NCBI GenBank assembly: GCA_047967505.1
Contig: CM106538.1
Length of the DNA stretch: 64,000 bases
Direction: 5' to 3' (one strand)
From: Dipteris shenzhenensis
Lineage: Eukaryota
The position numbers and the translations under genes were made by a program. The notes beneath the pieces were generated by a model. It was not told the DNA's origin, ran no database searches, and saw only the letters and a program-made list of their open reading frames with translations. Positions 1-64,000 of this stretch are shown piece by piece (position 1 is the stretch's first letter; every line of letters starts with the position of its first letter).

Positions 1-3000
1 AAAGAATGGAAAGTCCAGAGACTGAGACAGCTTGGCATGCAAGAAGAGCCTAGGAATCCGAATGGAAGTCCAGAAATAATAAAGGCTTATGCAGAGAGAG
101 AGCCGGTGTCTGTTCCTATGCAGGATGACTCCCTGAAGAAGGACTTGCATGATGCTGTAGAGCTTATGAAATCACTCAGTCTAAATTGACATGGAGCCTG
201 CAGGAAGAGGAAGAGGCCGAGGTGTGCAAAACAACAGGAGAGATATACAGGCTGGGAGTGAAGGAAATACAGCTAGAACAGGTAGAGGACGGGGATACAT
301 GAGCAATGTGAAGTGCTGGAACTGTGGAGAGTGGGGACATATCAGCCCTCATTGTGTTAAGCTAGCAAGAGTAGGTGGAGAAGTTTATCCTATGATGCAG
401 AAGACAAATGATAGATCAGGAGACTTCAATGTGGAAGTGAAGGATCTAAATCAACCCTCTACCAGTGGAGTCAAGTGGGAAGATAAAGGAAAAGGGAAGG
501 CAATCAGCCTGATTAGGGTAGAGACTATTCTGGAGATCATGCCAGTGGCAAAGAGAACAAGAAGTGCAATAGAAGAAAAGGGACCTTCTAGCCAAAAAAG
601 GGAAGCATGTGGAGTTTGATCTCAACCCTCGGTCTCCTAAAAAGAAGAGTAGGAGGCCCAGGAAACATTACAAGACTTCAGATTTGCATATGGATCAAGG
701 ACAAGAGGAATACACACTGATGAATGATTTGAAGGGAAGAACAGCCAATATAACTTTTGCATAGTTACTTGGTTTGTGTCCGAAGCTCAAAAGAGAATGG
801 AAGAAGTTGGCTAATCCCAGGAAAAGTAATGAGCAAGAGCCTACGAGAGGAGAGATGGAGATGATGTCTGTAGAAGATCTTCCAGATTTATGCCCTGCAG
901 TGGATGCATGGTATGGAGGTATGAGTGTCGGCGAGGCAAATGTTGATGGCGGTGCATAGATAAGTGTCATGACTCAGGCATGAATGGAGAGGTTGGGGCT
1001 AAAATTGAATGCGCATTCAGATTTTAGGCTTCAATTGGCAAACCATGCCAAGGTCAAGTGTCTGGGTATATGCACGGGAGTAGTAGTGGATGCTTTTGGG
1101 GTATCCTGTGGCATTAATTGCCACATTATGCCTGCTGGTTTGGGAGCATACCCACTGATTTTGGGCAGACCTTGGCTCAGACAGGTGGGAGCAATACAAA
1201 ACTGGAAGATGACAATTACAGTGCATAATAAGAAAGGAAAGGCCAAGAAATTTGATATGAGCAGTAGACGGGATATAGAAGAAGAACCAGAAGAAACAAG
1301 CATGGAAGAGGAGTCAGATAGTGGGACTGAAGAAGAAAGTACTACATCTGAGGAAAAGGGGCAAGTATCATTTCTGTTGAAGGAATCTGATGCAACTGAG
1401 ATACAAGAAGCTAAGGAGGAAAGTAAGCTTGAAGATATGGATAATTTGATGCAACCCCCACCTTCCCAGACAGAGAGAGAAGAGATATTGCTGTCCATGT
1501 TGAATTCCAGTCTGGAAGAAGTGGAGGAGGAGGAGTATATGAAAGTCATTCATCAATATCCAAAGCTGTTTATTACCTCACATGGAGAGATCAGGGGTTT
1601 CAAATGTGAGCCAATGCACATTGAGCTAAAAGAAGGCAGCAGACCTATTTTTCAGAAGTTGAGGAGGACACACAGAGAGCTTTTACCCGTGCTGAGAGAG
1701 GAGTTGAATAAGTTGCTCAAGGCTGGGCTGATATATCCAGTGGAGCATTCAAATTGGGGCAGTCCAGTGGTAATTATTCCTAAGCATGCAGGAGGATGGA
1801 GAGTATGTATTGACTACAAGCCTCTCAATGCAGTAACTAAAAGCAATCATTATCCTCTTCCTTTTATTGATGATATATTGGATAAAGTGGGAGGGTATGA
1901 GAAATACAGTGTGTGTGATGGATACTCTGGATACTTCCAGATTTCAATTGCCGAGGAGGATCAAATCAAAACTACATTCATCACATCCTAGGGTTGCTTT
2001 TGTTACAGAGTAGTGCCATTTGGATTGAAGAATGCACCGGCATGGTATCAGGAGAATACTGATGAAGTGTTAGCTCCTTTCATTGACAAATTTATGAGAG
2101 CATTTCTGGATGATATATGTGTGTACAGTTCCAAGAGAGAGCATGCATGGAGGCTGGATCAAGTGTTCCACAGAATGGATGAAGCACGAGGACAATTCAA
2201 TCCACGGAAATGTCATTTGGGATGCTCCAAAGTGAAATTACTGAGACATATAGTATCCCAAAATGGCATTGACCCTGATCCAGAGAAAATGAAAGCCCTT
2301 ATCTTACTTCCAGCTCCCTCTACATCAAAACAGTTGCAGACTTTTGTGCAAAAAGTGAAGTATATGACAAGATTCATACATTTAGTCTCTCAGCTGTTAT
2401 ATCCTTTGCAACAAGCTATGAAAGAAGAACCTCTGCAATGGAGTGAGGATTGTGAAGCAGTGTTCAATAGAGTGAAGGAAGTGTTGGGAGAGATTGCTTG
2501 TGTGAAAGCTCCAGATTTCTCTCAGACCTTTTATGTGAACCCTTCATTTGGACCTGATGCTGTGGGAGCCATTTTATTGCAAAAAGGGGAGGAGTCCCGT
2601 TAGATGAGGCCTGTGTATTATGCTAGCAGAGTCAAAACAGAAGCAGAGAGGAGATATACGGAGGCAAAGCTGATTCTGTCAAGCTTGGTGTATGCTTGCA
2701 GGAAGTTCAAGGCATATCTAATCTCAAAGCCATTTGTGGTTTTAACTTGCTACCCTTTATTGCCTCAACTTGTTAATAATTCAACACTTTCTCGAAGCAT
2801 GATGAAATGGTTAGTTGAGCTACAAGAATATACTCTCATTTTTGGTGGAGAGCACTTTCAGAGCCACACTGGCAGATCTGTTAACATACAAAGAGGGCCC
2901 CATTTTGGTAAAGGTAGTAGAGAAGAAGATAGATAAAGAGGAGCATGCTATCATTCCAGGAGCATCTATCTTGCATTTTGATGGCTCATACAGGAAGAGT

Positions 3001-4826
3001 TTACATCAAGCTAATGGAGGCTATGTGATTACTGATTCAGAGAGCAAGCTGATTCAAAAGGAAGGAGTCCATCTCGAAGCCGGAAGTAATAATGAGGCGG
3101 AGTATGCAGCATTATATGAGGGGTTGATGGCTGCACTTAAGCTGAAGATTCAGAAGATAATGATCAAGGGAGATTCTCTACTTGTTGTAAAGTAGGTTCT
3201 AGGAAGTTGGCAAGCAAGAAACCCGATGTTGAGAGGGTATCTAAAGTAAAAAGGCTGCTTCAACAATTTACAGCATGGAATATCCAGCATGTGCGAAGGG
3301 AGGATAATCAAATGGCACATGAATTGGCTCAGGAGATGAGTGACCAAGATCCAATGATAGCAAAGCTTGAAGATCCACTGTACAGAGGGAGAGAATTCCT
3401 GGCTCAAATAGTGGATTTCTTACTTACTGGACATCTACCTCGGGAGCTTAAGAAGAGTCAAAAATATCACTTCATACGGAAGAGCAGACAGTATATGATG
3501 ATTGATGATGAGCTTTACATGAAAGGAGCTGATCAAATTTTGAGAAGAGTACCCTGAGAGAAGAAATATATTATATACTGTCATCCAACCATGAAGGAGC
3601 TTGTGGAGGACACTATGCTTTTGAGATCACACTGCAAAAAATACTTCTGGAGGGTTATGTGTGGCCTTCAATACAGAAGGATGTACAGCATTGGTGCAGA
3701 TCCTGCCATGAATGTCAGCGGATGGGAAAAAGAATTCTTAAAATAAAGCCAAGAAATATTATGCTGGTTTATGATATTTTTGAAAGATGGGGGATAGATG
3801 CAATTGGTCCTCTGCCCAGAACTGCCAAAGGGAAATGTTATATGCTAACTGCAGTGGAGTATTTATCAAAATGGGCAGAGGTGAAGGCAATAAAGAGAGT
3901 GGATAGCAAAGGGGTTGCTGATTTTATATATGAACACATATGCTGCAGATTTTATATATGAACACATATGCTGCAGATTTGGGATTCCTTTGGAGCTACT
4001 TTCAGATAGTGGTCCTGGATTCAGAAGAGAAGTGATAGATTATTTATGCAGCAAGCTGAATATAAATCACAAGTATATCACCCCATACTACCCTCAGTGC
4101 AATGGATTGAATGAGAATTTTAATGGGGATTTCAAATTGATGATGACTAAGATGACTGGGAGCCAAACCAAAAACTGGGATTTAGAGATGAATAGAGTTT
4201 TGTGGGCATACAGGGTAGCGGTGAAGCATAGCACTCAATTCTCTCCATTTCATTTGGTGTATGGGAAAGAAGCAATTCTGCCATTGGATGTAGAGATACC
4301 AGCTTTGAAATTTTTAGTTGAAGAAGGATATGAGCCTGTAGACAGTTACAGGGAGAGGTTACTAGCACTGCAGGTAGTGCAGTTAGATAGGGATTTGGCT
4401 TTTGAGCATTATGCCAGAGTGCAAATGCGGAGGCAAGAATTGGAAAATGCAAAAATCAAGAAAAAAGAAATTGAAGATGGAGACTTGGTTCTCAGATACA
4501 ATAGCAAACTGGATAGTACATTTCATACTACTTTTCAAACCAAGTGGGAAGGTCCATACAGAGTGGAGAAGAAATTTGAAAATGGAACTTACCAATTGAC
4601 TGATTTAGATGGTAAAAAACAAAAGAAGAGAGTCAATGGTGTCTGGTTGAAGAAATACTTCGCACGGTTGATGGTAGCACTGAAAGAAGAGGATCATGAA
4701 GATAATGAGCTGTGGCAGAATCAATGGAAGTCAGTGCAAAGTGAAAAAGAAGAAAATTTGGATCTGTCATCTCTTTTTGGCTCACTACTGGAAATGAATG
4801 TCACAGCAGAAGAGTGGGGTTGCTAA
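1..4826 (+). mobile_element. Ty3/gypsy (Tat-lineage-like) LTR retrotransposon gag-pol, pseudogenised and 5'-truncated by window edge
   Basis: Domains in order: Gag zinc knuckle CWNCGEWGHISPHC (~313-354); protease ANVDGGA / LILGRPWL; RT WGSPVVIIPK...RVCIDYKPLN, MPFGLKNAP, FLDD; RNase H PVYYASR; second RNase H LHFDGS / NNEAEY / KGDS; integrase H..GGH / CRSCHEC, WGIDAIGP, YYPQCNG, WEGPY. Broken by several stops and frameshifts. Confidence 0.95.
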
Positions 4827-6847
4827 AGGTGTGCGAAGATTTTTGAAAACCCCAAACTTGTCTTGTACATATGTACATGTGTGATGTTCAACTTATGTGT
4901 GTGCTTGCTGGCTGCTGGCATTCAATGAGATTTTGTGTAAGCAGTTTTCGAGTCCTCCATAATATCCAGAGTTGGGAATGTGTGCATTAAGTGACTTGGT
5001 CTAAGTTTTGTGGGAAGCCTTGGGAGTGGTAAAAAGGCACATATGAGGTGGCTAATTCAGAATGGGGCTGGAATCAAAAAGGTATCCATACATGTGGCTA
5101 TGTAATAGAGGAGGGAAGCTTCTTGTTGAGGAGCGAGCATGTACGTGAAGCTTGGGCATGAAGGAGAATTCGGGAAGTTTTCCGGAACGCACAGGGAATA
5201 GACACGCAAGTGGAGAGGGAAAAGAAGAGGTGGATGGAGTTCTGAAAAAGGTCTCTACTAGGCAGGCGGTGAGGATCTCAGTGAAGGGGGGAGAGCTTCG
5301 GGAGAGGGTCATTGCCACTATACAGTAGGGAGGATTGTAAGTTACGGAGAAGGTACTCCTGGATGGAGCTGTTGCGACACTATGCATGCGGGCTGTTGCT
5401 TCCGGACGGGAGAGGGACTTGACGACTGAAAGGCTGTAGCAGTTGGTGGTGGCTAGAGGATCATGGCGACGCGGGTGTACTGCAAGCTCATCGTGAAGGT
5501 GAGGCCATGTCTAAAGCAGGAAGAGCCACGGAAGAGCACAGAAGGTAGCTCTGTTGGGTCGTCATGCAGCAAATGACCTTGGATTATAGGCTTTGCTGAA
5601 GAGGTCGATGGATGCTTGGAAGGGGGAAAAGCAGAGAAAAAGAGGCATTTTCAGCACGCCCTGATCTGGAGAGCTGGAGGGAGCAAGGAGCCTGGTCAGA
5701 GATGCTTGCAGGTGAGCCTGGAGTGCAATTTTCGAGCAGAGCTGAACTTGCATCCTGGAGGCTGTGGACAACGAGCTCTTGGCAGAGGGAGCATTTCCAT
5801 CGCGGGAAGTTGCTGTTTTTTGCTATCCCTGGGTGTCAGAAGAAGTAAGCAATCGTGAATTTGCTGAAATCAAGTGTCGGAAGCAAGAGGGAAGCAGGGC
5901 AATCAGATTTTTGTTCAGAAACGGAGCCAGGACAGTCACGAAAGAAGGGCAACCTGATTTGTGGGAGGAAGTGCTGCTGATTTTGCATGCTGAAGGAGCT
6001 AGAAGCTGGGAGATTTCAAAAAGGTGGTTCCTGGTCAGTAGAACTTGCAGACAGAGGTGAAGAGAGTGAGGTCGATTTCAGATTTGGTTGTTTTCTTGCT
6101 GCCCGAAGTTTGTACTAGCTGGAATTCACTGCCTGGGTAAAAAGGAATGCATAAACAGTTGTTATTTGGCTGATATTCACCAGAAGAAGTGGGCTGCTAC
6201 TGTGTTTCGTGAAGAGGGAGGCAGTAGGAACTTGCTGAAAAATACAAAAATCAGACCTGTTTTGGTGTGAGGAGGTTGTTGGCAATAGGAAGAGGCTCCA
6301 GGTTCTTGAAGAATTTTCAGTTCAGATTTTATGTGGGTCAGGGGAGAAGCCACAGGAGGAGATTTGGACAGGAAAGTTGCAGTTTTTTGTCATTTCGAGC
6401 TCTTTTTTGATAAATACAGTTTGCCGTAATTGTTTTGAGGTGTTCTCGAGGTGTTGTGGGCCAGGAGCTTCGGAAAAGAGGTGTTTTCTGAATTTCTAAG
6501 TTGGCTGCAGCAAAACAGCAGCAGAAGGGGTGAAACAGGAGTTGTTTTGTGGAGTCTGGAGTCAAATATATGCAAGTTTTGAAGCGGAACTATGTGGCCT
6601 TGTTGTAGCAAAGAATCTGTGATCTTTTGATGCTAGAGAGTGTATCAAATCAGACTGGAATTGAGCTGATTTGTAAGTTGAATATAGTCTCATGTGTGGG
6701 ATCACTCTGGACGGGTTTTCCTGTGGAGTTTTGTGTAAAGAGTCAAAGCTGAAACTGAGTTTTTGTATACATGCTTGAAATAAAGTCTGTTGATATCTCT
6801 GGGTGTTTAGTTCTGGGTGAGTTTGTTCTGCGTGTGAGAGTGTGACA
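4821..6847 (+). repeat. Putative 3' LTR of the gypsy element
   Basis: Purine tract GAAGAGTGGGG (4809-4819) followed by TG at 4821; AATAAA near 6779; GT-rich tail ending TGTGACA at 6847, after which unrelated LINE sequence begins. The partner LTR is not in the window, so the boundaries are unverified. Confidence 0.45.
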
Positions 6848-6899
6848 CGCTATAAAGGCGCTATACCGCTTCCGTGTCATCAACGTCCACATGTACAAG

Positions 6900-7250
6900 A
6901 CCTAGTGGGCACCTAGCGAGCTTCCGATGAAGCTTAGCTTTTATAGAGAGTAGTGTCTACAGATCTCACAGTAATGTTTCATCGACCCGCCTGGCTACAC
7001 TTGGATACACCTCACCCACAATTTGAGGATCTCAATCAGGCGATTTCACACTTCTTCTCACAAACTAAGCATTGAGACTAGACGGGCTAAGGGAATCCCT
7101 TAGGAGGGCCACATTTGCACTATATGTCACATGCGGGAAATTCAATCAGAGGAGCACTTTGCTTTCAAATATACATATACTGGAGGTTGAGCTGGAGAAG
7201 CACGTTGTTTTTAGATGTACTATGTAATATGAAATCCATAGAAATGGATT
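6900..7250 (+). mobile_element. LINE (RTE/L2-like) ORF2 C-terminal remnant
   Basis: Translation ...RRFHTSSHKLSIETRRAKGIP*EGHICTICH...EEHF resembles the RFRxSSHxLxIExGR...CxxC...EEHF C-terminal motif of non-LTR retrotransposon RTs. Confidence 0.6.
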
Positions 7251-7746
7251 CAGACCCTTTCCAACCTCCTAGTTCATCCAGATCAGAGGCGGTAGCGATT
7301 TTTTTCTCCATGAGTCCTTAGGATACAGAGACCTACTACTCAGGAGATAGAGACAAGTCGGAATCCAAAGAGAGAGTAAATATTGGTTTTTTCAATAAGG
7401 TGGAACAGGCCACCAATCCCCACGGAGATGACACAATCGAGACCCTAAAAGTGACACGACAAGACCCACCAGTGCCTCCACCCACACATAAGGCTTGGAG
7501 ATCTTCCTCTATGTTCATTGGCTCGAAAAGACAATTGACTAGGGTGACAATCACAGTTACGCTGAAACGCGTTTCAGAGCCCAGCCAGGCCTAAAACGCC
7601 ATTTCAGAGAAGCCCCGTGTCCTGAAACACGTTTCAAGGTCTGAAACGTTTCAGGACCCTGAAACGGCTGGCTGAAACATTTCAGCCAGTCTGAAACGCG
7701 TTTCAGAGAACTGAAACGGGCCGTTTCAGACAACACAGGCTGCTAG

Positions 7747-10160
7747 TGTTAAGCAACTAGCAATCCCCAATTTTTGGGGCAAACATACCAGTCTGCAAGC
7801 CAGCCAAAAGGTCAGCCAGCAGGGGTCTGGCCAACCAGAACTGGCCGACCAGCAGCCAGCAGGGGTCTGGCCGACCAGAACTGGCCAACCAGCTGGCCGA
7901 CCAGCTGGCAGGCCCACCGACCAGCTGGCCGACCAGCTAGGTCAGGCCTATAAAGGCACTAGCCCCCACACTCTCAGTGACTGGACAGGACCTGGAGCTG
8001 CTCCTCATCTCCTCCATCCTTTGCTGCAGCCCCGCCTGCTCCAGTTCTGCTTTCTGCCATCTTCTCCTACCTCAGGACAGGACCTGCAGCTGCTCTACAC
8101 ATCCTCCATCCTTTGCTGCAGTCCCTTCTACTCCAGATCTGCCCCCCCTTGCTCCAGATCTGTCCCTTCTGCTCCTCTGCTCCAGATCTGCTCCTTCTGC
8201 CCCAGATTTGCTCCTTTTCTTCATCATGTTGCTATTCCAGATAGCCTGAAGGTTCCTTCCTCAGAGCATGCTGGTTTTCAGCCATTTCCTAGGCAGCTCC
8301 AGCCCTTCATCATCTTCGTCATCATCAAGCTACACGGAGGACTGCGTTTTGCTCCCTCTGCTGCTATCATTTTCTACTGTTTCTCTATATGGAATCATCT
8401 TTCTCATTCACCTCAGCCACGATCTTTGAGACACGACGGCTTGAGGTCCTTGTATTCAGTTTTTCATATTACCGACAGGCACTATGTTTTCTGAGTTCCG
8501 TTCTTCAGTTGTGTCTGAGTATTGTCTATTTTTTATCGCTCCACTGCAAACCCTATCGTTTCTCTATATGGTATCAGAGCCATGGTGATCTAAAGACCCC
8601 AGATCTCTGGTGATCTAAAGATCCTGCTTCTTCAAGGAGGCCATAGGTACGGGGAGCATCACTCCTATGAACATATCAGTTTCCTCTTCATTCCGCTGCG
8701 CACCATCCCTCCCTCCCTTTCAGAACTCCATCTTCTACTCCCATCCCTCCCTCCCTTTCTTACCTCCATCTTCTACACCCATCCCTCCCTCCCTTTTCGG
8801 TTTCAGGCTTGACACTCCCCATTCCTTCGAACAAGGAGGTCATGATCCTTCACCTCTACCAGATCTCCATCGGCATCGACTTCCAGGATCTACAAGTTCT
8901 CCCTAGGAAGGACCCTTTCTGTTCAGATGTGTCTTGATGACTGTTGTTTCGAATTCTTCTACATTCATGGAGGCGGGGATAGACTCCTCTCTCCCGAGGT
9001 TCAAGATCGGGCACACACTGGATCACTGTTCAGCTCCGACCTCTTCCTTTGGTGAAATCCTACCATCTCTGGATTATCAGTGCTGCTACGACATATTTGT
9101 CCTTTACTTTTGCTTTTCCCTCCACCTTTCGGCAGTGAGAGAGGGTGGCTTATTCTCTCGAGCTTCACAGTGTTCTTATTTCTGCTGATCATACGTGTAA
9201 CTCAAGCACTTGAGGAAGTGAACAATTCCCTTGCAAAGGCACTCCTCTTGTGATCATCTCTTGGGCATTTCACAGGGATAGCCACCATCATCGACGACAT
9301 CCCTACACGAAGCTCCAAGCACACAAAGTCTGCCCCTCTAAATTGGCAATTGAGAGCGGGTGTTAAGCAACTAGCAATCCCCAATTTCTGGGGCAAACAT
9401 ACCAGTCTGCAGGCCAGCCAAAAGGTCAGCCAGCAGGGGTCTGGCCAACCAGAACTAGCCGACCAGCAGCCAGCAAGGGTCTGGCCGACCAGAACTGGCC
9501 AACCAGCTGGCAGGCCCACCGACCAGCTGGCCGACCAGCTAGGTCAGGCCTATAAAGGCACTAGCCCCCACACTCTCAGTGACTGGACAGGACCTAGAGC
9601 TGCTCCTCATCTCCTCCATCCTTTGTTGCAGCCCCGCCTGCTCCAGTTCTGCTTTCTGCCATCTTCTCCTACCTCAGGACAGGACCTACACCTCCTCCAT
9701 CCTTTGCTGCAGTCCCTTCTACTCCAGATCTGCCCCCCCTTGCTCCAGATCTGTCCCTTCTGCTCCTCTACTCCAGATCTGCTCCTTCTGCCCCAGATCT
9801 GCTCCTTTTCTTCATCATGTTGCTATTCCAGATAGCCTGAAGGTTCCTTCCTCAGAGCATGCTGGTTTTCAGCCGTTTCCTAGGGCAGCTCCAGCCCTTC
9901 ATCATCTTCGTCATCATCAAGCTACACGGAGGACTGCGTTTCGCTCCCTCTGCTGCTATCATTTTCTACTGTTTCTCTATATGGAATCATCTTTCTCATT
10001 CACCTCAGCCACGATCTTTGAGACACGACGGCTTGAGGTTCTTGTATTCAGTTTTTCATATTACTGACACGCACTATGTTTTCTGAGTTCCGTTCTTCAG
10101 TTGTGTCTGAGTATTGTCTATTTTTTATCGCTCCACTGCAAACCCTATCGTTTCTCTATA
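7747..10160 (+). mobile_element. Complete non-autonomous LTR retroelement (no coding capacity; TRIM/LARD-like)
   Basis: LTRs 7747-8568 and 9361-10160 (~98% identical by manual count); 5-bp TSD GCTAG (7742-7746, 10161-10165); PBS TGGTATCAGAGCC at 8569-8581; PPT GAGAGCGGG at 9352-9360; ~790-bp internal region with no gag/pol motifs. Confidence 0.95.
8569..8581 (+). promoter_or_regulatory. Primer binding site complementary to tRNA-iMet 3' end
   Basis: TGGTATCAGAGCC immediately after the 5' LTR; canonical plant LTR-retrotransposon PBS. Confidence 0.9.
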
Positions 10161-11623
10161 GCTAGGTCTCCAAAATGACGCGAAATCCGCCGCCAATCCC
10201 GTTTTTGGTCTTTTTGATTTCGATTTTGGCCTCCTTCCACTCCTTCAGCCTCATACTCTCTCCATCCTCAAGGTTTTCCATCCCTCCTTGAGCCCCATTC
10301 ACTCCTTTCCTCTCCTTTCTCTCCTGCAAGCTGCTTTAGCCCTCCATCATCATCTACTCCCCTCCAGCCCACTCCTTCAGCCCTCTCTTTCAGCCATCTG
10401 CCACTTTCAAGTTTCAGCCCTCTATTTCAACCCTTGGCTCTCTTTCAAGCTGTAGGCTATAGCATTCTAAATGTGTGTGTTCTCATCTCAAAACCCCCTT
10501 TTCTAAACCCCCCTTGCTGACATGGCATTTCCCCGTTTCAGTCCTCCCAAAAATCCCGAAACGTTTCCGTTTCCGTTTCCGTTCCCCGTTTCCCCGTTTC
10601 TCTTCCCCTAACTCTGGTGACAATGGCACTTGTCCGAACGGGGCAAGCTACCACAAAAGGCTACTCAAGTCCATCCCTTGCAGCACCCCATCATGGATTT
10701 TATCTCTCATCAATACCATCCTTCGCCAAAGCCACTGTCCATTGAGACCTTCCTGTCCATTCTTAGCCAGCCAATGGATCTAGTCCCTCAGACAACATAC
10801 AAAGGATCCGTCACATAGGTGGATAGCCATTTTTTTCAGCTCCCCCCAATAGTGAGCTCTCCACGGCTTTTCCCTAGTTCACTGATATGATATGATATGT
10901 ACTCTCCCCCCACAGTGACATTTCTTGAATGTGGATGGCCCCACCCCTTCAGGTTTTCTCATTGTATCTGGTTTTTTAACTCTCATAGACCCCTTCAGTC
11001 TTTCAAAGACTAAGACTTTCTTTCTTTCTTTCTCAATCTCATTCAACAACCTACATCTCCTATTAATGTGGAGACTTGGGATTGTATTCTAAAGGAATCA
11101 TCTAATTGACTTTCCCCATCCCAAAATAAGCAACTGTCGTAAGTGTTTCGATGTTTAATGTCGTGGGGAGATGAGATCTTCTTCTAATAGTGTGCTTCCA
11201 TTTGCATACCCATTTCTGCTGTGAGAGCATATTACCCTTGAATGTCGAGAGCAAAGAACACCAACCACAAAACTCTCTACTTGCAAAATATCCCTTACAT
11301 ATCCTCGAGATATCCCTTACGTTGTACTTTTGTGGGTCACCATAAAACACAAATCCAGGTGCACTCACCACAATTCTTTACTTCCAGCCATGCACATTGT
11401 GTTAGACCTTGGAAGGGTAAAGGTTGACTTTTGTTATCTGGTTTCTTTGTTATGTTAGCGTTTTAGTATGTTCAATCTGTATTTTCGGATCGAGCTCAAG
11501 TAGCTCATGACCTAAGGTCAAGATTGTCCCAGCATTCGTATGTATTTGAGCTGACTTTACTCATTCTGTGTTGGATCAGATGCCAATGTCAAGCCAGTCC
11601 ACATCGCACACTCTATCATTCAC

Positions 11624-11937
11624 GATTACATATGTGCATCCTGTCTTCAAATCCACAGACCTACCATCCACATATGTGTTTCAATCCCCAGATTTAGCCG
11701 TGAAAGAGTGCATGAAGAATGGTATGTATCATGATTGGTATAAAATATGGAAACATAGCAAAAATTCAAGCTAGCCAGATTTCAGGATTACATATGTGCA
11801 TCCTGTCTTCAAATCCACAGACCTACCATCCACATATGTGTTTCAATCCCCAGATTTAGCCGTGAAAGAGTGCATGAAGAATGGTATGTATCATGATTGG
11901 TATAAAATATGGAAAAAATTCAAGCAAGCCAGATTTC
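11624..11937. repeat. Tandem duplication, ~162-bp unit, two copies
   Basis: GATTACATATGTGCATCCTGTCTTCAAATCC... starts at 11624 and 11786; near-identical with a short deletion in copy 2. Confidence 0.95.
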
Positions 11938-11999
11938 TACTGTGGTGCATCTAATAGCAAAAGAACTGACAGCAAACGTAAGTGTCATAATTGGATTAC

Positions 12000-12233
12000 C
12001 TGACTTTCGATGACATGTATGTGTTCAAGAAACTGAGAGAAGACTATCGCCTTCTCAGGAAAACTATTTTGCAAGCCAGGTGATGCCTCTTGTTGGTCAA
12101 CTTCAGAGCTTCCAGGCTCTTTCTCCCAAGCTTGATTGTGACGAGCATCCGTTCCTTGAAGCTCTTTCAGCCTCTTAACAAGATAAGCAACTTTGCTGCT
12201 TGAAGTTGCTTGCCAATCTGGATCCCAGTTGTC
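12000..12233 (-). CDS. Exon 4 of SNF2/F-box/CW/RING helicase (start of helicase C-terminal lobe)
   Basis: DNWDPDWQATSSSKVAYLV...EKAIVFSQFLEHIHVIESQ (SNF2 motif IV region); acceptor TTTCAG before 12233 and donor GTAAT at 11999; phase 0 matches exon 3. Confidence 0.9.
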
Positions 12234-12779
12234 CTGAAACATATGACCCCAAAAACAAAAAGACAAATGAAGCAAAATCAAACCTCAATAAATAATTCAA
12301 ATTATAAAGCATGAAAAAACAACTCTAGTGCATTATTGCTTTTACAGCTGACAGGGTAATGAGTCCAATTGATTTGCAGATCATCACTGTCAAATTCCTC
12401 AAAAATAGATGCGCCCGTGAAGTTTGATTGCTCATGCATCAGTTCTCTGTAAAAAACCCCAGAAGCCCAATGGCCGAAATCAGAGTGGGGCTGTGACAGT
12501 AGCTTCATGCTACATCCAGGAAATCTAATGTGCTTTCATGTTGACTGGCACTCCTGAGGATTGTGCCAGTCAAACATGATTGCTGTCAGGCCCAATCTGC
12601 CTCTAATAAGTCAGGCCCCCAATAAGGACCCTACATGCCCACTGGGTGGAGCAAGGAGTGCAAGAGAAGAGACCTATTCCGAGGATCCGATAAATGAGAG
12701 TGAAAGCAATGTCACTTGAGTCTAGCAATTGCGACGTATTCCTTACTTGGTCGGGCTTGCATCGCGAAAATCAGGCCAG

Positions 12780-13010
12780 AGAAAAGAACCCCCAGCTGTG
12801 TGTGTATGATGCGATGATGTCCACGGGTAATCCGTCTAAAATAAAGTCCTCTCTATGCATGACTGCTAGATCTGTGTTGAAGATCATGACCTTGGTTTTA
12901 CCAAGGTTGACCTTCAAATCATGTCTCTCACAGAAGTATGGAGAGCATCCAAGTATGGCTAGGGGCCCTCCATCGAAGATGAGATGCAGAGGTTTTATAG
13001 CCATCACTGC
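12780..13010 (-). mobile_element. LINE reverse-transcriptase fragment in intron 3
   Basis: FCERHDLKVNLGKTKVMIFN matches the GLxVNxxKTKxMxF motif downstream of YADD in non-LTR RTs. Confidence 0.65.
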
Positions 13011-13129
13011 CTATATAGATTACCTATCTCTACACATACAGTTCCTAATACTCTTCCTCTGACATAGACTCTAGTTACAGGGGGCAGCCTGCCGGAATAA
13101 GAGTTCAAAACTCCCCACCTGTGAACCCC

Positions 13130-15426
13130 CCTGAGGAGGGAAGGGGAGTCATACCATCAGAGGGGATGGGACTAAAATGTCTAACATTTTGGTTTTCTGT
13201 AGCAAAGGAACCATGTTTCTTCGTGCTATAGATGCATCAGCTTCAAGGACAGTGCTGACAGGTGCATATATATATGGTCTCATTTCCCCACAGCAATCCT
13301 TGAAATAGGTGCAGCAAATGCGGTGCAGGTGATAACAGATAATGGCTCCAATTCTGTGGTCATGTGGAGGATGCTTGAGGATGAGTTCCCTGCTATTGTT
13401 TGGACACCCTGTGCTTCTCAAAGTTTGGATCTGGCGATTCAGGATACAGGGAGTATCTCATATATTTTCTACAGCTGTGAGCATCATCAATTTTGTGATT
13501 AAAAGACCCAAGGTATTGAGTAAGTTCATGGAGAATAGTGACCTCGAGCTTCTAAAGCCCTCAAAGACATGGTTTGCTTACATGTTCATAATGTTGAAAG
13601 GGTTGCCCGAATGCAACATGGCTGGCTGTGCACATTGTTTCCCGCGACTGGCAGCAATGGAACGATAGGAATGAACCCAATGCAATGGCTTTTAGTTGCA
13701 TGGTCATGAGATATGCATCGTGGGAGGAGGCTGCAGCTCTAGTGAGGACAATGAACCCCATGTACAGCATTCTCTGCTTGACAGATATGGAGTGGAGCAC
13801 CATCGGGCTTCTCTATGAGTTCATGGACAAAGTGGGGGAAGCCCTTGATGTATGTACTGAGCTGTCTGCAGACAGGTAGGTACTCATGAGTCTTCCTTTC
13901 ATTCTCCAAAGTGGCGAGACCTAAAAGTATAGCTTTAAATTTATGTTTTCAATTTTTCTAAATGTTGTTGGTATTTGCCTTTGATTAATGATTTCTTAAA
14001 AGGGTTCACGACCTTAAGGAGATTTGGAACGCACGTTGGGATTGGTTTAATAGGCCAATCCAAAACATTGCTCATATCCTTCATCCTCTATGGAGAAACA
14101 AGCAGCAATATGTGGACACTGATGGATGGTTAGCTTATATGAGCAAGATTTTGGGAGATGATGATCTACTCTTGAAGGTGAAGGCTGAGCAATTTCTTTT
14201 TCGCAACCGAAGCGGTGTTTTTGGATCGCGCAATGCGAGAGGAAACTCAGCTGGCACCAGTTTCAAATATGGAATTGAGCCACCCCACTTGGTAATCCTT
14301 AACACTACATGCAATACTTTCTTATTAGTTCAGAACATGTGTTTATAGCTCAGCGATTGCAAGCTGCCACTGAGAAGGTCTTATCTTGTTTTGTTTCAGA
14401 GACGCATAGCAATGTGAGTTCTCTCACAAGATTGTAGCTCCGGGCCATTACTCCATACGAAGAAAGGAGCAGAATATCCACGGTGCACTTGGAGAGGTTA
14501 GTCTTTTGCCACTACAATCTGAGCAAACGGACTATCCCACTGAGCCCCGGCAGGTGAATCCCAACATCAACATCACAAGTGCAAGCAGATACCCGATATT
14601 CCACCAGGGAGAGGGATATCTACACCATGCTGTATGAGGAGATCACAGCTCCATATCACCTCACCCAATCCCAGGCAGCAAGTGCAATAACTTCGCATGC
14701 ACCTTTCAAGTGTCTCTGGGAGTGCCAGTAGCAGTGACAAAGAGGATGATGAGGACATGGATGCGGATGAGGAGCAGGATGATAATGAGGCTTGACTTTC
14801 TCACTTTTGATTTGTCACTTGTAAGACAGTAGGACAGTAGGAGTCAGGACTCATGATGTTTGGATTTTATTTTTGTAGGTACGTAGACTACATGACAGTA
14901 GTACTAGGACAGTAGGACTTGGGATATTTGTAGACAGTAGAAGCAAGCCTTCAGGACAGTAGACTGTAGGACTCGGGATGTTCCGAGGATGATGGATCAT
15001 TGATGACTCTGGTTTCATTTTTGTGCTTCATATGTAATCTCCTTTTAGTAGTTATTGACTGTTATCCATGTATGTATTATGGAATCAGTAACAATCTTCA
15101 TATATGAACAGTATGTTTTTTGTAGTTATTCATCTATGGAGTCAATAACAATCTTCATATATGATCAGTATGCTTTTTGTATATAATCACGATTCAGTAT
15201 GGTTTTTGTATTATATATGATCAGTATGTTTTTTGTATCATGTATGGAATCACTTACAATCTTTATTTGCACGTTTTTGTGTATGACATAATGCATATCC
15301 TAGGTATAAATATGCATATTTTCAATGTCCGAACGCCGTTTCATACATTTTACGAAACCCGTTTCATAATTCATTCGTATGAAACCTATTTCATACCTGC
15401 CGTTTCTGAAACGCCTGGCAACTATG
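13130..15426 (+). mobile_element. Decayed hAT transposon (DUF659-type transposase) with intact right end, in intron 3
   Basis: Fragments MFLRAIDAS, VQVITDNGSN, WTPCAS..LDL, TWFAYMFIML, RWDWFNRPI..AHILHP, LERLVFCHYNL and an acidic tail; right end with GTTTCA/GAAAC subterminal motifs ending CCTGGCAACTATG at 15426. Left TIR and TSD not found. Confidence 0.8.
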
Positions 15427-17282
15427 GTACCTTTCTGCTGGGTCTTTACCAGCTCATCTGCAAAACGAAGGGGGTCATTGCTAAGGCATGTACTAGCCTT
15501 ACCAGGGCATACAGTTTGATGGCCTGCACAGCAGTCCACGTGGCTGCCCTTCTGCCATCCCTATAGTCTGTCCATGCTGCCCACGTGGCAGCCTGTTTGC
15601 TGCCCACATGGCAGCCCTCTTTTCTTCTCTAGGATCAGCCCATGTGGCAGTCCTCTCCTTTGTTCACACAGCTTCTGTCAAACCCATGCCTCTTCTAGCC
15701 CAGGTTCCTGCTCTCATCCAATGTCAGCACTGGAGGGCTAGACTACTTGTCAAAGGACTTGCTTGTGCCTCTATTGTCAACTCGCCTTCAGCTTGGTCTG
15801 AAGGCAATGTTGTAGCTCATTGGAAATGCTCAAAGCTGTGGGTTCATTTGATAGCTTGGCCACTAACCAAGTATCTAAAGCTGTGTTGAATCTTATGTCT
15901 GCTAGCTTGTGTTGCCTCTTGCAGGCCTTTTGGCTGTCACTCCTCTGGGATGCACTGCAAACTTGAAGCTCATCTCAGCGTTGAAACGCTACTCTCTTCT
16001 CCTTGTCTTGGAAATCTGTCCGAGGTGCTCCTTACAAGAGCATCAAAAAAGGCCTTTCTCTTCTCAACTGTTAATACTTTTGTTGTCATGTGTGCTACTG
16101 GTCTTGGATGTATGTGCCATTGAGGCTTCTATGCTGTCAGTGAAGCATTGAAGTGCAACTCTCTTCTCATTGTCTCAGAAATATGTCCCAGGTGCTCATT
16201 ACAAGAGCATCCAAAAAGGTGTTTGTCTTCTTAATTTTTGTTGTCATGTGTGCTACTTGTTTGGGCCATATGTGCCATTGAGCTTCTGTGTTGTCACTGA
16301 AGAGATATTGGAGCAGCTAGGCGATGATGTCGTTGGAGCCTTACGCCCTCTCAATCTCCATCCAGAGGAGGATGAGGTAAAGATCAAATAGGCACTCTGG
16401 AGTTTTATACCCACGATTGCAGGAGACACTTGATGGAATCCTTCGGAAACCATCACTCAAGCAGACTTTAAGCATTCCATGGTCACCACTTGTATCTTAA
16501 TTTGCAAACTCTCTCTGTTTGTACATGAGGTTTCAGATAGAGGGAAGTTATAGAGATACTTCCCAGGGCTGTAGCCTAAGATTCCCCCAAATTAGAGGAA
16601 AATCCCTAGATTGGAGGGTGCAAGGAGGTTTCACTTTCTTTAAAATCAGAAATGATGGAGGCAAATTCTATTAAAAGGAGGAATGGTCTTTTACCATTAA
16701 GAAAAAAAAAGTGGCAGAAATTCCATTACAGCAGCTACATTCCTGAATATACCACTCTTGTGGATCTCTGCCAAATAAAAGGGCACAAAAGTGATGAGCT
16801 GGAACAAGGAGTAGCAGAGCCTTACGAAAAGAGGAAGCTATGCACTGAAATTGATGGAAATACAGAAAAGTTTTTTTAAAACTTAATAAAGTTGGCAAAA
16901 GAATCAAAGCACCCATGTGAGGGGGAAGTGGACACCTGAGCAAAGGGCAGTTGCAAAATCAAGACCAAGGAGACAGGCAAGCTCAGCATGCTAGTGGAAA
17001 TTCCTAATGATCAAGAACCTGGAAACATGGAGGACATGGATGCCATGGGGTCACTGCATTTGAGTCTAGGGCTCTGGATTTGTGGTATGGTTTGGGCAAT
17101 TTTTTTACAGAGCAGATAAATGAGCTTAGTATGTTATGCTCGTTTCCAAATCTACACACTATTGTTGTTCCCTCTACCTCCTGCCTTAAATCTCTCACCC
17201 TCACCTGTAGACTCCCCCTCTCTCACCTCGCCTTCCAGAACAATACACTGTTAGATTCCAGGGAGAGGGCCAGGGGCAGTAC

Positions 17283-17496
17283 CTGCACATATGAAGGTTG
17301 CAATTCAATGAGATCCTGTGGAACAGGCCATTTAGGGTTTGGATTCTCAGGTCGAGTCAAGTCTTCTGGGCTCTGCATTTTGTAAGGGCTTCCACAGCCT
17401 TGCAAGGTGCATCTCTCCCGATCAAGGGCTACACAGTCCAAGCAAAGCAAATGTTTGCAAGGAGTAACTATCGGTAGTCTACACCACTCGCCACAC
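17283..17496 (-). CDS. Exon 3 of SNF2/F-box/CW/RING helicase (RING finger)
   Basis: (R)CGEWCRLPIVTPCKHLLCLDC...RCTLQGC...PENPNPKWPVPQDLIELQPSYVQ; acceptor CACAG ends 17497, donor GTAC at 17282; phases consistent. Confidence 0.93.
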
Positions 17497-17600
17497 CTGT
17501 GAACAGCACCATATGCGTATAAAAGCCAGAACAAATGCATGATTTGAAAGCGAGACCTGGCTTTCCAAATCCAAAGACCAACCATTTACAATTGTGTTAC

Positions 17601-20138
17601 CTGTTACACGTGCCTCCAACAAGCAGTGCATTTTTTATCACGGCAAACTCTAAAGATAGAGAGTCCATGCCTTCTTCAGCTAACATGTCCATGGTTTCTC
17701 GGATATCTTCTCCTGCATTTTCAACTTTAATGTGACCAGCAACACAACAAGAGAGTCTAACATTCCTGATGGTGGTACTTCGGAACTTCCATTGTTTTGG
17801 ATTCAGAAGTGATTCCACATGTGATGGATCATTCCAATCTGCCATTAGAATATTTCGCCGAACTGTCTCTACTAGCTCATTATAGCTTTCTGCATGTTTT
17901 GGTGTAAAATCAAGCAGAGTGATCTTGCGTACACATGGTGGGATTGTGCAAAGATCAGATTTCCGAGCACTGATCATACACCTTTGCAAAAGTTGCAGCA
18001 GACGGACACGCCCCTCTTCAAGTCCAACCTCAAATGGTTTCAGAATGCCGCTTTCCCATAATCTTTGGCTTCCTCCATAAACAGGCTCATGAAGAAATTT
18101 GAGCATTGGCTGCAGGTGCGCCACCTGGCTGTTTGGTGTATGAGGCGTTGGCGTGCCAGTAAGCACCCATCTCCGAGATGCATGCATAGACATGGCCATC
18201 TGCAACTTATTTGTGAGACTAAGGCTTGCTCCCAGAGTATGCCCTTCATCCAGCATTATCCGCAGCCAGTGCACACACATCAGAACACTGCTTTCTTTAT
18301 AACTCCACTCAGAGCTTAACCGTGAAAATGTTGTGATTACAATATCAAAATTCCATGCAAGCTCTTGAACCTTTGGAGCCTTTTTGGGGTCATTCCAGAC
18401 ACAGACACGCAACTGACCAGGTTTAGTGTGCCTTGAAATTTGATTCCTCCAATGTTCCACGAGATTTGGTGGCACAACGATAAGAGTTGCCCTAGAAAGA
18501 TATAACCTAACAACGTCCAATGGCCTGTTGAGTGCTTCCCTCAAAGCAGCTAGATCGAATATCAGACCATCCAGGAATGGAGGATAGCACCATTTTTTCA
18601 ATCCTTTACCCTCCCTTTTCCGAATCAAGCCAAATTTTAGGAATAAACTTTCATATCGGTGTTGGTCCTCCCAAGCAGTAAACTCGTGTAGTGATGGAGG
18701 GACTGAAACACCTGCACCAGACATTTTTATCAGTTTTTCGGAGCTCAAATTTACAAGCCATGTCAAAGCTCTATTTGTCTCTCTGTCCCTCAAAGATGCA
18801 CAATCCTTCAGCACGTTTGCAAAGTGAATTATGTTTTGCTCAAGACCAGAGGCACATCCTGCTTTGTAGAATCCTGGCAAGGATGATATGAGTCCACATT
18901 CCCAATTTTCTTCCGGATCTGAACAGCTTTGACGCATAGGGTCTTTGTTCATGTTGCAAAACCAAGCAAGCCCTTCCTCAGGGGCTTTAACCCCGTCCTT
19001 TATCTTCCGCCATTTGCTACAAGAATCGCACTGGACCCAAACATCATGTGCATACAGATTTGCCTGATTAGAATCCTTGAACTCATAGTTGTCCTTCACT
19101 GAAATCCCAGAACCAGGAGCAGAAGAGCCCTCATCCACAAGCAATCCTTCATATGCTTCAAGCAACTTCCGTTTCAAACTGTTTGAAGCTCTAGTCCCAA
19201 GACCCAGTTCTGGCAAGCGATGCCTTGTTGACCTACCGTCCAGTGTAGTTTCAGAGAATTCTCTCTGTCTCTTTCGCCCTGGCAAGCTTTGTGTAGCTGC
19301 TGCAAGGGAATGAGAAGATGACTGAGAGGATGGTGGAGTGCCATCAATCCTGTTGTGTTTGGCTTTTAGTTCCATGCATCGTTTTAGCACAGAACCAACC
19401 CGATGAGAGCTTACTTCATAGTATCCATACCTGTCTCCAGACCTATGTTCACACCAATTTACATGTGTCCCGGCTGGAGGTGTTGCCAGTGTACCCTGTG
19501 TCTTCAAAATTAGAGAAAGTGCAGTCACGGTCTTTCCTAGACCCGGCTCATCACAAAAAAGACCCCCCCTGAAATCTGTGATACAAGGAGGTGCTTCTGG
19601 AGAGAGTTCACCAGACAAACAGTTGAGATAAAAATGAAAGCCATCCTCTGTCCGCAGATCTTTATAAAGAGGATGGACAAGGGTTACGGGATGCAGCTCC
19701 CGCTGCAGCATCCAACCTACTGCTGCCTGTTGGTGAGGAAAAAGCTTCAAGTGCATGCATGGCATGATACACAACGCTACCTCCCGTGTATGCTTACATG
19801 TAGCTGCCATGCTTTGAAGATCTTTCGGTGAAAGCCTGATAAAGATAGAAGTCAGGACTTCATTGGGCATGTCCCAGATCCCAGGAAAAGAAGGCTCTTC
19901 CCCATTTTTGGAAGCGATTGCTGAGCTAAAGACCTTTTCTTCCCTGCTAAGGGATGGAAGTGACTTGAAAATAGCATACATGTCAAACTTTGCCTGTCTA
20001 GTTGCTTCTGAAGTTTCACTATGCATGTCACAACCGAGAACCTGACAGTCTCCCAAATGCCAGATATCATCACAATCTGCGGACTCAAGCTTTCGACTCT
20101 CATGCTTAAGGCACTTTCTTCTGCTCTCCCAATCGCAG
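17601..20138 (-). CDS. Exon 2 of SNF2-family helicase with F-box and CW zinc finger (At3g54460-like)
   Basis: Open frame with F-box (IWDMPNEVLTSIFIRLSPKDL), Walker A GGLFCDEPGLGKT, CW finger WVQCDSCSKWR...WFCNMN, motif Ia TLIVVP, Walker B IMLDEGH, motif III LTGTP; acceptor TTTACAG ends 20139, donor GTAAC at 17600. Confidence 0.96.
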
Positions 20139-20272
20139 CTGTAAAATAAAATATAACAGGAAACTGTCTACATGGGATGGCAAACACCTCACAAAGAAAA
20201 GAGAAAGAAACACTGGGAATTTAGTAAGACTAATCAAACTTCACACGATTAAAAAGAGGGCAAAAGAAGTAC

Positions 20273-21219
20273 CTGAGATGGTTCAGAATTGAAGTAAACG
20301 CGGGACTCGGCGTCCAATAGTTCCGACCTGACCACAAAAAGGATGGCAGATACAAATCCAGTACAACCACAGCACGCACGTCAGCCGCCCTGCGAGCAAC
20401 CCGGACGACATGCCCTTTAACTTTTACCCCGTTTCGCACGGTCATAACCTGCAAATTATTCAAGATCTGGCCACCGCCGTCCCCATAACCCGTTATTCTC
20501 CGTTTCTTACTTGAGGTCCTTGTCTGTAAAGATGGAGTCGCTGCGCCAATAGTGGAATTCGCATCCGGAGTAGGAAGCGTGCGTTCAAGTTTAGCGTTGG
20601 CGCTGCAATTACCTCCGTTCTTAGTGAATGCATGGCTAAGATCTCCGCAAATTTCCCCCGACGATTCCCTAGACTCTTCAATTCCAGACATGCCTCGGCG
20701 GCCTGCAGAAGGAGGCGTGCCAAAATTCGAATTGTCTCCATGCCTTTCAGCTTTCGGCGTGTTTTCGCTTCTAGCAGAAACAATAGGACTGAGCACAAAG
20801 CCTCCGCTTGTATGAAATTTAACCTCAGCACCTTCCCCCGTGAGCCAACATTCGGCCCCAACGAGACCTTCCAAGGGCTCTGCCTCTGACCGGGATAGGC
20901 TTCGAGAGTTGGCGTATTGCCGCCGACGACAATAGAATGCACTCTCGAAGCAAAAATCGTATTTTGCGCTAGGTGTCTTTCCTGCGGCTACGAGCGAACT
21001 GCAGGGCTGCTCGCGACCCACATTTGCAGCGACTTGCGAGTCGGAAGAGGTCGCGGCAGCGCAGGGGGGGTCGTGGCCCAATCGGGGATTCACGGTAAGG
21101 GAGGAGTCCGAAGCGAAGTGAGGCTTGGGAGGCTCAAGGACGGATACGACGAGGGGGAGGAAGCCACAGAGCTTGAAATCATGGGAGAGGGAAGGGGATT
21201 CGGGGCGAAGGTCGGCCAT
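20273..21219 (-). CDS. Exon 1 of SNF2/F-box/CW/RING helicase
   Basis: ATG in CCATGG context at 21219; KLCGFL near the start and RAVVVLDLYLP..LWSG near the end; donor AG|GTAC at 20272 splices in frame to give HLSCDWESR. The four exons total 3933 nt (1311 codons) with no stop. Confidence 0.9.
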
Positions 21220-21560
21220 GGAAGAGGCAGGGGAGGAAAAGACATAGCCAGGGGAGTCAAGGGAAGGAGAGGGGAGCCATAGCCAGGTCTGCGAAGGCTA
21301 AAGAGGAGCATATGAAGAAGGAGGACGCCATAGCCAAGAGCTTCAACTGCAACAAAAACAGAACAAAAGAAAACAAGAAGACGATGAAGAAGAAGAAGAA
21401 GAAGAAGTAGAAGGGAGGAAATGAAAACAGAAAACGAATAATCGTTTTATATTTTTCTTTTATATTTTTTCCACTCTTTTTTTTACAGCGCGGCTTTTTA
21501 ACGTTACCTCGTCCTCCCCGACTCCCGAGTCCGTAGCTAATACAATTTATTTTTTTTAAT
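21220..21560 (-). promoter_or_regulatory. Probable 5' UTR / proximal promoter of the helicase gene
   Basis: Pyrimidine-rich leader with (CTT)n tract (21385-21412 on minus), CpG-containing, AT-rich TATA-like stretches at ~21445-21465; TSS not determinable. Confidence 0.5.
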
Positions 21561-22147
21561 ATTTAGTACGTATTCTGGGATTTTCCCGTTATTTTTTGCT
21601 TTCCCCCCACGCTTTTCAAATCCTACGTCAGCTTCCCTATTTTGCCCTCTTTTTTTTTTTATTTTACTCTAAATGGCAAAGTTCCATTTCCAACTTTGGA
21701 GGCCAACTGCTTGTCATCATCTTGATTAGAAACTTTTTGGCCTGTCCTGGAAGGATAGGTCTTGGCAATGAAATTGGGATTTAGAATCTTCTCGAGTTTC
21801 ACTCCAGTCTTTCATACTTTCCTCAAAACACCTTACTTTTCTTGAGTTTCACTCGAGTCCTCCATACTACCCTCGTATTCTCTCTCTCACTAAGGTTTCT
21901 GCGCTCTTTTTCCACTGCACATCCAAAAATCAACCACATTAAATTAAAAACTGCCTATAGGACAGGCCCATTGAATTAATTTACCTTGTTACAATGCATT
22001 TCATTAAGTCAAGTAGAGGTATCACAACAAATCACAACATTAGAGCTACGGATCCCTTGAGAGATTTTTATATATTCATTTATTTGCTTATTTATTTTTA
22101 TATTTATATTTATCTATTTGGCATCTCGCCATGGAGAGTCTATCTAA

Positions 22148-22486
22148 GGGCGGGTTCACACCATCCGCCCGCCCAAGTAGTCAGAGAGGCGGACAGTCGG
22201 GTGTGTGGTTCACACCACTCGACAGACAAAGTATAACAAATCTCATCGCATTCAATGTCACTCAAAGACCATTGGTGGAGTGGTTGAATGGATAAAATCT
22301 CTGTCACACATCGTGGGTTCAAATTCTATCAATGTGCTTCGCATGAAAAAATCCACCCGCCCAACTAGATGGGTGGTCTCCTCCCGTTGAATGAAAATTT
22401 TTGGAGAGTCTGGGCCCCCGCTCTCTATTGGTCCACATGTGACCACGACCCTTGTGGGTGGGCGGGCGGTTGGTGTGAACCCGTCC
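22148..22486. mobile_element. Tourist-like (PIF/Harbinger) MITE
   Basis: TIRs GGGCGGGTTCACACCA.CCGCCCGCCCA / TGGGCGGGCGG.TGGTGTGAACCCGTCC; TAA TSD at 22145-22147 and 22487-22489; 339 bp. Confidence 0.88.
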
Positions 22487-24362
22487 TAAGGCTGTTTACA
22501 CACTGGCGGGTCGCCCATCCCAAAAATCTATTGCAAAGAGCCACACGGTGGCATCCAATTGGTCCCGTATTTTTAGGCCCATGCCCAACTTTAGGTGGGC
22601 AAGACCCCCCGCCCAATTGCCCGGGCAGAGGATTTCTTTTATCCCAAAAAATTACTACGCAAGTTTGGTGGGGCTCTAACTCATTACCTCCTACCACGCA
22701 TTTCGATCTTCATCTAGTTCGATCTTTTCCTTTCTTCCTTGCGGCGCACCACCATGTGCTTGCTACAATTTTGCAAGCAGAAGCGAAAGATGATTAGTCC
22801 AACAAGCATCTAAGTGTAAATTGCCCTCACATGTCACGAAACAAAAAGTGCAGCATTTGTTTCACTCTAGCACCTGAAGCTTTTCCTTTATAATAGGATG
22901 GTTACTTGCTCTGTTTACTAGCATTCTCTTTCTAGAGGACTACTTTTGTAGAGAATTGGAACTAGCTTATCCCCAAAACTTTCCTAACTAATTGCTTGTC
23001 TAAGCTTATAAAGTTTAGAATGGCTAACATACCGACTTTTATTATGTACATAAAAGGGAAAAAGATATAAAACTGGCCAACTTAAATGGGTTGGCTAGGC
23101 AGAAAGGCTCAATACAACCAACAAAAACCTAACCCCCAAGACATCAACCCTCATACATCATATCTTCCCAAATCACACAAACAACTTCCCACGAGAGAGT
23201 CTCTCTTCCAACAGCATCTACTTCACCAAGCTCAAGACTGCAAACTCTCTATAACCAACCCCAACCCCATTCTCGCCTCATTCCAGATGGACGCAACACG
23301 AATATGCTACCAACATGCCGCAAGCATCAAAGGAAACCCATGAGTATCTCCTAACACCATCTTCAATTAGTTCTTAAGGAAAATTTACCCATTAGACTAA
23401 CCTTCCAAATCACCGCTACCACCCCACACCACACTTTCCTTGACACACTGCAAGCCCATAGCAAATGAATGCCACTCTCTACACTCCGCTCACATTGGAT
23501 TTAGCTTAAAACATTTGGGCATTCTACCCCACACAGGCAACCAATTGTGCAAAACCTTCCAAAGAAAGAAGCTTGCCTTGCCATCGTGTTAACCTTTCCA
23601 CAAATCAGTACACCTCTTCCACTCAGACTTATAACCTCCTACTCTTCCATGAGGTTTCCATACACCATTCTAGCAATAAGCTTCCTTGAACAAGTACCTC
23701 CCAATGCCCACTCCAATCTAAACACGGGCTACCATTGGAAGGGCACCCATCCGGGACATTATGAATCACTCTAAAGACCAACTCTATCTCTCTATCAGAC
23801 AACTCAAATTGATCCCTCAATGCCCTAACTGACCTCTAATTCGCCCTCCTCATGTCCCGTAGATGCAGCCAATACTTATTATCTTTCTTATGGAGAGATC
23901 AAGCCACCTACAAATCCATCCAAGCCAAAGCTTTATCTTGAAAGGTCACTGCCTAGCACCACCAAACCCCCTCATGCAAACTAGCATCTTCCCACAACCC
24001 CGCCTGTCTCTTCCACTTCATCAAACTACCACAGCTTTTCTAAGCATCAACCATTCCAACCAACGGGTCAAAACCTTGAATTTTCACATGAAACTAGGAA
24101 CATAATTTATCATACCAGCTCAAATACTTCCACACTTACACACCTCTACCCTCCCCCCCCTCTAAGAACCATTTAAAGCACTCCACCCAAGGAGCATGTC
24201 TTTCAAACACTTTCAGTATCCATGTATTGATCAAAGCAACATTCTTTTTATTAATATCCGGGAGCCCCAATCCTCCATTATTTTTGGTTGCCTCCATTGC
24301 GTCCCAATGCCACCTCCTCTTATCCCCCTCCTTAGCCTAAATGAAACCCCATAGCATCTTTT

Positions 24363-27075
24363 TGTTGGAAAGTGGGAGTGAAGGAGGACATCATGGAAGA
24401 GAGTGTGGGAACCAAATGGCAAAATGTTCCATTGAGTTGAGAGGAAGTCCTCTCTTTTATAGAATGGGAGAGAGGGTGGCCTAAATCAATAACACCTCTC
24501 CTACATCAAAGGAGGTAACTCCTAAATCATAGGAACTCCATAATCATAGGCACCACCCCACGTGGGGGCCTTTGCATTACATCATCACGTGTGTCATGGC
24601 CTATGGCACTAAGTGTGCCTCTTCTACACTCACACACACACAAACCATATGATTGCTAGTGGAAGCACACATGCACCTAGCAAGCCCTTGATCACACACA
24701 TCCCAACATGCCCCCCCTCAAGGGTTTGCCTGATGCTATGTCAACAATACATCTAGTCACATAGTTTCTCGTGCCATCTCATGGTGGTCAAGGATAAATC
24801 TATGGCTAGGATCTCATGCTAGCAAAGGTGCCCAAGGGTCAAGGTTGACAAAAATGGGATAGACCAAAGACATATCACATGGCCTACATCATATGCTGAC
24901 CAAAGGTGATTTACAAAAGACAAAACACATAATATTCTTTTTGGAGTACTATTCCAGGCAGAGAACCTCAAAAATTAGCCAAGTGATGATAAATAAAGTT
25001 CAAAAGACAAAGTGCTCAAAAGGCATAGTCTTTATCTTCTATCACAAAGTTTGATTCTTCATTTGTTGATGGAGTTCTCTCTTCAACCAAATTTGCCATG
25101 TTTTTCTTCTTCTCATTGCAAAACTTCTCTGAATGATTGTTCTTGGCACAATAAGTGCAAGGATGGATCTTGTAGCAATTTTTTTCAAGATGATTGGTCT
25201 TTCCACAATGCTTGCATGCCTTGTACTTGCTCTTTAATGAAAACTTTACTACAAGTGCTTGAGTGTGCACTTCACCCATTCTTGAAGTGTTCTTTCTCTC
25301 TTCCTCTTGTAGAGCACTGATGATGCCCTCCAGTGTGGGTTGGGGAAGATTCTTCAAGGTAGTCACAACATAATCATAGTCTTGAGTCATACTCTTCAAG
25401 AGCACAACCATAGCATCATCTTCAATAACTAGAGAGTTGATTGAGGCCAATTGTGTCATAATACTCCTCAAAGTATTAACATGAGCTGCAACATTGTCTC
25501 CATCCATCTTAAGTTCAAAGAACTTAGTTTTCAAATTCAACTTAGAAGTATGAGAGCTAGCACCAAATAACACGTCTAACTTATGCCAGGCCAAAGGGGA
25601 TTCCAAATCTGAAATATGATGCACATAATCATCTCCCAAACCTAATGCAATAATTGCATAAGCTTTCTCTAGCCTTTTAGCATTTGTAGGTGTAGTTGAA
25701 GAAGAGTCACTTGCCTTCCCTTTACCTTTGGTTGTGGTGGATTACTTGACCAAGTCCCACAAATTCTGTTTCATAAGCACGAATTTGATTTTCATTTGCC
25801 AAGTGTGAAAACCTTGGCCATTAAACTTGTCTATCTTAAAGTTGGCCATGAGAGGGTCTTACCTTTATGTTTAGGTAGTGTTTGCTCTCTTACAAATGGC
25901 TTATGAGTCTCAACCATACAAGTGCATATTGCAAGCCATAAAATCCGAAAATCCTAAACTTTTTGCATCAAAATAATAATATGGTTTATGTGACTTTTCC
26001 TTCACAAGTTTTATATTGACATATCTAGGTGCTTATTTCTTCTTCTTTGCTTTCACATATGAAGCATTGGAAGATGAACAAGAGCTAGGCATTATTAACC
26101 AATAATTTTCTGTCAATAAGTCATCTCCAAGCTTGCATCAAGCATTCAACAATAAAAAATGCCCAAAACTGAAGAGTAAAAAAAGGAGTAATTTGGAGGG
26201 CTTGATTCAAGCTCTATAGAGCATAACTGAGAGAGCTTTTAATGTGCATTTGAAGACCTTATACAAAAGATTGTCCACCTAGGAGGATTGCCCAAAAAAT
26301 GCACAGCATTGCTCATGGCAGTAGCGCCTTCTTCGACTAGTCTTTTGCTTGTTTCTCCTTTTCCAGCAAGCATTTGAGCTCAAATTTCATCAACAGCAAG
26401 CTCATAGTGTTGCCCACTTGCAGCTCAGAGGAATTGACAAAATATCGCGTCTATGGGCGGAATTGCTTAAAAGTTCCATGAGCCGAGATCGTGTTGGCAT
26501 GGGCAAACAAAGCAAAATTTCAAAGAATGCTTGGTGTCGAAGATGCACCCCAAGAGAGGATACTTCAGCTCAGAGGGATCTGGGAATGGTCGCTTAATGG
26601 AGGAGAACGGAGCTAAGCAAAATCTATAGAGAAAGAGGGCAAAAATGAAGAAGGTGGAGGGTGGAGAAGAAGATGATGAGGTGTCATATTGAAGCTATAA
26701 TGGGCTAGGGACTCAAGGAGGCTCTGATACCAAATGTTAGAAATTAGGAGTGAAGGAGGACATCATGGAAGAGAGTGTGGGAACCAAATGGCAAAATGTT
26801 CCATTGAGTTGAGAGGAAGTCCTCTCTTTTATAGAATGGGAGAGAAGGTGGTCTAAATCAATGGCACCTCTCCTACATCAAAGGAGGTAACTCCTAACTC
26901 ATAGGAGCTCCACAATCATAGGCACCACCCCATGTGGGGGCCTTTGCATTACATCATCACCTGTGTCATGGCCTAAGGCACTAAGTGTGCCTCTTCTCAC
27001 ACACACACAAACCATATGACTACTAGTGGATGCACACATGCACCTAGCAAGCCCTTGATCACACACATCCCAACA
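24363..27075 (-). mobile_element. Gag-only Ty1/copia-type LTR element (TR-GAG-like), complete
   Basis: LTRs 24363-24708 and 26735-27075 (TG...CA; ~16 substitutions plus a 5-bp indel); TSD CTTTT (24358-24362, 27076-27080); PBS (minus) TGGTATCAGAGC 26732-26721; PPT (minus) GAGGGGGGG next to 24709; only gag inside. Confidence 0.95.
25016..25849 (-). pseudogene. Copia-type Gag (UBN2-like) with two CCHC knuckles; one in-frame stop
   Basis: MANFKIDKFNGQGFHTWQMKIKFVLMKQNLWDLVK* (TAA at 25744-25742), then in the same frame AWHKL..LF, FFELKM, HVNTLRSI, LLKSM..DY; knuckles CKHCGKTNHLEKNC and CTYCAKNNHSEKFC; ends in TGA. Confidence 0.9.
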
Positions 27076-27926
27076 CTTTTCAATATAGCCTAATGACTCT
27101 GTCGAAACTGCCAAATAGAGGCCAACTACATCGTCATAGCAAAAAGCACATGCTTGACAATCAACGCCCGAGCATTCCAACCCATTGTAACACCATACCA
27201 TGCCTGCACCTTAATCCAAATATTTTTTTAGACCAATCAAATATGTGTCTTAGGGTAAGCCCCATCCCCAATGGGGCTCCTAAATATTGGACCACCACCC
27301 CTCTTTGCAGCCACTTCATCAACATTTGACACAACCAGTCAGGCAAGACCCCTAAAAATTGAACCACCACCCCTCTCTGCAGCCACTTAATCAACATTTG
27401 CGCCAACTAGTCAGGCAACACCCCACAATCACTACGCATTTATCTCAGCTAAAGACCCAGATGGCAAACAAAACTTTTCCAAAACATCACATAGATTCTT
27501 CACTCTCCCTTGTTCCTCCAAAGACAAAGCCACCATATCATTAGCAAAAAGCTAGGGGCAAAATTGATTACTTGAAGGAAGGGTCACCCCTCTAATCTCC
27601 CCATTGGCTCCTTCTTCCTTAGTCAACTGAATTAAGGGAACAATTTATATAGCAAATAGCAACGGAGAGAGGGAACACCCCTACTGAACATATATCCTCT
27701 AATCAAGCCTTCCTACCACCCCACTATTTAAGCAAAGCACCGCAGCTGCATTACCAAACAATGTTTTCACCATTCGTGCAAAATCCTTTATACCAAATCC
27801 CAATTTGTCCAAAATTGCTAGGATAAAATCCCAACGGACCCTATTGTATTCTTGGTCAAAGTCAAACCCTAGCAATACACCTCTAACCTATTTCAGTAGG
27901 GTGTCTAGATTCCCACCTAATCCATG

Positions 27927-27928
<2 letters not shown>

Positions 27929-27987
<59 letters not shown>

Positions 27988-28022
27988 CCTCCCTCCCTCC
28001 CTCCCTCCCTCCTTCCCTCCCT

Positions 28023-28055
<33 letters not shown>

Positions 28056-28137
28056 CCCCCCCCCCCAAAGCACCAATCCCCTCCTTATGGCCTTAAGAGG
28101 GGCTCTTATTTATTTATTATAGATTTGATTGATTAAT

Positions 28138-28179
<42 letters not shown>
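27929..28179. repeat. Compound microsatellite (CT)n/(CCCT)n and (AT)n
   Basis: Direct inspection: CT/CCCT tract 27929-28055, AT tract ~28139-28179. Confidence 0.98.
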
Positions 28180-28181
<2 letters not shown>

Positions 28182-28299
28182 TTTTTGTATTTAGAACTAT
28201 TAAATATGGCAACCCAAGTAATGGCTTCATGCCAAGTGAAATTGGTTTGTTACTTTCTTCTTTCTTTTTCTTTGTTTTAACATGTTCACTTATATTAAG

Positions 28300-31200
28300 G
28301 GGGAGATCACCCTCCAAAAAAGACATGGATACAAAAATTGGCTAACTAAAAGGGCAAAGTGCCCGAGCCTACACTACGAAGGCAATCAAGAGCTAACCAA
28401 CCAAGAACAATACTAAAGTGAAAAGCACAGGTGCTAGTGTGTACATATATCCACTAGCAATGTTAATCATCAATAGTTGTTCTTGTTTTTTCCCAAGAGA
28501 TCTCGATCTCCTAAGTTGAGAGAGTTGCAAATTTCCTAACCCGATAAGAAAATGGAGGACCTGAGATAGGACTAGCAAGTAGCCAAGGTTGATAGGAAAC
28601 CGGGTTGGTCCTCAATGAGCACAGATCAGCATCTCAACTTCAGAGAATGCTGCACCATTTTACCTATCTCCTTAATAGTTCCCTCCACTATTTTCCAAAC
28701 CGCATGAATCACTGGGCAAGACCAACACAGGTGTTTCTTCATAGGAAATCCCACAAAATGGACTTCTTGGATTTATCACCATCCACTTGGATAGTTTACC
28801 CTTTAGAGGAAGCGACATATGTAATACTTTCCACAACAAGAGGCTTGCCTTTCCAGCACAGCAACCCTTCCAGACATTCTTGAAGCAATCAAGACACCAA
28901 CCTTGACTACGTCTTAGCCTCCCCTTCTCATTAAGATCGGTCACCAGACAATGCTTCTCCAAGAGTCATCTATACACCAATCTCGAAGAGAGTTTCCTCA
29001 TACTTGATCTCTTTCCAATGCACCAATGGTTAACCCTCCAATCACACATAGTAACATAATTATAGGGCTAGTTAGATGGCACCCAGGTCATGACCAAAGC
29101 AAGTAAAGCTACCTCATTGTTGTTAGTTGTTAAGCAATCATGATTTCCGACAGAAATTTCCAAGAAGCAGCTCATACATCCCATAACTAAAGCCAAGTAT
29201 AGACTCCTTTCTTCTGCAAATTCCGAGCCCCAATCAAATCTAAAACTAGAGGTTTATTTTCAGTTGAGACACCCAGCTCCACCACAAATTTTCATGATGG
29301 CTAGCATCACCATGTAATCCAAGTCTCCCTTTCTAGAAATCAAATAGCCACAGACCGACAATTATATAAGACCACACCACTTTCATAGGAAACTAAGAGC
29401 AAAACTGTTAGACCCTATCAAGTGCCTATACCTCGTGCTTTCCCATTCTCAATAAACAATTTAATAACATCTACCCAAGGAGCATTTCATTCAAAAAGAC
29501 AGGAGGGGTTGCTTGCAGAGCAAAGAAACATTTCTTAGGCCAACATCTGGTACCCCCAAGCCAACTTTCAACTTAGGAACTTTGGGAGCATCGCATGGAA
29601 TATAGTGAAATTGTTATCTACCCCTCTTCAACCCATAAGAAGGCACGCAAAATCCTCTCAATCTCAATCCAATGTGACCTTTTGAAATTCTAAAACGAGG
29701 CCAAATAAGTAGCGGAAGGAGCCAATACATGTTGGACAATGAGAACACGGGCATTCTAGCCCATAAAGGCTCCATACCAAGCCCAGAACTTTTGCCTAAT
29801 CCAATCCTTGAACTAGCCAAAACACTGTCCAAGAGTTAGGCCTAAGCCAATAGGGGGAGCCCAAGTATCTGACCACCAAACCTCTTTGAATCCAATTGAC
29901 TTGCAACTCAGCAAACCACTCAGGAAGGGGACCTTGATTAATTTTGATTGTAAAAGATTTGGAATAAGCTACATTCCAACCCTGAGGCTGCACAAAACTT
30001 CTTTGAGATAGTGCAAAGGTCGATTGTATTTTCTTGACTCTCCTCTAAAAAGGCCACATTATCATTTGCAAAAAAATAATTAGGGTAATAGTACCTAGGG
30101 CAAGCAACAAGGGTGCTAAGGGGCACCCTTACCTCACAAATTATTGAAGCTCATAGCTGCCCACCCCCCCCATTGAAGCAAAGAACTGCTATAGGATTCC
30201 CAAATAGCCAACATACCATCCTTCCAAACACCAGTCCAAACCTATGCTGACATCCTCAAATATAATTTTCTTCCTAACAACATCATTAGCCATTGCCACT
30301 AAATCATTTTTAATGGTCTTCCAAAGGCAACAAAAACCTCAACAATCAAACCATCAGGATTATGCAACTTGTCATTCTCACAATTCTTTCTCCATAAAAA
30401 ACCCTTCTTAAACTCTATAGTAGAACTTAAAAGACCTTAAAAGCCCTTGCTAAACTCTATAGTTGAACTTTAAAGACCCTAGAATTTATCTCAGATAGCA
30501 CCTCCCTGACATTTTCTCTCCATGATCGTTCCTACATACTCGTAGAACAACCATCTCCCCCAATTCGACAAGAAAACTTTAGCAACGTGCCAAAATCAAA
30601 ACACAAGAGTACCCTTTTGATGCATTACTCCATCTAGTGACTTTCTCTTCTTAACACATCAAAAAACAACTTAGAAGTGTAGATCCCCCAAAGCCAACCA
30701 TGTTTGCCTGCTTTTGATTCTTGCTTATATAGCTTTCTCAAGCTCAACAAGCTGTAAGACTTTCTCCATCTCAGCCAACAAGGTCAAGGTGATTGCATCA
30801 TAAGGAGAAACATATAGGGCTTCCTACAAGCCTCTGTAATCTGAGCCAAGCCCTCCCCCTTAGAGAAAATTATTTAATTCTAGGTATCCCACTTGCAAGC
30901 TAAATCAACCCACCCCTTTGATTACTACATCCCACTTCTCACACAGATCCATAATGCCAATACCACATTCCTTCCATCTACATATGATAGCTCCACAAAA
31001 CTCTTGTTAAATTTGAAAGGAATATCCATGGCTATGTTTTGAATGCCTACAAGGCTCGTAGTCATCTGTTTTCAGTGCAATAAATAATAAAGAAATACCG
31101 CAAGGGGCACCAGCTGATTTGGGGCCAATCAATGTACTGTGTTTTTAGCAAGAGCAGATTAATGCATAAGCCTACTAATGACAACTGCAAAAGCATCCCA

Positions 31201-32140
31201 ATTAACCCTAACATTTTGGACATATCTTTCTGCCTTAAAAACTGCCAATAATTTATGGGATTATGTCATAGGTAATGAAGCCCATCCCAATCATCTTGTG
31301 TCAGGATGGTGAATGGCAAAGAAATTTTCCATAACATAGGTAAATGATTAGATATGCCAAAACTCAAATATATTCCCCACCCATGGGGATCATCATCCAC
31401 CATCCCTTTTTTGAAGTGTAGAACCAATCAATTCGACTTGCATGAAAATTAGAACCTTTTCTCTTATTATCCCACAAATAACCAATTAAGCCCTCAAGGT
31501 CCAATTCAAAATAGTTTACCACCCCTATCCAATCACAACTCTCCAAAAAATCCAACTCTATACTAGAGATACCCCTACTCAGGTGCAACTGATCCTTGCA
31601 TGCCACCGTCATGTTCTAGTCACCCACCTACAACCAAATGATCTCTCATTCAACCAATAGGAACCTCTCCCAGTCGGGGAATTGGAGCACAAACACTTGC
31701 AACTCTAAACCCGAAGTCCTAAATCTTGACCATAAGAACAACAAAGTACCCTTACTCATCCCCAAACAGCTTTTGCATTGTAAGACACCCAAACACTAGA
31801 ATGGCAACACCCCCCCTACCATGAGCAATTCAATTCACAAAGATATTAAAATCTAGTTGATGCAACACAAGCCATAGCCCATCATCCTCACCACATTTCA
31901 ACTCTTGTAATAGGACAATGTCATACCCCCTCTCCTTGATAACCAACATACAAACTTTTTGTTTAATCTTTTTCAACTCTTGTAGTAGGACAATGTCATA
32001 CCCCCTCTCCTTGATAACTAACTCTTGTAGTAGGACAATGTCATACACCCTCTCCTTGATAACCAACAAACAAAATTTTTGTTTCATCTTATCACCAACC
32101 CCTTACATTCCATGATAGAGCAGACACACTAGTATAAAAA
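28300..32140 (-). mobile_element. Decayed L1-type LINE(s): APE endonuclease and RT remnants
   Basis: DIVLLQELK (31890-32070, locally triplicated), SRIDWFY (~31430), FFANDNVAFL (YADD-like, ~30060), VRYLG (~29865). Confidence 0.7.
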
Positions 32141-33037
32141 ACTCCACCTGATGCTCCTACTTTGATTAAGATTGGGAGAATGCTTTATATGCATCCTTAA
32201 AAAATGAAATTAGTTCTAGTTTCCCGCCAAATTTCTCATCACCTCTTTGAGATTCTTGTAACACCCTGCATGGACGAAGAGTTACCTTTCGACCTCGCTT
32301 TAATAAGAGGATTCTTTGCATTAGATTTTTCTTAATCCATGCGCTTTCTATGATTAGCTTCATGTAGATCTTCTTCTTGCGCTTGCTCTTGTACTAGGAG
32401 AGATGGCAAATCGCTTCCTTTAGCCTCACTTGGAGAATCCCTTGGTTTGGTCTTCTTCTTAGACTTTAGTCTCAGGATTTTTGGCAGGGATGGCTCACTA
32501 AAAGTTGGAGCTGCCCTTCATGTTCAAACACTTAAGCTAGCACCTTGCCTTTTCTCCCGATAGTCTTCCATGGCTTTTCTTTCAATAGGGCTATAACCTC
32601 CTCAGGGATGTCCGATTGATCATGCTTCAATAGATTCAAGGTCAAATTGGATAAACCAAGTTGATCATGCTTTGATGTTGTCTCATTATGTTTGTGGATG
32701 AAAACTTCTCACTCCCGTAGATGGGCTCCAATGAATGTGAAGTATTTCCTTTCTAGTCAACCATCTTGTCTCCCTTTGCAAGGGAGAATTTCTCCTCCCT
32801 GTTCAGTATCACACATTCAAAAAGGCACCAAACCGTAGTTGCTAAAATAAAATCACCTCATCCGAGAGTGTGATGGACACAAGCTGAGGATATCTTGGCC
32901 TGTGTGCCATAAGATCTAGGCCTTTTTAGCTCCAAATATCATTCACTATATTGAGAAAAAGGCAACACACTAGCTATTTTGTCTTTCTTTAATAGGAATT
33001 GTATCTTAGAAGATCAAATGCAACTTCCTCCCCCACC

Positions 33038-33041
<4 letters not shown>

Positions 33042-33136
<95 letters not shown>

Positions 33137-33201
33137 CGTCTCCCTCTCCCTCTCCTAAAAGATCAAATGCAACTTCCTCCCCCCCCTTCTCTCTCCCCCC
33201 A

Positions 33202-33296
<95 letters not shown>

Positions 33297-33302
33297 CCCC
33301 CT

Positions 33303-33377
<75 letters not shown>

Positions 33378-33380
33378 CTC
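33042..33380. repeat. Long compound (CT)n microsatellite
   Basis: Three CT tracts, with a duplicated spacer AAGATCAAATGCAACTTCCTCCCCC at ~33010 and ~33159. Confidence 0.98.
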
Positions 33381-35300
33381 CAAATAAAAGTATTTTACAT
33401 ATGGCCACATGGCTGCCATTTTATGTCCAAGATTTCCCTCCCTGATTACTTTGAACCACTATGCTAGCTCAAAGTACACTCATCCAATAAATAGCCATGT
33501 CATTCTCCACTAGATGTGTTAACCTTAATGAAGAGACTTGCCATAATAGTAGCCCTTTGCTACAATCTATGTGAGCTTCAATACCAACTTTTACATCAAA
33601 TATGAAAGCATTCTTGATTAACCAAATATACCACAAACCTATTCATTGGAAGAAATGAAAGAAGAACAAATATTATGGATTATCTAGCCCATGTAGAATC
33701 TTGCCAAAAACCCAATTTTAAACCATGATGGCCCTATTGGTCAATAGCTTCCATATCTGAGAAATGAAATTTCGCACCTTCATTACCATCACACATGAAA
33801 TGGAAAGAGACATAGAAGTTTCCAAGCATGTAGTACAAAACACATGATTACAAGGACCAATCCATTGCTTTCATGATTAGTCTCCCATGGGTAGGCCTCC
33901 CACTAGCATGTGCTAGATAAACACCTTCCCTTGATATGGAATGTTAGAGTGCCAGCTCTTGAAAAGTCCTTCCTTTCACTAGGCCCTCCTCTTCTCGGTG
34001 TGCAATACTGATTAGTTTTCTAAGTGAGCATATGCTTCTCTTTCACTATCATATGGTACAACTTGACTTGTTATATGCTAGACTATGGCCTAAGGCTTTT
34101 GAAATGCCAAATCTAATCAAGATTGCTGGTTCTCCACTTGAAGAATCTCACCAAATGATGTAAGGGCCACCCTCACTTTCTCCCATAACTGTGCGAAGCC
34201 ACAAGAAAGCTGTAAGGATTGTCCCATTTCTTAAAACAATAATAATACACCTCCATAGGGCAACAAAGCATCCCATATTCTCACTAACCCCAACAATCCA
34301 TTTGATTGAATTGTGGCCTCTCAATTAATTTTTTAAGCCACTTTAGAAAGTAGCCAGCATGTCACCTATCGTGGAATTCAAATACAACCATTAATCAGAG
34401 GGCTTCCATTTAGTATATTCCAACCCCTCCTTCCATGGAATCATCAAATGAGAAAGGAGAGGTGAAGCTAACACTTGAAGTTATTGGGAAGCATTCACTA
34501 CATCCCACCACGTACTATCAATCTTGGGATTACCATCCACAAGTAAAACCTCCTCTATGAGTGCTTTAGCCATTGGCACCCATGGATCTTGAGATTCACA
34601 CATATCTTGGAGTGAAGACCATGACCACATGTAATGGAACATCTAATAAGGTCGCCCTTCCACTCCTCTTTAGAGTAGTAACATGTTCTTAGGAAATCCA
34701 TGTCTGCCCTAGCTTATTGCTTGCTTTTTCCATGGCATAAATCAAATGGGTTATTATATCTTATACAAAGCTTTTACAGTCCATGGCAATAAAGGCAATG
34801 AAAAAATGATCATACTATTGTGCTACTTTGAGGCGAATATGCACGGGCCACCAACCCTAAGGTTTTTAGTACACAAACTTGTCATTAATCCATGCTAGCA
34901 AATTCTGTGAATCAACATCAACTCCAATTGTATAGTCCATGTGATGTGTGATATAGACCCTTTGGATAACCTACCCATTACAAACAAAACCTAGAAAATT
35001 GGTCTCGATACATCTTATTAGAGCAGATTAATGCATAAGCCTTCTGATAACAATTGCAAAAGCATCCCAATTAACCATAACATTTTGGACTCATCTCTTT
35101 GTGCCTTAAAAAACATAAAAGAATCATATACTAAGGCTTGGACAACCATTTTCCCTCTGGCGAGAAGTGTAAGACCTACAACTTCACCATCCTCCACTAG
35201 CTTATCTAGACTAGACAAGATTGGATGTGTACCAATAGCAAGCACGAGGGGGCTAAGGGGGCACCCTTCTGTGATCTATCTCATCAAATGAATAGGCTAA
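33381..35300 (-). mobile_element. L1-type LINE 3' half (RT tail, zf-RVT, C-terminus) ending at a (GA)n tract
   Basis: HPILSSLDKLVEDGEVVGL, YDSFMFFKA (YADD-like) near 35100-35245; IGLWYIWLIKNAFIF-type C-terminal motif near 33600-33660. Confidence 0.75.
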
Positions 35301-35394
35301 GTCACCCCAAGTGGCCAATGTTATGTAATAAGGGGCTAGGATTTCTTTTTCCCTTTATCATAACATTGCACTCAATGTGACATTGGCGATTTCT

Positions 35395-35530
35395 TGCCTA
35401 GAAGAATAGGTTGGATGGCACCAACTTTACTCTCTAGAGTTTTATGATGCAGAATCTCTTGGTTGCCAATAATTTATGGGATTATGTAATAGGTAATGAA
35501 GCCCATCCCAATCATCTTGTGTCAAGAGGT
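35395..35530 (+). mobile_element. Copia gag N-terminal fragment
   Basis: KNRLDGTNFTL*SFMMQNLLVANNLWDYVIG matches the LxGxNYxxW...LWxYVxG motif. Confidence 0.65.
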
Positions 35531-36127
35531 GTGGTCACAGTGGTGGTGCATGGGGTGGCAATAAGGGCAACAACACCTAGTCAACTGCAAGTAACTACAT
35601 TTGACACCTGATCCTCCTACTTTGATTAAGATTGGGAGAATGCTTTATATGCATCCTTAAAAAATGAAATTAGTTCTATTTCCCCCCCAAATTTCTCATC
35701 ACCTCTTTAAGATGCTTGTAGCACCATGCATGGATGAAGAGTTACCTTTTGACCTCGCTTTAATAAGAGGCTTCTTTGCATTAGATTTTTCTTAATCCAT
35801 ACGTTTTTTGTGATTAGCATCATGTAGATCTTCTTCCTGCACTTGGTGTTGTACTAGGAGAGAAGGCAAATCACTTCCTTTAGCCTCACTTTATGAATCC
35901 CTTGGTTTGATCTCCTTCTCAGACTTAGTCTCAAGATTTTTAGCAAGGATCGCTCACTAGAAGTTGGAGCTGCCCTTCATGTTCAAACACTTAAGCTAGC
36001 ACCTTGCCTTGTCTCCTGATAGTCTTCCATGGCTTTTCTTTCAATAGGGCTACAACCTCCTCAGGGATGTCCGATCGATCATGCTTCGATAGATTCAAGG
36101 TCAAATTAGATAAACCAAGTTGATCAT

Positions 36128-37546
36128 TTTTTTTCACAAAAAGAAGGGCTAATTATATTACTTCGAGACAAGGAATACAAGAGACTCAACAGCAATGCTG
36201 GAGCACAGGGATAACTCCCACCTGCGAAACTACAAGCCACACAGGGCTAAGCATAAAACTGTTACAAAATGCTGTCAAAACAAAAGCCCTAGTCTGGGTC
36301 TTCTGAAAACCAGTAAACCACGAAACCAAAAAAGCTACGGATCCCTGATGAAGTGAATCCTGGAAGTACTAGAAAGTCTTCGAGACAGTGAACCATCAAC
36401 TGATATGACTCCTCTGAGTCAACATCGAGCAATCGAGGCCGACCAATAATCCCTGATGAAGTGAATCCTGGAGATACTCGTAATCCAAGCATGTATGGAT
36501 CCCTCCTCCGCTGAGCTCCCGACCATCGTGCCCGCCCGAGGGTGCCAATAGGAAGAGACCTGCCAGCATGAGCAACCACCACCTGACGGGGGGCGAGTCC
36601 GCACTCCAGTAGCCCGCTCCACGCACCTGCAGGCCTCAACCCACATGGGGAGCCTCCTGGTACGACAAGAAGAAGTAGAGCCAAAGGAGAAGGGATCCCT
36701 GAGGAAAGAGTCAAGGGCCGCCGCCCTGTGGAAAAAGGATCTTCGAGAAAAACTCTGAGTCTTGAGAAGCTTGGAGACCCAAGCAAGGAGGCCACCAGCC
36801 GACGCGACCCCTCTGGGTCGTTGTCCAAGGGCCAGGTCTTTCCAACTCCAGTGCACCACTCGTGACCAGGAGATGCTGATGGGACGAGGGCAACACAACC
36901 ACCACCACGGGGAGGCACGAACTGGACGGCTGGGGGATGGCCATGGCCGATGTCGCCAGGGCAAAGCTGCGAGGAGAACTCCAACTCCGGAAGAGCAGGA
37001 GAGTGCAGGGCAAACCTCCTCCCGCCAAAGAAATGCCACCGGGAAGGGAGAGACGCTTCCTGAAAGATGAACCTGCTGCTGCTGTGAAGGTGCAAATGTG
37101 GAGGACCGCCAGGGCAAGGGAGACGGCTGAAGCCGAAGATACTCCCCTCCGAAGAAGTGCAAGGCCCCATGCCACAAGTGGCTCGACACCTCCAAATGCC
37201 CGAACACCCCCAACCCAAACGCTTTCTACTCCACGGAGAGGGAGAAGGGTGCAAAAGACCAGCCTGGAAGACCACACTGCCACGGGAAGGAAGCCACCAA
37301 CAAGCAGGCCAAGGCTGGGGATGCGCCATCCAGGAGAGGCTCAAGGCTGAACCGGAGCAGGGGGGGCAGCCAGTCAGCAAGCGGGAGCACTCAGCCAGCG
37401 GAGGGGGCTTGCAGCAAGGCGAGCAAGGCGGCGACCAAGGTGCGAGGGGAGGGCGCGGGGAGAGAAGGGTGGGAGTGGCAGGGCGGAGCCTAGGCAGCGC
37501 GAGGGGCGGGGGCAGCAGCGGGCGGGGTGAAGGTCGCGTTCTTTTC
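36128..37546 (-). mobile_element. 1.4-kb GC-rich poly(A) retroposed insert (non-autonomous, L1-mobilised)
   Basis: TSD ATAAACCAAGTTGATCAT at 36110-36127 and 37547-37564; oligo(A) tail on minus (T-run 36127-36134); the paralogous site at 32651-32668 is empty with a single copy of the TSD. Confidence 0.93.
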
Positions 37547-38307
37547 ATAAACCAAGTTGATCATGCTTCTATGTTGTCTCATTATGTTTGTGGATGAAAG
37601 CTTCTCATTCATGTAGATGGGCTCCAATGCATGTGAAGTATTTCCTTTCAAGTCAACCATCTTGTCTCCCTTTACAAGAGAGAATTTGTCCATGCTATTC
37701 AGTATCACACATTCAAAAAGGCACCAAACCATAGTTGCTAAGATAAAATCACCTCATCCAAGAGTGTGATGGACACAAGTTGAGGATATCCTAGCCTCTG
37801 TGCCATAAGATCTAGGCCTTTTTAGCACCAAATATCATTCACTAGATTGAGAAAAAGGCAACACACTAGCTATTTTGGCTTTCTTTAATGGGTGATTTTG
37901 GATCGAGCCATCGCCATATCTAGGTCACAGAGGCCCAAGCCCCCAAGACCCTACGCCTGGCACCCATATCTTTATTGGATCCGTGCCATCATTCCCAAAC
38001 ACTGGAAATGTGTGGCATCGAGTTATGAGATCCTAGAGCTGCCCATGATTGGGATTTTTGACATGAGAAGAGTGCAACCTTTCTATTGATTAGCTTTTTG
38101 CCTATGCTGATCAATTGGTACTTTTTAGTAATACTTGCTTGGTATTTCATTAGTTTTGGGTCCCTTGCAATCCCTCTGACTGTAAGTACCTTTAGTAGCT
38201 CTCAGCTTTCAGCTTATTTATTTTGTTGTTCTCTTTGATGAGACAACACTAGTAGATGTATCAATTATTTTAGTCTCATAGACCGTTTGGCCTTTTAGAG
38301 ATGTTAA

Positions 38308-38309
<2 letters not shown>

Positions 38310-38345
<36 letters not shown>

Positions 38346-38748
38346 AATAAAATTATTTTATAGATGGCCACATGGCTAACATTTTATGTCCAAGATTTCC
38401 CTTCCTGATTACTATGAACCACTATGTTAGCTCAAAGTACACCCATCCAATGTATAGCCGTGTCATTCTCCACTAGATGTGTTGACCTTAATGAAGAGAC
38501 TTGCCAAAATAGTAGCCCTTTGCTACAATCTATGTGAGCTTTAATGCCAACTTTTATATCAAATATGAAAGCATTCCTGATTAACCAAATATGTCACAAA
38601 TCTATCCATTGGAAGAAATGAAAGAAGAACAAATATTATGGATTATCTAGCCCATGTAGAATCTTGCCAAAAACCTAATTTTAAACCATGATGGGCCTAT
38701 TAGTCAATGTGAGAAATGAAATCTCGCACCTTCATTACCATCATGCAT

Positions 38749-38832
<84 letters not shown>

Positions 38833-39271
38833 CCTCTCTCTCTCTCTCTCTCCAAATAAAATTATTATTTTACAGATGGCCACATGGCTACCATTTTATG
38901 TCCAAGATTTCCCTCCCTGATTACTTTGAACCACTATGTTAGCTCAAAGTACACTCATCCCATATATAGCCATGTCATTCTCCACTAGATGTGTTGACCT
39001 TAATGAAGAGGCTTGCCATAATAGTAGCCCTTTGCTACAATCTATGTGAGCTTTAGTACCAACTTTTACATCAAATATGAAAGCATTCCTGATTAACCAA
39101 ATATACCACAAACCTATCCATTGGAAGAAATGAAAGAAGAACAAATATTATGGATTATCTAGCCCATGTAGAATCTTGCCAAAAACCCAATTTTAGATCG
39201 TGATGGGCCTATTGGTCAATAGATTCCATATGTGAGAAATGAAATCTCGCACCTTCATTACCATCATGCAT

Positions 39272-39345
<74 letters not shown>

Positions 39346-39780
39346 CCTCTCTCTCTCTCTCTCCAAATAAAATTATTATTTTACAGATGGCCACATGGCT
39401 ACCATTTTATGTCCAAGATTTCCCTCCCTGATTACTTTGAACCACTATGTTAGCTCAAAGTACACTCATCCCATATATAGCCATGTCATTCTCCACTAGA
39501 TGTGTTGACCTTAATGAAGAGGCTTGCCATAATAGTAGCCCTTTGCTACAATCTATGTGAGCTTTAGTACCAACTTTTACATCAAATATGAAAGCATTCC
39601 TGATTAACCAAATATGCCACAAACCTATCCATTGGAAGAAATGAAAGAAGAACAAATATTATGGATTATCTAGCCCATGTAGAATCTTGCCAAAAACCCA
39701 ATTTTAGATCGTGATGGGCCTATTGGTCAATAGATTCCATACGTGAGAAATGAAATCTCGCACCTTCATTACCATCATGC
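38310..39780. repeat. Tandem triplication of a ~510-bp unit [(CT)n + LINE 3' end]
   Basis: Units begin CCAAATAAAATTATT at ~38343, ~38852 and ~39363, each preceded by (CT)n; near-identical ORF-track peptides 511 bp apart (38944 and 39455). Confidence 0.95.
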
Positions 39781-41701
39781 ATGAAATGAAAAGAGACATA
39801 GAAGTCTCCAAGCATGTAGTACAAAATACACAATTACTAGGACCAATCCATTGCTTTCATGATAAGTCTCCCATGGGTAGGCCTCCCACTAGCATGTGCT
39901 AGATAAACAACTTCCCTTGATATGGAATGTTAGAGTGCCAGCTCTTGAAAAGTACTTCGTTCAACTAGGCCCTCCTATTTTGGGTGTGCAAAACCGATCA
40001 GTTTTCTAAGTGAGCCTATGCTTCTCTTTCACCATCATATGGTACAACTTGACTTGTTATATGCTAGACTATGGCTTGAGGCTTTTGAAATGCCAAATCT
40101 AACCAAGGTTGCTCGTTCTCCACTTGAAGAATGTCACCAAATGATGTAAGGGCCACCCTCACTTTCTCCCGTAACTGTGCATAACCACAAGAAATCTGTA
40201 AGGATTGTCCCATTTCTTAAAGCAATAATAATAAGCCTCCATAGGGCAATGAAGCATCCTAGATTCTCACTAACCCCAACAATCCATTTGATTGAATTGT
40301 GGCCTCTCAATCAATTTTTTTAAGCCACTTTAGAAAGTAGCCAGCACGTCACCTATCGTGGAATTCAAATACAACCATTAATCAGAGGGCTTCCATTTAG
40401 TATATACCCCTCCTTCCATGGAATCATCAAATGAGAAAGCAGAGGTGAAGCTAACACTTGAAGTTATTGGGAAGCATTCACTACATCCCACCACATACCG
40501 TCAATCTTGGGATTACCATCCACAAGTAAAACCTCATCGATGAGTGCTTTAGCCGTGTGAAAATTTCTATTTTCATGTATTCTAGACAAGATTTAATGAA
40601 AATGAAGGATATGTAATTTACTATTAACTTATGTGCCATTTTGTGGACTATTTGTGATGCTACTTTGCCTAGTTTGCCACCATCTCTTCAAGGTGCTTTT
40701 TTAGCAACTTTCTATCTCTTTTGTGGAACCCTATTGCTAATTTCTTATTCAAGTGCTCTACACAAAAGCCTTCAAAGTGAATAATGCATCTATTGCTTAT
40801 CCAATGCCAACATCTTCAATCATGGAACTTGATTGCTTTTTCAACAAGGGTTACTTATCATATGTATTAAAAATCGAAGATGGTAAAGAACCTCTCATTT
40901 TAGATTATCTTTTTCATATTACTTAAGAAGAGGAATCATTGGTGTAGGAGTTGTCGATATTGATATCAATCACACGATTTCCATAGGAGATGACTTGGCC
41001 AATTGTTTCATGGCTTCTTGTGCTTCTCCAATTGAGTAATCAGCCTTAATCAAATCTGCTAATATTGAAATTGGATTAGTTAAACCTAGTGGTTCATCAT
41101 CTAAACTATCTACTATGGCTATTGCCTTCAAGGGAGTAGTAGATGTCCTAGTATTTTGATATTCAAAGAGTGCCTATAGAGACAATGCCAGTCTAGAGTT
41201 TTGTGGCAATTTTTTTCTTATCCTTTCTTAAAATATCAACCATGATCCTTGAGTACACATACCTTGCCCGATTTATTTTGTGCCCTTTTAAGATTGCATG
41301 CAAACAATGTGTTGTTGTCCTTTGACATATACTCTATTTTTACAAGCAAAAAAACTCATTTTAAAAGCCATGCTAGTTACATTCTGTGTTGATGATTGTT
41401 TTTCATAACATAACAGTCTCTTGTTGTTTTTGGATGGCCAAATTCTACTATCATAATAGCATCAAAACATTTCTTCCATTTTGGATTCTTAGCTAATGGT
41501 ACCCTTTAAATTTTTTGCAATCCACTCTTGATAAGCAAGATTAAGTGTATGAGACGTTGACATGTGCACTTAAGTGGGTAAGGATAACAACGTACTTTTT
41601 CCTATATATTGAGTGATTTCTAAGGAAATAATCACATCTTTCTTATGTTGCTCTCTTCTCACCATGTGTATCTACTTTGAGCCTCCATAGATTTCTAGAT
41701 G

Positions 41702-43600
41702 TGGTATCAGAGCCCAAGTAGCTCACTCTTGTACAACCTGTGTGTTTGTTTCCCTATCATGGCTCTTCTTTCCTAATTCTATCTTTGTATGTTGGTGTCT
41801 TCAAGACTGGTTTCCACTCCTACAAGCTTGATTGACATGTTGTAGATCGACTTGAATTTCTACCAAAACTAGGTGAAGCTATCATTTAGCACTCATCTAG
41901 AATTGTCTTTGTCTTGGGGAATGGTTAGCCTACTTGTATTGATGGCTTTGCACATTAATTTTCTTGCTACTATTCACATGGTTCCAGATCTTCCTTCTTT
42001 CCTATCGCATCATGTTCAAGCTTTTCTCTGACTGGGACAAGTGTGACTGCCCATCATTATTCTCTAATTGAGGAACTACTAGTCAACCTTTAACTTGGCT
42101 CAAACCTCACCTACAATATTCACTTTGGTAGATTCAGAGACAAAGCTATGTCATTAATATCATCACCAAGTCTGAATCTCACCATTCTACTAAGGACAAA
42201 ATACATCGCTTCTCATATTCTCTTTAATACAATTATCCTAGATAGCCCATGGATCTCCCAAAAACAACACGCTACACTGTTTCTCGAGTTGGCTACATAT
42301 GCAATTCTCTATGCTGACCCACATATAATACTATTCAATCATTCATTGCTCAATATTTTTCCTATAGCTTTGCCATATGTTTTGAATTACATCTCTCGTG
42401 CCTCTATCTATGACTATCCACTACTCCTTTGATTCAAAAAGCTAGTTCTCACTACATCAATCCATGACAATGTGATGGCCTATCTTTTTTAGTTTTTGCA
42501 AAGTATTTTGTTGCTAAGGTTCAAAGATTCCTTCATTGGATGACAAGAGGGACTATTATATTCGCCCTTAAGCCCATTTGCAAGGTTTTCTCTTTGTGAA
42601 GCAAACTAAAGGTTTGACTTCCCAATGGCCACACAAGTCATTAATAATTTCATAGGTTTTGGCTTTTATACATGGCAATAAAAGGTTACGTACCTTCAAA
42701 TGTAGAAGAACAAAAGAGACACAGAGAAAAGCCTTAGAGATGACTATGAAGAAAGCTTTGGGATACATAGTTGCAACACACCCAAATTAATGTATTCATC
42801 ACATTGATAGTATATTTAGTGCAAATGCATGGGAAATTTATTAAGACTCACTCCAAGCATTCCAAGGTGAAATTTCTCATGGTTTGAGGTATGATCCAAA
42901 GAATGATCTCACTAATCATTTAAATAAATACAAGAGTATTAGACAATAATTGCTTAATTAAACAAGTTTTAGGTGAAGATCAAGCTAAGGCAATACTCTG
43001 AGCTGACTATGATGTAAAGGATATAAAAGTCTAGTTGAGACATTGTCTAATATGTATAACTTACACTTTATGACATTGAGTCATCCCCATTGGAGAGTTA
43101 GAGTAAAATTAAATTAGTAGAGAGCATGGCATCCACTTCTACCCATGAAACAACCTTCATGAGCACTAGGAGGAACTTCTAAGTGGAAATTAGAGGATCA
43201 AATGCAACCACTTTGGGTTAAATAATTGCAAAGAAAAAGATGTAGGAACATTAGTGTTTCATATACAAGAAATTTGGTCATGATGAGAGAAATATTTATC
43301 AAGCCAATTATATTGGCAAGCCACCTCAAAGCCATCATGTATTTAGCTCTAATGATCACAATGATGTATCTTTGTCCATTGGACATTTGTTTTGAATCCG
43401 ATTATGTATTGAGCTTGCCTTTGGCATCATATGATGTAGCCAAGGAATAATTTTTCATTGCCTACACTGATAGTTACACCACATGTCTATGAACATGATA
43501 GGGGACTCAGTGGGGTGACCTTCTATGTAAAGTCATGACATCTCTGATGACATTGGCAATCGGTAATGACTAGCCTAGCATCAAGGGCAGTGTTGAAATA
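41702..43600 (+). mobile_element. Heavily decayed copia-type element (PBS + gag remnant)
   Basis: TGGTATCAGAGCC at 41702; gag-like remnants NDLTNHLNKYKSIR, EDQAKAIL and knuckle-like CFIYKKFGH around 42900-43290. Confidence 0.55.
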
Positions 43601-43959
43601 GATGATGCTAGACATATTATATGTACTCAAGAAAAGAGTGGAAGAGTGGTATGAAGAGAGATTTGTTGATTTGAATGATAGTTTCTTAAAAAGATGCAAA
43701 TAATTTCTTTTTCTTTTTTTCCTTTTAGGTGCTGGGCCAGATGCATTAATGAAGAGGCTTAAATGTGTGCAAGAAGTGGATTTGATGCTAAGGCTAAAAA
43801 ATGTGTGATATAAGTGCTAAAATGTGCATGTGATGTGACAAGTGTGTAGATCATGACACTATTAAGCGTTTTTTCTCTTTGGAGCACCCTCAAGTTCTTC
43901 CTAGATCAAGAGATACGGCTTGATCAATGTGGAGGGGGAAAAAAGGTAAAAAACAATGA

Positions 43960-44600
43960 TGTGGCAAGAGGGTTCACATGCAAAAAATGTGCATGTTAAG
44001 GAGTGTACCTATGAAGTACTATGCTGAGGTGGTAGCTTAGTTCACATGGGAAACTGTGCCTATGAAGGGGTCTACCTATGGAGCATTATGCTGAGGTGGG
44101 ACCTATGTCGACATAGAAGTGCATAGCAAGAGGTAGCTATGCCTGGCAGGAGGCTATGTGCCATAAGACAATGATGACATGGTAGAGGATATGGTATGGT
44201 GACATGGCCCGCACCTGTGTCCACATGGAAGTGCATAGCAAGAGGTAATTGTGCATGGTAGGAGGCTATGTGCCACATGGCAATGATGAGATGGTAGAGG
44301 ATGTGGTATGGTGTGATGATATGGTTGATGATTGGATGTGATGATGTGGTAGTTCATGTGGTTGTGTTGACATGTCTTGATGACATGGATATTGACACAT
44401 GGATGTTGATGTGGTAATTGGGTGATGTGGTAGTCGAGGGTCAGCTAACATGGTAGCTGATGTGTCAATGATGTGTTAAGAATGATGTGGCACTAGACAT
44501 GTTGATGATGACATGGCATGATAAGGATGGGGTGCCATGTGGTAGTTTTTATACTAGACTTGGATATGGGTGACCTGTGAATAATATGTGCCATATGTCA
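43960..44600. repeat. Degenerate short-motif repeat array (CACATGG / GATGTGG / GACATGG)
   Basis: Recurring motifs and an ~118-bp near-duplicate (ACATAGAAGTGCATAGCAAGAGG at 44111; ACATGGAAGTGCATAGCAAGAGG at 44223); probably the non-coding part of an LTR element. Confidence 0.6.
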
Positions 44601-45713
44601 TTGTGTGGTGGTGTCTACTTGTTGACCAACCTTGGGTGATGATAAAATTAGTCGAAACCTGCTACCTAAAGAACCTTTTAGATTCCATCACCTCCTCCGT
44701 TATGAGGTGAGTCTCATCGTGGAGCCACTTTTTCTGATTGATGGTAACGTTTGCTTGCCTAGGTGGTTACTAGAGCTATGGGCGATGTGAATAGTGATTC
44801 GTGAAGGCCATAGGCCTTGCCCATGCACTCTATCAAGGCTTGATGATATGGACATTGTTGTCGGTTGGCTGTGGGAGATCACAGTAAAGGTGTTGATGGT
44901 GGCTCTTACTTCTAGCTGCTGATGCTACTGATGAGGCTACTTGCATGCAAGATTGCACTGCTATCCTCAGGTTCGTGTGCATGTTTGAGGCTCACTTGCT
45001 CTTTAGTCCCATTAGTGTGGCTTCATGACATGTGTAGCTAGGTGTTGAAGGAGTCATTGGAGTGGCATTGGAGGAGTCCGTTATGTGCTTGCCATCGTAT
45101 AGTTACGTAGTGTGTGTAACTACCCTGTGAGCTTGAGTAGAGTGCTTGTGTAGGTCATAGTAATCCCTTGCTGCTTGGCATTGCTTGTTGGTAGTCAATT
45201 GTGGTTTATGGTAGAGTCGATGCTAAAGGGCTTCCATTTAGGGCTAGGGTCATTTGCTTGTTGTGAGAGGCCATGAACTTCTAGCTGGTAGCTGATGTAG
45301 GCACTGCTTGAGTCATTGTGGAGGCCGAAGTCATTGTAGATGTTGTAGGCTCCTTTGTTGGTTGTGTGTTGTATGCTTACTAAGTTTGGTCCTTAGCTTG
45401 TAGGCTAGAATAGTACTGATCTCGATCTCTTTGTCTCTCAGATCTTGATAGGATAGGATTATTTTTCTAAGGAGACACCTCTCTCTCTCTCAGTGAAAGA
45501 ATAGAACTGTATTCAAAGATCTCTCAAGCAACAAATGAACATGAATGGAAATGGAAATGGATGGAAATGCCTCTCTGAAGGAACTTTCTCACATGGATGG
45601 AATTTCTCTACCAGAAGAGATTAGAATGAACTCCAAATTGCTCAAGAACTCTCAAACTCAATCTCTCATGCACTCTTGCAAGGATGGCGCCTCAGCGAAA
45701 GGTAAAGCCATGA

Positions 45714-45946
45714 TTTGATACCATGAACAAATATGGAGAGAGGAGATGAGAAGAGTGGAGATAAGGAGAGAGGGAACAGGTAGAGAGCACACCACAAAAT
45801 GACTAGTTGTACACTAGATTTAATTGAAAGTAAAGAATATATATACCCTTTAGGGTTAGGGCTTTTAACCCTTGTGACTTTTAGCACTCTATCTATTAGT
45901 GCTATGCACATGTGATAATAGATTATGTTGAGATGAATCCTCAACA
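45714..45946 (-). mobile_element. Putative 5' LTR (45946-45724) plus degenerate PBS of a minus-strand LTR element
   Basis: Minus strand reads TGTTGAGG...TATATAT...TTGTTCA then TGGTATCAAA; partner LTR not recognised. Confidence 0.55.
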
Positions 45947-47258
45947 TCCATCAGAGCTGCTCAGCTCATTCCATCTCTCTCCAAAGTCTTATGCCTTAGT
46001 GTTGAAGTAGTCTACCATCCCGCTACCTATTTGTTCATTCATAATAGTTTTGCTAAAAGGTTCAAAGGTCTAAGATTCAACCCACAAGCTGCCTTTTAAC
46101 TCTTTTTAACTCAGTTTTCATTTACCTTAGGTCACAGGTTTAGTTTAGTTCACGTCTCCCTAACCCCAAGTTGGGCTGAACCTCTAGCCCAACCTAGGGG
46201 TTAGCTCTAAAAAGGGAGTGCATAGGCCACCATGGAACTTCCCAATCAAGAACCTTGAATCAAGTCCATCTAGCAAGGTCTCTTACTCGACCATTGTAGC
46301 CCTCCCATTGCCTTCCCCCTATGCAAGGTTTCAAAAGCAAAGGATCATTACTTGACCATTGCGACCCTCCCATCACTTTCTCTCTATGCAAGGTTTCAAA
46401 AGCAAAGGATCATTTCACACCCACAAGATCACATCTATTACCTACCGTAGGAAATACAAGAGCTTAAGCTCCAACTTGCAGCACTTGGAAGGAAGGTACA
46501 TGACATGGAGAGTAGTGGAAAAGAAGAAATTGTGGCAAAAGTACTGCACAAATGCAATGTAACTCCACTAGCACCACAATTGGTCTCCACGGTTAAGGAG
46601 ATGATCACTAATCAAGTAAGTCTATCAAAGAAGAAATGAATTTTTTAAAAAGAAAAGAAAGAAGAGATGATTTCTTTTTGATGCTAGCAATACAATAAAT
46701 AAAGTGGATCTTTATACCAAAGTAAAAGAGTAGGAATCTAGAGTGAAAAATAGAACGATCTTATGCATTGGGTGGTTGAAAGATGGTTGCGTTCATGATG
46801 ATGAGGAGAAAGACATAGATGATATAACCATATGCCTTAAGTTTTGCAAGCATAGGTATATTTCAAAGGAGGGTAGTAAGAGTTAATATCCTTAGAAAAA
46901 CACATAAACTCAAGGGTATAAAGAATTGGATATCTAAGGAGCTCACCCTGATCCAACTCAAACAAAGAAATAGTAAACTCACCAAAGTTAAAGAAGCACC
47001 ACAAAGTAGGAAAATTGGTGGTTTATTGAGACGGGCAAGCATTCATTAGAGACTTTAAATCCAAACCCAAAGACTCTCAATCTTAAACTGATGTTATGAA
47101 GGCCACCTTATAATAGTATCAAAATGTAGTTATGTCGTGTAGTACTAGGGAGGAATTAGCTTTGTGCACTCCCTTGACTGTTTGGTTATCCAAATGTGGT
47201 AATTCACTATTTAGTTGGTTCTACTTTCTCTCGTAGACCCATGAGGTCTTTTATAGAC

Positions 47259-47299
<41 letters not shown>

Positions 47300-47305
<6 letters not shown>

Positions 47306-49800
47306 CCTTCCCCTTGGATTATAATAAGGAAACTATGAAGCATCATGATTGGCTTGTAGAAGACTCCATTATCAAGTCCCATTACTCTGAAGAAGAGAAT
47401 TTTCAAAAGCGATGATGAGGACATATAGGTGTATGAATGGGAAGAGAAGGATGCATGACTATTGGATATCATGAGGATGATGATAATAGATAGTAAAATA
47501 CCACTTATCTAGATGGCTACAACTACAATTGATGCATGGGAGATCCTTCGAGACCAGTTTGATGCTATGACCCATGTGTTCATTATCTTTAGCCTCAACT
47601 CCTCAACCTACGATTTAGTGACAGAGATTCAGTGATGGGTCATATCACTAAGATTAAGGAGAGTGATGATATTTGTGGGCTGGATCCAAAACTAGGTTGG
47701 ATACTCACTAACTGTAATGCTGCTGAACCAACTTCCTTCTACTCACCAAAATTTTGTCACAATGCTCACTCTTGGTGAGGCGTAAACTGACAACCTTCAA
47801 GGAGGTGAACTCATTTTGTTGATTCAAGAATAGATGAGGCAAGATCTATATTGAGGAGGGCATTGGTGGCCCAAGGGAAGGGCAAGAAGAAAAAGACCTA
47901 GGGTGGTGAGCCCATGGGATAATAAACGAGAGAGGTTTCATTCCTTTTTCTATTCATGATAGTGTGGGCAAAACTTTAAATGATGTCTTGTATGTGCAAA
48001 TTCATGCAAACAATTTGCTTTTAGTCTATACCATGACTAGGAAGAAGCAAGTTTTGTTGAGAATTGGCAAAACAAGGAGATTATGGCTTGTGGATTGGGG
48101 AAGGTAGGCCTTTACAAGATAAATGCATTCCTTGCTTGTGATTGGTGAGCATGATATGGCGCAGGCACTTCAGGCACATACCTCTCATTGGAGTGCAACA
48201 GTGAGCACTGACAAAAGTGGAGAGTATGTGGATAAGCAGAGTGGGATCAAGAGACAAATGGAAATTTCTCTCTCTTCTACAAAATAGTGTGGTAGAGTGC
48301 AAGAACTGATTCATTATGGAAATGGCAAGAGCATGTTAGAGGCAAAGAACCTGACTAGGATTTACAAGGCTAAGGTCCTTCAAATATAGTGGTCCATTTC
48401 ATCAATAGGATAAAGATGAGAGAGCTTGAGGAGTTATGCCAAGGAGGCTTATTCAATTGTATCCTATCATGGGTAGCCACTATTATTGTAGATGGACATG
48501 AAGTCCACATTCATTAATGGGGAGATTTAGGAGGAGGAAGAGGAGCTATATGTTGAGCAGCCTCCAAGCTATGAGGTGAATGGGAAGCACTTGTTGTGCA
48601 AGTTAAAAAAGGTGTTGTACGAGCTTAAAAAATTGCCAAGGGATTGGTATCATAGGATGAATCAATTCTTCACCACTTCCAGACTCACTCCCAGCTCATT
48701 GGACACCAATCTCTACACATTGTATAAAGTGATCTTGTCTTACTCTCATTATATTATATCTTAATGACCTCATCCCCTATACAAGCCATCATAACATGAT
48801 TGGAGATACGGAGGTCATGATTCAAAATAATTTGAGATAATGGATCTTGGGGAGATTCATTGCTTCCTTCATATTGAGATTCAAAGGATGGTTGATGGAA
48901 TATTTCTTAGCCATGAGTGGTATTGTTTGGAGCTTTTGTAGAGACTCCATAAGTTACTTTGATGAATCTAGGGAATAAGCTTTCCAAATAAGTTCTCCCA
49001 CGGTGGTGGCACATGATAACATCTATTGGTGGGTGTCTTCTCTATCTCACCAGCACCACATGCCCAAACATATCTTTGCAATCGAGCTCCTCAATCACCA
49101 CACTAGACACATTGGTTTGCAAGATTGAGAGTTCTTTGATATTTGAAGGGAACTTAAGATTATTGTATCTTGTACTTTCAAAGGGGTGAGCTGGAAGGAT
49201 ACACTAACATGGATTGGGAAGGAGATGCTGATAATCAATAGTGAACTATAGTGTATTGCTTCTTGCTTGGATCATAACCCATTTCTCCATCAAGTAAGAA
49301 ATTGTAGATGGTGATAGTCTCATTGACAAAAGTAGAGACTTGCCACACTATGAGACATGCACATCTTTTTGGCTTAGATAGTTGTTATCAAACGTGGGAC
49401 ACACAAAAGATGATCTAGTAGCAATCTAGTGTGATAGCAAGAGTTGCATTGCTATTGCACACAATCCACTATTCCATGATCACACATGCCATTTATCCAT
49501 AAGCTGATTGAAGCTCAAATAGTAGGGTTTGCTCGGTGTTTGACAAAGGGGAATGTAGTTGATCTCTTGATGAAGGTTTAGGAGCAACTTGAATATCTTC
49601 TTCAATATGTGGATATATGCCCATAGCCAAGCATTGAGAGGCGATGTTGAAAGATGGCATTGTCTTCCTGTCTGTTTACGAGGACATTAGGGCTGCCTAA
49701 GGTTTTTAATTGTGGTGTTATTATGCCAAGAAATGAGAAAATCCTTTTTTTTGAAAGCCACCAAGATGGGAGGAAATTCTTGAGGGAAAATGCATACACA
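47300..49800 (+). mobile_element. Decayed, internally deleted Ty1/copia element
   Basis: gag AWEILRDQF; KTLNDVLYV; RT MDMKSTFING, YVEQPPSYE, LCKLKKVLYELKKLPRDWY; RNase H GYTNMDWEGDAD, PLFHDHT; PPT GAGAGGCGA then TGTTG at 49645. Confidence 0.85.
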
Positions 49801-51197
49801 TTTGCAACTTTTTGGATGTCATCATGATGTGTGCAAGGATATTTTCATAGTCAACACTGAGACACTTGTGATATTTTCATAGTCAATACTGAGACACTGA
49901 GACCAACAATACAAAGTGCAGACTTTTACCTAATTAAATGCACTGCAAAAAAAGTAGTCTAATGAGGACTATGTTGATGATTGGGAAATGCCACTAGGAA
50001 GGGATCTTATATCATCAAGGGACAATTCTACAAACAAAAAAATTACTAGTCCTAACTCCTCACAAATGAGCTGATAGTCCACATACTTTCACACCCTATG
50101 CATTGCATGAAGATACCTATGGGAGTATTCCAAAATGAAGTCAATGTTTTCAATCACTCCAAAGACAATACTTATGAGGGAAAATATAACAACATGCCCT
50201 TTGATGTTGATAGGTAACTATCTATTCATTTGTGAGCTTGACACCATTGCCATGTGCTTGCGTTTCTCATATTTCTCTATCTACTTGCTATTAGATTTCA
50301 CAAATTTCTATTGGATTAACCTAGTAGGGAGAACTTAACCCAAAGGGATTTCATGCTCTTGGCACATCCATGTAAAAAGTAGAGATATGCTCTTCAATAT
50401 TGAGGAGTACTCCAAGAAGATGACATGAACTGAAACAAATGATTAATGAACCTAGAGGAAGCAAAAATCTCAATTTATCTAAAAGGGCAATATACAAGAG
50501 CATATATCAAATTGAAACCCTAAACAATTTATTTTGAGTATTATACCTTATTCTCCTACCTATCGATGTGATTGGAGTAGCAATATCTCAATCAATCTAA
50601 AAGGTCAATCTACAAGAGGGGGTATCAAATTGAAACTCTAGACAATTTATTATTGTATGTACATCCTTGAAGAAAACTAGCTCGTTACCCAATGTGAATC
50701 TTGCTTGATGACATTGCTCTCGAGCCATTATGTTTGTCTCTTTGTGATGTGCAAAAGCACAGAATTTTGTCAACTTTTATTCTTTAAAAAGTGCTCCAAA
50801 CAAAACTTTGGATCAAGCTAGAAATCCAAAAATGTAGGAGCATCTTTCCTAATTTATACAAAAGGGGCATTTAGATCTAACACAATTTCTCTCCAATCTT
50901 TGTGGACATGTCTTGGGACAATATTTGGTGGGGTTCTAGGTAGGCATAATAGTTGAATGTGATCCATTACTGATGCCTACCAGTCCATATGGCTATGTTT
51001 GAAGTCTCTCTACAATTCCCGCTGCCTTATATGAATGCGGTCCCATTTGCTCAATTTCTTTGCCTAATTGATCACTTTTGCTTGGGTATGCTTTTGTAGA
51101 TTTGCATCATTTTTTGAATAAGTTCCACTAACATCATGCATACCTATAAAAATATGTTGGTTTAATGGTGTTTAGAACAAAGCTTCATGTGCATTAG

Positions 51198-51395
51198 AAT
51201 GAGCCATATAATAGGCATATAATGTTAGACATACAAGATTAGGTCTACATATAATATTAGACCTATAAAATTAGACTTATAAAATTGGAATGAGCCATGT
51301 AAAATCAAAATGATCTGTATAAAATAAAAATGAGCCATATAAACTCAAAATGAGCCATTTATAATTAGAACAAGACATATACAATTGGAACGTGC
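51198..51395. repeat. Degenerate ~20-bp minisatellite (AATGAGCCATATAAAATTAG-like)
   Basis: Repeated ATGAGCCAT / ATTAGAC units at roughly 20-bp spacing. Confidence 0.75.
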
Positions 51396-51559
51396 ATGTG
51401 CTCCATTACTTTGAGCAATATTAGTCGCAATATCTGATACTTTGCTAAGAGTTGCAGAGGGATGTGGTAGGATAGTAGTGGAATTTATCTTGATTTAGGA
51501 GCACATATCTTCAACATCAATGTTAGACACCAGCATCGCCTCCTTCTAAGGAGAGGCTC

Positions 51560-54500
51560 GGAGGTGTGGTGGCCTATAGTAGGCAAGAGTGGAGGGTTTT
51601 GCATGCAGTTTCAGAGGTAGTGGCCATAGATGTCTACAATCAGGGGGAGATCACCATAAGAATGACAACATGTATGGGTCTATGTTTTAGTGACTCTAGG
51701 ATAGGGATTTGGAATGTTTATGCTATGACTTGTAGACAACAATGTCCCACGCTCTAGAGGTGGTTGACTAGGAGCCTCCTAGATGTGGAGTCTTGGATTA
51801 TTGGAGCTGACTTCAACAACGTAGAGTTTGGGGAGCGTGGAGCTTTCTTCTTAGAGATTTTGAAACTTGAGAGGAGTGCATGGAGCAATTGATTTTCACA
51901 ATTTGTGGTAGGGACCCTTGGTAGGAGCCAAAGTTTTCTAGACTTCTAGGTGGCCTTTGTTTCTGCTTCAAGCAACATTGTCATGATGGAACTCTAGAGA
52001 GGCTAGACATGTTCTATGTAGGTGATTGGGAGACACATGGGGGTGGAGTCACTAGCATTTTTGTAGGTACCATGATGTTCGACCACTCCTTGGTTGTTCT
52101 TCACCTTGAGTAGCCTCATCGTGGGCTCCCTTAAAGAGGGATCCACATTGCATATGCCTTGTTGTTGCAGGATGAGATACATGAGTTGGTCACAGAGATT
52201 TGGCAGTAGCCCGAAACAAATTTGGGGGGAAGTTGGGCCTTGTGGGTAGCACATGTGATCCAAAGGACAAGTAAGGAGATTTAGCCTCAGGCTCTCCACT
52301 ATTGCCACCTCCTTCAAGCACATGAGAGAGCATTGAGATATGACCTAGCTTCCATCGAGTGCCTCAAGGAGATGGACCTAGGTTTGCAGTGGCTTTCCTA
52401 TCAACATGAGCACATGCACCTTGACCTATAGGACAGGGAGGTCCATCATGCAAAGTTCACTTATCACTCATCTAGGGCTCGATGGGTACAACAGGTTGAC
52501 ATGATGACCAAAAAGTTATTTTAGACCAAGTGGCCTTGGTTAGTGGGAGCAATATTCTAGAGACTGAGAGATGTTGGCGGTCAGATGATACACTTAGATC
52601 CATAGGAGGTTCTAGAGATGACTACAGATGTCTATCAGAGTTTGCTTCAGTCCAAGGAGGCATCCCCCCTTATGCATGTAGTTCAAGAGTCTATTTGGGC
52701 CCACATCCTAGTAGTGGTATCTAAGAGCATGAGCAGATAGCTAGAGATACCTTTCAAGGATGAGGATCTTTTGGAGGCCATCAAGACCCTATCTCCATAA
52801 AAGTGCCCTAGAGATGATGGATTGACATCGTCATTCTTTAAGTGTGTCTTGGAGTGCATCCACCATAGGATGGATCCATGATAGTGGAGAGTAGCAATTA
52901 CTCTATTAGACACCATGTACAAGATCTTTGCCAAGTTCTTGATTTTGTGGTTGTGGCCTCATCTAGTGGATATCATTCATGGCACACAGATAGGGATTGT
53001 TTAGGAGCACAGCATCCAAAACAACATCTTCACCTTTTGGGAGGCACTGGACTGGGCCCAAGAGGAGTCCTAGCCTTTCATTGTACTTTTATTGGATTTT
53101 GAGAAGGCTTACAACTAGATGGAGTGGTATGTCATAGAGGGCACCAGGTCTATTCAGACAAATAGATCAGAGGGGTCTCAACCTTGTATGCAGGGAGCTC
53201 CAACCAAATGCTTATTGGCATCCATATGGGTGAGGACTTCTCTCTCTCCCAATCAGTTTGGCAAGGCATTCCACTCCCCCCTTTTCTCTTCTTTTTTGTT
53301 GCAGAGGTATTGGGAAATTTTTTGTGCTCTTAGACCATTGGCCTGGGATAAAGCCTCCCAATTCGACAAAAGAAGGAGTTGCAGAAGTAGAGTTTACAAA
53401 TGACATGGCACTTTATGTGGAGGGTTTTGTAGAGAGCCTTGAGGTGATCAAGGAGGCTCTAGCCACATACTGCAAGGCCTTTGGGGCCAAAATCACTTGG
53501 ACCAAATTATCTTGTCTTCCTTACAACAATTGAAGGGATCGAAGAGGTTTGAGATTGGGGGACTACCCTTGGTCTTAAGTCGATTCTGTAGGGATAGATT
53601 GTGAGATACTAGGGGTTCTAGGTAGACATGGATGCATCAATAGAGTAGTAGCGACTGTGTAGATCAAGCTTCTTTATTGAAGCTTGGGCAAATGCTCCCA
53701 AGAAAGTAGGGCCTTGGTGGCTAACTAGGTCCTTCTTGCCATAGCCTAGTACATAGCCATGTGCTGGTGCTTTCATGGGGGCTACATGGGTCAATGGATC
53801 AGCTTAGTCACTTGGTGCACAACTTCTTATGGGCAGGATCAGATGGAACGTGAAACACTAGAGCCAGAGTGGCATGACACATTGTAATTTTACCACCAGC
53901 CCACATAGTTCTTGGTATCATAGACCCAAAGATACAAAGCAGAGCCCGCCTAGACAAGCTGGTGGTATGTGGTCTCACCCCAGGCTCTGAGCCTTGGAAG
54001 CACTTGCTTTAGCAAAGGGCTTCTTAGAAATACCCCTTGTGTAGGTGGCTAGTAGGAACAGTCCCATAGACATATTTTTTTGGAGCCCCCCTGCATAGGG
54101 AAGGCCCCACAAGGAGTTTGAGTGGAAGCCTATCATCTGGCACTGAGAGGTTTGGGATCTAGAGAAACATATGGTGGGGCAATGATCACATATTGGCCAA
54201 GCACAGTCCCTTGGAATTTGGAGATGGATCCCTTTTGATACATAGGATAGGGTGTAGACACTTCACTTCTAAAAAGGGTAGGTATACGGATGGTAGAGAT
54301 TGTCATGGTGATTCCCAACTCTTGGTGGGAGGGATTGAGCAACACCTAGACCCCCACCATTGGTCTAGACAATTCTCGAGAATAGAAGTGCCCTTTAGGA
54401 TTTAGTTCCTTTAGTAGTCATGGGATTATTACTGTCCTAGATACTACATGGTGGAGTTTGGGGGCCTCTTGTAGGCTGAGACAAAGAGGAACAATTGGGA

Positions 54501-54620
54501 TGAGGAGGTCTTAGATGGGCTAGGGTGCCAAAGAGTCAAGATTATGGGCCACTTGGGCAAGGTTTGGACTACCAACCTAGACATGGTCCTATCATATCAA
54601 GAGGTCACATCTTAGTTCAT
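51560..54620 (+). mobile_element. Decayed L1-type LINE ORF2
   Basis: Endonuclease remnants IWNVYA, WIIGADFNNV, RLDMFYV; RT remnants LLDFEKAYN*MEW, FTNDMALY, VRYLG; many stops. Confidence 0.8.
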
Positions 54621-56204
54621 CAAGGTTTCATACTTGAATGGTGGCTCATGGGAGCTTGCTCATCGGCCAATGCTATTGCATATAAATTAGGTAACATGGC
54701 ACACAAGCAAGACTTAAGTGAAATATTCCTTTTTAAAAAGAAAAATTTTGATACTTTCCATATCATAAGTATAATCAGTATAGCACAGTATCATTATGAA
54801 AAAATTGTCAAAATTTTTATATTGAAAATTTCAATCCAATGATATTCCGAGAGATCGCAATTTCTTAGCGCAACTAGAAAGTGTATGTGCACTCTCTCAC
54901 TCTGCAAGTGCATCCTCTTCCATATCAACACCCCTATTGTTTCATCATCATGAAGGTAATTGTCATGATTTGATAATGATTCAGAAGTGGATGATCCATC
55001 CTCTTTGATGCCATCAAAAGAACATTCTCTTCTCATCATTTAAGGTCAACACATGATAGTGCATGTTTCCCTTAGCCTTGGATATCAAGAATTGCATCCT
55101 CCTCCTCCCATAACTCGTGAATCTTTTATAAATGTGCAACCTTCACTTTGATTTGTTCTTAGGAGGAGTGGATGCACTACGTTCAACTCTTGAAGGTGAA
55201 GACACATGTGTCATTGAAGCAATCACAGATGAAAATAGTGCATCCATAGCTTGAATAGAAGTAGAATGAACATTAGAGCTACCTTGGCAGCTACTTTCAG
55301 CTCAATCCTCATGAATCATTATGGCTCATACGAGGACCCCGAAAGATTCCCTAGCTCATTATTATGTTTAAATAAGGAGACAAACACAGTACCAAAACTA
55401 ATTTCTAGGCTATATGAAGAGACTAAAAGCTATTTGGGTTTGTTTTGAGCCTACATTGTGAGGTGACCTAAAGGAAAATTCTTTTCCATGATTATCAGTT
55501 GAGATTGAGACTGACATGCTAAAGATCACAAGTAAGCACTAAGAGGAATTGGTGACCTAATAATAAGGAAATGTCCATATAGAAACCTTGGGCTATATAG
55601 AGACAAGGCATTCAAGGCTACCCTAAAAATGCAAACCAACAAAATATAACTAGTAGGAAAAATGGAATTTTAAGATCCATGTTTGGAAAAGCAGATTTGA
55701 ATTTATTATACAAGAAAATATATACCATTGAATTGAATGATTTACTTAGTTGACTTGATTATGGAAAATTTTATTTGGATCCATATTTAAAAAGGCAGAT
55801 ATTATAATTTATTTTAGAAAATATTAAGCTTGGACTTGAAAAAGTTTTTATCTACACCTATTTTGCAAAAAACATTTTTAGGTCCGTATTTGGAAAATTA
55901 AAATTTATAATTTATTTTAAAGAATATAAACCCTAGGCTTGAAAATTTTGCTTATGATGATCTGATTATCTTAGCAAAATGTAAGCCTAATCCCTCGTTG
56001 TTTATTGTTCCCTGGAATTGACATCTACCTCCTCCCAACTCTAACATCCTCCAAATTTTGCTTTTACATACAAGATGGCAAGAAACCCCAAAAATTGAGT
56101 AAATTCTTAACATTTGTTTTTATTCTTTTCAATACAAATAATAACTAAATAGTATTTTTGATGCATGAAAAATTTTTAATTTTTTTCCCAAATGTCGAAA
56201 CACA

Positions 56205-56425
56205 TCCTAGCTAATCCAATCTTGAGGATCGGATTAGCATGCAGATGCATGCTAATTGAATCCCTTGGGTTAGATTAGCATGCATCATTTGAGGGCGTCG
56301 AATGTCAATCTAATCTCAAGGAGTGGACTAGCATGGATATTCACACTAATTTAGTCTTGAGGATTAGATTTGCATGAATAAGCACAATAGTTTGATCCTC
56401 GAGGTTAGATTAGCATGAAGATGGA
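56205..56425. repeat. Array of degenerate palindromic units (CATGCTAATC...GAGG...GATTAGCATG)
   Basis: Repeated GATTAGCATG / CATGCTAAT motifs; related copies at ~57460-57570 and ~58729-58762. Confidence 0.7.
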
Positions 56426-59400
56426 ACTTGATCCAATGTGAGGATTTCCATGTCACGAGTGATGGGGAACAAACTAAAGTTTAAATCGATCAATTAGTCA
56501 ATGCCTATTTGAATTTATTTCTTGATAACTAATAAAAGACACAAAATAATCCCACGCATTGTTAGAGCATGGATGAGCAACCAAAAAAAAATCAACAACA
56601 ATGAAAGAAAGCTCCAAGTCAAAAACATTCACTCCACCCAAAAGCATTGAAAGGTGCTTACTTTGCAATGTGTTTAAGGAAAGATGCATTTGGGATTGAT
56701 AGTGCATCCTAGGTATAGAATCACTCACATAACAATCTACAAAATCTATTCAACTAAAAGAAATCTCTACGATACATTTTTGGATTGACAATGCATTATA
56801 GGTATAGAATCAATAGCAATGATCTGCAAAACTATTCCACTAAAAGAAAGCTCTTACTCTAAATCCCTTGAAATAAAAACAAAACTTTTGATCATGGCTC
56901 TTATGTCTACATTAGACATTGTAGTATCCACACAAGAATTGGCTAGTCGATATGGGGATATTGCTGCTTATGTACTCTTAGCTATACTATGCTATAGTTG
57001 GTTGAGAAGAGAAGGCATACTAGATAAACTTTAGCAAAAAGCCCACTACTACAAGATTATGTGAAAGTCCCTAGGGTGTTGTTCTTCCAACCAATTGTGT
57101 GATGCGCTTGATTACTATAAGGATGTGAAGTAGAAGCATGAAAGTACATATTCCTTTTGGAGACCAAAGACCTTCCCTTTAGAGGCTAGCATTGCACACC
57201 ACCAAGGCATTCATAGTGGGATGTTCTTATAGAAGATCATTTTCATTATGAAGTTGCATTATATGCATCAACCCTCTTGGATGCATCTCTCCATTTCCTA
57301 CATAGTGTATCAAAATGAATTTGAGCTAAAAGGACCCATAATGTCACATAGCAATGTATAAGTGTTTTTAGAGGTTAGAACATGCAATGCAAATTATGTT
57401 CCCCCTTGCTTGTTCTCGCCATGGCTCATTCCCCCTTGCTCATTGTTCGGGGTACATCATCCAATCCTAGGGATCAAATTACCATGAATATGCCAATTAG
57501 CATGAAGATCTCTAGGATCAGATTAGCATGAAGATGAATTATAATCTGATCCTTGAGGTTGTACTAGCCTTAATGTGCATAAATGATGTGGCTCTTTGAC
57601 CTCAAGTGGCATCCTTCTAGTGCTAGGGCACACATGTGGCCTATGGAGCTTCCTAAATTTAGCATGGATGTCTTGACATCCAACAATTTTTTGTAAAATG
57701 TGTTCCTTTGGTGTATTTCATTGAGTACTGATTATACCAAAAGTCTGTAGCATGCTAGGACATCTAAATCAACCTCTTCTGAGCTAGGCAACCTCTCCTT
57801 ATTGAGATGTGGGATTCTGATTCTTTATATGACCCTATTGGCTACTAGTAGCAACATCCTCTATAGATAATTTTTCCTTGGTCCTTTTCTTTCCTTTTTA
57901 CTTCGAGGCCTTCTTGCTACCAAATTCCACTAAAATACCCTTTGAGAATATATAAGGAATGAATTTGAGGGTAGTTTTGCATTGGTCCTTATGGCCTCCT
58001 CTACTTGTCCTTTCAAAGAAGAATGCTTGATCTTTTGAAAGTCACAATTGACCTCAATAATTGAGATCTGCTTCACTCGAGAGTTGGCATCCTTAGAAAC
58101 CTCAAATTTTACATATTTTAATTCATTCTCATTATAAGTAAGTGACCTCACTGGGCCACTGTTCTTGTAATTCCTTTCATCAATGTGGTTAAAAATAAAC
58201 CCCTATCCAGAAACAATAGTAATGACTTATGTGCAAACTCTAAGTACCACCTATTGCAAGGGTATTGGTGGGTAAGGGTTGTAGGATCCAAGGGAAAATC
58301 TTCAAGAAACTGATTTGCTGCTAGGAGTTTCTTTTTTGGTGCAGGTTTCTTAGGGTTCAGCTCCCTTGGCTAGCCTTAAAAGCAAATAGCTATGATTTTG
58401 TAGCAAGAGAGGTGCCTTTAGACTTGCTCTTCTTGGTGACCTTTCGAGGTGTTGGGTCTAGAGAAGACAATGGCTTGCCTTTCTCTACAATAGGCTGCTT
58501 GACCTTAAACATAATTAGTTTGCATAAAGTAAATAAAAATTTTGGTAATTGAATTAAAAATCAATGATAAAAGCTAAACAAATAATCTACATAATGTAAA
58601 ATATCATTCACAATGCATAAAAACCCTATCTTTAAAAGCAAAAAACATGTAAAAAAGTAAGAAAAAACAATAGATTCTACATCAAAACATCAAAATTGAA
58701 TGAAAAATGCCAAATATCCATTAAAAGACATGCTAATCCAATCCTAGTGATTGGTCTAGCAAACAAAAACCACTCCCTTTTATTGTTGCAACTGTGCATG
58801 ACACCAATTCAAGGATTCAAGTTGTAATTGAGGTCACGAATGAAAATCAATCATTTTGCCAATGTAGCTCCTTTCTTGGTTATGGTGGATGTTTTATCAA
58901 TGTCATGACAATGATATTTTGAATATTCAAATATAAAGTCATATGATTACTTTGTGATTGGTGGTTGCCATAGTGTAGAGGCCAAGAGGTAGTTATGCAT
59001 AGAGTATCTTGACTCTATGCATTTCAAAATAGTAGAATATAAGATATATGTAGGCCTAACAAAGGACAAGCCACTCCTTTAGCTTGGGATTACAATAATG
59101 ATAATGACTATTATCAAGGTATGTCATTTATTCAAAGGGTTTGTTTCTTTCATAGCAAGTGCCGTGACTTCATGAAAACCAATGACAAGGTTACTCGACA
59201 CTTTAGGGTCTAGTGTTGTAGAGAAACTAGAATAGTATTTGATGAAACCAAGTGCTTAGATGCCATGAGGAATTATGACCAATTCTTTCAATTAGCTCTC
59301 AGATCTGGACTAATGTGGAATCTGCAAGATGAAATTTTTTCAACGTGGGAACTTGGAGAGGTTAAGGGTCAAAAGTAGTAAAAGCAAAGAATGACCCTAA

Positions 59401-62393
59401 CATCCCTTAAAATAAAAATAGTAAAAGAAGTGATGTCTCTTTACAGGCTTTATCAAAAGAGATGAAAATCATTGTCTCAAGATCAATGCAAGGAATTAAA
59501 CATGAGAAAGTTTTTCTCTCTACATTGACATGAGTTAAAGCATGTGAGATGAGCCTCGATGAAATGTACCTATTTTCTATAAAGTAAGTTCTTATCCTCT
59601 TTCTTATTTATAATTTTGGAAATAGGTATATTTTCATCATTCTATAAGATGTACATGTGATCAAATAAATGTTTCTCTTTTGTGTGCAATCATAAAACAT
59701 ATATGATATGAACAAAACAACATACAAATGGCATCCTCCACAGCGATGGCAGTAGGGATAGGGTGTCCTCCAGTGATGGCAGAGATATGGTTTCCCCTAG
59801 ACAGTGATGGTGGTAGAGATAGGGCATGTGTGCCCCTTACTAAAGTAAGCCCCCTCATTTCTAGTGAACTTGAGTCGCCAGCCTTGAATTTTTAAGACAA
59901 TAGCAAGACATACGATATCATGCAAGATCTTGAACGAGCCAAAGATGATGCAAGAGATGGTACAACAATGGGTTTCACATTCCAAGTGGAAGATAGTGAC
60001 ATGCAAAATGCTGGCAAATCTGCAGCTATTAGAGAACTACTAAGCGCCTTTAGAATTGCTCTCGACAGCTTCCCATCGTTCTCAAAGAAAAAAAGGTTAG
60101 AAAAATCCAAAGGAGTCACCTTTTTAGTGACCAAATCTCCCAATGGAGCTGCACGACAAGTTACAGTACAGCAGACCCAAACAGGGACATCCATGCAGGA
60201 CCTCTCGAGAGGCTCCTACATTGGAGTTGTCCAAGGTGGAGGAAGGAGTCTCTTCAAAGTGCCACAAGCCCCAAAACAAACTACATGGGAAAAGCTTACT
60301 GCCAAGGGCTAAACGAATCTTCATCGATGCCTCCAGCCCACCGGACCTTTTGACAAACTCCCTAGTTCAGATGGAAGCATTTTCAAAGGTAAGCTACCTA
60401 ACTATGAAGGTGCACAATGGCTTACTCATTAAAACGACCAAGTGGCTGTGTTCTTGTGTGGTTGTCAGATACATTCATGGCCCCCATCCTCTTGCGATGT
60501 TTCTAGAGGGTTGGGTTAGAAATTTCTGGATGTGCAAATGCCCAAATGTTACAAGCATTCATTTCCTAAAGAATGAATATATCATTTTTCTCTTTGAGAA
60601 GGCCGAGATGGTGACTGAGGTCATTCAAAAAGGAACATGGGCAATCAAGAACCAACCCCTCTCTGTCTAGCTGTGGGACCCGTTGTTTAATCTTGATTTA
60701 CCTCCACCTTCCAAAGCGCCCATTTGGGTAGAGTTTCCAAACCTTCCTCTATCTCTATTCCCCTAACTAGAAGCATTATGTCTCCCTCTAGGCCAGTTTC
60801 TAGGATTAGAGACGAAAAGATTCATCAGCCCTAGAGGAAATCCTCTAGCCTGTGAGTTGATGGATTTGGTTGTTGAACCACCCAATGCCATTTGATTGCT
60901 GGATGGAGATGGGTTTGAACTTATTCAAAAGGTGTTCTACAAAAGTATCCCCAACTCATGTTTCCTTTGTGGATTGGGGGGACATTTCATAAAAGACTAT
61001 CCCTAGCAGTCACGGAAAGGAGAAACAAGCTGAGGGTAAAAAATATTTGGATGTACCGGACAAGTGTGGAGGAACCAACTCAACCACCATAGGAAGAGAA
61101 GCAGAGTAAGACCAAAGAGAGTCAGATAGAAATAGAAAAGATGAAAGGAAAATAGGTAGAGGAAGAGAGAGCCAAGGTCAATGAAGAGAACATGATGAGG
61201 AACAGCCCTTCACCCTAGTGAAGGGAAAAAGAACAATTCAGCTTGAAAAAAGATTAAATAGCTCCAACTTAGATAGCCCAACTAAGAAGAGTCCAACAAA
61301 AAGGGAAAAGAGAAGGTTGTCTAGAGAATTTGCTCCGTCTCCTCAAATGAGCCCAGTTAACTTCAAGAAGTTAAGGAATAAAAGTTCTATCCAATGATGA
61401 GTCAAACCCAAAAAAAAATTATTGTCTTTCAGTAAATGTTCAAAGGTTATCCAATGACTTAAAGCCCCTAGTTTTCAAGAGATGGTTGAGGTCAAATAAG
61501 CTCTCCCTTGACTTCTTAGCTCTCCAAGAAGTTAAAGTAGGAGGAGCAAAGCTATTTTGGCATTCAAAGTAGGTTGATGACAAGATATTGTGGTTCACAA
61601 CTAACCATGATGAAGGGAGAGGAGGTGCAGCCTTAGGTGTAGCAAATCATTTGGCCCAAGGAGTGGGGAGAGTAATCTCAATTTTTGGCAATTATGGGGT
61701 GGGGGTCGATTTTGTTCACACAAACCTCTCGTGCCAAATTTTTTCAGTTTATGCTCCTAACTCAGCTAGGGACCTAGCACTTCTTTGAGAAAGCATTCGC
61801 TTGTCAGACAATGCTCTCCTACTAGGAGATTTCAACATGGTCAAGAGTAGGATCGATAGATGGGAGGGGATAGGCAATGTGATACGAGGGCATGAACTGA
61901 ATGCTTGGACTTGCTTCAAAGTGAGGGTAGAGTTGGCTGACATATCATAAGACACTGCTTTTACTTAGACTAACAATCAGATAGGACAGCTTCACAGAAA
62001 AGGGCAACTAGATAGAGCCTATTGCTCTATGAGAATTGTTGATGAGATGCCTTGTGTTAAGAGTAGAGCTTTGACAATGCTCCCCTTCTCTGATCACAAA
62101 CCCATCTTAATTGTCCTTGAAAAAGAAGATAGGGTCATTGGCTGCTCTTGGTTTAAAGCCAACCCTTTCTTTTTTCAACTCCCATATGTTAGGAATAATA
62201 TTGTTAAAATCTGAAACAATGCTTTTGGTGGGACTGCCACTACAACAAATAAATGGATCAAAGCCACAGATAGGACAAGAGTATTTTTAAAAGCAGTAAA
62301 ACATAGAGCTAATAAAGCCAGAACCCTTAGGACTCAAAAGCTCAAAGATCAATTGGCTCTCCTTGAGAGAGACAACAACGAATAGGGACAAAG

Positions 62394-63746
62394 GGAGGAT
62401 TACCAAAAAGCGAGCGAGGAAAAGTGAGTAAACCAAAAAAAGCGAGCAAGAAAAAGTGAGCGAGCCAAAAAAAACAATCAAAACAAAACAATAATAGATT
62501 GCCAAATCCTTATTATAGCAAGTGTCTAAGTTCTTCAAAAGTCCATGAGAGGGTTGGACTTATGTCATTGCCAAGGCATCATTAGTAAAGACGCACCCTA
62601 TCTTTCCTCACTTTTACTCATTCAATTTTTTGTAATCCTCCATATTAATCAAGGTCTCTCTCTCCACCAACAAAAGTGAGATCATCAATGAAATCTTCCA
62701 CACAAATCAAAAGTTTCATAAGACTTCTTGAATGGAATAGTCCACATTACATGCATGTGCAAATGCTTGGTTTTTGAAACTCTATTCACTCTTGGAACAA
62801 AAGCCATGTTTTTCTGTTTGCCAAAAAACCCTCCCTAATGAATCACTCTTACATCCCACCAATCCAACAAAATCTAAAGAGTAAGTACATCCCTTTCTTT
62901 AAATTGAATTCAATTCTAAAACAAATCAATCTTTCCTTATAGAAATCAATGGTAAAAGCCAAAATAGACAACATCTTGACATGGTTCCTATTAGGTAAAC
63001 TTTCCTCTAGATCCGATGCAAGAAATCGGCTAATTGTTTATTAAGTTCACATTTTGATGCATGAAGTTTTACTAAATGGTGGTCATAATAATCATCTAAA
63101 TCATGCCTTGCCATTCGTTTTGATATGTAACACGACCCCATTTAGATTTGTAAATCAAAAGATACAGGACGTCAAAATCCTCATCTTTTGGGCCGCAACG
63201 ATGAGGATTTCGACATCCTATATCTTTTGATTTACAAATCCAAATGGGGTCGTGTTACATATCAAAACGAATGGCAAGGCATGATTTAGATGATTATCAT
63301 GACCTTTTGCACCATTTAGTAAAACTTCATGCATCAAAATGTGAATTTAATGGAATTTTTGTCACTTTCTTGCACCAAATTTAGAGCAAGGCCACTCATA
63401 ATAGGAGCATGTTAGAACTCTATCTATATATTACGAGCGACAAAAATAATCAAAACGGTTTTCTATGCAAGTTCTTTTGATAAAAATATAGAGAACACTT
63501 TTACCAAGGTAGACTTTCAATAACATGTTATGATCATGTTCAAACACTATTACTAATGTGCACTTGCAATATTATGTTATACTTATGTTCATTGTTGAAG
63601 AAGCACTATAAATCTTTATTAATGATGAGTACATACATACAATGAGGTTATGTGTTGGTAGCCCAACCATTTCTACTTTGCTCGGTTTTTCTTGCTCGCT
63701 TATTTAGTTTTGCTCGCTCGACATCACTCGCTTGATTAACTGCGTC
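62394..63746. mobile_element. Non-autonomous TIR DNA transposon (hAT- or Mutator-like) inserted in the L1
   Basis: 8-bp direct repeat GGACAAAG at 62386-62393 and 63747-63754; AAGCGAGC motifs at the left end mirrored by GCTCGCT at the right end; removing the insert restores the LINE frame. Confidence 0.8.
63005..63385. repeat. Long inverted repeat / foldback hairpin
   Basis: Arm 63040-63185 is the near-perfect reverse complement of 63200-63351 (14-nt loop, one 6-nt bulge); weaker pairing extends to ~63005/63385. Confidence 0.95.
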
Positions 63747-64000
63747 GGACAAAGACAGATGAGGACTATTAGAGAGAAACTTAGAGTAGAAGCAAAAATA
63801 GCAACTAACCAGGCCAAGATTTATATGCGTGAGAAGATTACAATGAACATATATGGATTACTTATTGGTACTCATTTGGCTGTCACACACACTTATATGT
63901 CTTTCACAATGAACACATATGGATTACTGTTGAGTACTTGTTTGGATGTGATCACCGTTCCCAAATGCCCATTTTCTTGGTTACTTCTGGATGTTCTTTA

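Follow-up and report, generated by a model that had tools for sequence, protein, structure and literature searches.

Parasites of the non-LTR machinery in plants are usually pictured as SINEs derived from tRNAs. Long poly(A) retroposons that are non-coding and have no Pol III head are, to our knowledge and after a literature search, documented in plants only in the form of the low-copy Sadhu elements. Apart from Sadhu, that search returned no plant study of long non-autonomous derivatives of LINEs, although its coverage leans towards open access and it counts as weak evidence. The Sadhu elements of Arabidopsis are non-coding, have no LTRs, carry poly(A) and are flanked by target site duplications (TSDs) of LINE size (Rangwala & Richards, Mob DNA 2010, PMC2848041). 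This kind of element is hence already known in plants, if rarely described. The hominid SVA is a non-autonomous non-LTR retroposon of kb length that has no Pol III head, forms structural subfamilies, is a composite of SINE-R, VNTR and Alu-like parts and is mobilised by L1 in trans (PMC3287187). Plant SINEs of tRNA origin are non-coding, LINE-dependent elements of a few hundred bp with Pol III A and B boxes and an A-tail (PMC9033089). Here we describe an insert in a stretch of 64,000 nucleotides of a plant genome (the window). We consider it probable that this insert belongs, as a full-length but structurally rearranged member, to a family of poly(A) retroposons that is multi-copy, non-coding and dependent on LINEs and that probably arose from a Pol II transcript. 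The features are listed in Table 1.

Table 1. Features of the insert and of its empty-site control, in window coordinates
Feature	Position	Strand	Basis
Uninterrupted paralogous target site (empty-site control)	32651..32668	.	18-mer present once
TSD copy adjoining the A-tail	36110..36127	.	18/18 match to 37547-37564; single in the paralogous empty site
Oligo(A) tail, A7 (A8 with the adjoining T of the TSD)	36128..36134	-	Direct reading; X3 and X4 contigs depart here
T-rich 3′ region with the word AATATAA, a possible poly(A) signal, 19-25 nt ahead of the tail	36135..36340	-	T 39-42%; motif at sense 1388
Stop-free sense frame of 418 codons, judged non-coding	36292..37545	-	No period-3 signal, no codon-position bias
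Two 30-nt direct repeats (36341-36370, 36449-36478) flanking a 78-nt piece	36341..36478	-	28/30 identical
GC-rich, pyrimidine-rich body and head	36479..37539	-	Composition; without Pfam or Rfam family
Junction, ~95 codons of other copies absent here	36747..36748	-	Comparison with P0001, P0006, P0007, P0008
7 extra nt between the shared 5′ end of the family and the TSD	37540..37546	-	Match of X1, X2, X4 contigs ends at 37539/37540
TSD copy at the 5′ end of the element	37547..37564	.	Direct reading

The insert comprises positions 36128-37546 (1419 bp) on the minus strand with its sense 5′ end at 37546, and is flanked by two identical copies of ATAAACCAAGTTGATCAT. This TSD of 18 bp lies within the LINE-type range of ~7-20 bp (PMC2848041). 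The plus strand of the insert opens with T7 (T8 counting the last T of the TSD), which places the sense direction on the minus strand and makes 36134-36128 an A7-8 tail. The empty site was examined by a BLAST of the window against itself: 32145-32668 aligned with 35605-36127 (92.4%, 524 nt) and 32651-32996 with 37547-37892 (92.5%, 346 nt). Both alignments overlap in the empty copy by exactly 18 nt, which is the TSD, and the spacings of the repeat (3459/3460 vs 4896) are 1436-1437 apart, the combined length of insert and TSD. The TSD, the A-tail and the empty site support a clean retroposition-type insertion. All three had been claimed in the earlier note and were recovered here, with the strand and the coordinates slightly corrected. 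The nick site on the plus strand is ..GATCAT/GCTTC and differs from the classical L1 site TTTT/A. On the sense strand the TSD opens with ATGATC after a C and shows no A-run at its start; the TTTT/A consensus is mammalian, and the target preference of plant LINEs is poorly known (PMC2848041). No second copy of the element was found elsewhere in the window.

The composition of the insert is distinct from its surroundings. We observed a GC content of 0.59-0.66 along the insert (overall ~58%) compared to ~0.38-0.44 outside, and a CpG observed/expected ratio of 0.56 at GC 0.577, against 0.19 and 0.14 in the flanks and 0.29 in the whole window. The insertion is young: the TSDs are identical, the CpG ratio is far above that of the flanks, and the insertion is younger than the duplication, which has diverged by 7.6%. 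The first 200 sense nt, the head, contain 50% C and 69% pyrimidine, and the T-rich stretch of Table 1 spans the last ~220 sense nt. The CpG richness, the T-rich end resembling a 3′ UTR and the internal direct repeat had all been noticed before and are borne out by these values. A 3′ stem-loop was considered and set aside as weak, the predicted fold of the last 156 nt barely beating shuffled sequences (z −2.39, 4/200).

Contigs from four public sequencing runs aligned on the element, 4 from X1, 8 from X2, 1486 from the DNA run X3 and 186 from X4; these are short contigs of coded runs, and their depth is neither a copy number nor a firm gradient of 5′ truncation. The X3 contigs span a wide range of likeness, with 122 at 99% or more, 348 at 95-99%, 778 at 90-95% and 238 below 90%. 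At the tail end, 25 contigs of X3 and 4 of X4 depart into unlike flanks (agreement 0.4 and 0.54). At the 5′ end, contigs of X1, X2 and X4 stop within 1 nt of each other (37539/37540), an agreement of three contigs and the window copy, and the run-on letters, listed for X1 and X2 of these three, are unlike each other. Nine unnamed singleton ORFs of 99-199 aa (P0001-P0009, on contigs of 619-1910 nt) are translations of further copies, whose internal arrangements differ from that of the window copy. As far as these alignments can be read, they show that the insert is not a one-off retrocopy but has multiple copies, common ends and structural subfamilies. Since many contigs have the same tail and unlike flanks, and contigs of three runs share the 5′ end, a long non-autonomous parasite of LINEs is the better match of the two origins offered in the earlier note, ahead of a single retrocopied RNA. 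X1 is an RNA run only by guess, and the contigs from the RNA libraries of X1 and X4 may be DNA carry-over and are no proof of transcription. The flanks at 35600-36103 and 37616-37867 have no cover in X1-X4, which proves nothing; another repeat at 37868-38100 is also covered by contigs of the runs. In the run screen, 15 of the 20 entries listed contained a part of the element, none reached half of the words and the best share was 0.19. The small shares of X5-X15, air and plant metagenomes included, are no evidence on host or habitat. A search of metagenome contigs for an exact match to 23 nt of the internal repeat gave 0 stretches, and a scan with the back-translated 418-aa frame gave 159 pattern matches, none of which was confirmed.

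The two direct repeats and the piece between them are apparently a 108-nt gain of the subfamily of the window copy: this stretch is missing from P0002 and P0003, which are both of the same-frame copies that span the site, and is common to contigs of X1 and X2 (records 1 and 5). The alignment with P0001 holds to sense nt 799 and then diverges at the junction of Table 1, where P0006, P0007 and P0008 have the extra piece of ~95 codons; record 1 of X1 spans this junction without a gap. Ten X3 contigs that leave the alignment at 36446 (agreement 0.99) had prompted the idea of a second family with only the 3′ 320 nt in common. This was rejected because the run-on letters, once translated, resemble what normally surrounds the same piece in P0006 and P0008; by their translation the ten contigs are canonical copies and not a LINE partner.

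We then consider the searches for enzymes, RNA families and Pol III signals. No Pfam family was detected at E ≤ 1 in any of the six ORFs of the insert (all sense and long antisense frames) and thus no RT, EN, zf-RVT or RNase H, and no relevant family was found in eight ORFs of other copies. A match of P0004 to DUF6338 (E 0.0024, 17.9 bits compared to a cut-off of 26.5) was taken as chance. In Rfam no family exceeded its threshold, the sole row being a sub-threshold chance match (20.6 bits vs a gathering value of 48.5, E 0.72), and ARAGORN reported 0 tRNAs in the element. The statements that RT and endonuclease motifs and a tRNA head are lacking thus agree with the searches. The further statement that there are no Pol III boxes held for the B box, which is absent from the sense strand, but only partly for the A box, as loose A-box-like words with one mismatch do occur. 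A length of 1419 bp, runs of at least four Ts at ten positions of the sense strand and the lack of a tRNA-, 7SL- or 5S-type head place the insert outside the SINEs. A protein-coding parent had been proposed as a check, and the protein searches answer it in part: no protein of 232-2090 aa matches the element, and among 1.84 billion representatives they found no parent except the short unnamed ORFs of other copies.

The longest sense frame deserves separate consideration. It may be a real gene whose 418 codons encode a protein rich in Pro, Ser, Leu and Gly, e.g. an unusual ORF1-like RNA-binding protein, and the family would then be semi-autonomous. None of 1000 mononucleotide and none of 1000 dinucleotide shuffles had a frame of this length, and in the stop-free-frame test just 2 of 2000 shuffles were free of stops, which speaks for an ORF. 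The stop following '...EDPD' is also common to P0003 and the distant P0005. However, the frame shows neither codon-position bias (chi2 p 0.62) nor a period-3 signal (0.84), whereas all seven real ORFs of the window that served as controls score 2.7-8.0. The three frames contain 5, 0 and 6 stops compared to ~8 expected in each, and the deficit concerns mostly TGA (7 vs 16.7 expected, with TGG at 50 vs 32.8). As it affects all frames and mostly TGA/TGG, it is a compositional effect. The translation consists of 14% P, 13% L, 12% S, 11% G, 4.3% C and 3.3% W, and has no Pfam family in the window copy or in the others. All 11 listed indels between copies measure 1 or 14 nt, none a multiple of 3, P0006 shifts frame relative to the window copy, and the matches that do keep the frame are forced by the construction of the search. 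Based on the absent periodicity and the compositional stop deficit, we rejected a protein as the main reading and judged the frame non-coding from its sequence; a real gene appears very unlikely.

The origin of the insert could also be sought in an autonomous LINE family, of which it would represent either the 3′ non-coding portion or a derivative with internal deletions; the apparent common 5′ end would then be a subfamily breakpoint instead of a true start. Plant LINEs are highly diverse (bioRxiv 10.1101/2022.11.04.512097), and the window copy is itself a deletion and rearrangement variant. The summed depth of the X3 contigs is 3633 at the tail and drops to 42-157 towards the 5′ end, as 5′ truncation would produce, though depth is unable to rank the parts. 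Against this, no signal of RT, RNase H, zf-RVT or EN was detected in the young 1.4 kb or in the eight ORFs of other copies, among proteins of 733-2090 aa none has the sense frame in common (weak evidence), and no well-supported common continuation past 37539/37540 is listed, the letters of X1 and X2 being unlike there. We regard such a derivative as unlikely. The insert could also be a retrocopy that a LINE made from a Pol II transcript of the cell, either an lncRNA or an mRNA whose leader is long and CT-rich. The gradient from a GC-rich 5′ to an AT-rich 3′ part, the word resembling a poly(A) signal ahead of the tail and the 7 extra 5′ nt would all be usual in a processed pseudogene; the look-alikes would then be a gene family or pieces of another repeat. 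But the 1486 contigs of one DNA run cover all classes of likeness and many contigs enter unlike flanks at the tail end, while coding periodicity and a protein parent are both lacking, barring the short unnamed ORFs. This origin seems distinctly unlikely. Finally, the short tail of 7-8 A and the non-canonical nick site would agree with an insertion at the DNA level, i.e. filler DNA of break repair or a DNA transposon, that starts with a T-run by chance. This is extremely improbable, as the TSD has a length typical of LINEs, the same tail ends other copies and a repeat scan of 28000-44000 (minimum length 40) listed no inverted repeat in the insert.

For the LINE-dependent retroposon that we favour, the following course of events is conceivable. 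A source copy would be transcribed, with the start at or close to the GC-rich and pyrimidine-rich head that it carries. The polymerase is likely to be RNA polymerase II, given that Pol III would be stopped by the ten runs of at least four Ts in the sense strand. The RNA would be polyadenylated at the signal inside its own T-rich 3′ end, and the endonuclease and RT of an autonomous L1-type LINE, acting in trans, would nick the target DNA, use the A-tail for priming and copy the RNA into the site by target-primed reverse transcription (TPRT), a step that would leave the 18-bp duplication. Pol II transcription, an internal promoter, which the earlier note had likewise proposed, and the kind and identity of the helper LINE are our inferences. 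The earlier note had spoken of an L1-like 3′ end. This did not hold for the one LINE 3′ end compared, that of the degenerate LINE in the window: the last 400 nt of the element showed no similarity to it (score 19 vs 20.5 ± 2.9 for shuffles), and the nick site is not TTTT/A either. The note had also called the element undescribed; its kind as such is known from Sadhu (PMC2848041).

If true, a young, CpG-rich and apparently abundant family would be a tractable case for template choice in trans by plant LINE proteins and a presence/absence marker for recent insertions, and it would raise the question whether a Pol II promoter or CpG island travels with the element in its GC-rich head. Should the family already be in Repbase or Dfam as an unclassified repeat, it would be of value only as a well-documented insertion whose empty-site control lies in the same window. 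A wider proposal, which we put forward tentatively and hold to be rather doubtful, is that the family is the first plant counterpart of Sadhu or SVA to be abundant: kb-sized, transcribed by Pol II, headed by a CpG island, non-coding, with modular rearrangements, present in hundreds or thousands of copies in several plant taxa, still active and hijacking an L1-type LINE via its poly(A) tail alone.

Among the known systems, 5′-truncated copies of L1-type plant LINEs have the A-tail, the TSD and possibly the 5′-truncation pattern among copies in common with the element, but the element has no remnant of RT, EN, zf-RVT or RNase H, whereas the degenerate LINE of the window still gives zf-RVT and EN matches. 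Plant SINEs are likewise non-coding, A-tailed and dependent on LINEs, and differ in that the element is 1.4 kb long, has no tRNA or B box and contains many internal T-runs (PMC9033089). With SVA it shares the kb scale, the non-autonomous non-LTR mode, the lack of a Pol III head and the structural subfamilies; SVA is however an animal element (PMC3287187), and none of its known modules was found in the insert, which has no sequence relation to it. Sadhu, as far as the published account describes it, resembles the element in being non-protein-coding, in lacking LTRs, Pol III A/B boxes and similarity to tRNA, 5S or small RNAs, in its poly(A) tract and LINE-size TSD, in a polypyrimidine near the 5′ end and in a presumed LINE-driven TPRT whose helper is named for neither (PMC2848041). 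Compared by motif and not by full Sadhu sequence, the element lacks the 5′ motif CAATCGTTSC of Sadhu on both strands at up to one mismatch. Its TSD measures 18 bp compared to 7-16 for Sadhu and lacks the A-run with which Sadhu TSDs begin, its pyrimidine- and CpG-rich head extends over hundreds of nt compared to ~20 bp, and 1486 contigs in one run stand against 39 related A. thaliana sequences for Sadhu (PMC2848041).

The insertion is real and young, and the inserted sequence is probably a poly(A) retroposon of a non-coding, multi-copy family, a kind that is known but rarely documented in plants. On the plus strand we read one copy of the target-site duplication (TSD), ATAAACCAAGTTGATCAT (36110-36127), then seven Ts, 1.4 kb of GC-rich sequence and the second copy, ATAAACCAAGTTGATCAT (37547-37564). 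As the homopolymer is T on the plus strand and lies at the left end, the element is oriented on the minus strand. The segment hosting it is itself duplicated: self-alignment of the window gave paralogous segments at 32145-34571 and 35605-40554 with ~92-93% identity. The empty site claimed for this window by the earlier note is present, as the 18-mer occurs once in the first segment (32651-32668) and the left and right paralogue alignments share precisely these 18 nt. The two segments are a textbook pair of filled and empty site. Because the first duplicate holds the empty site, the insertion is younger than the duplication, whose copies are 7.6% diverged. The second duplicate contains three tandem 512-bp units (38310-39782) and the first a single one, adjoining long (CT)n tracts at 33020-33390.

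Coordinates of the insert and of other features in the window
Feature	Position	Strand	Basis
Insert, 1419 bp	36128-37546	minus	between TSD copies
Element 5' end	37546	minus	sequence reading
A7-8 tail	36134-36128	minus	sequence reading
Degenerate L1-type LINE near the insert	28240-32102	minus	
LINE domain zf-RVT	28675-28965	minus	domain match
LINE domain endonuclease	31833-32102	minus	domain match
Ty3/gypsy pol (RT, RNase H, integrase zinc and core domains)	984-4826	plus	
824-bp direct repeats, 95% identity	7746-8568 and 9360-10160		
DUF659 fragment, E 1.5e-14	13203-13499	plus	
Uninterrupted 856-codon ORF (F-box, SNF2-related, CW zinc-finger domains)	17597-21297	minus	
346-bp direct repeats, 94%	24363-24708 and 26735-27075		
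Copia-type gag ORF between the 346-bp repeats	25016-25741	minus	

The window is plant DNA and carries Ty3/gypsy and copia gene fragments as well as DUF4283 and DUF659 pieces. The Ty3/gypsy pol is split across several frames and thus degenerate. The 346-bp repeats and the gag ORF may form a short or deleted LTR element (24363-27075), and ORFs at 7746-10160 gave no Pfam match. The DUF659 domain goes with hAT-type transposases. The 856-codon ORF, preceded by a 355-codon ORF without Pfam match, resembles a plant SNF2/F-box gene with few introns.

The anatomy of the insertion is that of LINE target-primed reverse transcription, given the A-tail abutting an 18-bp TSD and the additional nucleotides where the 5' end joins the target. 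LINE TSDs are 7-20 bp long (PMC2848041). The nick site is not TTTT/A. Pfam searches at E<=1 with six ORFs, which between them take in every sense frame of the insert and its long antisense frames, returned no match, in line with the earlier claim that reverse transcriptase and endonuclease are missing. An element without enzymes must be copied in trans, and we propose that LINE machinery would copy its RNA in this way by target-primed reverse transcription. The degenerate LINE in the window shows that L1-like elements are present in this genome; its A-rich, degenerate tail lies near 28240-28280, with (AT)n and then a long tract of (GA/CT)n beyond it. The 3' end of the element is unrelated to that of this LINE.

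GC content is 0.59-0.66 inside the insert and ~0.4 outside. The CpG richness and the internal direct repeat that had been noticed earlier were both recovered, with an observed/expected ratio of 0.56 against 0.19 and 0.14 in the flanks and with 28 of 30 nt identical between the repeats. The first 200 sense nt are 50% C and 69% pyrimidine (CpG observed/expected ~0.67). The last 220 are T-rich (39-42% T) with the word AATATAA 19-25 nt ahead of the tail, which would fit polyadenylation of a Pol II transcript. Folding of the final 156 nt is just marginally better than that of shuffled sequences (z -2.39). ARAGORN found no tRNA in the insert and Rfam gave a single sub-threshold chance row. Of the A and B boxes, the B box was absent from the sense strand, and the A box had just loose look-alikes with one mismatch. 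The sense strand has ten T runs of length at least 4, so a Pol III transcript could not cover the whole element. Together with the shared 5' end described below and the 3' end, these runs point to Pol II, which may start transcription at a promoter inside the element, within its C-rich head.

No second copy lies within the window, and evidence beyond it came from public sequencing runs and protein collections. In a word-index search 15 of the 20 listed runs held part of the stretch and none held half. Contigs from four runs aligned to the insert (X1 4, X2 8, X3 1486, X4 186); for X3, labelled "DNA?", 122 were at least 99% alike, 348 95-99%, 778 90-95% and 238 less than 90%. Beyond the tail, 25 X3 and 4 X4 contigs continue into mutually disagreeing letters (agreement 0.4 and 0.54), which is what would be expected from many different insertion sites. 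At the 5' end the match to contigs from X1, X2 and X4 breaks off at 37539/37540, and these contigs continue for 46, 74 and 110 letters, those of X1 and X2 differing from each other and from the window; a fourth contig (X3) ends its match at 37512. The shared stop indicates that the family has a defined 5' end, which the window copy reaches with 7 more nt (37540-37546) ahead of the TSD. Summed X3 contig depth is 3633 at the tail and drops to 42-157 towards the head, a hint of 5' truncation from a measure that cannot rank parts. The right flank holds another, unlike repeat (37868-38100) on which many X3 and X4 contigs lie as well, with summed depths of 285-2312 and 27-46.

An exhaustive profile-free search of 1.84 billion representatives returned eight matching proteins, and a word-indexed search for shorter proteins found five, one of them new. 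All nine (P0001-P0009) are translations of other copies. They are singletons without a name, 99-199 aa long, and lie on ENA or Logan contigs of 619-1910 nt. The earlier note had considered either a parasite or a retrocopied RNA; the contigs in X1-X4 and these protein copies argue for a multi-copy family and the one-off reading falls. Alignment of the protein copies shows structural subfamilies. P0002 and P0003 are without 36 residues between the direct repeats, so that the 108-nt gain at 36341-36478 is derived. P0001, P0006, P0007 and P0008 have ~95 more codons at a point that the window copy crosses without a break (junction near 36747/36748), and the gained piece re-uses part of this lost one. 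One X1 contig (36389-37074) has the window's arrangement without gaps (26 differences in 686), and an X2 contig (36434-36641) shares this arrangement, which is a trait of the subfamily and not peculiar to one copy. Ten X3 contigs leaving at 36446 (agreement 0.99) were considered as a helper LINE and rejected; they are canonical copies, and the window copy's rearrangement relative to these explains the departures.

The sense strand holds a stop-free frame of 418 codons (36292-37545, minus strand), a length reached in none of 1000 mononucleotide and none of 1000 dinucleotide block shuffles, and it is very improbable that it is a real ORF. Stops are few in every frame: the three sense frames have 5, 0 and 6 in the first 1257 nt (11 against 23.7 ± 3.6 expected), and sense stop triplets across 36292-37545 reach about half of their dinucleotide-predicted frequency in each. 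The shortage is chiefly in TGA (7 vs 16.7 expected) with TGG in excess (50 vs 32.8), which may be compositional, the strand being A-poor and TG tending to precede G. The frame showed neither codon-position bias (chi2 p 0.62) nor a period-3 signal (0.84), whereas all seven controls taken from the window, ORFs or parts of ORFs, gave p <= 0.009 and period-3 values of 2.7-8.0. Translated, the 418-codon frame has 14% P, 13% L, 12% S, 11% G, 4.3% C and 3.3% W, and the protein searches found no match of similar or greater length. All 11 indel variants listed among other copies are of 1 nt or 14 nt, and P0006 switches frame relative to the window copy. Because of the few stops in every frame, the missing coding signals, the indels and the frame switch we read the frame as non-coding. 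A SINE is ruled out by the lack of a small-RNA head, the excess length and the internal T-runs, and no test run here supports a LINE remnant.

For the non-coding retroposon the closest described kind is Sadhu of Arabidopsis, the only such family that our literature searches found in plants. As excerpted, a review of land-plant transposable elements gives SINEs as the sole non-autonomous non-LTR order (PMC9033089). Sadhu elements are non-coding, with a poly(A) tract, TSDs of 7-16 bp, no small-RNA similarity, no Pol III boxes and a 5' polypyrimidine tract, with sense transcription beginning at the element start; the helper is not known and 39 related sequences are counted in A. thaliana (PMC2848041). 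Judged on these features our element would work like Sadhu, but we do not class it as a Sadhu element: the Sadhu 5' motif is absent and, compared with Sadhu, our element is longer, far more GC- and CpG-rich and seemingly much more numerous.
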